Of a stretch of 64,000 bases of DNA, positions 1 through 64,000 are shown piece after piece. The notes under the pieces were generated by a model. That model had not been told where the DNA came from. It ran no database searches and saw only the letters and a program-made list of their open reading frames with translations. This stretch comes from Eledone cirrhosa. Its lineage: Eukaryota. Position numbers and translations under genes: made by a program. The stretch lies in contig OZ024740.1 in assembly GCA_964016885.1 (NCBI GenBank), positions 212,350,001 through 212,414,000 on the forward strand, in the 5' to 3' direction. The stretch's first letter is position 1. Each line of letters starts with the position of its first letter.

Positions 1-375
1 AATATATTTCTAGATGTTTGATGTGTTTATTATATATATATATCTAATATATATTTGTGAAATGGGCGGTGGTTGAAATTCAAATGTGCACGGTTAAATG
101 GTAGTAGACGTGGTCGGACTGACATGGAAATTTACACACCTATGTAAAAAGTGCCAAGGAAGCAAATAGACGAGGTTTCAAATCTCTAACTTGAAAAATG
201 TGGTCGCTGGGGCCCCAAAACTATCGCGTTCGGTCAGTTATTTCCCCCTGTTCTAATACTTTTGTCTTATTTACAATTTCATCATCCTTCTACATTTAAC
301 GATCATACAGTACAGTTTTATGAAATCGATTCTGCAGTACGGTCACTGTTTTCCATCAAAAGAAATAAAACCCTC

Positions 376-1097
376 GGCGATACTTGGTTTTAGTGTCCTA
401 AATTATCATCATCGACATTCAATTATTAGCTCCACCCACTACACGATACGCCACGAAGGTAAATGTTTCGAAATAATTTTAAACTGTATATCTCAACAAT
501 ATATTGTTTAAAGAAATTTTTTTTCTGTTGTTAAAAACTGTAAATCTGTTTTAAAAAAAATGTATTTCGCAGCAATTTTTTTTCTGTTAAAAACTGTAAA
601 TAAATATTCATGTAAAAATGAAGCATAGTGTTTCGGTTAAATACATATTTTTAAAACAGATTTACAGTTTTAAACAACAGAAAAAAAATTTCTTTAAACA
701 ATATATTGTTGCGATATACAGTTTAACATTTTTTCGAAACATTTACCTTCGTGACGTATCGTATTTCGCAGCAATTTTTTTTCTGTTAAAACTAAATAAA
801 TATTCATGTAAAAATGAAGCATAGTGTTTCGGTTAAAAACTTAAAAACTGTAAATAAATATTTATTTTGTTCAAAAAATAAATCAAAAATCTAATTTTCT
901 CTGTTAATATTTTAATAAATATCTATTCTAAAAATTTAATGTTTTTTCAAGTAAAAATGAAGCATGTAAGAAAATGAACATATAAAAATCAAGTCGCAGC
1001 AGGAGCTGATGACGTGTCGTGACGTATCGTGTAGTGGGTGGAGCTAATAATTGAATGTCGATGATGATAATTTAGGACACTAAAACCAAGTATCGCC
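376..1097. mobile_element. Non-autonomous TIR DNA transposon (MITE/foldback) with ~75-bp TIRs and 8-bp TSD
   Basis: ggcgatacttggttttagtgtcc... (from 376) is the reverse complement of ...ggacactaaaaccaagtatcgcc (ends 1097). Flanks aaaccctc (368-375) and aaaccctt (1098-1105) match 7/8. A second internal inverted repeat lies at ~450-560 vs ~640-760. Confidence 0.85.
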
Positions 1098-1146
1098 AAA
1101 CCCTTAAATTGCGAAGAAGGGATGCGTGTTTTTATTTTAATTCTAA

Positions 1147-1175
1147 CTAGCATTAAAGCCCGGCGTTGCTCGGGG
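1147..1175 (-). mobile_element. Helitron-type 3' terminus (hairpin + CTAG)
   Basis: Minus strand reads ccccgagcaacgccgggctttaatgctag, nearly identical to the plus-strand motif at 7229-7257. Confidence 0.6.
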
Positions 1176-1445
1176 TCAGTAAGTTACCAAAGTTAGGTTG
1201 CACCACCCATTTTATGGCAGCACTTTTTTGTCTGCCAGGCACTGGGTGAATAAATTGCAGACTTGGACTGCCGAAGCAGGAGCTGCGTCAGCAGTGACAA
1301 TTGTAGTTTCACCTATGGATATTATCTTTGTGCAAAAAAGTGTTGAAATTTATTGTTTCACAGTACTTGCGCAACACGCGCGTAGACGATGCCAGCCGAA
1401 CAACAGAGCTGCGATGGAGCTGTTCTGCATGGTTGTCTAATGTGT

Positions 1446-1627
1446 GTTTTCTAAATTTAAGACAGTAGGGAGGGGTGTGATATGGGGGAGAGTTAGCTGC
1501 TGTTTCTAGCAGGTTTAGTGACCTCATAGAGGATATGTTTTCTAAATTTAAGAAAGTAGGGAGTGGTGTGATATGGGGGAGAGTTAGCTGCTGTTTCTAG
1601 CAGGTTTAGTGACCTCATTGAGGATAT
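1446..1627. repeat. Tandem duplication of ~91 bp
   Basis: gttttctaaatttaaga...gggggagagttagctgctgtttctagcaggtttagtgacctcat.gaggatat occurs twice, at 1446 and 1537. Confidence 0.85.
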
Positions 1628-2082
1628 TATTGTGTATAGTAAATGAACTGATACTCTTTCTTCCACGTTCGTTGATAGATGTTTTAAAAAAGATTTATCG
1701 GTATTTTTTTGTTGTTGTTGAATAAATTTATCTGTTGCTTTTGAATAATTGTTGTTTCGTATGAAACAAAAATTATTGTTTGTAAGTTTAATCGTATATC
1801 AGAGAAAGTTGCAGCATGTATGTAGTTATATCGAATTTTAAGGGGAGTAGAGAGAGGTAATCAGATTCTATTATAGGGGGAAAGCGTCATGTATTTAGTT
1901 TTATCGATTATTTCCGTAATTGTTGGTGAATTTGAATGAAATAAATAGTCGTTGACCTAAGTTAGACCATTTACAACATTCTTACAGACTTTGAGTTGAA
2001 TTGGTTTGAAATTGTGCAAATGTATAAACATGGAACATGCACACACACACACACACAACAACAACAATCTGCCTTTTATAAA

Positions 2083-2192
2083 TAATTGTTTCTACTTTTG
2101 GCACAAGGCCAGCAATTATCCCAATGTATTACTGGTACTTTATTTTATCGACCCCGTAAGGATGAAAGGCAAAGTTGACCTCGGCGGGATTT
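2083..2192 (-). mobile_element. tRNA-derived SINE, 3' part
   Basis: ctggtactttattttatcgaccccgtaaggatgaaaggcaaagttgacctcggcggg matches the full copy at 17574-17760 in the opposite orientation. Confidence 0.8.
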
Positions 2193-2420
2193 TATAGATA
2201 ATGATACATGTTAACCACCACTAACAGTAAGAAATATTTTTCAAATTGCATATCATCGACATTGCTATTTCGCTGTTAATAAATAACGCTTTTCACGTCG
2301 CTCCACTTCTCATTGTACGCCGTCCAGCCCCAAGTGCATATTTCTATTTTTTTTCCTGAAACTGCTTCTTTATAATAAACTTTCAATAATATTTTTCAAA
2401 TTATTAATTTAATAAAAAGT

Positions 2421-2451
2421 GGCCCCAGGTGCAACCGGGCTCAGCTGCTAG
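2421..2451 (+). mobile_element. Degenerate Helitron-type 3' terminus
   Basis: ggccccaggtgcaaccgggctcagctgctag followed by T resembles the 7229-7257 motif. Confidence 0.4.
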
Positions 2452-2549
2452 TATATATATATATATGTCAATCGATTTTAAACTGTAAACAATGATAGCT
2501 GACGCTATTAACGCAGGATCTCTAGCTAATATTATTGTGAATAATAATT

Positions 2550-2717
2550 GTGTCTGCTTTTGGCACAAGCCAACAATTACCCCAACTGGTACCTTATTTT
2601 ATCGACCGCGTAAGGCTGAAAGGCAAAGTTAACCTCGGCAGGATTTGAACTCAGAACGTAAAGGGCCATAACTCTATGCCGCAAAACATTGTGTTTGATG
2701 CTCTACCTATACTGTTA
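2550..2717 (-). mobile_element. tRNA-derived SINE
   Basis: Same family as 17574-17760; includes the reverse-complement B box (ggatttgaactc). Confidence 0.8.
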
Positions 2718-2726
2718 ATGTGAACA

Positions 2727-2905
2727 ATAATTGTTTCTACTTTTGGCACAAGACCATCAATTATTATTGGTACTTTATTTTATGGACCCCGTAAGGATGA
2801 AAGGCAAAGTTAACCTCGGTGGGATTTGAGCTCAAACCGTAAAGGGCCGTAACTATGCTGCAAAGCATGTTGTTCGATGCTCTACCGATACTGTCAATCC
2901 ACCGG
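2727..2905 (-). mobile_element. tRNA-derived SINE (adjacent second copy)
   Basis: Same family; ends in ...ctaccgatactgtcaatccacc, the reverse complement of the A-box head. Confidence 0.8.
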
Positions 2906-5379
2906 CAACGAGATCCATATCATATTTACCAATTTCTTTTGCAATTAATGCTGTGCGACGTACATTCGTACACTCCAACAAACAAACTTCATACTGACCC
3001 TAGGTTTCTTTTTCGGTTGATTGTGTCACAGTAGCAAGATGACGACTGGGCCCAGGCTGAGGTATCCTAGAGCACCTGCCGAGCTAGCCGTGTTCACCAG
3101 AAGATCCCAAGCCCTTTCTGCCATTTACTGACTTTATGTGAGACATTTCAATTACAGTTATGGTTACTGCCAACCCCTCAATACGATCTTAAATAACGAG
3201 GAAAGTGTACAAGTACGTGTGCGAGATATTATTTTGAAAGTGAATGTAGCTACCTCCATCTTTTGGTGCATGAAGTTGCTATTCAGTGTGTCAAATAGTA
3301 TGACAACACTGAATACTTAGTTCCTACTAATCATTATATATATATATGTATATATAAGTCAACTTTCCTTTCATCCTTTCGAAGTTGATTCTTCCTCTAT
3401 ATCTATTCTCTCTCTTCTTCTGTGAAAAAATTCGACTGCCCCTTTCATCCATTTGAGGTCGACAAAAAGAAGTACTAATTCAGTACTGGTTTTAATTCTT
3501 CCTCTGTATCCCTTTCTCACTTCTTCACTCATATCTTTTTTTCTTTGGGAGAAATCTATTGTATTCCGTCTTGGTGAGAGAATGGGTTCTACCATCATCT
3601 CATTACAAAGAAGGTAAATACCATATTTTAAATCATTGCACACACGATTATATCACAACTTAAGTTTTGTTTTCATTACATTGTCAATGATAGATTTGCA
3701 GCAGGCTGTTGACTTAATAAATATATTTTAGTAGCGACCATGTTTTACTTGTTCATTCCTTGGCATTTTCTCCACAACGCTTATATATGGGACACATTTT
3801 ACCTTCTTTATAATGACCCAGCAAGCCAACAACTTTACTATAAACTCTGCCACAAGGAACAACAACGAACTGAAGCCTATTCATCCCATCACTATATTTC
3901 TATTTGTTACATTGGTGACCCTGACTTTTCCAACAGCCTTCTGATGTATTTGCTAATGTTGCATACAACCTCACCACATTTCACTTCGAATATTTGTTGA
4001 CAGTCTCAACAAATATGTCTTTTAAAAACAAAAAGAATACAAGACAAGGAGTATAAGAACCCAATCTTCTTTGACGAACAGACTTTCAAACAGTAAAAAA
4101 AATTACAAATATACTCTGAACTCATGTTCTTTCCCCACAACTTATTGGCATCATTACAACAAAAATTCCGACCAATGGCTGCGACAGCAGGCTCATTAAA
4201 AAAAGCGCAAACGTGGTATTATTCTATCTCGTATATACTTGCTAATTGTGCCTATATCAGATTTTGATGGACGTATTAATCGTAGCGTCGGTTTCGAAGT
4301 TGCATTTATGATCCTTCAGATTAAAAGTGGGTTTACGAGGGGTTAGAGGTTCGGTTCTATCAGATATTTTAAGTTTTTTTACTATGTTACGTCTTTCCTT
4401 GTTAATGTTATTGAGTGTAGACTCTGTAGTTTTCTTGTATTTTTTATGTAATTCTCGACATATAAAGTTGTTGTATGAATTAAGGCTCGTGGTGTTTTGT
4501 CTGCCTTTACTATAATACCGTTGGTGTTACGCAATTGTTTTAGTAGTGCATTGATGTTATTTTGTAGCTTGTTATGATGTGTTAGTTTTTTTAATTTAGT
4601 TTCTTTTCTTTCACTTTCTATCTTTCTATTTCTCTCCCTAAATTTATTTCATCTCTTGCATTTTATCTTATTTTATCTTATATTATTTTCACTTCTAATA
4701 GAACTTGCAATTAATTAATCAAATAATAAATTAATTATTTAATTAATTTATTAAAATAACCAATGCACACATAAATATATTTAACATTTTCATGTTTATA
4801 CCTTCGTATCTCTATATTTTAACCACCAACACCACAGCTACACTCAATCATTTTACTATATTTACTACTGTTCTTCGCACATATAAACATTTTTTATTTA
4901 TTTATTTTCATATTTTGTATTGTGTTGTATCATCCTCGATGTAAATTGTTTATTAGCACTTATTTATTAGCATTTATTCATTTATTGTTATCATTATTTT
5001 CGCTTTATTTTTATTTACCTTTATTTCTTCTCTATCCTTTTCTCTCCACTTTCTCTCCTCTTCTCTCTCAGTCTTTTTTTCTCTATATCTTTCTCTGTCT
5101 TCCTTTCTCCTTTTTCTTTTTTCTTTCTTTCTTCTCTCTATCTCTCTTTCTTTTTTGTTTTTCTATCTTTATTATTAATATTATTAATGATGCTGTAATT
5201 TGAATTCTGAACATATAACAGTTATCTCCGATGATCTGGTTAAGCTAACAACGTATTTAAAATTGAGTGATACTGCTTCAAGTGTTCAGCAATTTCTAGA
5301 TAACTTAATCAGTCAAACAATTGTCAGACTGTAAATAAAACCCTTTTTGTACTATTGACCATGTTATTCTTCATTTTTT

Positions 5380-5413
<34 letters not shown>

Positions 5414-5417
<4 letters not shown>

Positions 5418-5705
5418 AAAAAGATGAAATCAAAAATGCAACTGGAGTCTTATTTTAAAAAAATATATATATATTTATTTGGTTCCTTTACCGGTTTCGC
5501 AGTTCTTCTGCTTTTCAAAAGTAGAGTTGAGATGGAGGGTCTGTGGTTTTTCTCACATCAGATGTGAGAAAAACCACAGACCCTCCATCTCAACTCTACT
5601 TTTGAAAAGCAGAAGAACTGCGAAACCGGTAAAGGAACCAAATAAATATATATATATTTTTTTAAATAAGACTCCAGTTGCATTTTCGATTTCATCTTTT
5701 TTTCT
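5414..5705. repeat. Near-perfect palindrome, ~145-bp arms, 1-nt centre at 5560
   Basis: ...ggtttttctcacatc-a-gatgtgagaaaaacc...; the arms pair out to agaaaaaaagatg / catcttttttttct with about two differences. Confidence 0.95.
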
Positions 5706-5817
5706 TTATACTTTCACTCGTGTAGGACACCTCGGTTATTTTTCATTTTGTAAAAAATCCCTCACTTTCTAATATAAATATAAATTGTTCCGATGCATCA
5801 CTGATTCTTCGTTTTCC

Positions 5818-5864
<47 letters not shown>

Positions 5865-6111
5865 ATAATAATAAAATTGAAGACTAAAATCCAAAGAGGG
5901 CTCGATAAGGAAAATATATATCAAATATATAAGAACCGAAGAGCAAATATTTATTAAGATAACAGATTAAAGTTTAAGCAAAGAATCGCTGCTTTCACCC
6001 TTAACGGGATCTTCTGAAACTAACAAAGTCAATCTGTAAACGCAGAACTGGATATTTCAAAAAACGTTGCAACCGGAGGAAGACAGGAAGACGATACTTT
6101 GGTTCATGGTG

Positions 6112-6372
6112 ACGTTCGCTGGCAAAGAACGGGAAAAAACGAATAATACGTCATTAATAGGAGCGGTGAAAAACAATTACGCGCAAAGACAGAACCACGT
6201 TTATGGTATAAAAGAGGTCGTAGACTAATGTTCTCTAAGTGGTGCATAGAGACGTTCTCTGGCAATGAACGAAAAAACGAAGATAATAAGTCATATGTGG
6301 AGCGTGGAGAACAATAGCACGCAAAGACAGAACCACGTAAATGGTATAGCAGAAGTTGTAGACTAAAATTCT
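6112..6372. repeat. Diverged tandem duplication, ~140-bp period
   Basis: gacgttc.ctggcaa.gaacg...cgcaaagacagaaccacgt..atggtata...gtagactaa occurs twice. Confidence 0.7.
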
Positions 6373-7228
6373 AACTAGGAGACCGAATGAATCTCCGCTA
6401 CAGAGTTAAGAACAAAGTAAATAAATACAATACAGAAGTAATAGAAACAAATAAATACATACACGCAAACAGATACGTACATACACAAGCATACGCAAAA
6501 CCTTACCATAGGTATACAAAACCACGCACATATAAATATGTGTATGTGTGTATGCTTGTGTACAAATAAATAAATAATTATATAAACGTATATAAGTAAA
6601 TAAATACGTATATAACAAGCGCACACACATACCTACAAATAAATACATGAAGATTCGGGGACGTAAGTCAACTAAAACAAGAAGTACACATATACACACA
6701 CCCACCATACGTACGAACCTGCATACTCACGCAGACGCAAAACTCCCATATACACATAACCAAACCCTAAATACCAGAATATGTAAAAATTATACGCCAT
6801 AACAGTCAAATATACGTACGAGAAGGTATACATACCTTCACAAAACATACGGGTAATATATACTTACCTATGCAAATAAGTAAAGGAATAAACAAAACAT
6901 ATACAAAACAGCACTGTACTGCCTTTGTATGCTACAACGCTTTAAAAGTTCGGCGAGTTCATTACTTCGTAAGTTATTGATATTTATTTTTTTATTACGA
7001 CGGTTAGCAAACTTTCCCTATTAAACGTTTAAATTAATTTTACGGTCTTATAAGGCTGAATTTACTTTAATTCGGGTTATCGTTATGTTTTCTTAACTTC
7101 ATAAGGCATATTGTTGGTTGAGGGAATATTAATCAAAAACACCACATGCAAGTCTGCACAGTAGACACTACAGTTTTTAAGCCAAAAAAGAAACTTAACA
7201 TTGTAACTTTAACACAGCTACTGAGCGA

Positions 7229-7257
7229 CCCCGAGCAACGCCGGGCTTTACTGCTAG
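7229..7257 (+). mobile_element. Helitron-type 3' terminus (hairpin + CTAG)
   Basis: ccccgagcaacgccggg hairpin, then about 8 nt, then CTAG followed by T. Confidence 0.65.
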
Positions 7258-7486
7258 TATATGATATTAGTAAGATATATGCATGTGTATGCGCGAATGT
7301 TTGTCTGCGTGTGCATGTATATAAGTTTATGTAATGAAAGATGCGTGCGAATATGTATATAATAAAACGGGGAAAATATGTGTGCGATATATGTATGTGT
7401 GTGTCTAAGTGTGTGCCTAGTAAGGACATAGATTTAATTTGAAAGAAAGAATGAAACTGGCCGCTGGGATGTTGGAATACAGGCTT

Positions 7487-8290
7487 TTATATTAGCCATT
7501 CTGGTGAATTTCTTTCCATTTGATTATTGATCCTAGGTTTTAATTGCTTGATTAAGAGGGCTTCCTTATTTGTCAACGTGCTTATACTGCGTTCGGTAGC
7601 TAAGATTGTGGTAGTAATGTTGTCCAGAGTGAGCTACTTTGATATTGATGCCATCTCTTCTTATGGTTTTTACATATGGCGTTGGTGGTTTCCTAGCTGA
7701 GATGTGGGAGCTTGAAGAAGCAACTGTTGTTTGTGTTGGTCCGGTCTCTAGGTCTGGGATTTCATCGTGGGCTGGAGAAGGAAGCTGGGTAGCCGTTAAA
7801 CTAGTACCTTGTGGAATCGTCTGATATGGGTGGCTCTATTAGCAGCATCACTACATCGGTTGCGTATGCAAGTCATTTCGTTGAAGATGTACCCTCTTTT
7901 AGAGCTGTTGGTGAGGGCAGATTTGTAATGAACAAACATGTCCCTGCTGGCAGCTTTGAGGTAGAAATCGGTGTGGATTTCACCGCTGTCAGAGATGTTC
8001 AGTCTGAAATCAAGTAGAGCGAGGGACCCGGAGTCGGTAGGATGTTCGATGGTGAACTTAATGTTATTGTCAGTATTGTTGAAAGATTCGAAAATCTTGT
8101 CATTCTCCTTGTTGGATGTGAGGATGAGTATATCATCCACATATCTAGTGAAGAAAGCGCAGGTGTCGCAGGAGCTGAATACTCGGCGTTCAAGCCTGTT
8201 CATATATGAAATAGCCAGTAAACCTGAGAGGCTGGATCCCATGAGTAGTCCAGAGGTCTGTCGGTAGATTTGTCTCACTGCAAGAGAACA
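7487..8290 (-). mobile_element. Penelope-like retroelement fragment (RT + GIY-YIG C-terminus), degraded
   Basis: ORF 7796..8518(-) has YRQTSGLLMGSSLSG, FFTRYVDDILIL, IKFTIEHP and LLDFRL. The downstream minus-strand translation ...ILATERS...KEALLIKQLKPRINNQ is a typical GIY-YIG end. Confidence 0.85.
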
Positions 8291-8469
8291 GATCGCGGGT
8301 GGCGGATAGCGATACAGCCACCAGATATGATGGCTAGTTTCGACATAAGCGGGCAACTGCCAGACGAATAAGCAACCTCGGACCAGCAGCGGTAAACTAA
8401 TTGAGGAGATGGAGCAATGGGTGACAACTGCGGCTCCCAAGAAAAATCGAATCCTGAGACCCCATAAAG

Positions 8470-8620
8470 GGAGCAAACCGTAATAGTTGGAACCTGGAAC
8501 ATCACAACCTTTACACATAAGGAGCAGGAACTAGTGGATGAGGCTAGATGCTACCGGCTAGATATAGTAAGGGTTTCCTCAACAAAGTTCCGTGACTCTG
8601 ACACTGTAGATTTCGATGAA
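8470..8620 (+). mobile_element. RTE-clade LINE endonuclease N-terminal fragment
   Basis: Manual translation VIVGTWNITTFTHKEQELVDEARCYRLDIVRVSST resembles the AP-endonuclease start (TWNV...LDIVG). Confidence 0.6.
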
Positions 8621-8949
8621 ACACTCTAAGTCCAGAGCTCATTACCATCCCCGCCTCTCACTTTCTTCTACGGCCTTAGTGTCCTTGCTTCCCCCCTCCT
8701 TTTCCTCTGATGTATGGCTTTCATAGTCCTTTCCTCTATTTTCCCATAGAGCCAGATGTGCCCTTCCTTACCCCTAACAGAAAGGTATACCGTCTATTTG
8801 ATCGTAAGTTTAAAAAGTTAGATCGATATAATGTATGACAGTTTAATCTTTGTTGACAGAACCATACAATTACAACTAAAACGACATGCTGTTTTGTTGA
8901 TGTGATTACAGTATGTAATGGAGATTAGAAATAGTTAAATTTATCATTT

Positions 8950-11600
8950 TTTTGTTGGTAATTCTCTTCGTTATAGAATAGCCAATGGTCGATTTGGTTT
9001 ACCTTCAATAACATAGGTCGGGTCCAAAGCTTCAAGTATCTCTAAATTTGTAAACATATCACATGATATGAAGTATTGCATCATTTGTTTGAAAGGCACA
9101 CATACAAACTCAATATTTTTACTTGAACTTCTTGTAACTCCTTTTGTGAAATGGTGGTAGAGTTTTCTCTGAAAATACTTTCTGCAATGGCATCATGATA
9201 GATGTTTTCTATTTTAAGGTATGTAGAAGGATCGTTGACATTTACTTTACTGACATTAGTTTCAATAACTCTCTTTTGATGAAGTTACTGAAAATAGCTT
9301 TCATTTCGGTGTTAATAGACTTTTGTAATTTATGAATTCTATGTTTCTGCCTAAAACTCCAAATTGAGCTTATCAATGTCCGGTAACATATTAGCCAGAA
9401 AAGCAAAATACAGTTTTGTCATGGGGCTTTATAATTCCATTGGTATTTTGGAAGTCATCATGCAGATACCATCTTCTAATGCTGCCATTGCGGAATATAA
9501 CAAAAGATCTGGCCACTGTTCCAAAATTCAAAGAAAGCCATCTTGTGCAGTTAATATGAAATATTTTGCGAGGACTGATATTTGTAATTTTTCAAAATTC
9601 CTTATTTTAACTTTATCATAGCTATGATTAGCTTTCTATTTAAGACAGACACCATAGCTTGAAGTCCACTAACTCATTTTTTATTTTCTTTGTTTTCTTT
9701 CGTGCTGTTTGTTTTATCATACAAACATTATACCAGCAGAAAGATTTATTTTTTATTTGCACGATCCAACATTTTAAAATGGTACTCTGAATTAAGTCGC
9801 GCAAAACCATTTTGATGGTTTGAGAGCTGATGAAGGTGAAGATATGTGTGTGTGAACTTGACTCGTACATTGCCTTTCTTTATTTCTTTCTTCCAGTCAC
9901 ATTTGTGCGCCAACACACTTCTCCTTTTCCTCTTCCTTTTTCAATCTTTTCTATATTTCATCTGGCTGTCACGCGCCTTGTGTACTGTCTCTCTGTTGAC
10001 CACTGGTCGCTGGTCTCTGTCCTGTCATGCATTTTCCCCCAAAGCTGTCTGATAGCATTCAGTTGTTTTGACGGCTGTTCTATATGTTCTATATGTATTC
10101 AAATACACTCTTGCTTCATCTCAATCAGATACAACGTAGTTTTAAAATTCGTTATATTTAGCTGGGCACTTTGGATTGTCACTCAGGTACAAAAAAATAT
10201 TTCTTGCTAATTCATCTAAAAAATAAGGTTTTAGAAGCGCACGGATGTAAGGAGTGGCAAACACAAGGGTGTTTAAATTTATTCGGATTTTTCTGCTTCA
10301 ATATACGAGGTGGGTCAGAAAAGTTCCAGGACTGATGTCACAAAAGATTTATTTCAAACCCAAACTTCACACTAAGAGTTTTCTCCTTCAAAGTAATCCC
10401 CCTGGAGTATGTAACTGTAATCTTAGCTCTCTGCAGCGATCAAACTTTTTTCTACATAATTTTATATACATGTCCTCTGTTTCAGGTCGTCAAGCAATGA
10501 GCACAGAGCAACGAACAAACTTGAAAACTCCGTCAAAAGCACTGGGATTGCTGCAGCAAGTGTATGGAGATGAGAGGATATCATGCTCACGTGTTTTTGA
10601 GTGGTGTAAGAGGTTTAAAGAAGGACGCGAGGACGTGGAAGATGACACCAGGAGCGGAAGGCCCTCAACAACCAGGACTGAAGTCAACGTTGAGCGCGTC
10701 AGGCAGATGGTGCGTAGCGATCGTCGGCTGACTGTTCGACTGATGGCAAATGAGCTGGGCATGATTGGCATAGCGTCTGGAAGATTCTCACTGAAGATTT
10801 GGACATGCGGAAAGTCTGCGCGAAGATGGGGCCAAGACTGCTGAACGAAGGCCAGAAGGGTCGACACATGCAAGTGTGCCAGGACATCCTCGAGCATCTT
10901 GAAATCGAACCAGACTTGCTAGGGACAGTCATCACCGGTGATGAGTCATGGATCTTCGAGTACGACCCGGAGGGGACCCGTTTTGAAGACGTGGACGACA
11001 TCAAAAAGGCCGTGACGACGGAACTGCGGAGATTCCGGAAGAATCCTTCCAGGAGTGCATGCAAGCGTGGCAGAAAAGGATGGAAAGTTGCATTAGATTC
11101 CAGGGTGATTACTTTGAAGGAGAAAACTCTTAGTGTGAAGTTTGGGTTTGAAATAAATCTTTTGTGACCACAGTCCTGGAACTTTTCTGACACACCTCGT
11201 ATGTTGAACCCCCTCCCTCGATTCCCACCATAACACTGGTATTACCACTGGCAAACCCAATTAAGTTTTTAAGAGAGATATTATTTTCAATGAAAATTAA
11301 TTGTAGACAATTGTAAATGCCAAATGAACCGCAGTCTTTAATTTCCAGAAGTGTCAAAAATTGTTCAGTTTTTTGCATTTCAGAGTTGTAATATCTCACT
11401 ACTAGAACAAGTTTCTTGTTGGTAGAAATGTCCGTTGTTTCATCTACAATAAAGGAGAACTCTGCTGAATTTAGCTTAGACATTAAATCATTGAAAGCAT
11501 GGGGACCAATCACATTTGAAAAAAAATGCAAGTTTCTTTAGTTTTTGCGCACTTGGTGTCTTTGATGATTTTTGAATCAGAGCACACATTTGTAATGCAT
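8950..11600 (-). mobile_element. Degraded hAT transposase, interrupted by a mariner element
   Basis: FSFIVDETTDISTNKKLVLVVRYY...LIGFASGNTSVMVG in ORF 11130..11531(-). It resumes left of 10304 with HPCVCHSLH (CxxH), and TRWLSL appears near 9540. Confidence 0.8.
10306..11199 (+). mobile_element. Internally deleted mariner (Tc1/mariner) element with TIRs and TA TSD
   Basis: TA-cgaggtgggtcagaaaagttccaggactg ... cagtcctggaacttttctgacacacctcg-TA. Motifs WCKRFKEGREDVEDDTRSGRP and ITGDESWIFEYDPE are fused directly to C-terminal GTRFEDVDDIKKAV. Confidence 0.92.
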
Positions 11601-11879
11601 GCATGGTCCCGTAACTCCCGGAGAAGTCGTAGAAGCGCAGTATTGTCATATGATGTTTCTATGGCATTTTAAAATCTGGTGGAGTCCAATCCTCTCCAGG
11701 TCTGAATACAGCAGATTTCTTCCAGAGAAGAATTTGAGAGTGACAAAATGGAAGTGAGAAAGATATATAGAGGCAGAATCGACCCCAGTACTTGACTGGT
11801 ACCTTTTTATCGACTTCAAATGGATAAAAGACTAAATTGACCGTATCGGAATTTGAACACAGAGAACAAGAAACATTTC

Positions 11880-14800
11880 TAATATAAATCCCAACGTATG
11901 GCAGCAGACGCACAACGACAAAGAGAGATGAGAACAAATCAATCAAACAGTAATCGCTTTACAATATCCCAACCAATTTCTACAAATGTAATTCAGTTAA
12001 CACACCAACAACAACTTGCAATAAATACACCAAACGTTCAGAGAGGAAGGAACAGGTCAATTGAAGGTCTGGCAAATCATCCTACAGATGAACCTTTCCA
12101 AGAGCAAACTGTTCTTTCCATAATGCCACAACATAATGCAGGGAGTCCCTTTGCCTCTGTTTGTCCGCACTGCACAGCTTATCGCTGGCCACATGAACCC
12201 AAACCTTTGTGATGCTTCCAGGGAAAAGTAAAACTCCCTCAACTTCCTCCTCCTCCACCAAATATACTGAAATATTTCGATATCACTCAAGCAGGAAATT
12301 CTGTACTCCATAAGATACGTGCATATAACAATGTGCTTGCCAAGAGATTAGATTTAGTCCCACATTTAAGATACAAGGTAAGGTTTGTCATATTATTGGA
12401 TCACTACTTCCAAGTGATGCTTCACTCAAGTTTGCGCAGCTTTACTTCTATGATACAGATCATGAGTTTCAGAATCGCTTGCATCATGCTAATTTAGATG
12501 CTGCTGTCCTGCAGGACATGCAAGAAGACTTGCACTACTGCAACACCTATATAAGAAGCTTCAAGGCAGTCATTGAAATGCCAGTCTCTGAAAATGTGAA
12601 TATTGTCCTACATGCTGACAAAGTAAAACCCACTGATTTTCATTGTCGCACATATAATCTTCCCATGGCTTCTGAGATTGCTGTTATTCAACCTCATACA
12701 GCATTAGATCTCTTGGATGTCATCATTCATAAAAGAGATGGTGGTCTTCAGAGGATTCATCAGATTCGCCGTTCTTATGATCCTCTGCATTATGTGCTAC
12801 TGTTTTCTTGGGGGAATGATGGGTTTCAGATTGGTTTGAAAAGGACTGACAACAACCACACACTCACAGCCACTGATTTCTACTATTATCGGTTTCAGGT
12901 TAGGCAAGGTGACTGTAACATTATCATGAAGAGCAGGCGGCTGATGCAGCAATATGCTGTAGATGCCCAGGAAAAAATACAACATTGTCGCCTCAAACGG
13001 GCCCACAACAATCAAACCACGATGCGAGCTGAAAAGTATGAGGGTTTGTATGATGCTGTGGCTGAAGGAGATTTATTAAATGCAGGTCGGAGAATTGCTC
13101 TTCCTCCTTCAATCTATGGTTCCCCTCGCTTCTACAGTGAGTGCTTTCAGAATTCGATGATGTGGTTCGACACATGGGAAAGCCATCTTATTTCATCACG
13201 GTAACAACTAACCCTAACTGGGATGAAATAAAAAATTAGTTTGGACCCTGGTGAAGAACCTAGGAACCGTCCCGATATTTGTGCAAGAGTCTCAAAGATC
13301 AAGTATGACAGCCTCATGACATACTGAAAACAAATGTCCCAGGAAAAGTTGTGGCTCATTCTGCTACAATAGAGTGGCAGAAAAAGAGGCCTCACTCATG
13401 TTCATATTCTGCTGATAATAGCTGAAGTTAGCAAGCCCAAAACTGCAGATGCCATTGATCAGGTAGTCTACTGTGAGATTCCTAATAAAGAGACCAATCC
13501 AATTGTGCATAACATCATCATATCCTGCAACATTCATGGTTCATGTGGACAAGCTAGTATATGCTCATGTATGGAAGGGCTAGGACAACGCCATTGCTCA
13601 AAAGGTTATCCTAAGGCATTCAGATAAATCGCATTTGTTGCCGAAAATTCCTTTCCGGAGTATAGAAGGGATAGACAGCATGGTGGTCACACCCATACAA
13701 TCCAACTTAAAGGTCAAGAATTTACTGTTGATAATCGTTGGATTGTTCCATACAACCCTTTCCTCTCATTGAGATATCAGTGCCACATCAATTGTGAGGT
13801 TGTCCACAGTGTCAAGGCTGTTAAGTACTTATATAAGTACATCACGAAAGGATCAGACAAGATCACTTTCACTATTAAGGATGATCAAGGAAATTGTGTT
13901 CATGCCCAAAATGAGATTGAGACCTATATCAATGCACGGTACATCTCAGCCAGTGAAGCATTCTGGAGAATCTATAAATTTCCGTTACATCATCGGAAAC
14001 CGCCATTTGAAAAGTTGCCTTGCCATTTACCTGGGGAACAAATGGTCGTGTATGAGCGAGGGCAGGGCAGGAAGAAAATGTTGTTTCTAGGGGACAGCCA
14101 ATGACTAAGTTGACGAAATATTTTCAACTTAATATTAGAGACCCACTGGCACAAAACATATTGTATATTGATACTTAATATTTCATTTGTATCCTAAATA
14201 TTTCACTTGGACAAGAAGAAAAGTGGCAAAGATGAAAAAAGGGACATCTGGATAGTGATCAATAATTTATGAGTTAATCTCTTGGACGCATTTCAACAGT
14301 ATCTCTCACTAGACATCAATCTGAATTATATTACCTCAGGATGATCCTACATCACAAGGCTGGGTCAACTTCATACAAAGATTTGAGGACAATTGAAGGA
14401 GTTGAATTTCCAACATTCCAAGAAGCACGTAGGAAACTTGGTCTTTTGGATGAAGATGGAGAAAAAGACAAAGCTATGGAAGAGGCCTCATCCATTACGC
14501 TTGGTCCTCAGCTACGAGAGATCTTCTGTACCATTTTATTGTACTGCATGCCAAATGACCCTCTGCAGTTCTGGGAGAAATGGAAGAATTGTCTTTCAGA
14601 GGACATCATGCATGAACGTCATGAGCAAGTCATGTCCATGCAAACCGTGCATATTGTTCTACAGAAGATTCAACAAAGACTTCAGCATGATGGCTTGGAC
14701 ATTCATGTCAACTATGGACTTCCTCGGTCAGACCCAACTATTGTTGCCATACCAGAAATCAACAGGGTTCTTATGGCAGAAACTGATTTCAATACACACC

Positions 14801-16027
14801 AACTGCAAGCAAACATAATTGAATCCTGAGCAACTGGTTATATTTCACAAAGTAATCCCCTCTGTAAATGAAAATTAAGGTAGAATTTTCTGCTTGAATG
14901 CAAGTGCATGCACAGGAAATACCTATGTCAGCAACATCATATTGGATCTAAAAAGAATCCAATCTAATCTAAATCCAATCCAATCTAAAAAGAAATTCCA
15001 CTTGCCATATATGGAATAGCAACCACAAAGTGCAAGATTCCTCTCAATGTGACTGCTGAATCAACTTGCTTCTTCACAAAGAGGGATGGCACAGGTAAAC
15101 TTATGCAGCAATCTGACCTGCTAATCATTGATGGGATAAGTATGGGACATAAGCATATCTTTGAATGCGTTGACAGGAGCTTCAAAGATGTTCCCGATTG
15201 CAAAAAGCTATTTGGTGGTCTAACTGTATTATTATCTGGTGACTGGAATCAAATTCTTCCAGTTGTACGTCATGGTGTTAGACCACAAATAGTTGAGGCA
15301 ACCATCAAGAGATATTATCTCTTGGACTATGTGGAAACTATAGAGATGACAACCAATCAACGGTTACTTAATGTAGAGGACTCTGGTGGAAGACAGTTTG
15401 CAAGCTAACTTCTTGATGTGGGAAATGGTAACATTCTAACTGTTCCAACTGTAGATGCATTCACAATTCTTCTGCCAAATGAACTTCGTCTGCAATATAG
15501 TAATGTGTCTGAACTGTGTGATTTTGTGTATACAAATCTTCCAGGAAACTACACAAACCCACTATGGCTTTCAATTATCACTCCAACAAACTTACATACT
15601 TAAACTGAAGAAAGGCAGTTGCATCACGCTTCTGAGAAATCTGGATCCTCTAAACGGGCATTGCAATGGTACACGCTACACCATCATCAGTTTACATAAT
15701 CATGTAATTGAAGTTGAAGTGGCATTGGGTCCAAATGTTGGAACAAGGTTGCTAATCCCAAGGATACCACATGTGTCTCAAGAGCTTGAGTTCACTTTCA
15801 CCTTTACTCGCAAGCAATTTCCTGTCAAACCAGCCTTTGCCCTTACATGCAACAATGCACAAGGGCAACACAATTTTTCTCACATGGTCAGATGTATGTT
15901 GCATTATCACGAGTTACAAAAAAAAGAAAATATAAAAATATTAAATGAAGGGGTCTCTTTGCCGACAACTGTGTCTACAAAGAAATTCTACAATGATGTG
16001 AAACAGCTATCACTCTCTTTTAGTTGA
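11880..16027 (+). mobile_element. Degraded Helitron Rep-helicase
   Basis: Fragments include CPHCTAYRW, YDPLHYVLLFSWG, ILPPS-like/GSPR, HINCEVV...KYLYKYITKG, RYISASEAFWR, LLIIDGISM, GDWNQILPV, LLRNLDPLNGHCNGTR and RKQFPVKPAFALT. Many stops and frameshifts. Confidence 0.92.
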
Positions 16028-16029
16028 AA

Positions 16030-16660
16030 TGCCACCAAAGCACATTCCACACTGTGACTCCACCAAAGCACACTGTGACACAACTAAAAGACAGTGACGC
16101 CACTAAAAACACAGCGACACACTAAAACACACTGTGACACCACTAAAACATATTGTAACACCACTAAAATACATTGTATCATCACCAAAGCACACTGTAA
16201 CACCACTAAAACACACTGTAACACTACCAGAGCACACTGTGACTCCACTAAAACACACTGTGACACCACTAAAACACTGTGACACCACTAAAACACACTG
16301 TGACACCACTAAAACACACTGTAACACTACCAAAGCACACTGTAACACCACTAAAACATATTGTAACACCACCAAAACACATTGTATCACCACCAAAGCA
16401 CACTCCACACTGTGACACCACCAAAACACATTCCACACTGTGACACCACCAAAACACACTGTAACACCACCCAAGTACACTGTGACACCACCCAAGTATA
16501 CTGTGAAACCACCAAAGCACACTCCACGCTATGACATCACCAAAGCACATTCCACACTGTGACACCACCAAAACACACTGTAACACCACCAAAGCACATT
16601 GTGACACTACCAAAGCACACTGTGACACTACCAAAGCATACTACATGCCGTGATACAACC
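16030..16660. repeat. Minisatellite, ~21-bp unit (cactgtgacaccaccaaaaca)
   Basis: About 28 imperfect tandem units directly after the Helitron helicase. Confidence 0.9.
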
Positions 16661-16720
16661 ACCTAAGCTGAACTGATACAGCTGTTTTTCAAGAATTCAT
16701 CTCATTCTATCTATATATAT

Positions 16721-16864
16721 CAGTGGCGAAGGGTAACCTGGAAAGCAGGGCATGCAGTCCAATCGCCATGGTGGAAAGTGAGGCTGTGCAACCTTACCCC
16801 CCCCCAAAAAAAAAATCCCTATAAATGCCCCTCCCGGTCAAAGCAGCATGTAGTGTTGTGTTAT

Positions 16865-16914
<50 letters not shown>

Positions 16915-17036
16915 CTTTTTATGTGTCTACGATTTAGTAAGCAGCCAACATTCTGCTTGCTTCAACCGACGCAATTGATCAACTCAAGATTCTATAACGC
17001 ATGCATTGCATGCGTTGCATGCATCCTTCGCCCCTG
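16721..17036. mobile_element. hAT-like MITE with internal (TG)n
   Basis: Termini cagtggcgaagg / ccttcgcccctg. Flanks atatatat / gtatatag match 6/8. Confidence 0.6.
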
Positions 17037-17573
17037 GTATATAGATGTCCTTGCGGAAACTATTCAAATAAAACTCCACTGGGCGATTTTGAGTGGATAG
17101 TGTGTTATTATTGACAACCAGGATAGCACAAATGGTTCGCTACCGATTTGAAATACTGCACAGAAGAGTTGTTATTGATGTCAAGTGAGATCTGATGGGC
17201 GGCAAATATATTTAATTGATAGCTGCTTGACGTAAAAATAGTTATAGTTGATGAGTGGTAAATTTTTAAATAGTGATTTTAGAATCTCAATTAAGCCAAA
17301 TTCACAAAGAAAGTACACTCTATAAAACGTGCCATAAAATTTGGACATGGTACCAAACGTACAAAAAAGTCAAATTAAGGGCAAATAGTACGAAATTTGT
17401 ACGAACGTAGCAACTTCAGCTGGTGCCAAGTTGTATTGGCCTTTGCCAAATCTGGGACATAGAAATGGCGATTAGCAGACATGGTCGACAGCAGGTTTTC
17501 CACAAAACAACCTACCTAGGAATGTTCTTCATACTTAGTCATGACTTGTTAATTTTCAAACCATTATTTCTTT

Positions 17574-17760
17574 GGTGGATTGGCAGTATCGGTAGAGGGT
17601 CGGACGCCATGCTTTGACGCATAGAGTTAAGGTCCTTGCCATTCTGAGTTCAAATCCCGCCGAGGCTAACTTTGCCTTTCATCCTTACGGGGTCGATAAA
17701 ATAAAGTACCAGTAATGCGCTGGGTAATTGCTGGCCTTGTGCCAAAAAGTAGAAACAATC
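17574..17760 (+). mobile_element. Full-length tRNA-derived SINE (octopod-like family)
   Basis: A box tggcagtatcgg, B box gagttcaaatcc, core tttgcctttcatccttacggggtcgataaaataaagtaccagt. At least four copies in the window. Confidence 0.85.
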
Positions 17761-18301
17761 ATTTCTTTAGATATTATCAAAATAATGTGCAATTTTCGTC
17801 TTATCAGATGCTAGACAAATACAAATGTTGCAACATTGTTTAATATGGCGATGGAAGCTTCGATTGCATATATGAGTCTTTCATTTAATTTCATATAAGA
17901 ATGGTATTTTCCAGAGTCTAAATCTAAGGGAATATCTAAGAAATTGTCTATTTTAATGTTAGTGTTATCATATTAAATCCTGAGACTGTGATCTGTAATT
18001 TGTCTCTTGCAATAACATTTAAATAATAGAAAAGTAATAATCAATTACAATAAGCTGTTTGGAGGTTTTTTGTTTGTTATTCATAGTATTGGACGAGGTT
18101 ATAACTGAGGCACAGCTCTTCAAAAAGAGTAGAATTGAAACTCTTAATTTTGAATATATTTTCTTAATTTTTCAATATTCTTATTTCCGTTTTAGTTAGG
18201 TTAATTAATCACGAGGAAATGTTTCGCCTTAAAATGGTCCATAAAAGTAAAATAGAATTTGGGTAGTGCCAGATATTTAACAACTGAAAAAGCCTATTGC
18301 A

Positions 18302-18770
18302 TACAAGGGCCGACTGAAAAGTTTAGAGCCTCACACAGAAAACAAATAGGTATGCAAATGAAATTTTGTCTTTGAAATCTGCGACATGTTCTTACAGTCC
18401 AAAGACATCTTCAATTCTTTTCTCAGATTCTTGAATTCGAATAACTCAGGCGTTTCATGAAAAATGGAGAAACTCGAATATCGAGCAGTGATCAAGTATC
18501 TGCAGCTGAAAGGCATGATCCCACCCCCACCCCAGCTGATATCTATAAGAACATACAAGACACATTAGGGAAAGATGCTTCGTCACATGCCACGGTCAAA
18601 TAATGGGTTAATGGCTTCAAATGTGGCAAGGAAGATGTGTAATATGACCCGAGGTTTGGGAGGCCATCAGCAGTGACCACACAAAGAATATTGACATTGT
18701 CCTTCGGATGGTGATAGAGCATCGGCAACTGTCATCTCGTCAGATAACAAACAGGTCAAGTACCATCCAG
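18302..18770 (+). mobile_element. Mariner 5' fragment
   Basis: TA-caagggccgactgaaaagtt TIR-like start. Translation MEKLEYRAVIKYLQLKG...TLGKDASSHATVK*WV..FK.G...DPRFGRP is an HTH region. Confidence 0.75.
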
Positions 18771-18789
18771 GAGTGAACCAATAATATTC

Positions 18790-21020
18790 TGACGAACGGG
18801 CTTGATTTGAGAAAGGAGGGAAAAGCCATTGTGCTTCACTGGACAGCTACCACCCACTTCAAGCTGGGCAGCCCACAGCCAGTTATATTCTGTCCCGTCA
18901 CAACCCAAGTGCTCCAATGGGCGCGTGGGGCTTGGGGATATTAATGTACTCAATCGTGCGCTGTAAACCCTGCACCAAGAAAATCAATGAAGAAGCAAAC
19001 AAGCAATGTAAGAAACCGGCATTCAGACTTGTATGTAGCAACATAGAGACCATGACTACTGGTCTGTCAGATGATCGTCAAAAGATCAGCGGCACCAGAA
19101 ATACTGCAGTTATCAACAACGAACTGCTATGACTTTAAGGGAACATTGCAGCACTCCAGGAGACGTGGTTCCCAGATTTGGGGACCCTTCGTGAGAGAGA
19201 ATATATCTTTTTGGGGTAGGAGAAAGGCATAAATGAAGCCAGAGAGCATGGTGTCGGCTTTGTGGTGAGGAACACACTATTGAATATGGTGGAACTAGGA
19301 AGCGACGGACCGAAGCAGATCCTCACACTCCAATTGCACACTTCAGATGGGCCTGTCAACCTTGTCAGTGCTTATGCATCAACCCTCTATTCTGTCACAC
19401 AAGATGACAAGGATAAGTTTTACCATCAGCTCTCAAGAAAAATACAGGCCATGCCAAATGGAGAGATTCTGGTGCTACTTGGCAACTTCAATGCCAGAGT
19501 GGGAACCGACCACGACTCCTGTACAGGATGTCTGGGACGGCACGAGGTAGGTGACATGAATTACAACAGGCAACGACTGCTTGAGCTCTGTATGTTCCAT
19601 GGACTATGTGTCATCAACACCTACTTCCAGGCCAAAGCTCAACACTGGCATCATCCTCGCTCAGGACACTGACATTAGCTAGATCTGCTCCTCACAAGAC
19701 ACAACTACCTGAGAAAAAGTGCTCCTGATCGATCCTTTCAGAGCGCTGACTGTAACACAGATCCCTTCTTTGTTTGCTGCAATGTCAAACTCCAACCAAA
19801 AATAATGCACTACGCCAAGCCTTTGGGTGGGCAGCGTCTCAACGCTACTGTGACCCAGCAGTAAGACAAAGTAGCTGCATCCCGCAAGTCACTGGAAGAC
19901 GCCCTCCCTGCAAATCCACCAGAAGGTGATGTTCAGCAAAGATGGGACTCTCTCAGAGGCAACATCCATGACACTGTATTGAAGACCTTCGGGAAGAAGC
20001 GAAGAATGTCATATGACTGGTTTGATGCGAGTGCGGATGAGTTCAATCCGACCATGGAGGAGAAGCGTACTGCCCTGTTGAAGCACAAACAACAACATAC
20101 CAGGACAACATTACAAGTATTGAGATCAGCTAGGAACAAGTCACAAAAGATTGCGATACTCTGTGCAAACAACTACTGGTTACAGTCATTTGACACAGGT
20201 AACATACGGGGAATGTATGAGGGCATCAAGAAAGCCATCGGTCGAACCCAGAGTAAGACAGCTCTACTCAAATCCAGAACAGGCGAGGTTATCAAAGGCA
20301 AAAGTGAGCAGTTGGAGAGATGGGCGGAACATTAATCCTAACTCTACGACAAGGAAAACTATCTCCGACAACTTGCTAGACACCGTGGAACACCTACCCG
20401 TCATGGAGGAGCTAGATGCATTGCCGACTGCTGAAGAACTATGCAGAACCATTGATGGCTTACCAGCTGTGAAGGCACCAGGATCTGACGGCATCCACCA
20501 GAGGTCATCAGGTGTGCAAAGCGGGTTCTACTTAGTTACTTGTTGAAACTACTGTGTCAGTGCTGGGACAAAGCAACAGTCCAGCAGGACATGAGAGACT
20601 TCAAAATTGAGAACAAAGGGCACAGAAGCTACTGCAATAGCTATCGAGGCATTTCGCTGCTAAGTATTGTGGGGAAGGTCGTTGCCCTCGTGGTCTTGAA
20701 CAGACAACAGAAAATCACTGAGAGAGTGAGTATACTCCGAATCCTAGTGTGGTCAGAACGCTCCACCATCGACATGACCTTCCCCCTTCCGACAGCTACA
20801 GGAGACGTGCCGAGAGCAAAGATAACCATTCTACATCACCTTCATCGACCTCACGAAGACATTCGATCTAGTTAGTAGAGACGGCCTGTTCAAAATCCTT
20901 GCCAGGATTGATTGTCCTCCAAGACTTCGTAGGATAGTCCAATCGTTTCATGCAGATATGAAAGGTGTCGTTCAATTTGATGGCTCTTCTTCGGAGACAT
21001 TTAACATATGCAGCGGTGAG
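18790..21020 (+). mobile_element. Degraded RTE-clade LINE (APE + partial RT)
   Basis: VSAYASTL, LLGNFNARVG, NTYFQ, HHPRSGH, KAPGSDGI, CNSYRGISLLSIVGKV, RSTIDM; frameshifted. Confidence 0.88.
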
Positions 21021-21930
21021 AGCTCAGACAAATGAGGTTGAAATAAAACCCATCGATGAAGAGAGATCAACCAAGAAATTAACAAAACAAAACTCAAGGC
21101 TCCAACCTAGAATAGATCTCTAAACTATGGATAGAGGATTGCAACAAGGAGGAACTGAAATCCTTTCAACGTTGGGAAAAAAGCACCACTTGGGTTTTAA
21201 ACTATGGAACGATCTTTCAAACAGAATACGCTTCCAACAACCCGTTCATAAAAACAAGAAAATCTCAACAACCAACAAAAAAATCACAACCTCCTCCCTT
21301 ACCAAAAAAGAAGGCAACACCTAGCTCTTACCTCGTAACCCAACCGCGCAGCAACTATGCGGACACTCCTGCAACCCACAAAAGGAAATAAGAAAAAATC
21401 ACCTCCAGGATGGACATTACAACTTCCTTCCCACTAGGAGATACCAAGGAAACCTCCATTCTTGCAACCCCACCAACCACCATACGCAACAAACCCAAAC
21501 CACTCGATATATTCAGCAAATATCCTCTGGCAAGAAAGTATGGAAAGACTTAATGAATTTAAAACACTTCTAAATGGACTCAACACAAACATTCAATTTA
21601 CAATGGAATACAACCATGAGCAGCTTCCTTTCCTCGATATCCTTATAAAGAAAACTAACAACAAAATAGAAACAGACATACACTATAAGCCCACAGACTC
21701 CAAACAGTGTCTTCCATTCAATCATGCCACCCGAGACACACCAAAATGAACATTCCTTACAACCTAGCCAAAAGGATCTGTACAATAGTATCTGATAGAA
21801 ACATCCGCCACATACGACTAGAAGAATTAAAGGACACACTCATTATCAGGAATTACCCACTATCTCTAATTAACAATGGATTCCAACGTGCCCTAAAACT
21901 CAACATCCAGGAACTTAGACACCCCAAATG
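21020..21930 (+). mobile_element. Penelope-like element fragment (RT thumb)
   Basis: IQFTMEYNHEQLPFLDILIKK...HYKPTDSKQCL and SCHPRHTKMNIPYNLAKRICTIVSD. Confidence 0.85.
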
Positions 21931-21934
21931 CGGT

Positions 21935-24060
21935 TTACATATGATTGCTCCACGGGTCGGACACCGTCATCATGGCATGGCGTCAGGTCCCCTACTCCCG
22001 CTAGGCCAATCGGGTCTGTGCGTACTCATTCTCATGCCTCCTGCCTGCGTCACCCGACGGATTCCATGCTGCAAATGTGCATCTTCTCTGGTGTTTGCAT
22101 GTCATGATAATTTCAGACTTCAGGTTGACGGCGTCATCCTTCAGTCTGACTCTCTCCATGGCCTTGTGTAGGCACAATCGGCACTTTCTACTTCCGGCCG
22201 AATATGCCCTCACGTGGAGAACGATACTCAATTCCAGGGCGTATGGAGTGCCGTGGTCTTTCATGTCCCACACGAGGTCCGCTAACCTAGTTGAGTGCTT
22301 TTGCTACGGTCCCTGAAGGAATTCGTGTGATTATACATCCGCGATTTAAAGGTCGTGGATGTTGCGCCGATGTAGGTTCGATGCGCATTTTGGGTTGTAA
22401 CCACACACTTGTATATTAAGTCTTTCATTAAGCATTTTCCCTGTAGGGGGCACTGGGTGCCCGCTCTACAGTTGCAAGTTCTGCTGTCATTTCTTGTGCG
22501 TCCGATGTCTGGGCCCCGATCTAATATGGCCCTCTCAAGGTTCTCAGGGTGTTGCACAGCCGACACATTTGTCCCCCCCCCATGCCACTATTTCCCTCTC
22601 GGTGTTGGACCATATCGCCTTCGGCGGGCGCTTTGGTCGCCTCGGGGGCCGGGTTGTCATTTGAAGGCAGGTCCCTAGGTGGTTCTCCGCGCTCCGAAAC
22701 ATGGTCACTCTGTCGCCGCGGTTGACGGCCTGTGTGCACCATCTTCACCGCGTTAGTTCTAGTCATGTAGTCAGCCATATTTGGCGCCGTGGAGAAGGAG
22801 AATTCCACCGTGTGGCGGTTGAAGATTTTGTGGTACTTATTTGTCGTCGGAAAGCACTCATCCAGCGCTCGGAAGAAAAGTCCTGGCACGTTGGTGCGTA
22901 CATGTTTAGAATAAGGCGCATTGAACCAGGTAACGGCCTTAGATCTGTTCTTTCGTGTGCGTGGATTCTTGTTGGTGTGTCCAGGGCTCGGTGTCCGTCC
23001 AGTGCTCTGCCCAACCACAATTCATCTCGTGTGTTGTCCCTGTCTATTTGCCCGCTACGTTCGTCGTGGTTATGTTCTACAGTTATAGATTTACGTCGTG
23101 CTATGTGGTCATCTATACGTCTATTCCCCTTAGGTCTATGTGATGCTATTGTCGGTGCTGTAGCACTAGAACCAGGCTGGTCGTGCTCCGTGGCGTGTGC
23201 CTCGTTCTTATTTGTCGAAGTCCTGTCAAAGGTCCCAGTTGCCACGGAGTATGCAGTGTGCGTGTCAGCCCCATGCCTCCGCATACTGGGTGGTCTGGCT
23301 CCCACGGGTGCCTTAGTCCTATCTCGGGTCGCTCCTGTGTCATTAAAGTTAGTAGTGTTGCTATTTGTGTTCCTGGCTACTGCTACCGGGTCAATTCTTC
23401 TACCTAAGGAGGCGCCCTCGCTATTGGCATTTCTGCACGCCATATCATTAGGCTCTACTCTATCCGGGGTGTATACTATGGTCTTTGTAACCGGCCCTGC
23501 TCAGTGCCTCATTATAGTATTTGGCGTGCTGTTTAAACACTTCTGCGTTCGACGACAGGGTGGATACGCGTTTAGACACCCCTTTAACTATGGCTTCTAT
23601 GACTGACTCACGGATAAGCCGTGTTGTTTAAAAAAATGCGATATGCGCTTCCTCATGCGCTCCATCTGACTGGGGTTAAGGGAAGGAAGGTGAAAAGTGC
23701 GTCGTCTCTGTATATTCCACCTCTGATCCCCGGGATCTCCTCCGTCAGCCTATGGATGAGATATATCCCCACCAGGTCGGTCACCTGCGCCGAGTCACTT
23801 GACCCCATGGTGATATCGAAACTGTCGGGTCTGTCCCTCCTCTCCCATAACTTGTCTTCGAAACTAATCAGCATCTTTCTGGCTGCTACTATGAGATTGG
23901 TCTCGTCATGTTCTCGCTATTCCTAGATATACCGTCTATGTCCGATTCACTTTTTCAAATTATACTGCGTAGAGTTAATGGCCCTATAGCCATTCCTATT
24001 AGTATTGTCTTATTGCGTTGCCGGCGCTATAACTTTGTCAATGACCCATGTGGTCTCCCT
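21935..24060 (-). mobile_element. Penelope-like element, probably Naiad clade (RT fragment + GIY-YIG), degraded
   Basis: FDITMGSSDSAQVTDLVGIYL...IYRDDAL; WFNAPYSKHVRTNV...HKIFNR; CNCRAGTQCPLQGKCL..DLIYKC...YIGATSTTFKSRMYNH; KCRLCL. Confidence 0.85.
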
Positions 24061-24361
24061 AGGTAGTTTCACATTTTGTGTTGCCCGTATGTTATCGCTA
24101 CCGCTATCTCTCCTATCCCTCTGTGTGCTCGTGGGGTGGTTCTGTTTCCGTGTGTTATGCGCCCTAGAGGCTGTCTGACTGTTATGCTATTATCCCTGTC
24201 TTTATTTATTTTCTGGGGTTTACTATTTCGCGTTTGTTCGCGGTTATTGTATCTGTCTCCAACTATGTTATTTATATATATATATATGGAACGATCGACT
24301 TTCGTCAAACCAGACCGAGGGAACAATGTTTCCGTTGGTCTTTCCAATTGCTAATACTATC

Positions 24362-24718
<357 letters not shown>

Positions 24719-24760
24719 GCCAGCAATTACCAAGTGCATTACTGGTACTTTAATAATAAT

Positions 24761-24834
24761 GCTGTGATATATATTTCAATGACGACACTGGCCACACTGT
24801 TCTGTGTGCGTGTGTCGTGACATCATCAGACAGC
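24761..24834 (-). ncRNA. Type I hammerhead ribozyme motif
   Basis: Minus strand: gctgt-CTGATGA-(long helix II acgacac/gtgtcgt)-GAAA-tatata-TC-acagc. The base of helix II is imperfect. Confidence 0.65.
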
Positions 24835-26059
24835 TTGTTACATAATAAGGTTATGTTTCCGAGGCAATCCAAATTGAATCGACATGGGAACGGACGAAGT
24901 GTGTGCTTTTGGGTTCTTCATCCGTTCCCCTGTGAGTACCAATTCACCCCCACCGGTCTGCGTAGGCGCATGTCCGAAAGAAGTTGACCATTAGCTACCG
25001 CAGATTTCAACGAAATTCGCTTAGTCACTTCACCCTCTCAGCCAAACAATGACCCACTTAAGCCTGTACCATAGTTTACTGCTACGCATCCCGACTGTGA
25101 CAGTCAGCCGAAAGCCAGAGGGGATGGGAGAGTGTTAGTTTTTACAGGTCACAATACTACCTCTCACCAAGCGTGGACAGTACGACTGACCATCAACGGC
25201 TAAGAGAAAATAAACTTAATTCTAGGTATTATGGTTTTACATTGGAAGTTATGAGTGAGAGTTGGAAATAAAAATTAAAATCCTAAATCAAATATCAGAA
25301 ATTATAAATTAAACAATTAAAAAATTAACAATTAGAAATTAAAAAATTTTTCAAGTGAGAATCCGGATTGAGGTGAGTAAAAAAATATATAGACTGAAGT
25401 GAGTAAATAATATGGAGAGAGATGTTTAAGTAAGAAGTTCTGAGAGGGGTTCTAATGTCACAGTTACACTATCCACATATTGGACGATAGTGCCGTACAT
25501 TAGAGCGGAGGGTAACCTACAGTATTCAAGGCAGTAGTCAATCTGGTACACAGTCATAATTTCCATCACATGGAACAAAACCAAAGAAAAACAGACATAA
25601 AGTACACAAAAGAAAAGAACCAATAATGAATAAATGCAAAAACACAGAGTACATATATGCAAAATGATCCATATCATTGTCAATTTGTCAATGTATAGAT
25701 TGAATTGAGGGGGCTTCTGTTCAAATGCGATTTGTTGCAGGAAAATAGGGGTTTATCTTAGTTTTTGTTTCCGCGTGTTTATCCTGCCGAAAGTTGCTAT
25801 TATGTCCGTCCAGTGTCAGGGGTTTCCATCCCCATGGTAGAGGGAATTTCCAGGGGTAGCTCATAGTTGGTTCCTCTCTTCTCCACCATATCAGTTACAT
25901 CATAGAGCGCTCAACTAATTGGAGCTAAATTCTTAGGGTAAACATTGATGCAATTCAATTCAAGCATTCAACGTACTTTTTCCACATAGGAGTGACGGAG
26001 TAAATATCGCGTAAGGAAAAGCGAAGTAGTTTCAGATGTTCAAGTCCTTTAATAATAAG

Positions 26060-26133
26060 GCTGTGATATATATTTCAATGACGACACTGGCCACTCTGTT
26101 CTGTGTGCGAGTGTCGTGACATCATCAGACAGC
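26060..26133 (-). ncRNA. Type I hammerhead ribozyme motif (second copy)
   Basis: Same as 24761-24834. Confidence 0.65.
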
Positions 26134-26710
26134 TTGTTACATAATAAGGTTATGTTTCTGAGGCAATCCAAATTGAATCGACATGGGAACGGACGAAGTG
26201 TGTGCTTTTGGGTTCTTCATCCGTTCCCCTGTTCTCCGGATTCACCCCCACCGGTCTGCGCAGGCGCATGTCCGAAGGAAGTTGACCATTAGCTACCTCA
26301 GATTTCAACGAAATTCGCTTAGTCACTTCACCCTCTCAGCCAAACAATGACCCACTTAGGTCTGTACCATAGTTTACTGCTACCCATCCCGACTGTGGCA
26401 GTCAGCCGAAAGCCAGAGGGGATGTGAGAGTGTTAGTTTTTACAGGTCACAATACTACCTCTCACCAAGCGTGGACAGTACGACTGACCATCAACGGATA
26501 AGAGAAAATAAACTTAATTCTAGGTATCATGGTTTTACATTGGAAGTTATGGATGAGAGTTGGAAATAAAAATTAAAATCCTAAATCAAATATCAGAAAT
26601 TATAAATTAAACAATTAAAAAATTAACAATTAGAAATTAAAAAATGTTTCAAGTGAGAATCCGGATTGAGGTGAGTAAAAAAAATATATAGACTGAAGTG
26701 AGTAAATAAT

Positions 26711-27116
26711 TGTTTTGTTCCTGTTCAAATTTTTCCATTATATATAATACACGCTCACACGGCTTCCATTCCTTGGAACATAACTTAACTACCGGCTCAA
26801 CCCCGATCTAATCCGCCGTGACCTTTCTCCGAACTTTACACACCTTCCCACACTTGGTCTTTCCTTCCACGCATTACCTCTGTTCGATTTTGTTACTGTA
26901 CTTGTTTATTTCCGTATATGATTCTTTACCTGTTCGCTATATGTCTCTCCACCACTCCCCTACACACCCTTTGAACTCTGTTCCCACACACTTCTCACCT
27001 GAGGAAGGGCTTATGCCCGAAACGTCGTTCCCCACCTCCACCCCACTCTCCAGAGCATGAAATTAATAAACATTCGTTGTACTGCCTCTCTGTTTTGTTC
27101 CTGTTCAAATTTTTCC

Positions 27117-27126
<10 letters not shown>
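26711..27126 (+). mobile_element. 380-bp hammerhead-bearing retrozyme/pLTR-like element with ~36-bp terminal direct repeats
   Basis: tgttttgttcctgttcaaatttttccattatatata occurs at 26711 and 27091. It is followed by (TA)n. Confidence 0.7.
26997..27028 (+). ncRNA. Minimal type I hammerhead ribozyme motif
   Basis: ac-CTGAGGA-a-gggc ttat gccc-GAAA-cGTC-gt; helix I is only about 2 bp. Confidence 0.65.
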
Positions 27127-27190
<64 letters not shown>

Positions 27191-27338
27191 TATGCGAAGA
27201 AATACCTATGAGGGCTAGTAGACAACTGAAGACGGATATTCCTAACTTCTATTTCTAATTCTTCATTTATTATATATATATATATACATATATATATAGA
27301 GAGATTACAGTAATCAAAGTTCAGTTTAAGTCATATAT

Positions 27339-27387
27339 TTGCTTACAATTGTTTCCTCCAAACCGAGGTTTGGATTCTTCGGAGCAA
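27339..27387 (-). ncRNA. Type I hammerhead motif with a U4C core substitution
   Basis: Minus strand: ttgct-CCGAAGA-a-tccaaacc tc ggtttgga-g-GAAA-caattGTA-agcaa. Confidence 0.6.
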
Positions 27388-27914
27388 CTATTTATAACAT
27401 ACTTGACCTCCTTTTCAACCCAAGAGACACATAAAACATATGCGCATATTGATCAACAGTGGGGTGACATTCATCAAATGATATAGCATGGCAATTTACA
27501 TATAAAGGTTACAGGATAAAAATAAAATAAAAACAAGAGTGAAAATAAGAGTGAAAATAATGATAAACATGAAGCGTTGGCAGTCTATGAAGATAAAGCA
27601 AGAGGAAAGCTTAGAGTAGTCAGTGTATGAAACAATCTCCCGTGCAGCATGCACGCGTGTCTTATTTATACATGATTAGAGTGCGTCAGAATGATATTTG
27701 CAGGGTCAGGCAGCTGAAGCAGGCAGTCGATCTTATTATGTAGGCTGAATTATTAAGTCATTTATTCTCATACATCTGTATGATATACAGTCTCGGATGC
27801 GGGGAGACACCAAAATATCAAAAACCTTCAACATACTATAAACCTTATTGTAACGTAGGCAAGGCCGTACCACTGTCCTTGCTCACAAAACCACTCACAT
27901 AATCCATTGCATAT

Positions 27915-28591
27915 TCTGGAGAATAGAGGAAGTGTGTTTCCTTGAAAACTCGTATGACTTTAAAACCCGGTTCGTCTGTTTGTTTACATACAGACTAGCT
28001 GGACACTCACTGTAAAGTGTCTAGTGAAAAACTCGGTACATGTACATATGTATACATGTGTGTATTTATATGCATACTAGTACTTCCGTATACATATGTA
28101 GATGTACACTTTAACTTAATTGTTTAAGCGTCAGTCATACAAAAGTGAGTTAGAAGCGAAACGAAATTTAATTTTGTTTCGTTATTTGTTTTTATCGTTT
28201 CCGCTGAACCGGTGCGTACAATGACTCACGTTCTATGCAAATTAGTCTGCCCACTACTGATTTTCATAGAAAAAGCATATAACGATATGTGCTTTTACAA
28301 TTCTCCAGAGAAGCCGGAAGATGGGTATATATTGCTGATGAGATGTAATAACATCGAAACTAGTCCAATATTCCTGTCTGGCTCTCTGGAGAATAGAGGA
28401 AGTGTGTTTCCTTGAAAACTCGTATGACTTTAAAACCCGGTTCGTCTGTTTGTTTACATACAGACTAGCTGGACACTCACTGTAAAGTGTCTAGTGAAAA
28501 ACTCGGTACATGTACATATGTATACATGTGTGTATTTATATGCATACTAGTACTTCCGTATACATATGTAGATGTACACTTTAACTTAATT

Positions 28592-28596
<5 letters not shown>
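27915..28596 (+). mobile_element. Hammerhead-bearing partial tandem repeat, 470-bp period (retrozyme/pLTR-like)
   Basis: 27915-28126 is repeated essentially identically at 28385-28596. The hammerhead lies between the repeats and the element ends in (TA)n. Confidence 0.8.
28329..28371 (+). ncRNA. Canonical minimal type I hammerhead ribozyme
   Basis: atattg-CTGATGA-gatgt aata acatc-GAAA-ctaGTC-caatat: 6-bp helix I, 5-bp helix II, palindromic helix III, GUC cleavage after 28365. Confidence 0.9.
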
Positions 28597-28665
<69 letters not shown>

Positions 28666-28672
<7 letters not shown>

Positions 28673-30131
28673 TGATCGAGCATCGAAAAATCGGCGCACG
28701 AGTTCACGATAAACAAAATTCGAAATGAGCGGCAGAGGGCTCAATGATTCAGATAAATCAGAGCTATAACTATCGTTAAAATACCGTCACACATAGAACA
28801 AGTCTAAAATCAACCGTACGATAAAAAAATCGATAATAGAAGATTCGGGACAATCAGATAAAAAATATCAATAAATCAATAAATCAATAAATCAATAGTT
28901 TAAATGAATGTAAAATCATACCCGGACCCACTAGAAAGGTGTTAAATCTAGCTTCTTGGGTTTCTGTAAATCCTTAGACTGTATTCTATCAGCTCACATA
29001 TAAATATATAAGACTTCTAGAACAAGCGGACTGGATATACTTCTTCAACGAGCTTCGTCCTAACGGAAAAGAGGCTAACTACAAGCAAAAAACACACATG
29101 GAATTCGGCAAGGGAGATAACCTCTACATCCGCGAAAACTATTCGAGGAAATGTGGAAATACACATATCGAATAAAAGTGCTCAATAGACATGTTAAAAT
29201 AAAACAGGAGCTATTCATCACTCAATAGAATCGACAAAAAATGAGCAATAAAATTAACTGGTGGATAACTATGTCCAGAGCTAAAAATATTAGAATGATC
29301 GAGTATCGAAAAATCGGCGCACGAGTTCACGATAAACAAAATTCGAAATGAGCGGCAGAGGGCTCAATGATTCAGATAAATCAGAGCTATAACTATCGTT
29401 AAAATACCGTCACACATAGAACAAGTCTAAAATCAACCGTACGATAAAAAATCGATAATAGAAGATTCGGGACAATCAGATAAAAAATATCAATAAATCA
29501 ATAAATCAATAAATCAATAGTTTAAATGAATGTAAAATCATACCCGGACCCACTAGAAAGGTGTTAAATCTAGCTTCTTGGGTTTCTGTAAATCCTTAGA
29601 CTGTATTCTATCAGCTCACATATAAATATATAAGACTTCTAGAACAAGCGGACTGGATATACTTCTTCAACGAGCTTCGTCCTAACGGAAAAGAGGCTAA
29701 CTACAAGCAAAAAACGCACATGGAATTCGGCAAGGGAGATAACCTCTACATCCGCGAAAACTATTCGAGGAAATGTGGAAATACACATATCGAATAAAAG
29801 TGCTCAATAGACATGTTAAAATAAAACAGGAGCTATTCATCACTCAATAGAATCGACAAAAAATGAGCAATAAAATTAACTGGTGGATAGCTATGTCCAG
29901 AGCTAAAAATATTAGAATGATCGGGTATCGAAAAATCGGCGCACGAGTTCACGATAAACAAAATTCGAAATGAGCGGCAGAGGGCTCAATGATTCAGATA
30001 AATCAGAGCTATAACTATCGTTAAAATACCGTCACACATAGAACAAGTCTAAAATCAACCGTACGATAAAAAAATCGATAATAGAAGATTCGGGACAATC
30101 AGATAAAAAATATCAATAAATCAATAAATCA
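28666..30131. repeat. Tandem repeat, ~623-bp unit, about 2.3 copies
   Basis: attagaatgatcg.g.atcgaaaaatcggcgcacgag starts at 28666, 29289 and 29911; units are nearly identical. Confidence 0.95.
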
Positions 30132-31046
30132 ATATATATAGACTCTTGAGTGCTACTGATAACATGTAAACCAGTACAACCTGTCGCATGGTCGGGTCGT
30201 CGGCGACTAAATTGGTAACCCCACCAAGTTTACTTGGTGAGGAGGGTGATTTTGGACACCCTGCAGGACAAAAAACAAAACCTGACAAAGGGCGGAAGAA
30301 GTGATAAGAGTTAACGGCCATCCAAAAATGTGTAAATATGTATATAAACATGTAAATATGTATGTGTATGTATATACGTGTGTATATGCCTGGAGTGTCA
30401 GGGAGGGGCATGTACCTCTGTAGGGGGAGGGGGGGCTAGTCATGCCCTTTTCAGAACAGCTCGTCCTGCATTGGGTCCCACCTGACAATCAGCTCTCACC
30501 TGTGGTCCCAAGAAGCTGTAGCATGCGACAGCGACTACACCCCGGTAAACCACCTTGGCTGGCGGGCCGAACCAGGTTGAGGGTAGCCGGACGGGTCTGA
30601 AACCCCCCGGTGAGTTAGATAGGGGATGCCTGCCCCTGCATGCGAAGACTGGACCCGGAGGAGTGAGTGGAGGAGGACAACATCGTCCCAACGGTCACGA
30701 AGGCGGCGACAGCAAGTGGTGTGGAGCGCTAGGGCACGGCAAGGTACTACAGTCGTCTTGGCCATCCACTGCAGCTAAGGAAGTCCCTGGTCGTGACGGT
30801 CCTCCGTACCACCGGATTCTGGCTTCTGCAGCCGAGTGCGTGGGACCGTTACTGTGCACTTTTCTATCGTTCCTCCACGCATTCTGCATCACCATGTACT
30901 GTCAGAAGTGGTGGTCATGCTATTGAAACCTAAGGTACCGTAATATATGTAATATATATTAAGAAATACTAAAATAGCTCTCATGTAATATATAGACGAC
31001 CCCTGATAACAGCTTTCCTTCAAATAGAACCTAAATGAAACACCAT

Positions 31047-31189
31047 TTCTTCTTCTTCTTCTTCTTCTTCTTCTTCTTCTTCTTCTTCTTCTTCTTCTTC
31101 TTCTTCTTCTTCTTCCTCCTTCATCTTCTTCTTCTTCTTCTTCTTCTTCTTCTTCTTCTTCTTCTTCTTCTTCTTCTTCTTCTTCTTCT
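31047..31189. repeat. (CTT)n microsatellite
   Basis: Direct observation. Confidence 0.99.
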
Positions 31190-31579
31190 CCAGAGTTTTA
31201 ACGTACAAAAATATATACGATAAATTAATAAGTTTGAAAGTGAAACTGTGTTTAACTAAGTAACAATGGTGTATTTACATTAAGTGCCAACAGATCTAGT
31301 TTCATTCAATCGATCCAGTAAGAAAACAAAACATATTTATTGAAAAACATATCTTAAACAAATAATAAATTGTTATATATATTGACAACTGGTATAGGCA
31401 CGTATATAAATTACACTCGTATATAACTAAAGAAAGATTGTTTGAGACATCTATAAATTGTACTTGACAAATTGCAACAGATCTACATTATTTTCTTTAA
31501 GTTAGGTAAGTACCCAAGTCTTTATTTATACCTTTTATTAATATATAATACACACACTATTAGTCGAGAAGTCGAGACA

Positions 31580-31676
31580 CTCAATTGAGTAATATTTTTT
31601 TAAAAGCCTTATTGGTTTACATGTAATATATATTCGACCGACAGCTACAAACACATGCATCATCTTTGTTTTTCTT

Positions 31677-31752
<76 letters not shown>

Positions 31753-32047
31753 ACCTTCTTTCTCTGGGATAGACACATGTGCTGAGCTCGCTCGGTAAGT
31801 TTCGTTTAAATTTATCTGGAAATTGTGAACTGTAAACTTTCATTTTTGTACCATTTTGTAGAGAGACTGCTCTGATCTGATTAGTTTTGGGAATTCTACC
31901 TGTTTTTATGTTAAAAAAGTGGCTCCAGCGCTACTTGGTGTTGCAAAAATTCTTGTGGTCAAAACAATTTTGATTGGTCGGTAGAGGTCATGTGAATGTA
32001 AAAAATTGATTTTGCGCCAAGACTGGGAAATGACTCTTTCACAACAA

Positions 32048-32099
<52 letters not shown>

Positions 32100-32184
32100 T
32101 AGTAGTGTTCGATGTTGTGATAATGGTTAGCAGGGATGTGTGTGCGGACAGCAACCTGTTGACAGTTCAAATGGCTATTAAGAT

Positions 32185-32258
<74 letters not shown>

Positions 32259-32365
32259 CAGAGTAATTCGTGGTAGCGGGATGGTCAGTAGGAATGTGTC
32301 TGTAAGGAGTGGGGGGGTATTTTAGCATGTCAAAAGATATTTTTCAGCTTTTGTCTTATACGGAG

Positions 32366-32404
<39 letters not shown>

Positions 32405-32653
32405 AGTCTTTTTGTATGTTAATGTACGCGTGTGTATGTGTGTGTGTGTATATATGTGTGCGTGTGTGTGACAGAATGTGTGTGTGGGGGGACCAGTATT
32501 TTTTCCCCCTGGTAAAATGGTGTACATTATTCGATATATTGAGTAAAATCGATTCTCTCAATTGAGTAATATTTTTTTAAAAGCCTTATTGGTTTACATG
32601 TAATATATATTCGACCGACAGCTACAAACACACGCATCATCTTTGTTTTTCTT

Positions 32654-32709
<56 letters not shown>

Positions 32710-33016
32710 ATATCTATCTATACCTTCTTTCTCTGGGATAGACACATGTGCTGAGCTCGCTCGGTAAGTTTCGTTTAAATTTATCTGGAAATTGTGAACT
32801 GTAAACTTTCATTTTTGTACCATTTTGTAGAGAGACTGCTCTGATCTGATTAGTTTTGGGAATTCTACCTGTTTTTATGTTAAAAAAGTGGCTCCAGCGC
32901 TACTTGGTGTTGCAAAAATTCTTGTGGTCAAAACAATTTTGATTGGTCGGTAGAGGTCATGTGAATGTAAAAAATTGATTTTGCGCCAAGACTGGGAAAT
33001 GACTCTTTCACAACAA

Positions 33017-33096
<80 letters not shown>

Positions 33097-33334
33097 TAGT
33101 AGTAGTGTTCGATGTTGTGATAATGGTTAGCAGGGATGTGTGTGCGGACAGCAACCTGTTGACAGTTCAAATGGCTATTAAGATAAGTGTGTGTGTGTGT
33201 GTGTGTGTGTGTAGCAGAGTAATTCGTGGTAGCGGGATGGTCAGTAGGAATGTGTCTGTAAGGAGTGGGGGTGTATTTTAGCATGTCAAAAGATATTTTT
33301 CAGCTTTTGTCTTATAAGGAGAAGTGTGTGTGTG

Positions 33335-33367
<33 letters not shown>

Positions 33368-33619
33368 ATAAGTCTCTTTGTATGTTAATGTACGCGTGTG
33401 TATGTGTGTGTGTGTATATATGTGTGCGTGTGTGTGACAGAATGTGTGTGTGGGGGGACCAGTATTTTTTCCCCCTGGTAAAATGGTGTACATTATTCGA
33501 TATATTGAGTAAAATCGATTCTCTCAATTGAGTAATATTTTTTTAAAAGCCTTATTGGTTTACATGTAATATATATTCGACCGACAGCTACAAACACACG
33601 CATCATCTTTGTTTTTCTT

Positions 33620-33699
<80 letters not shown>

Positions 33700-33999
33700 A
33701 CCTTCTTTCTCTGGGATAGACACATGTGCTGAGCTCGCTCGGTAAGTTTCGTTTAAATTTATCTGGAAATTGTGAACTGTAAACTTTCATTTTTGTACCA
33801 TTTTGTAGAGAGACTGCTCTGATCTGATTAGTTTTGGGAATTCTACCTGTTTTTATGTTAAAAAAGTGGCTCCAGCGCTACTTGGTGTTGCAAAAATTCT
33901 TGTGGTCAAAACAATTTTGATTGGTCGGTAGAGGTCATGTGAATGTAAAAAATTGATTTTGCGCCAAGACTGGGAAATGACTCTTTTACAACAAATATG

Positions 34000-34050
<51 letters not shown>

Positions 34051-34135
34051 TAGTAGTGTTCGATGTTGTGATAATGGTTAGCAGGGATGTGTGTGCGGAC
34101 AGCAACCTGTTGACAGTTCAAATGGCTATTAAGAT

Positions 34136-34179
<44 letters not shown>

Positions 34180-34289
34180 CAGAGTAATTCGTGGTAGCGG
34201 GATGGTCAGTAGGAATGTGTCTGTAAGGATTGGGGGGGGGGGTATTTTAGCATGTCAAAAGATATTTTCAGCTTTTGTCTTATACGGAG

Positions 34290-34346
<57 letters not shown>

Positions 34347-34595
34347 AGTCTCTTTGTATGTTAATGTACGCGTGTGTATGTGTGTGTGTGTATATATGTG
34401 TGCGTGTGTGTGACAGAATGTGTGTGTGGGGGGACCAGTATTTTTTCCCCCTGGTAAAATGGTGTACATTATTCGATATATTGAGTAAAATCGATTCTCT
34501 CAATTGAGTAATATTTTTTTAAAAGCCTTATTGGTTTACATGTAATATATATTCGACCGACAGCTACAAACACACGCATCATCTTTGTTTTTCTT

Positions 34596-34667
<72 letters not shown>

Positions 34668-34962
34668 ACCTTCTTTCTCTGGGATAGACACATGTGCTGA
34701 GCTCGCTCGGTAAGTTTCGTTTAAATTTATCTGGAAATTGTGAACTGTAAACTTTCATTTTTGTACCATTTTGTAGAGAGACTGCTCTGATCTGATTAGT
34801 TTTGGGAATTCTACCTGTTTTTATGTTAAAAAAGTGGCTCCAGCGCTACTTGGTGTTGCAAAAATTCTTGTGGTCAAAACAATTTTGATTGGTCGGTAGA
34901 GGTCATGTGAATGTAAAAAATTGATTTTGCGCCAAGACTGGGAAATGACTCTTTCACAACAA

Positions 34963-35036
<74 letters not shown>

Positions 35037-35121
35037 TAGTAGTGTTCGATGTTGTGATAATGGTTAGCAGGGATGTGTGTGCGGACAGCAACCTGTTGAC
35101 AGTTCAAATGGCTATTAAGAT

Positions 35122-35199
<78 letters not shown>

Positions 35200-35309
35200 C
35201 AGAGTAATTCGTGGTAGCGGGATGGTCAGTAGGAATGTGTCTGTAAGGAGTGGGGGGGGGGTATTTTAGCATGTCAAAAGATATTTTTCAGCTTTTGTCT
35301 TATACGGAG

Positions 35310-35346
<37 letters not shown>

Positions 35347-35595
35347 AGTCTCTTTGTATGTTAATGTACGCGTGTGTATGTGTGTGTGTGTATATATGTG
35401 TGCGTGTGTGTGACAGAATGTGTGTGTGGGGGGACCAGTATTTTTTCCCCCTGGTAAAATGGTGTACATTATTCGATATATTGAGTAAAATCGATTCTCT
35501 CAATTGAGTAATATTTTTTTAAAAGCCTTATTGGTTTTCATGTAATATATATTCGACCGACAGCTACAAACACACGCATCATCTTTGTTTTTCTT

Positions 35596-35639
<44 letters not shown>
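31580..35639 (+). repeat. Composite satellite, ~0.98-kb unit, 4 full units plus a partial, each with (TATC)n and three (TG)n tracts
   Basis: ctcaattgagtaatatttttttaaaagcc at 31580, 32557, 33523, 34499 and 35499. Periods of 977/966/976/1000 differ mainly in microsatellite length. Confidence 0.97.
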
Positions 35640-35858
35640 ATCCATCTCTGGGATGGACACACGCGTATAACTTGCTGAGTAAGTTCTGTTTAAATTTCTA
35701 TAGAAATTCTTGTCTGATAACTTTAATTTTTGTACCATTTTGTAGAGGGACTGCCAGGTCAAACTTTGATCTGGTCAGTCTCTCAAAATATTCTACGCCT
35801 TTAGGCGAAATAGTTAAAAAAAAAGTTTTTTCTTGTTGAAAAGTCAATATTTTTTTAA

Positions 35859-37667
35859 ATGGCCGAAGCTTCTTCACCAAAATTCGAAGGAGGAAAGGGG
35901 AAGATGAACTTACAGCTTCCCCCTGCCACTGTCACAGTAGCAGAGGTCAAGAAGATAGGTCAGCCAGAGGAAGGATTTTCTCCACCTGTTGACCGACAAC
36001 TTGACGTTGCCATGGCAACAAACCAAAGAACCAGCGGCACCAGCAACAGCAACAACAACAACAACAATGCGACGGACGAAAACAACACCAATAACAATAA
36101 CAACAACAACAAGACCAATAACTGTGATAACAACAACAATGATAACAACAACACCACCAACTACAACAGCAACACAAACAAACAAAAATTTCTCCATCGC
36201 CGAGACGGCAAGGAAAACCCTCGACTATCTGCCAGTAGATATAACCAAAGCGAAGAAGCTACTGGCAGATGCCAAAAAATATATAGTGTACGGGGAAAAT
36301 GGTTCATTCACGGTCCATTCCCCCCCCCCCCCCCCGGGAACTAAAAAGCCAGAGACTCCTAAACACTGTCATGTTTAGGACAATCTCGAATAAAAGCAAA
36401 AATCCAGCTCAACCATCACAGAGTGAGATAGAGCTGGTTTTAAAAGACGTCATGAAGGACATCACCTTCATTCAGAAGGATAGACTCTACGGGAGTCTAT
36501 CCATTCTCATGAAGGACAGGGACACAGCAGTGAAACTGTCCATCAAACCAATCGCATCCACCGCATACACCTTCTACCCTACGTACATGGGTAGAAGAAG
36601 ACAAAAAATAAAAATCCACACCATCCTGCCGATTATGGACATATGGTGGGTTTTGACAGGTTTCCTGGACCTGGATGATGACACGCTGGTGTCCATGGGA
36701 AAGGCATCGGGTGACGCGTTCAGTGGAACGACCCTCGAACTTGTAGTTCAAATGAGGCCCGAAAGGATCGCCCAGATCCCTGAACGCGTCATACTGGATG
36801 ATCAAACTTTCATCAACATTACCGTTGAGGGTAGGCGGCCCTCGTGTTACCTCTGCGGAACCAGAGGTCACCTGAGGGCTGTCTGTCCCCAACTTAATAA
36901 GAAAACCCCAATCCTGCCTACACCACCAACAACTGCAAAACCAACACAATCACCACAACTACCACTACAAAAACAACCACCACAGCTCAAACCAAAACAA
37001 AACAATGTCCAACCCATCCCCCCCCCCCCACTAAAAAAAAAAATAATTTCCAAAACACCCGCACCGCAAACACAACCCGAAAATATACCCCTCCCTTCCA
37101 ACGCGGAAAATGACCCTAGTTCGTCGTCAGACGAGAGGAGCACTTCCACACAATCAAAAGAAAAAAAAGAAAACACACCTCAGACACACAAATGAAAACA
37201 ACCCCTCCCCAAAACATAACACTGACACCAACACAAAAGAGCTCACAACAACAGCAAACAAAAAACACCACACAAAAACAAAAACATGCATACACATACA
37301 TAAACACAAGAAACAAAAAACTGTTAAACATTGTGTACAACAACAATCTAATAAAAACCCAAGGGCCTAACTTCACCCAGGCAGGGGATTTCCCCCACCT
37401 CAAAATGATTAAGGCCCCACAGGACAACTATAAACTTTAAAAAACAACTTTAAAGAGGACGTGGGTCCCCCCCTGCGTCGGGCCCATTAACCGCGTCCTC
37501 CTAGAAAACTACCCCACCCCTCCCCAAACACCCACACAACTCCAAACTCCCCAACCACACAACACACTGATGCCCCTACACCTCCACAAACCACCACCCC
37601 ACCCAACAACCCATACCCCACCCTAATGGAAATTGTGCAGCCCGATACCCGGGACGCAGAGGGGTAA
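35859..37667 (+). pseudogene. Tx1 ORF1 (copy A), frameshifted
   Basis: Asn-rich N-terminus, RPSCYLCGTRGHLRAVCP, Pro/Thr-rich region, ends MEIVQPDTRDAEG*. Confidence 0.88.
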
Positions 37668-37691
37668 GTGCCTTTTCTCTTCACCACCAAC

Positions 37692-40600
37692 ATGGCCATG
37701 CTAAGAGTAGGCTGTTTAAATGCGCGTGGCCTGGGCTCAACTCGGAAGCAAGCAATGCTTCTAAATGACCTCAGGTCACAACGTATAGATGTGATGGTTA
37801 TTTGCGAGGCCCGGATCAGCAACGTGCGACAGCTGGCCCCCACCTTTGATGACTTTGAGATGCACGCATCTCTCTGTCAGCCCGGAGGTGGGGGTGGGGT
37901 TGTCGTTCTGCTGCAAAAACATCTGGGTCTCGCAACACAGATGGTACATTTGGACCCGGAGGGTCGACTAGTGGTTCTGGACCTTGGCAGTGGTAAAGGC
38001 GGAGCGTTTAGGTTGGTAGCCGCCTACGGCCCTTTCGGGTCAATGCGGCCGGACTTCTTCCATCGTCTGGAGACTTTTCTAGGGACGTCCCGCTCCTTGC
38101 TATTAGTGGGGGACTGGAATGGTATCCTAGATGCACGCTGGGACTACGTAGGGGCCTGTCCCGATAGAGAGGGGTGTAATAGCCTCAAAGGGTTAATCGG
38201 TCGATTTGACCTGGCCGATAGATATCGACTAGATTTTCCGACTGCGTCAACCTGGACTTGGGCAAATCGTAGCGGATCATCTAGGTCGTACCTAGATAGG
38301 TTCTTATTTAGAATTAAGGATAAGGACTTTTTAAGTTGTCCAAAAATGCGCATGGTTGGCTATTCAGACCACAAGTTAGTGACCTGCATGGTCAACCTTG
38401 ACAGAACTCATAGACATGGACCCGGTTACGGGAAGCTCAACTTGTCCTTACCGGCAAGTAAGGCTTACAGGGACCGGATTAGCACTTTAGTTAAGGAGCG
38501 GTTGACGGGCGCCATCGTCAACAGCAGGTGGTGCGGATCTCTCAAAAGAGAGATTAGAGTAGTCTCTATAGAATTTAGTAAGGAGTTAGCCTCAAATAGA
38601 AATAGGAAGGAAAGGGAGTTGGTAGATAGTGTAGAAGAGGCAATTAGAAGCGGCGACGTGGCCAGAGTGCTAGCGTCGAGAACGGCCCTGGGCCAGTTCT
38701 TCGACGCGAAACACGAAGGCTGCATCGTCCGAAGCAAAATACGTGCTCTGGGAAACGAGGGGACCAAAGTTGTTAGCTGGGCCCGCGTGACAGAAGCCAA
38801 AAAGAGGGAGCAGATCCACTATCCGGTCTTTGCGAGACCAGGAAGGACGGATGATCCTTGAACCTAAGCAGATGTGCGAGGCTTTTCAAAAGCACTTTGC
38901 CGGATTGTTCGGAAGGGGCGGGGAGCCGGTTGGGGAGGTGGACTTCGGTCCATACCTCGACGGCCTGCCGCGTCTCTCGGACAGGGAGGCGAAGCCCTGC
39001 GAGGAGCAGATTTCAGCCGCTGAGATAGATGACGTGCTGAGCCAATGCGGCAAACGCAAATCCCCGGGTCTCGATGGTCTTCCATACGAACTATATATAG
39101 CTATGCCGGACTTGTTCCCCGATCTCCTCGAGGCGGTCTACTGCAACTGGCAACAGAACGGGAGAATTCCCTGTGCTGTGACCAAGGGCGTAGTCACGCT
39201 AGTGAGGAAGGATGAGAACAAGGGGGACGATATAAATAATTTCAGGCCCATAACTCTGCTAAATACAGAGTTACAGATTTTGGCCAAGGTGCTAGCAAAG
39301 AGGTTGGCGCTTGTCGTGGGTAACCTGGTGAGAGATACGCAGACATACATGTGCTATCCCGTCCAGGTCCATCCACGACAACCTCCACATCATACGATAC
39401 ATCATAGAGAGGGTTGGGAACGAACCCGGCTTTGGTGGGGCCCTGATCAACTTGGATCAATCTAAGGCATTCGATAGGGTCGACCATGGTTACCTGGATG
39501 CGGTGCTAGCGGCGGCAGGCTTCGGACCCGTTTTCAGGGGTTGGATCCCTTCCATGCACAGCAGCCGCATCTGCTCTAGGGTCAAGGTGAACGGCTACCT
39601 CTCGGAGCCGTTCGAAATCACGCGGTCCATCCGACAGGGGTGCCCTCTCTCCTCCCTTCTGTATGTAATGACTCTAGAGCCACTGCTGCGGAAGTTGGAG
39701 TTGTTGCAGGGCATCCCGTTGGAATCGGGATTGCGGAAAGCGGTGTCAGCCTACGCCGATGACGTAACAGTAATGGTGTCAACGTCCTCGGAAATCGGGG
39801 CGATCGGCACCTTACTGGAGGAGTACGAAAGGTTTACAGGGGCTAAGCTGAACCGGGACAAGTCGATCGGTCTGCAACTCGGCACGTGGAGGGGCAGATC
39901 GATGCCCTCCGATGGCGTCGTCGGGCGCTGGACGGAGGGCCCGGTGAAGTTGCTCGGGGTCTGGTTCGGACCAGCCCTCCAGGTGGAGAAGAACTGGGGT
40001 GAGGTAACGAACAGGGTGTTTGCACTGACCCAGAAGTGGGCCGAGTGCAAACTGTCCCTGAAAGGTCGGGCGGAGGTGGCGAACACTTATATAGTGTCCG
40101 TCATCTACTACTTCCTGACCGTTGTGCCTTGCCCAAGGGAAACGCTAGCCAAAATGGAGCGCGCACTCTTCCAATTCCTTTGGAAGAAGCGGGCTCCTAT
40201 GGTGAGGAGATCCATCTGCTGTCAACACCCTTCGAAAGGAGGGCTGGGGATGCCGTGGCTAATGATACGTAAACACGCATTAAGGCCACGGCACCTTCAG
40301 GTATTCCTCTCCGGTCAACCGGTGTGGGCCCCGTTTGTGAGGCGAGCCTTTCCCAGACTCGTCTCACTCACCGAGCTGCAATCCTGGGTCAAGCAAAGAC
40401 CGAGAAAACTGGGCGCCTGGCACACCGAGTGTGCCCAGGCGCTCACGGCTCTCTGGCAGGCGGACCCGGCTGTCAGTGGAGAATCCACCTCGTCATTCTA
40501 TAGAGGGCTGGTGGTTAGCAGGTGCGACGACCGCCTCGAAGAAGCCCTAGGCATGGAGGAAGACGAGCTGGCCAACCTGTTCGGTAAGACATTCAGTCCG

Positions 40601-41134
40601 GGACCCATGGATAACTTCCAGAGGTCCCTGGCCTGGCAATGCTACAGAAGGGCTCTGCCCATTCGAGAAAGCCTCTACAGACACGGGCGCCCGGGTAGGG
40701 AGCCCTCGAAAAAGATCTGTCCCAGATGCGTGTGCGACGAGGAAACCGTTGCACACGCATTGGTACACTGCTCGGACATTGCGGATCTGTGGGGCTATGT
40801 CGAACAACTGCTGTCAAGGGTGGGACCTATCCGGTTGACCACCGAGTCTATTGTAACGATCAAGCCGTCTCCCCTCTTCAAAAACGAAGAAGAGGCGGTG
40901 TTTCTGTGCGTAATAGCCATGGCGAAAGAGGTTGTATGGTGGACGCGTCTGAAAGGACTGAGGTCAGACACCTTTCTCTCTGGCCAACAACTGGTCCGTT
41001 TCTTCCGATATCATTTCGGAAGAAGGATCAGGATGGAGAGAGAGGTGCTGCACCCCAGCCGTTTTTATGAAAGATGGGTGAAAGTGGTGAGAATGGCCCG
41101 TGTGAATGGGCCTTCACTCTACATCAGACTATAG
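37692..41134 (+). pseudogene. Tx1 ORF2 (copy A), two frameshifts
   Basis: CLNARGL, GDWN, SYLDR, SDHK, KSPGLDGLP, FRPITLLN, KAFDRV, RQGCPLS, AYADD, CPRC...ETVAH across three ORFs. Confidence 0.92.
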
Positions 41135-41398
41135 GTGAGGAAGATGAAAGACCAAGGGAGCACCCCTTCTCTGTGCTCCTGAGGAAGGGTTGCACACTCT
41201 TTTTTTTCGGGGGTGTGTGCGACCCCCCAAGGTGCCTCCTCTCTATTGAGGATTTTGTTATAAATTTTATTCTGTTATATTTTATTTTATTTTTATATTT
41301 TGTTATTGCCTCCTCCTTATTGAGGACGCCTTGTTTTATAAACTCCCCCCATTGTACTTGTCCCACTTTTGATGCCCTGGTGGCAAATAAAAGAAACA

Positions 41399-41441
<43 letters not shown>

Positions 41442-41672
41442 TAATCTAGCTGTCGTCTGTTCTGCAGTGTGGATGTCATTCACTTCGCACAGAAGTTTTG
41501 TTCAAATTTATTGAGGAAATTTTGTGAGTTCAAACTTAATTTTGATACAATTGTGTAGCTTGACCCTCCGTCTGAACTGTCAGGCGGTGGGTCAGCTCAT
41601 CTTTACCCCTCCTAGAGGTGAAAAACCTGTTTTAAAAAATTTTGTGTAAAAAATTTCAATCGTCTAACAGAA

Positions 41673-43553
41673 ATGTTAAACGCAGCGAACGAAAATAGTG
41701 GTGGGGGGACAGCGGTAAGAGTTGTAAGCTCGCACGCTTTAGTCCTCCCTTCCTTCCCAACTAACGTCATAGAGAAGGAAGGAAAAATGAAAATAAAAAC
41801 GGACGAATCTGCGGAGGAAAAAAAATTAAATGACGAAAACAACGAAAAAAAAAAATTTGAAAAATTGCATGACAATACTAATAACACAAACAAAGACACA
41901 ACAAACAAAAAAATAACAGTTGAAAATAACATAATATCAGAAAACAAAGCAGACGACAAGATTTCTTTTGCACAGAAAACAAAGAAATCTTTGACTTATA
42001 TAGCGGAAAACATTTCAGATGTGGTACGAAGGATCACGGACGCAAAACAATACATAAGTGAAGGTGAGAATGGTATTTTATTGGTAAAAATGCCTCAAGA
42101 ATTCACGAAAGACATTGAAAGCCGAACGGTCAAGTTTCGGACCATCAACAACAGTACAAAAAAACCTGAACAGCCTTCTCAAGCAGATATCAAAACAGTA
42201 CTCGCAGAAGTACTGAATGAAACAACTTTCATAAGAAAAGACAGACTGTATGGAAGCCTAGCAATTATCATGAAGAACGAATCGGCGGCAAAAAAATGTG
42301 CTTTGTCACCGATTCGTTCGAAAAATTTCACCTTTTATCCATCTTATATGGGGAAAAAAACTCAACGCATATGGCTGGATGCAATGATGCCAGATGTGGA
42401 CTACTGCTGGCTCATAGCTGGCTTCATCGATCCAGTGAATGACAACGTGATTTCCATTGGGAAAACCACAGGCAATGCGTTCAGTGGAACAGGTATAGAG
42501 CTGGTAGTACAAATGAAGCCTGAACGCATCGCCCAAATACCCGACAGAATCCTATTAGAGGACCACGGGTATATAAACATTAGCGTGGAGGGGAGAAGGC
42601 CGTCCTGCCATATCTGTGCAGGCAGAGGGCACCTGAAGGCCGCTTGTCCCCAACTCAACAAAAAGAAAACCCTGCTACCAACACCAGCTCCACCACCACC
42701 ACCACAACAGATAAACAAACAACAAAACTCAGTCCCACCCAACCCGTCCCTCAGTAACACCACAACACCACCACAACACAAACAGTCACAACACATTACC
42801 CCAAAACAAAATACAGGCCCACCCAACCTCTCACTCAATAAAACAACACAACCACCGCAGACACAACACACAACACAGTCTAACATAGTGACATCCATCT
42901 CCCCCACAAAGAAAACCAACACGGAAACATTACCAGCAAACATACCTCTTCCCTCCAACACTGAAGATAACCCAACGAATTCGGAGGAAGAAACGGAGTC
43001 CTTCAGACAGATTAAAAGGAAAAAAAGAAAACATGTGCAAAACACACAAGGACAAACAACCCCCACCCAAATCGCAACACAATCTAACAAAACAGAAAAC
43101 ACCCCTCCAGCAACAAACAAAACCAAACCTGCCCCTCCCCTCTTCGAAACACTCACACCATCGGAAAAAAAGACATTACACTATACTTACATCAACAGAA
43201 ACAATAATAAATTAAATGAACTCATATACAATAATCCTTCGGTACAAACCGAAGGTGTAAACTTTGTTTCATCAGAAAACCACCCACATTTAAAACTAAT
43301 AAAAATCCCAATGAACCTCTACCAAAAACTAAAAAAGGATTTTAAGGAGGACGTAGGACCACCCTCTGTCAAACCCATAAACCGCGTCCTACTAAAAAGC
43401 TTTCCCCCTCCCCTTCCCCTCCCCAACACAACTCCAAACACCCCAACCCCACCACACACCGACGACCCCACACCACCACAAGACACCCCTTCACCCAACA
43501 CCCCCGACCCCATGGAAGTCGTGCAACCCGAACCCCGGGAAGCGGAAAGGTAG
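41673..43553 (+). CDS. Tx1 ORF1p (626 aa, zinc-knuckle nucleic-acid-binding protein)
   Basis: Intact ORF with CHICAGRGHLKAAC (CX2CX4HX4C); homologous to the ORF1s of the other copies. Confidence 0.92.
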   Translation: MLNAANENSGGGTAVRVVSSHALVLPSFPTNVIEKEGKMKIKTDESAEEKKLNDENNEKKKFEKLHDNTNNTNKDTTNKKITVENNIISENKADDKISFAQKTKKSLTYIAENISDVVRRITDAKQYISEGENGILLVKMPQEFTKDIESRTVKFRTINNSTKKPEQPSQADIKTVLAEVLNETTFIRKDRLYGSLAIIMKNESAAKKCALSPIRSKNFTFYPSYMGKKTQRIWLDAMMPDVDYCWLIAGFIDPVNDNVISIGKTTGNAFSGTGIELVVQMKPERIAQIPDRILLEDHGYINISVEGRRPSCHICAGRGHLKAACPQLNKKKTLLPTPAPPPPPQQINKQQNSVPPNPSLSNTTTPPQHKQSQHITPKQNTGPPNLSLNKTTQPPQTQHTTQSNIVTSISPTKKTNTETLPANIPLPSNTEDNPTNSEEETESFRQIKRKKRKHVQNTQGQTTPTQIATQSNKTENTPPATNKTKPAPPLFETLTPSEKKTLHYTYINRNNNKLNELIYNNPSVQTEGVNFVSSENHPHLKLIKIPMNLYQKLKKDFKEDVGPPSVKPINRVLLKSFPPPLPLPNTTPNTPTPPHTDDPTPPQDTPSPNTPDPMEVVQPEPREAER

Positions 43554-43586
43554 GTCTCTACACTCTCCTTTGGCTCTGCCGCCCAC

Positions 43587-46500
43587 ATGGATGTGTTAAG
43601 AGTAGGATGTTTGAATGCACGTGGCCTGGGCTCAACTTGGAAGCAAGCAAAGCTTCTAAATGACCTCAGGTCATGTAGTATAAATGTAATGGTTATCTGT
43701 GAGACTCGAATCAGCGTCATGCGGCAGCTGGCCCCCACCTTCGATGACTTTGAGGTGCATGCATCTCTCTGTCAACCTGGAGGTGGGGGTGGGGTTGTCG
43801 TGCTGCTGCAAAAACACCTGGGTCTTGCCGTACAGGTTGTGCACTCGGACCCGGAGGGTCGTTTGTTGGTGCTAGACGTTGGCAGTAGTGAAAGTGCGGC
43901 CTTGAGACTGGTCGCCGTCTACTCCCCTTTCGGAGCTGAACGGCCCGACTTCTTCCAGCGTTTGGAGACTTTTCTGGGAACGTCGCGTTCCCTGCTTCTA
44001 GCGGGGGATTGGAATGACATCCTAGATGCACGTTGGGACTATGCAGGAGCATGTCCTAATAGAGGGGGGTGTAACAGCCTCAAGGGGTTACTCGACCGTT
44101 TTAACTTGGTCGATAGATATCGACTAGATTTTCCAACTGTGCCTACCTGGACTTGGAGAAACCACAGTGGTCAATCTAGATCGTACTTAGATAGATTCTT
44201 AGTTAGAAGTAAGGATAGGGACATATTAAGCTGTCCAGAAATGCGCACGGTTGGCTACACGGATCACAAATTAGTGACCTGCGTGGTCAATCTCGAGAAA
44301 ACACATAGACAGGGTCCCGGTTACTGGAAACTTAATTTGTCTTTACCGGCAAAAGAGACTTACAGAAACCGGATTAGCAGATTAGTTAAGGAGAGGTTGA
44401 CGGGTGCAATCGTCAACAACCGATGGTGGGCATCTCTCAAAAGAGAGATTAGAACAGAATCAATAAGTTATAGCAAGATGTTAGCTGCCAATAGGAATAG
44501 AAACGAGAAAGAATTAACAGGTAAATTAGAAGAGGCAATCAAGAGCGAAGATGTGGCCAGAGTGCTGGCATCGAGGACGGCCTTGAACCAGTTTTTCGAT
44601 GCAAAGCATGAAGGCTGCGTCATTCGAAGTAAAATACGTGCTCTAGGTAATGAGGGGGCCAAAGCCGTTGGATGGGCCCGCGTGACAGAAGCTAAAAGTG
44701 GAAATCGATCCACCATCCGGTCGTTGCAAGACGAAGATGGACGAGTGATCCGGGAGCCTAAGCAGATGTGCGAGGCCTTTCAAAAGCACTTTGCCCGATT
44801 GTTCGGGGGAGGCGAGGGTCCGGGCCGGGGCGTGGATTTCGGTCCATACCTCGACGGCCTGCCGCGTCTCTCGAACAAAGAGGCAGAGTCCTGCGAGGGA
44901 CCAATCTCGGCTGATGAGATCGGAGATGCGCTGAGCCAATGCAGCAGACGCAAATCTCCAGGTCTTGATGGTATACCTTACGAACTTTATTTAGCAATGC
45001 CGGTCTTCTTCTCCGAACTCCTCGAAGCGGTCTACTGCAATTGGCAGCAGAACGGGAGAATTCCTTGTTCTGTAGCCAAGGGCGTAGTCACGCTGGTGAG
45101 GAAGGACGAGAACAAGGGGGATAGTATAAATAATTTTCGGCCCATAACCCTGCTAAACACAGAGTTAAAGATTTTGGCCAAGGTGTTAGCAAAGAGGTTG
45201 GCGCTTGTCGTGGGTGGCCTGGTGGGAGATGCGCAGACATGTGCTATCCCATCCAGGTCCATTCACGATAACCTCCACCTCATGCGATACATCATAGAGA
45301 GGGTTGGCAACAAACCCGGCTTCGGTGGGGCCCTGATCAACTTGGATCAGTCTAAGGCCTTCGATAGGGTCGACCATGGTTACCTGGATGCGGTGCTAGC
45401 GGCGGCTGGGTTCGGTCCTGTTTTCAGAGGCTGGATCACTGCCCTACATAGCAACCACATCTGTTCTAGGATCAAGGTGAACGGCTACCTTTCGAAGCCG
45501 TTCGAAATCACACGATCCATTCGACAGGGGTGCCCTCTCTCCTCCCTTCTGTACGTATTGACTCTCGAGCCTTTACTGAGGAAGTTGGAGTTGTTGCAGG
45601 GTATCCCCCTGGAACCAGGATTGAGCAAAGCGGTGTCGGCCTACGCCGATGACGTAACAGTAATGGTATCAACCGACTCGGAGATCGAGGCGATCGGTAC
45701 CTTACTGGAGGAGTACGAAAGGTTGTCAGGAGCGAAACTGAACCGGGAAAAATCCATCGGGCTGCAACTCGGAACGTGGAGAGGCAAACCGATGCCTCCT
45801 GACGGTGTCGTCGGACACTGGACGGAGGGCCCGGTAAAGTTGCTTGGGGTCTGGTTTGGACCGGACCTCCAGGTGGAAAAGAACTGGAACGAGGTTACGA
45901 ACAAGGTGTTTGCACTAACCCAGAAATGGGCCAAGTGTAAGCTGTCCCTAAAAGGCCGGGCGGAGGTGGCGAACATTTACATAGCGTCCGTCACTTACTA
46001 CCGCCTGACTGTCGTGCCTTGCCCTAAGGAAACACTCACCACCATGGAACGCATGCTCTTCCAATTTCTTTGGAAGAAGCGTCCTCCTATGGTGAGAAGA
46101 TCCATCTGCTGCCAACAACCTTCGAAAGGAGGGCTGGGGATGCCGTGGTTGATGATGCGTAGGCACGCATTAAGGCTACGGCACCTACAGGTATTCCTCA
46201 CTGGTCAACCGGTGTGGGCTCCGTTCGTGAAACGAGCCTTTCCGAGACTCGTCTCACTCACCGAGCTACAGTCCTGGGTCAAGCAAAGATCCGGAAAACT
46301 GGGAGACTGGCACACTGAGTGTGCTCAGGCGCTCAGGGCTCTCTGGCAAGCGGGCCGGGCCATCGGTGGAGAATCCACCTCATCATTCTATAGAGGGCTG
46401 GTGGCTAGCAGGGGCGATGACACCCTTGGAGAGTCGCTGGACATGGAAGAAGACGAACTGGCCAGCCTGTTCGGTAGGACTTTCGGCCCAGGACCAATGG

Positions 46501-47024
46501 ACAACTTCCAGAAGTCACTGGCCTGGCAGTGCTACCGAGGGGCTCTACCCGTTCGAGAGAGGCTCTACAGACACGGGCGCCCGGGCAGGGATCCCTCAAA
46601 AAAGATTTGCCCTAGATGCGTGCGTCACGAAGAAACCGTGGCGCACGCATTGGTGCAATGTCCGGGCGTGGCTGATCTGTGGGGCTACGCCGAACAACTG
46701 CTGTCGCGGGTGGCGCCGATTAAATTGACCGCCGAGTCCGTGATGACAATCAAACCGCCTCCCCTCTTCACAAAGGAAGCAAAGGCGGTTTTTCTGTGCG
46801 TAATAGCCATGTTGAAAGAGGTTGTTTGGTGGACACGATTGAAAGGTCTGAGGTCAGGCAACTTCCTCTCTGGCCATAGTCTGGTCTACTTCTTCCGATA
46901 TCACTTCGGAAGAAGGATAAGAATGGAGAGAGAGGTGCTTGGCCACAGGCAGTTTTATGAAAGGTGGGTGATAGTGGCGAGAATGGCTCGTGTAAATGGG
47001 CCTTCTCTGTATACCATCCTGTAG
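43587..47024 (+). CDS. Tx1 ORF2p (1145 aa: AP endonuclease, reverse transcriptase, C-terminal CCHC)
   Basis: Intact ORF with NARGL, GDWN, YLDR, TDHK, GPGYWKLN, KSPGLDG, LDQSKAFDRVDH, QGCPLS, YADD and CPRC-x4-ETVAHALVQC. Confidence 0.97.
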   Translation: MDVLRVGCLNARGLGSTWKQAKLLNDLRSCSINVMVICETRISVMRQLAPTFDDFEVHASLCQPGGGGGVVVLLQKHLGLAVQVVHSDPEGRLLVLDVGSSESAALRLVAVYSPFGAERPDFFQRLETFLGTSRSLLLAGDWNDILDARWDYAGACPNRGGCNSLKGLLDRFNLVDRYRLDFPTVPTWTWRNHSGQSRSYLDRFLVRSKDRDILSCPEMRTVGYTDHKLVTCVVNLEKTHRQGPGYWKLNLSLPAKETYRNRISRLVKERLTGAIVNNRWWASLKREIRTESISYSKMLAANRNRNEKELTGKLEEAIKSEDVARVLASRTALNQFFDAKHEGCVIRSKIRALGNEGAKAVGWARVTEAKSGNRSTIRSLQDEDGRVIREPKQMCEAFQKHFARLFGGGEGPGRGVDFGPYLDGLPRLSNKEAESCEGPISADEIGDALSQCSRRKSPGLDGIPYELYLAMPVFFSELLEAVYCNWQQNGRIPCSVAKGVVTLVRKDENKGDSINNFRPITLLNTELKILAKVLAKRLALVVGGLVGDAQTCAIPSRSIHDNLHLMRYIIERVGNKPGFGGALINLDQSKAFDRVDHGYLDAVLAAAGFGPVFRGWITALHSNHICSRIKVNGYLSKPFEITRSIRQGCPLSSLLYVLTLEPLLRKLELLQGIPLEPGLSKAVSAYADDVTVMVSTDSEIEAIGTLLEEYERLSGAKLNREKSIGLQLGTWRGKPMPPDGVVGHWTEGPVKLLGVWFGPDLQVEKNWNEVTNKVFALTQKWAKCKLSLKGRAEVANIYIASVTYYRLTVVPCPKETLTTMERMLFQFLWKKRPPMVRRSICCQQPSKGGLGMPWLMMRRHALRLRHLQVFLTGQPVWAPFVKRAFPRLVSLTELQSWVKQRSGKLGDWHTECAQALRALWQAGRAIGGESTSSFYRGLVASRGDDTLGESLDMEEDELASLFGRTFGPGPMDNFQKSLAWQCYRGALPVRERLYRHGRPGRDPSKKICPRCVRHEETVAHALVQCPGVADLWGYAEQLLSRVAPIKLTAESVMTIKPPPLFTKEAKAVFLCVIAMLKEVVWWTRLKGLRSGNFLSGHSLVYFFRYHFGRRIRMEREVLGHRQFYERWVIVARMARVNGPSLYTIL

Positions 47025-47238
47025 GTAAAGAAGTAAAGGAGAGGGGAACACCTTCTCCATGTGCTCCCCGGGCAAAGGATTGCACACTTTTTCGGGGGTG
47101 TGTGCAACCCCCATCACGTCCCCTCCCTTTTGAGGTTATTTTCGATTATTTTCATGTTACACCCTTTTTACTCGATTATATGTAAACTCCCCCTTTGTAT
47201 TTGTCCCTTCTTTTTATGCCTTTATGGTAAATAAAGAA

Positions 47239-47308
<70 letters not shown>

Positions 47309-50300
47309 ATAATCTAGCTGTCGTCTGTTCTACAGCGTAGAAGTAATTCACTTCGCGCAGAAATTTTGTTCAAATTTATTGGGGAAATTTTGTAAGTTCA
47401 AATTTAATTTTGATACTTGTGTGTAGCTTGACCCCCCCCCCCCCCCGTCTTAACTGTCAGGCGGTTGGTCAGCTCATCTTTACCCCTCCTAGGGGTGAAA
47501 AACCTGTTTTTAAAAATTTTGTGGCAAAAAAAATTTCAATCGTCTGACAGAAATGTTAAACGAAGCGAACGAAAATAGTGGTGGGGGGACAGCGGTAAGA
47601 GTTGTAAGCTCGCACGCTTTAGTCCCCCCCTTCCTTCCCAACTAACGTCATAGAGAAGGAAGGAAAAAATAAAATAAAAACAGACGAATCTGCGGAGAAA
47701 AATGACGAAAACACAAATCTGGACATGGATTCCAACAACGAAAAAAAAAATTTGAAGAATTGCATGACAATATTAATACCACAAACAAAGACACAACAAA
47801 CACAAAAATAACATTTGAAAACAACATCATAACAGAAAGCAAAGCAGACGACAAAGTCAACACCAACAAGATTTCATTTGCACAAACAACAAAGAAATCT
47901 TTGACATATATACCTGAAAATATTTCAGATGTGGCACAAAGAATCACAGACGCCAAACAATACATAAGTGAAGGAGAGAATGGTATTTTATCGGTAAAAA
48001 TGCCTCAAGAACTCACCAAAGACATTGAAAGTCGAACGGTCGTGTTCCGCACCATCAACAACACTTCTAAAAAACCTGAACAGCCAACTCAAACAGATAT
48101 CAAAACAGTACTCACAGAAGTACTTAATGAAACCACTTTAATAAGAAAAGACAGACTGTATGGAAGCCTAGCAATTATTATGAAGAACGAATCGGCGGCA
48201 AAAAATGTGCTTTGTCACCGATTCGTTCGAAAAATTTTACCTTTTATCCATCTTATATGGGTAAAAGAACTCAACGCATATGGCTGGATGCAATGATGCC
48301 AGATGTGGACTACTGCTGGCTCATAGCTGGCTTCATCGATCCAGTGAATGACAACGTGATTTCCATTGGGAAAACCACAGGCAATGCGTTCAGTAGAACA
48401 GGTATAGAGCTGGTAGTGCAAATGAAGCCTGAACGTATCACCCAAATACCCGACAGAATCCTATTAGAGGGCCACGGGTATATAAACATTAGCGTGGAGG
48501 AGAGAAGGCCGTCCTGTCATATCTGTGCAGGCAGAGGGCACCTGAAGGCCGCTTGTCCCCAACTCAACAAAAAGAAAACCCTGCTATCAACACCAGCTCC
48601 ACCACCACCACCACAACAGATAAACAAACAACAAAACTCAGTCCCACCCAACCCATCCCTCAGTAAAACTACACCACCACCACAACACAAACAGTCACAA
48701 CACATTACCCCAAAACAAAATACAGGCCCACCCAACCCCTCACTCAATAAAACAACACAACCACCGCAGCGACAACACACAACACAGTCTAACATAGTGA
48801 CATCCATCTCCCCCACAAAGAAAACCAACACGGAAACATTACCAGCAAACATACCTCTTCCCTCCAACACTGAAGATAACCCAACGAATTCGGAGGAAGA
48901 AACGGAGTCCTTCAGACAGATTAAAACGAAAAAAAGAAAACATGTGCAAAACACACAAGGCCAAACAACCCCCACCCAAATGTCAACACAATCCAACAAA
49001 ACACAAAACACCCCTCCAGCAACAAACAAAACCAAACCTGCCCCTCCCCTCTTCGAAACACTCACACCATCCGAAAAAAAGACATTACACTATACTTACA
49101 TCAACAGAAACAATAATAAATTAAATGAACTCATAAACAATAATCCTTCGGTACAAACCGAAGGTGTAAACTTTGTTTCTTCAGAAAACTACCCACATTT
49201 AAAATTAATAAAGATCCCAATGAACCTCTACCAAAAACTAAAAAAGGATTTTAAGGAGGACGTAGGACCACCCTCTGTCAAACCCATAAACCGCGTCCTA
49301 CTAAAAAGCTTTCCCCCTCCCCTTCCCCTCCCCAACACAACTCCAAACACCCCAACCCCACCACACACTGACGACCCCACACCACCACAAGACACCCCTT
49401 CACCCAACACCCCCGACCCCATGGAAGTCGTGCGACCCGAACCCCGGGAAGCAGAAAGGTAGGTCTCTACACTCTCCTTTGGCTCTGCCGCCCACATGGA
49501 TGTGTTAAGAGTAGGATGTTTGAATGCACGTGGCCTGGGCTCAACTTGGAAGCAAGCAAAGCTTCTAAATGACCTCAGGTCATGTGGTATAAATGTAATG
49601 GTTATCTGTGAGACTCGGATCAGCGTCGTGCGGAAGCTGGCCCCTACCTTCGATGACTTTGAGGTGCATGCATCTCTCTGTCAACCTGGAGGTGGGGTGG
49701 GGTTGTCGTACTGCTGCAAAAACACCTGGGTCTTGCCGTACAGGTTGTGCACTCGGACCCGGAGGGTCGTTTGTTGGTGCTAGACGTTGGCAGTAGTGAA
49801 GGCTGCGTCATTCGAAGTAAAATACGTGCTCTAGGTAATGAGGGGGCCAAAGCCGTTGGCTGGGCCCGCGTGACAGAAGCTAAGAGTGGAAATCGATCCA
49901 CCATCCGGTCGTTGCAAGACGAGGATGGACGGGTGATCCGGGAGCCTAAGCAGATGTGCGAGGCCTTTCAAAGCACTTTGCCCGATTATTCGGGGGAGGC
50001 GAGGGTCCGGGCGGGGACGTGGATTTCGGTCCATACCTCGACGGCCTGCCGCGTCTCTCGAGCGAAGAGGAAGAGTCCTGCGAGGGACCAATCTCGGCTG
50101 ATGAGATCGGAGATGCGCTGAGCCAATGCAGCAGACGCAAATCTCCAGGTCTCGATGGTATACCTTACGAACTTTATTTAGCAATGCCGGTCTTCTTCTC
50201 CAAAATCCTCGAAGCGGTCTACTGCAATTGGCAGCAGAACGGGAGAATTCCTTGTTCTGTAGCCAAGGGCGTAGTCTCGCTGGTGGGGAAGGACGAGAAC

Positions 50301-52379
50301 AAGGGGATAGTATAAATAATTTTCGGCCCATAACCCTGCTAAACACAGAGTTAAAGATTTTGGCCAAGGTGTTAGCAAAGAGGTTGGCGCTTGTCGTGGG
50401 TGGCCTGGTGGGAGATGCGCAGACATGTGCTATCCCATCCAGGTCCATTCACGATAACCTCCACCTCATGCGATACATCATAGAGAGGGTTGGCAACAAA
50501 CCCGGCTTCAGTGGGGCCCTGATCAACTTGGATCAGTCTAAGGCCTTCGATAGGGTCGACCATGGTTACCTGGATGCGGTGCTAGCGGCGGCTGGGTTCG
50601 GTCCTGTTTTCAGAGGCTGGATCACTGCCTTACATAGCAACCACATCTGTTCTAGGATCAAGGTGAACGGCTACCTTTCGAAGCCGTTCGAAATCACACG
50701 ATCCATTCGACAGGGGTGCCCTCTCTCCTCCCTTCTGTACGTATTGACTCTCGAGCCTTTACTGAGGAAGTTAGAGTTGTTGCAGGGTATCCCCCTGGAA
50801 CCAGGATTGAGCAAAGCGGTGTCGGCCTACGCCGATGACGTAACAGTAATGGTATCGACCGACTCGGAAATCGAGGCGATCGGTACCTTACTGGAGGATT
50901 ACGAAAGGTTGTCAGGAGCGAAACTGAACAGGGAAAAATCCATCGGGTTGCAACTCGGAACGTGGAGAGGCAGACCGATGCCTCCCGACGGTGTCGTCGG
51001 ACACTGGACGGAGGGCCCGGTAAAGTTGCTTGCTGTCTGGTTTGGACCGGACCTCCAGGTGGAAAAGAACTGGGACGAGGTTACGAACAAGGTGTTTGCA
51101 CTAACCCAGAAATGGGCCAAGTGTAGGCTGTCCCTAAAAGGCCGGGCGGAGGTGGCGAACATTTACATAGCGTCCGTCACTTACTACCGCCTGACTGTCG
51201 TGCCTTGCCCTAAGGAAACACTCACCACCATGGAACGCATGCTCTTCCAATTTCTTTGGAAGAAGCGCCCTCCTATGGTGAGAAGATCCATCTGCTGCCA
51301 ACAACCTTCGAAATGAGGGCTGGGGATGCCGGGGATTCCTCACTGGTCAACCGGTGTGGGCTCCGTTCGTGAAACGAGCCTTTCCGAGACTCGTCTCGCT
51401 CACCGAGCTGCAGTCCTGGGTCAAGCAAAGATCCGGAAAACTGGGAGACTGCACACTGAGTGTGCCCAGGCGCTCAGGGCTCTCTGGCAAGCGGGCCAGG
51501 CCATCGGTGGAGAATCCACCTCATCATTCTATAGAGGGTTGGTGGCTAGCAGGGGCGATGACACCCTTGGAGAGTCGCTGGACATGGAAGAGGACGATCT
51601 GGCCAGACTGTTCGGTAGGACTTTCGGCCCGGGACCAATGGACAACTTCCAGAAGTCACTAGCCTGGCAGTGCTACCGGGGGGCTCTACCCGTTCGAGAG
51701 AGGCTCTACAGACACGGGCGCCCGGGCAGGGATCCCTCAAAAAAGATTTGCCCTAGATGCGTGCGTCACGAAGAAACCGTTGCGCACGCATTGGTGCAAT
51801 GTCCGGGCGTGGCTGATCTGTGGGGCTACGCCGAACGACTGCTGTCGCGGGTGGCGCCGATTCAATTGACCGCCGAGTCCGTGATGACAATCAAACCGCC
51901 TCCCCTCTTCACAAAGGAAGCAAAGGGGGTTTTTCTGTGCGAAATAGCCATGTTGAAAGAGGTTGTTTGGTGGACACGATTGAAAGGTCTGAGGTCAGGC
52001 AACTTCCTCTCTGGCCATAGTCTGGTCTACTTCTTCCGATATCACTTCGGAAGAAGGATAAGAATGGAGAGAGAGGTGCTTGGCCACAGGCAGTTTTCTG
52101 AAAGGTGGGTGATAGTGGCGAGAATGGCTCGTGTAAATGGGCCTTCTCTGTATACCATCCTGTAGGTAAAAAAGTGAAGGAGAGGGGAGCACCTTCTCCA
52201 TGTACTCCCCGGGCAAAGGATTGCACACTTTTTCGGGGGTGTGTGCAACCCCCATCACGTCCCCTCCCTTTTGAGGTTATTTTCGATTATTTTCATTTTA
52301 TATCCTTTTTACTCGATTGTACGTAAACTCCCCCTTTGTATTTATCCCTTCTTTTTATGCCTTTATGGTAAATAAAGAA

Positions 52380-52380
<1 letters not shown>
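47309..52380 (+). mobile_element. Tx1 subfamily B copy 2, degraded with a 720-bp ORF2 deletion
   Basis: Highly similar to B1, with ORF1 frameshifts. Junction ...gtagtgaa|ggctgcgtc at 49800 removes the B1 equivalent of 43893-44612. Confidence 0.95.
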
Positions 52381-52438
<58 letters not shown>

Positions 52439-55400
52439 AGACGTGTGTAAATTCGCGGAGAAGTTTCCGTTAATTTATGTAAGGAAAAAACGTAAGTTTT
52501 TAGTTAAATTTTATATCATTGTGTAACTTGACCACCCGTCTGGACCTTCAGGTGGTGGGTCAACTCATTTTCGCCCCTTCAGTGGCGGAATATCCATTAA
52601 AAAAATTTTTCTCCATCGAATCTTGTAAAATTTTGATTACGTTATGAACGCTGCGTCCAACGATAATGGTGGTGGAGAGGCGGTAAGACTACAAAGCTCG
52701 CAGTCAACAACGTCTTCTTCACTAGATACTATAGAGATGGAAAGACAAAATGAAAATAAAAAAACGAATTCACATCCAAACAACACAAATGACACCAAAC
52801 AGCTCAATGACAACAAAAATAACAGCAACACCAATAATGATGATAAAAGCAACAATGATAACAACAACAAAGAAAAAAATAAAGACAACGCCAATAACAC
52901 CAGCATCAAAGACAACAACAACACCAAGTAAAATACGGATGATACCAACATCGGTGACAACAAGAATAACAACAACAATAACAACAATAATGACAACACC
53001 ACCAATACGGATTCCACAAAGAAACCAAAAAATCTCCTTTGCGGAGAAAGTTCAAAAGAAAGAACAATTGATATATCTCGACATAAAAAATGCTGAACAA
53101 CTTTTAAAGGACGCTAAGAGATATGTCACTTTCGAAAAAAATGGTGCTTTCAGCATCAATTCTCCGGTAGAAATACGCAAGGAAACTGCTCTCAAAACGA
53201 TAGTTTTTAGGACAGTTTCCAATTCTACCCGAAAACCAGTCCAATTGTCACAGAAAGATATTGAACTGGTTTTCAAAGATTCAATGAATGATATTGCATT
53301 CATTCAAAGAAGCAAACTTTTTTGGAGTATTTCGGTACTGATGAAGGATCAATTGACGGCCCAAAATTACTCTGTGTCGCCAATTGTATCCAACCTGTAC
53401 ACCTTTTTCCCTACATACATGGAAAAAAGGACACAAAAGATCAGAATCACAAGTGTCACACCAAAGGTGAACATATGGTGGATACTGTGCGGCTTCATCA
53501 ATTTTGATGAAGACAGAATACTGTCAGTAGGCAAGTCCCCCAGAGATGTATTCAATGGGACTAGCATTGAAGTTCTGGTGCAAATGAGCCCATAGCGAAT
53601 AGCTATCATCCCACAGCGTGTACTCCTGGACGGACTCACCTACATAAACTTTTCGGTTGAGGGTAGGCGGCCTTCATGTTACCATTGCGTTAGCAGGGGT
53701 CACCTGAGGGCTTCCTGTCCTAAACTAATGAACCAAAAAAAGGCTCTTATGCCGACACCCATCAAAACAACACAACCACCAACACCACCACAACAACAAC
53801 AACACCAACACACAAAAATAACCACAACAAACACAGTCCCACCCAACCTCACTCCACCTAAAACCACTGCAAAATCACATACAGACACAACAGCTCCCCA
53901 AGACATACCCCTCCCCAATCACACAGACGATACAACAGATGAGGCTATCTCGCCATCACCCAGTGAAGACGAGGGAGAACCCCATCGCTCGAAAAGAAAG
54001 AAAAGACATCACAAAAGCAAAAAACCAGCAAACACTACCACAAACATACAACCACCAACACAAACAACAAAAATATCAGAAACAAAACCCCCACCTCCTG
54101 AAAACAAAATACCTACAACAAAACAAAAGCACGCACAAGAACTACAGACAAAAACAAACACAACACAAGAAAATTACACTTACACTTACATAAACACTGA
54201 AAACAAAACACTAATGGAGACCATCACGAACGACCCTTCGGTTTTCACCGAAGGGAAAACTTTCGCCCACTCTATAAAAAATAGCAAAAAACTGAACCTA
54301 AAACTAATTAGGGTCCCTATACAAACTTATAGGTCCCTAAAAGAAACATTTGAGAAGGATGTGGGGAATTCCTGCGTGAAACCACTCAACCGCGTCCTTC
54401 TCAAATGCCTCCCCACCCCAGACACCCCCATCCCACCAGACCCCACCCCACCAAACATCTGCGTCCCCACCCCGCCGGAAACCACCACCCATCCAGACAA
54501 CCCCTCCAACACCCCCATGGAAATCGTGCGGCCTGGTCCCCAGGAGGCGAAGTGTGAGTGATCTCTTTTCCTCTTTTAACTTTTCAGCACCAACATGGCC
54601 AATATAAGAATTGGATGTGTGAACGTACGCGGCCTGGGGATGCCCTGGAAACAGGGCAAACTCTTAAACGACCTCAGGTCGCACAGTTTGGATGTGGTAG
54701 CCATTTGCGAGTCCAGGATCCACGGCGAGCGACAGCTGGCCCCCATCTTCGATGACTTTGAGATCTATGCATCTCTCTGTCAACCGGGGGGTGGGGGCGG
54801 AGTTGCCGTTTTGCTGTGGAAACACCTGGGCCTCGTAACACAGACGGTACATCTGGACCCGGAGGGTCGACTGGTGGTCCTAGACGTTGACGGTAGTGAA
54901 AGTGGAGCCTTCAGGCTGGTGGCCGCATATGCCCCATCCGGGACACCGCGGCCAGACTTCTTCAAACGTCTAGAGACTTTTCTGGGAACGTCCCGCTCCT
55001 TGCTTTTAGTGGGGGACTGGAATGGAATCCTAGATGCACGTTGGGACTATGTGGGAGCATGTCCCGAAAAACGGGGGTGTAACAGCCTCAAACAGTTAAT
55101 CGACCGATTTGACCTGGCCGATAGATATCGACTAGATTTTCCGACTGCGCCACTGTGGACGTGGAGTAATCGTAGCGGAACATCTAGATCGTACCTAGAT
55201 AGGGTTCTAGTTAGAAATAAGGATAGGGACATGTTAAGCTGTCCACAAATGTTCATGGTTGCCTATTCAGATCACAAACTAGTGACCTGCATGGGCAACC
55301 TTGATAGAACCCATAGACAAGGACCCGGCTACTGGAAGCTGAACTTGTCGTTACCGACAAGCAAAGCCTACAGTAGACGGATTAGCACTTTAGTTAAATA

Positions 55401-58270
55401 GCACTTGACAGGGGCCATTGTCAACAACAGATGGTGGTACGCTCTCAAGAGGGCAGTTAGATTAGACTCGATAGTTTTTAGTAAAGAATTAGCGTTAGAT
55501 AGAAATAGAACCGAGAAGGAACTGGTAGATAAAGTAGAAGAGGCAATTAGAAGTGGCAACGTAGCCAGCGTGCTAGCAACGAGAACGGCCTTGGACCAGT
55601 TCTTCGACGCAAAGCACGAGGGCTGCGTTATCAGAAGCAAAATACGTGCTCTGGGAAACAAGGGAGCCAAAGCTGTTAGCTGGGCCCGAGTGACGGAGGC
55701 AAAAAGTGGCAACAATCCACGATTCGGTCTTTGAAGGACCAAAACGGACGCGTGATACGTGAGCCGAAGCAGATGTGTGCGGCTTTTCAGCGGCACTTTG
55801 CTCGGCTGTTCGGGGGGAGCGGCGCGCCGGGAGAGGCTATGGATTTCGGTCCATACCTCGACGGCCTACCGCGACTCTCGGACAGTGAGGCGAAGTTCTG
55901 CGAAAAGCCGATTTCAGCCACTGAGATAGGGGACGCGCTGAGCCAATGCGGCAAACGCAAATCTCCAGGTCTCGACGGTCTCCCCTACGAATTTTACGTA
56001 GCAATGCCGGACTTATTCTCCGGTCTCCTGGAAGCGGTCTACTGCAACTGGCAACAGAACGGGAGAATTCCCAGTTCTGTAACCGGGGGCGTGGTCACAC
56101 TAATCAGGAAGGACGAGAACAAGGGGGATGACATAGGCAACTTCCGGCCCATAACTCTGCTAAACACAGAGTTACAGATTTTGGCCAAGGTGTTGGCAAA
56201 GAGGCTGGCGCTTGTCGTCGAGAACCTGGTGGGAGAAGCGCAGACATGCGCGATCCCGACCAGGTCCATACACGACAACCTCCACCTCATGCGATGCATC
56301 ATAGAGAGGGTAGGGTGTAAACCCGGCTTCGGTGGGGCCCTGATCAACTTGGATCAGTCTAAGGCTTTCGATAGGGTTGACCATCGTTACCTGGATGCGG
56401 TGCTCGAGGCGACAGGCTTCGGACCCGTGTTCAGGGGCTGGATTGCTGCAATGCACAACAGCAACATCTGCTCAAGGGTCAAGGTGAACGGTTACCTCTC
56501 GGAGCCGTTCCATATTACGCGATCCATTCGACAGGGATGCCCTCTCTCCTCCCTTCTGTACGTACTGACTCTCGAGCCACTACTGCGGAAGCTGGAGCTA
56601 TTGCAGGGCATCCCTCTGGAACCGGGACTGCTGAAAGCGGCGTCGGCCTACGCCGACGACGTAAAAGTAATGGTGTCGAGCGCCTCGCAAATCGAGGAAG
56701 TCGGCACCTTACTAAAGGAATACGAAAGTCTCACAGGAGCGAAGCTGAACCGGGACAAGTCCATCGGTTTGCAACTCGGATCGTGGTGAGGTAGACCGAT
56801 GCCTTCCGATGGCGTCGTCGGACGCTGGACGGAAGGACCGGTAAAGCTGCTCGGGGTCTGGTTTGGTCCGGACCTCCAGGTGGAGAAGAACTGGAACGAA
56901 GTGACGGCCAAGGTATTTTCACTCACCCAGAAGTGGGCCGAGTGCAAACTATCCTTGAAAGGTCGAGCGGAGGTGGCGAACACTTTTATAGCGTCCGCCA
57001 TCTACTACCGCTTGACCGTCGTGCCTTGTCCAGCCAAAACGCTCGCCAAAATGGAGCGCGCCCTCTTCCGATTCCTTTGGAAGAGGCGGGCTCCTTTGGT
57101 AAGAAGATCCATCTGCTGCCAACACCCTTCTAACGGAGGGCTGGGGATGCCGTGGTTGACGATGCGCAAACACGCGCTCAGACTGCGGCATCTCTACGTA
57201 TTCCTCACCGGACAACCGGTGTGGGCCCCGTTCGTGAGGCGAGCCTTCCCACGAATCGTCTCGCTGACCGAGCTGCAGTCCTGGGTCAAGCAGAGACCGA
57301 GGAAAATGGGCGACTGGCACATCGAATGTGCTCAGGCGCTCACAGCCCTCTGGCAGGCGGACCCGGCGATCAGTGGAGACTCCACTTCGTCATTCTATAG
57401 AGGGTTGGTCCGCAGAAAGTGCGACGACGCGCTCGGTGAAACTCTAGTCGTGGAGGAAGATGAACTGGCCAGTCTGTTCGGTAGGACCCTCCGCCCGGGA
57501 CCGATGGACAACTTCCAAAAGTCCCTGGCCTGGCAGTGCTACCGAGGAGCTCTACCAGTTCGAGACAAGCTCTACAGACATGGGCGCCCGGGCAGGGACC
57601 CTGCAAAAAAGATCTGTCCGAGGTGCGTGCTAGACGAAGAAACCGTCGCGCACGCATTCATACACTGCCCGGGCGTCACTGACCTGTGGGGCTATGTAGA
57701 ACGACTATTGTCGCGGGTGGGACCAATCCAGTTGACCACCGAGTCCATTGTCATGATCAAACCGCCACCCTCCTTCAAAAACGAAGGAGAGGCGGTTTTC
57801 CTTTGTGTGATAGCTATGGCGAAAGAGGTTGTATGGTGGACAAGGTTGAAAGGGCTGAGGTCAGACACCTTTCTCTCCGGCCAACAACTGATTCTTTTTT
57901 TCAGATACCACTTTGGAAGAAGAATCAGGATGGAGAGAGAGGTGCTGTACCCCAGCAAGTTTTATGAAAGGTGGGTGAAAGTGGCGAGAATGGCCCGAGT
58001 GAATGGGCCTTCTCTCTATATCAGCCTCTAGGTTGAGGAAAAGGAGGAGGAGAGGAAAGGAGTACAAGCTCTTCGTACTCCTGGAGATGAGGGTTGCACA
58101 TTTTTTTTCGGGGGTATGTGTTACCCATATAAACTGTCTCCCTCTATTGGGGAAAATCGACTAACTTTTAAATTCCATCTGTGATAACATTTTACACGTT
58201 TTTATTGTATGTAAACTTCCCCCTTTGTATTTGTCCCCTTCTTTTGTGCCCCTGTGGCTAATAAAGAAAT
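52439..58270 (+). mobile_element. Tx1 subfamily C copy 1, full length with stops and frameshifts
   Basis: ORF1 52644-54561 and ORF2 54595-58031 in fragments, same motifs as A and B. Confidence 0.95.
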
Positions 58271-58279
58271 ATATCTATC

Positions 58280-60925
58280 AGACGTGTGTAACTTCGCGGA
58301 GAAGTTTCCGTTAATTTATGTAAGAAAAAAACGTGAGTTTTTAGTTAAATTTTATATCATTGTGTAACTTGACCACCCGTCTGAACCTTCAGGTGGTGGG
58401 TCAACTCATTTTCGCCCCTATAGGGGCGGAATATCCATTTAAAAAATTTTTCTCCATCGAATCTTTGAAAAAATATTGTAAAATTTTGATTACGTTATGA
58501 ACGCTGCGTGCATAGATACTATAGAGATGGAAAGACAGAATGAAAATGTAAAAACTAATTCATATTCAAACAACACAAATGACACCAAACAGTTCAATGA
58601 CAACAAAAATAACAGCAACACCAATAATGATGATAAAAGCAACAATGATAACAACACAATAACAACAATAATGACAACACCACCAATACGGATTCCACAA
58701 AGAAACCAAAAATCTGCTTTGCAGAGAAAGTTCAAAAGAAGGAGAATTGATATATCTCGACATAACAAATGCTGAACAACTTTTAAAGGACGCTAAGAGA
58801 TATGTCACTTTCGAAAAAAATGGTGCTTTCAGCATCAATTCTCCGGTAGAAATTCGCAAGGAAACTGCTCTCAAAACGATAGTTTTTAGGACAGTTTCCA
58901 ATTCTACCCGAAAACCAGCCAATTGTCACAGAAAGAAATTGAACTGGTTTTCAAAAATTCAATGAATGATATTGCATTCATTCAAAGAAGCAAACTTTTT
59001 GGGAGTATTTCGGTACTGATGAAGGATCAATTGACGGCCCAAAATTACTCTGTGTCGCCAATTGTATCCAACCTGTACACCTTTTTCCCTACATACATGG
59101 GAAAAAGGACACAAAAGATCAGAATCACAAGTGTCACACCAAAGGTGAACATATGGTGGATACTGTGCGGCTTCATCAATTTTGATGAAGACAGAATACT
59201 GTCAGTAGGAAAGTCCCCCAGAGATGTATTCAATGGGACTAGCATTGAAGTTCTGGTGCAAATGAGCCCGGAGCGAATAGCTATGATCGCACAGCGTGTA
59301 CTCCTGGACGGACTCACCTACATAAACTTTTCGGTTGAGGATAGGCGGCCTTCATGTTACCATTGGTTTAGCAGGGGTCACCTGAGGGCTTCCTGTCCTA
59401 AATTAATGAACCAAAAAAAGGCTCTTATGCCGACACCCATCAAAACAACACAACCACCAACACCACCACAACAACAACACCAACACACAAAAATAACCAC
59501 AACAAACACAGTCTCACCCAACCCCACTCCACCTAAAACCACTGCAAAATCACATACAGACACAACAGCTCCCCAATCACACAGACGATACAACAGATGA
59601 GGCTATCTCGCCATCACCCAGTGAAGACGAGGGAGAATCGCATCGCTCGAAAAGAAAGAAAAGACATCACAAAAGCAAAAAACCAGCAAACACTACCACA
59701 AACATACAACCACCAACAGAAACAACAAAAACATCACAAACAAAACCCCCACCTCCTGAAAACAAAATACCTACAACAAAACGAAAGCACACACAAGAAC
59801 TACAGACAAAAATTAACACAACACAAGAAAATTACACTTACACTTACATAAACACTGAAAACAAAACACTAATGGAGACCATCACGAACGACCCTTCGGC
59901 TTTCACCGAAGGGAAAACTTTCGCCCACTCTATTAAAAATAGCAAAAAACTGAACCTAAAACTGATTAGGGTCCCTATATAAACTTATAGGTCCCTAAAA
60001 GAAACATTTGAGAAGGATGTGGGGAATTCCTGCGTGAAACCACTCAACCGCGTCCTTCTCAAATGTCTCCCCACCCCAGACACCCCCATCCCACCAGACC
60101 CCACCCCACCAAACATCTGCGTCCCCACCCCGCCGGAAACCACCACCCATCCAGACAACCCCTCCAACACCCCCATGGAAATCGTGCGGCCTGGTCCCCA
60201 GGAGACGAGGGGTGAGTGATCTCTTTTCCTCTTTTAACTTTTCAGCACCAACATGGCCAATATAAGAATTGGATGTGTGAACGTACGCGGCCTGGGGATG
60301 ACCTGGAAACAGGGCAAACTCTTAAACGACCTCAGGTCGCACAGTATGGATGTGGTAGCCATTTGCGAGTCCAGGATCCACGGTGAAGGACAGCTGGCCC
60401 CATCTTCGATGACTTTGAGATCTACGCATCTCTCTGTCAACCGGCGGTGGGGGCGGAGTTGCCGTTTTGCTGCGGAAACACCTGGGCCTCGTAACACAGA
60501 CGGTACATATGGACCCGGAGGGTCGACTGGTGGTCCTAGATGTTGACGGTAGTGAAGGTGGAGCCTTCAGGCTGGTGGCTGCATATGCCCCATCCGGGAT
60601 ACCGCGGCCAGACTTCTTCAAACGTCTAGAGACTTTTCTGGGAACGTCTCGGACCCTCGGGCCTTCTCTCTATATCAGCCTGTAGGTTGAGGAAAAGGAG
60701 GAGGAGAGGAAAGGAGTACAAACGCTTCGTACTCCTGGAGATGAGGGTTGCACATTTTTTTTCGGGCGTATGTGTTACTCATATAAACTGTCTCCCTCTA
60801 TTGGGGAAAATCGACTAACTTTTTAAATTCCATTTGTGATAACATTTTACACGTTTTTATTGTATGTAAACTTCCCCCTTTGTATTTGTCCCCTTGTTTT
60901 GTGCCCCTGTAGCTAATAAAGAAAT
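58280..60925 (+). mobile_element. Tx1 subfamily C copy 2, ORF2 mostly deleted
   Basis: ORF2 start is fused to its last codons (FLGTSRTLGPSLYISL*); 3' UTR retained. Confidence 0.95.
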
Positions 60926-60934
60926 ATATCTATC

Positions 60935-63645
60935 AGACGTGTGTAACTTCGCGGAGAAGTTTCCGTTAATTTATGTAAGAAAAAAACGTGAGTTTTTAGT
61001 TAAATTTTATATCATTGTGTAACTTGACCACCCGTCTGAACCTTCAGGTGGTGGGTCAACTCATTTTCGCCCCTATAGGGGCGGAATATCCATTTAAAAA
61101 ATTTTTCTCCATCGAATCTTTGAAAAAATATTGTAAAATTTTGATTACGTTATGAACGCTGCGTGCAACGATAATGGTGGTGGAGAGGCGGTAAGACTAC
61201 AACGCTCGCAGTCAACAACTTCTTCTTCACTAGATACTATAGAGATGGAAAGACAGAATGAAAATGTAAAAACTAATTCATATTCAAACAACACAAATGA
61301 CACCAAACAGTTCAATGACAACAAAAATAACAGCAACACCAATAATGATGATAAAAGCAACAATGATAACAACAACAATAACAACAATAATGACAACACC
61401 ACCAATACGGATTCCACAAAGAAACCAAAAATCTGCTTTGCAGAGAAAGTTCAAAAGAAGGAGAATTGATATATCTCGACATAACAAAAGCTGAACAACT
61501 TTTAAAGGACGCTAAGAGATATGTCACTTTCGAAAAAAATGGTGCTTTCAGCATCAATTCTCCGGTAGAAATTCGCAAGGAAACTGCTCTCAAAACGATA
61601 GTTTTTAGGACAGTTTCCAATTCTACCCGAAAACCAGCCAATTGTCACAGAAAGAAATTGAACTGGTTTTCAAAAATTCAATGAATGATATTGCATTCAT
61701 TCAAAGAAGCAAACTTTTTGGGAGTATTTCGGTACTGATGAAGGATCAATTGACGGCCCAAAATTACTCTGTGTCGCCAATTGTATCCAACCTGTACACT
61801 TTTTTCCCTACATACATGGGAAAAAGGACACAAAAGATCAGAATCACAAGTGTCACACCAAAGGTGAACATATGGTGGATACTGTGCGGCTTCATCAATT
61901 TTGATGAAGACAGAATACTGTCAGTAGGAAAGTCCCCCAGAGATGTATTCAATGGGACTAGCATTGAAGTTCTGGTGCAAATGAGCCCGGAGCAAATAGC
62001 TATGATCGCACAGCGTGTACTCCTGGACGGACTCACCTACATAAACTTTTCGGTTGAGGATAGGCGGCCTTCATGTTACCATTGGTTTAGCAGGGGTCAC
62101 CTGAGGGCTTCCTGTCCTAAATTAATGAACCAAAAAAAGGCTCTTATGCCGACACCCATCAAAACAACACAACCACCAACACCACCACAACAACAACACC
62201 AACACACAAAAATAACCACAACAAACACAGTCTCACCCAACCCCACTCCACCTAAAACCACTGCAAAATCACATACAGACACAACAGCTCCCCAATCACA
62301 CAGACGATACAACAGATGAGGCTATCTCGCCATCACCCAGTGAAGACGAGGGAGAATCGCATCGCTCGAAAAGAAAGAAAAGACATCACAAAAGCAAAAA
62401 ACCAGCAAACACTACCACAAACATACAACCACCAACAGAAACAACAAAAACATCACAAACAAAACCCCCACCTCCTGAAAACAAAATACCTACAACAAAA
62501 CGAAAGCACACACAAGAACTACAGACAAAAATTAACACAACACAAGAAAATTACACTTACACTTACATAAACACTGAAAACAAAACACTAATGGAGACCA
62601 TCACGAACGACCCTTCGGCTTTCACCGAAGGGAAAACTTTCGCCCACTCTATTAAAAATAGCAAAAAACTGAACCTAAAACTGATTAGGGTCCCTATATA
62701 AACTTATAGGTCCCTAAAAGAAACATTTGAGAAGGATGTGGGGAATTCCTGCGTGAAACCACTCAACCGCGTCCTTCTCAAATGTCTCCCCACCCCAGAC
62801 ACCCCCATCCCACCAGACCCCACCCCACCAAACATCTGCGTCCCCACCCCGCCGGAAACCACCACCCATCCAGACAACCCCTCCAACACCCCCATGGAAA
62901 TCGTGCGGCCTGGTCCCCAGGAGACGAGGGGTGAGTGATCTCTTTTCCTCTTTTAACTTTTCAGCACCAACATGGCCAATATAAGAATTGGATGTGTGAA
63001 CGTACGCGGCCTGGGGATGACCTGGAAACAGGGCAAACTCTTAAACGACCTCAGGTCGCACAGTATGGATGTGGTAGCCATTTGCGAGTCCAGGATCCAC
63101 GGTGAAGGACAGCTGGCCCCATCTTCGATGACTTTGAGATCTACGCATCTCTCTGTCAACCGGCGGTGGGGGCGGAGTTGCCGTTTTGCTGCGGAAACAC
63201 CTGGGCCTCGTAACACAGACGGTACATATGGACCCGGAGGGTCGACTGGTGGTCCTAGATGTTGACGGTAGTGAAGGTGGAGCCTTCAGGCTGGTGGCTG
63301 CATATGCCCCATCCGGGACACCGCGGCCAGACTTCTTCAAACGTCTAGAGACTTTTCTGGGAACGTCTCGGACCCTCGGGCCTTCTCTCTATATCAGCCT
63401 GTAGGTTGAGGAAAAGGAGGAGGAGAGGAAAGGAGTACAAACGCTTCGTACTCCTGGAGATGAGGGTTGCACATTTTTTTTCGGGGGTATGTGTTACTCA
63501 TATAAACTGTCTCCCTCTATTGGGGAAAATCGACTAACTTTTTAAATTCCATTTGTGATAACATTTTACACGTTTTTATTGTATCTAAACTTCCCCCTTT
63601 ATATTTGTCTCCTTCTTTTGTGCCCCTGTGGCTAATAAAAAAATA
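60935..63645 (+). mobile_element. Tx1 subfamily C copy 3, same ORF2 deletion as C2
   Basis: Near-identical to C2, including the junction gggaacgtc-tcggaccctc-gggccttctc. Confidence 0.95.
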
Positions 63646-63653
63646 TATCTATC

Positions 63654-64000
63654 AGACGTGTGTAACTTCGCGGAGAAGTTTCCGTTAATTTATGTAAGAA
63701 AAAAACGTAAGTTTTTAGTTAAATTTTATATCATTGTGTAACTCGACCCCCCGTCGGGACCTTCAGGTGGTGGGTCAACTCATTTTCGCCCCTACAGGGG
63801 CGGAATATCCATTTGAAATATTTTTTCTCCATCGAATCTTGGAAAAAAATATTGTAAAATTTTGATTACGTTATGAACGCTGCGTCCAACGATAATGGTG
63901 GTGGAGAGGCGGTAAGACTACAAAGCTCGCAGTCAACAACGTCTTCTTCACTAGATACTATAGAGATGGAAAGACGAAATGAAAATGTAAAAACGAATTC
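63654..64000 (+). mobile_element. Tx1 subfamily C copy 4, 5' end (runs off the window)
   Basis: agacgtgtgtaacttcgcggag 5' end and ORF1 start atgaacgctgcgtccaacgat. Confidence 0.92.

Follow-up and report, generated by a model that had tools for sequence, protein, structure and literature searches.

A conserved 5' splice-site motif where ORF1 ends in an octopod Tx1-like LINE, and the possible use of its whole ORF2 as a retained intron

Introduction

Drosophila copia has an intron of about 3 kb that spans every one of its catalytic genes (all of POL), and in the plant Ty1/Copia element EVD, U1 also protects the unspliced RNA (PMC5580714). Splices in human L1 leave genomic copies, with SpIRE97/622 accounting for about 1.8% of full-length L1s (PMC5860796). 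L1-Tx1 families have been counted as active in Octopus vulgaris in a paper whose accessible part nowhere mentions splicing (PMC13282606). Our literature search, with thin coverage of subscription papers and Repbase and without supplements, found no LINE with an intron spanning ORF2. HAL1 (half-L1) elements are ORF1-only LINE derivatives that form fixed genomic families.

Here, we analyze a window of 64,000 nucleotides from Eledone cirrhosa, the whole stretch of DNA under study, which holds copies of a young octopod LINE family, Tx1-like and inserted head to tail into (ATCT)n (Table 1). An initial annotation had proposed that ORF2 lies inside an intron in all three subfamilies of the window, with the ORF1:ORF2 stoichiometry being set by retention or removal of that intron. 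This interpretation is partly supported by our data.

Results

The provisional name Tx1 follows a database label ('Transposon TX1 uncharacterized 149 kDa protein', 30% identity). The (ATCT)n flanks are found in the window and at the fetched loci, with (ATT)n in subfamilies K, M, and N, a sister clade. All 40 genomic copies scored for the subfamily B ORF1/ORF2 junction (1165 candidates) were 100% identical. Both ORFs of the first B copy are intact, the A, second B, and C copies being frameshifted. The ORF1 knuckle has the pattern C-x2-C-x4-H-x4-C, for which zf-CCHC look-alikes score 0.92, and a Pfam search of B ORF1 gave no match. In ORF2, PF03372 and PF00078 exceed the Pfam cut-off, the putative C-terminal zinc-binding region falls just below it (PF13966, 26.9 bits versus 27.5), and the L1 endonuclease structure is a match (E 0.00027). 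The inter-ORF spacer is 70-82% C/T in every representative, and the donor lies 27-46 nt from the ORF2 start. In window order, the putative introns measure 3471, 3475, 2707, 3478, 474, and 474 nt.

The internally deleted C copies were considered as a mobile ORF1-only family and rejected, as the genome has only three copies of this deletion, all on C1 within 0.5 Mb; no amplifying ORF2-less family was found. Searches for the element in viral contigs and for an O. bimaculoides ORF1 tail in this genome returned nothing.

Table 1. Positions of the LINE copies and their features in the window (a slash within a motif or between positions marks a predicted splice boundary)
Feature	Position	Strand	Remarks
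Subfamily A copy: donor 37664 (phase 2), TAG ending 41134	37661..41136	+	
Intact full-length Tx1-like LINE, subfamily B	41441..47238	+	flanked by two (ATCT)n arrays
ORF1 of B, 626 aa, one CCHC knuckle, low-complexity C-terminal half, TAG end	41673..43553	+	
5' splice-site consensus AAG/GTAGGT, boundary 43549/43550, ORF1 stop inside	43547..43555	+	18/18 subfamily representatives
Pyrimidine-rich inter-ORF spacer	43556..43586	+	
ORF2 of B (from ATG): APE endonuclease, reverse transcriptase, putative C-terminal zinc-binding region	43587..47024	+	
Candidate 3' splice site (boundary 47024/47025): coding tract rich in pyrimidines, followed by the ORF2 stop TAG and GT	47005..47026	+	
3' UTR, purine-rich at its start, with two predicted hairpins and AATAAA (47230)	47025..47238	+	
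(ATCT)n target array	47239..47306	+	more arrays: 41399-41438, 35597-35636, 52380-52435
Second B copy, ORF2 deletions: donor 49459, TAG ending 52165	49456..52167	+	
Subfamily C copy: donor 54554 (phase 1), TAG ending 58031	54551..58033	+	
C copy with internal deletion, donor-to-TAG 474 nt	60209..60687	+	local duplicate 62928-63406

The 5' splice-site consensus is MAG/GTRAGT. At the ORF1 end, GT(A/G)(A/G)GT is present in all 18 subfamily representatives, with positions +1, +2, +5, and +6 invariant, +3 and +4 always purine, and at least 8/9 positions matching in 17 of them. The six donors and six TAG sites annotated in the window are correct in position and letters, and a selected 5' splice site where ORF1 ends is supported by 18/18 representatives and all three codon phases: phase 2 in 11 subfamilies, phase 1 in C, K, N, Q, and R1, and phase 0 in H and R0. 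That the donor overlaps the ORF1 stop holds in the window, though in C the TGA does so only at +6.

In the same representatives, 31 of 223 4-fold columns (14%) and 14 of 74 2-fold columns are invariant, and 4-fold distances reach 0.50; by these column baselines, the neutral expectation for +1, +5, and +6 all being fixed is about 0.004. The donor is kept behind unrelated, non-alignable ORF1 tails and despite an insertion of 43 nt immediately before it (K versus M), and in phase 0 its hexamer holds no stop codon. Among copies chosen by protein search and not by motif, 69 of 78 score at least 8/9, while such a donor occurs in 1 of 40 distant L1-clade loci (metagenome relatives at 24-42% identity; the start of ORF2 was readable and non-duplicate at 40 of the 80 loci). 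Copies of A, I, and J comprise 1415 intact donors versus 14 with a change at +1, all of them scattered single variants; a +1 G>A change would be synonymous there. The donor match exceeds chance: stop triplets stand in a donor context of at least 8/9 in 11 of 1061 cases within 35646-64000, element copies included. Two outside ORF1 homologs, one from Argonauta hians, end in QGK and EGKS, a peptide trace of a phase-1 donor seen at the protein level only. The exon +1 G has been lost in K and M. The shift to phase 1 is also favored otherwise, as unspliced ORF1 gains an immediate stop. The ORF1-end donor is likely a real U1 site.

The acceptor half of the predicted intron is weaker than the donor half. 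ORF2, initially annotated as always ending in TAG, does so throughout the window and, across the family, in 17 of 18 subfamilies; the exception is M, where TAA closes 99 of the first 100 listed of 5,531 ends and the donor is intact; ends of the (ATCT)n group comprise 12,261 TAG versus 147 TAA/TGA. Retention of TAG in 17/18 is not unusual, since 24 of 74 two-fold columns show at most one change. The pyrimidine tract reported before the TAG is present but is coding sequence (G-P-S-L-Y-x-x-L), and its hydrophobic residues are also carried by distant homologs. It is the third most pyrimidine-rich among 62 conserved YAG columns of ORF2, with 10-13 of 16 pyrimidines, and another AG lies 7 nt upstream in 6 of 11 representatives. 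In the branch-point region, only a T-n-A near -31, determined by coding, is visible. A hairpin over the ORF2 stop was considered as the cause of TAG/GT and rejected (z -1.2 to +1.4 in 8 sequences).

Joining donor to TAG regenerates the stops in A, B, and C as first described. Beyond the window this generalization fails: D, L, E', T, I, and J, all six of them active subfamilies, would add about 28-100 codons past the join. Several changes of phase and stop that co-vary were found outside the window, in K, N, Q, R0, R1, and H. In H, N, and Q, the predicted tail of spliced ORF1 is unlike that of unspliced ORF1. An ORF1-frame stop lies at most 3 codons past the join in 9 of 15 subfamilies versus 7 of 30 unused frames (Fisher p 0.019, with data points that are not independent). 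The 9 bases that open the UTR vary within the N/Q/R clade, yet a donor-frame stop always lies among them; following the shift from phase 1 to phase 0, R0 lost the phase-1 stop in 3 of 5 copies and kept the phase-0 stop in 5 of 5, and R1 kept its phase-1 stop in 4 of 4. A poly(A) signal follows about 200 nt past the ORF2 TAG.

The predicted join would fall some 250 nt short of the element 3' end. With nine probes for subfamilies A, B, C, D, E, H, I, J, K, L, N, Q, and R, a set from which M is absent as it has no predicted join, no intron-less genomic copies turned up, contrary to the expectation that precisely spliced copies might exist. All 21 matches to the B join probe were unspliced, and the A/B/C/E gap-pattern and K probes had 0 matches. 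The A/I/J probes yielded 4 and 14 matches, of which one was an internal deletion and the others point or indel variants; the D/L/E probe yielded 2 unrelated repeats (control, 1), and the H probe yielded 2 matches, none a true spliced copy. The N/Q/R probe gave 20, and among the matches listed (18), all start with intron letters; the internal-acceptor probe gave 2, one unrelated and one imprecise. Searches of ORF1 homologs for spliced C termini found nothing, and a representative ORF1 search gave 97 distant matches, with no recognizable spliced tail among the 6 examined. In contigs of four of six runs compared with B, the donor-to-TAG joint was not among the 15 joints listed of 97, and contigs in runs X1 and X5 span the acceptor unbroken, those in X5 also the donor; as contigs drop rare forms and none of the runs is recorded as RNA, we counted them neither for nor against splicing.

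Discussion

LINEs must copy unspliced RNA, so that a near-perfect donor kept in mid-element through tens of thousands of insertions, and despite recurrent frame shifts, implies that the site has a function. We tentatively favor ORF2-removing splicing, for which the POL-wide intron of copia is a precedent and in which part of the transcripts in most subfamilies would be spliced from the conserved donor to the ORF2 TAG. The sequences show a conserved donor that survives changes of frame, the TAG closing ORF2, stops close to the join, and a poly(A) signal downstream; U1 binding, the splice, and its role are inferred. In this scenario, U1 snRNP would bind at the ORF1-end donor, and splicing to the ORF2-end TAG would yield an ORF1-only mRNA in which ORF1 ends at or near the join, followed by a short 3' UTR with no exon junction downstream of the stop. 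Such RNA would encode no reverse transcriptase. Given cis-preference, it would also not be reverse-transcribed, and this would account for the failure to find processed copies. In subfamily M, the acceptor would have been lost and the donor retained.

The splice would serve as an ORF2 off-switch, limiting the share of RNA competent for nuclease and reverse transcriptase, possibly by tissue. This role is more likely than the setting of an ORF1:ORF2 ratio or an extra supply of ORF1p; the stoichiometry function is the weakest step of the initial interpretation because L1 ORF1p prefers its own mRNA, according to the accessible text (PMC5860796). In its fullest form, which we hold slightly more tentatively, an octopod LINE lineage may have made the whole of ORF2 a retained intron, with host splicing picking, for each transcript, transposition-competent bicistronic RNA or harmless ORF1-only RNA and with phase and stop having co-evolved. 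The zero processed copies, M, the six subfamilies without a nearby stop, the upstream AG, and the exon +1 G lost in K and M count against splicing to the TAG, as do the unremarkable retention of TAG, the coding role of the pyrimidine tract, and the separate advantage of phase 1.

It is possible, though rather doubtful, that the donor instead docks U1 without a terminal splice, blocking premature cleavage and polyadenylation or aiding elongation and export of the full-length RNA. The donor would then occupy the only non-coding spot in mid-RNA, and the TAG/GT where ORF2 stops would represent inherited sequence. M with its donor but no TAG, the zero processed copies, and the six subfamilies missing the regenerated stop all fit such docking, and U1 is described as inhibiting premature termination of full-length EVD (PMC5580714). 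The A-rich ORF1 contains poly(A) hexamers in the 700 nt that precede the donor in 8 of 10 representatives with enough sequence, but their positions are unconserved, C and D have none, and with 0-2 hexamers between the donor and the ORF2 stop there is little downstream to protect. Docking also fails to account for stops that follow the donor frame in K, N, Q, R0, R1, H, and C. If the splice is not real, the donor would be a rare, clean, splicing-independent U1 element in a LINE, for which M offers a natural comparison.

A stop codon (TAA, TAG, or TGA) followed by G is a strong terminator, and GT(A/G)AG inherently includes a stop codon, so the motif could be stop-codon context without U1 function, inherited from the one ancestor common to all subfamilies. 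This we consider improbable given the survival of the hexamer in H and R0 without a stop and across the K/M insertion, the low neutral expectation, and the control loci. More improbable still is splicing mainly to an acceptor inside ORF2, e.g., at nt ~83, ~1841, or ~2807: YAG is conserved there in 10-11 of 11 representatives, M included, and in one genomic L copy (L203) the donor is fused to the site at nt ~83, but this copy is the only one and is one base short of precise, general probes detected no foreign sequence following the A/I/J and H donors (with about half of the possible acceptors visible), and the in-frame ORF1-ORF2 fusion at nt ~83 would be possible only in phase-2 subfamilies and would delete the first endonuclease strand.

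If ORF2-removing splicing is true, cephalopod tissues would have a single switch for silencing the nuclease and reverse transcriptase of an abundant young LINE. The switch would be readable in existing RNA-seq from one junction and would be relevant to the claim that LINEs are active in octopus neurons.

Whereas HAL1 comprises fixed ORF1-only families, the deleted copies in the window are local. Kibi and Koshi resemble the octopod LINE in their APE-RT ORF2, CCHC ORF1, and microsatellite insertion (PMC4494074), but they target (TC)n and (TTC)n, respectively, instead of (ATCT)n or, in the sister clade, (ATT)n. Human L1, as described in the SpORF2 (PMC2896524) and SpIRE (PMC5860796) reports, is a LINE of the L1 clade whose RNA carries splice sites that function; its splices, however, lie in the 5' UTR and ORF1 and keep ORF2, which is predicted to be removed whole here, and, unlike for the SpIREs, a spliced genomic copy of the octopod LINE was not found with the nine probes. 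Copia and plant Ty1/Copia shGAG (EVD) also have their donor where the structural ORF ends, but they are LTR elements with one gag-pol ORF, in which splicing is required for Gag excess and the RNAs have been demonstrated (PMC5580714), whereas this element is a bicistronic LINE whose spliced RNA is only predicted. Within the literature we searched, no LINE is described with such a copia-like switch.

Results

From about 35.6 kb to its end, the window holds non-LTR elements stacked head-to-tail, with (ATCT)n arrays between them. In the intact copy B, ORF1 is 626 aa long and carries a CCHC knuckle, while ORF2 encodes an APE endonuclease and a reverse transcriptase, the match to a zinc-binding domain being borderline. 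Among named ORF2 homologs the closest is that of Argonauta hians (63%), and ORF1 homologs come from Octopus species, which marks the host as an octopod. The family is young and large, since the B ORF1/ORF2 junction is 100% identical in 40/40 scored genome matches and a genome search with one pattern matched 12,261 ORF2 ends in the (ATCT)n group. Because every insertion rebuilds its microsatellite target, different subfamilies come to be stacked head-to-tail.

Features of the window and their positions
Feature	Position (nt)	Details
Copy B, intact element	41441-47238	ORF1 and ORF2 complete
Insertions rebuilding their target	35597-64000	Also at loci L164-L183
~970-bp G/T-skewed tandem unit	31580-35640	(ATCT)n run in each unit; element A begins at the last run
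6-bp-period tandem repeat, near-perfect	24482-24717	
Sharp base-composition flip at the donor	41673-47024	ORF1 40% A/16% G; ORF2 25% A/29% G
Two predicted 3' UTR hairpins	47045-47115	Common to six subfamilies; two-sided change in 4/22 predicted pairs
ORF2-deleted C copy, tandem duplicate	58270-63640	Third copy (locus L222) ~0.48 Mb off, genome sequence C1

We sampled natural genome copies and grouped them into 18 subfamilies, with labels of our own. A sister clade (K, M, N, Q, R0 and R1; ORF2 identity to B 58-68%) likewise stacks, in (ATT)n, K, M and N being located in such arrays. The tree, with one copy per subfamily, has strong support on 13/15 inner branches, and four-fold distances reach 0.50 among 11 of the 18 subfamilies. 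In subfamily H, ORF2 starts with ATA instead of ATG in 10/10 copies (L102, L103, L104 [two], L107, L109, L120, L121, L349 and L350), with this start overlapping the TAG of ORF1 in the -1 frame; this young, amplifying subfamily may use non-AUG reinitiation or a -1 frameshift.

The conserved donor at the ORF1 end is a solid and unusual finding. Positions +1, +2, +5 and +6 are unchanged in 18/18 subfamilies, +3 and +4 are purines in all, and 17/18 match the 5' splice-site consensus, MAG/GTRAGT, at 8 or 9 of 9 positions. The flanking bases vary, the spacer to ORF2 measures 27-46 nt, and ORF2 columns as fixed as the donor number 31/223 (four-fold) and 14/74 (two-fold). As the hexamer occurs in phase 2 (11 subfamilies), phase 1 (C, K, N, Q and R1) and phase 0 (H and R0, whose ORF1 extends 9-12 codons past it), it is not merely a stop codon. 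It is also retained behind unrelated ORF1 tails and across a 43-nt insertion (K versus M). Donor scores are at least 8 in 69/78 protein-search copies with a readable ORF2 start, two more loci without one being left out, and in 1/40 distant L1-clade loci (metagenome contigs), there away from the ORF1 stop. In A/I/J, 1415 copies have the donor intact and 14 are changed at +1; no amplified variant occurs among these 14, though G to A is synonymous. By contrast, a B variant with A at +4, a better consensus match, is common to 13/21 copies retrieved by one genome probe. The donor is very probably a real U1 site, to which U1 is presumed to bind.

All candidate acceptors and donors of the initial annotation proved correct in position and letters. 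ORF2 stops with TAG in 17/18 subfamilies (D is represented by a TAA variant drawn from a TAA search, but also has TAG copies), and the YAG there ranks third in pyrimidine content among 62 conserved YAG columns. The pyrimidines are also codons, encoding residues common to distant homologs; a second AG lies 7 nt upstream in 6/11 representatives; and retention of TAG is within the neutral range, as 24/74 two-fold ORF2 columns change at most once. The poly(A) signal follows 186-256 nt beyond the stop, and the predicted hairpins are a possible ORF2p recognition signal.

Across the whole family, the claim that joining always regenerates an in-frame stop holds only in part: A, B, C, E, H, K, N, Q and R0 meet an ORF1-frame stop no more than 3 codons past the join (9/15 versus 7/30 unused frames; p 0.019, with related rows; M, S and R1 left out, and C, D, L and E' pooled on one UTR key), but in D, L, E', T, I and J the join would append ~28-100 codons. 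Co-variation of donor, acceptor and stop is likewise partial. The strongest cases, all beyond those in the window, are K, N and Q, each with a phase-1 stop in different letters, and R0/R1: R0 moved into phase 0, where a latent stop already lay, and 3/5 of its copies afterwards lost the phase-1 stop, which R1 retains in 4/4. Against this, the abundant M (5,531 ends) has an intact donor, but of the first 100 ends listed 99 are TAA. In Q (L361 and L410), the first 9 bases past the ORF2 stop differ once from the first 9 intron bases, so that joined and unjoined ORF1 ends are almost identical; the donor may have been duplicated here.

The precisely spliced genomic copies that the initial annotation proposed to seek did not appear: none of the probed subfamilies yielded a copy lacking the intron in nine genome probes, which, relying on exact matches, overlook some diverged copies. 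The weight of this result depends on trans-mobilisation; L1 proteins are described as favouring their own mRNA (PMC5860796), whereas for Tx1-Mar, trans-mobilisation of SINEU has been inferred (PMC4494074). The sole ORF2-less form checked, the window's deleted C, exists as 3 local copies only. Protein P0124, a 603-aa ORF1 homolog, lies on an ENA contig of 2,209 nt, roughly as long as an ORF1-only message would be, but its tail fits the unspliced form.

Discussion

Partial splicing that removes ORF2 is our leading, still tentative prediction, because the donor lies at the single point at which splicing would take nothing from ORF1 and put no junction downstream of the ORF1 stop, and the ORF2 stop is the last good candidate acceptor ahead of the poly(A) signal. 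The proposed intron keeps its conserved donor, but the case for its acceptor is weakened by M, without TAG, and by the six subfamilies without a near stop. Splicing might serve as an ORF2 off-switch rather than the stoichiometry device first suggested, as bicistronic LINEs are thought already to produce excess ORF1p at translation and ORF1p works best in cis.

In the main rival, somewhat less probable than the leading reading, U1 would dock at the donor without an ORF2-removing splice, as has been demonstrated on unspliced EVD RNA (PMC5580714). M fits this rival; the region from donor to ORF2 stop, however, offers just 0-2 poly(A) hexamers to suppress. That the donor is mere inherited stop context is improbable and leaves phase 0 unexplained. 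Splicing to an internal acceptor is similarly improbable, its one imprecise genomic hint being a single L copy (L203, ~1500-1530) in which the donor is joined to TTAG/G ~130 nt further downstream. This join, the sole one of its kind, misses a precise splice by one base.

By domain content and targeting, the element fits a Tx1-like, microsatellite-targeting LINE. A literature search of incomplete coverage found no LINE in which an intron spans ORF2 or a donor is conserved where ORF1 stops; the introns described for TART are antisense (PMC1636488). If the splice is real, it would work similarly to the copia Gag splice as described in PMC5580714, although the element here is not copia. In contrast to the human L1 splices described in PMC2896524 and PMC5860796, which retain ORF2, the splice predicted for this octopod LINE would remove it.
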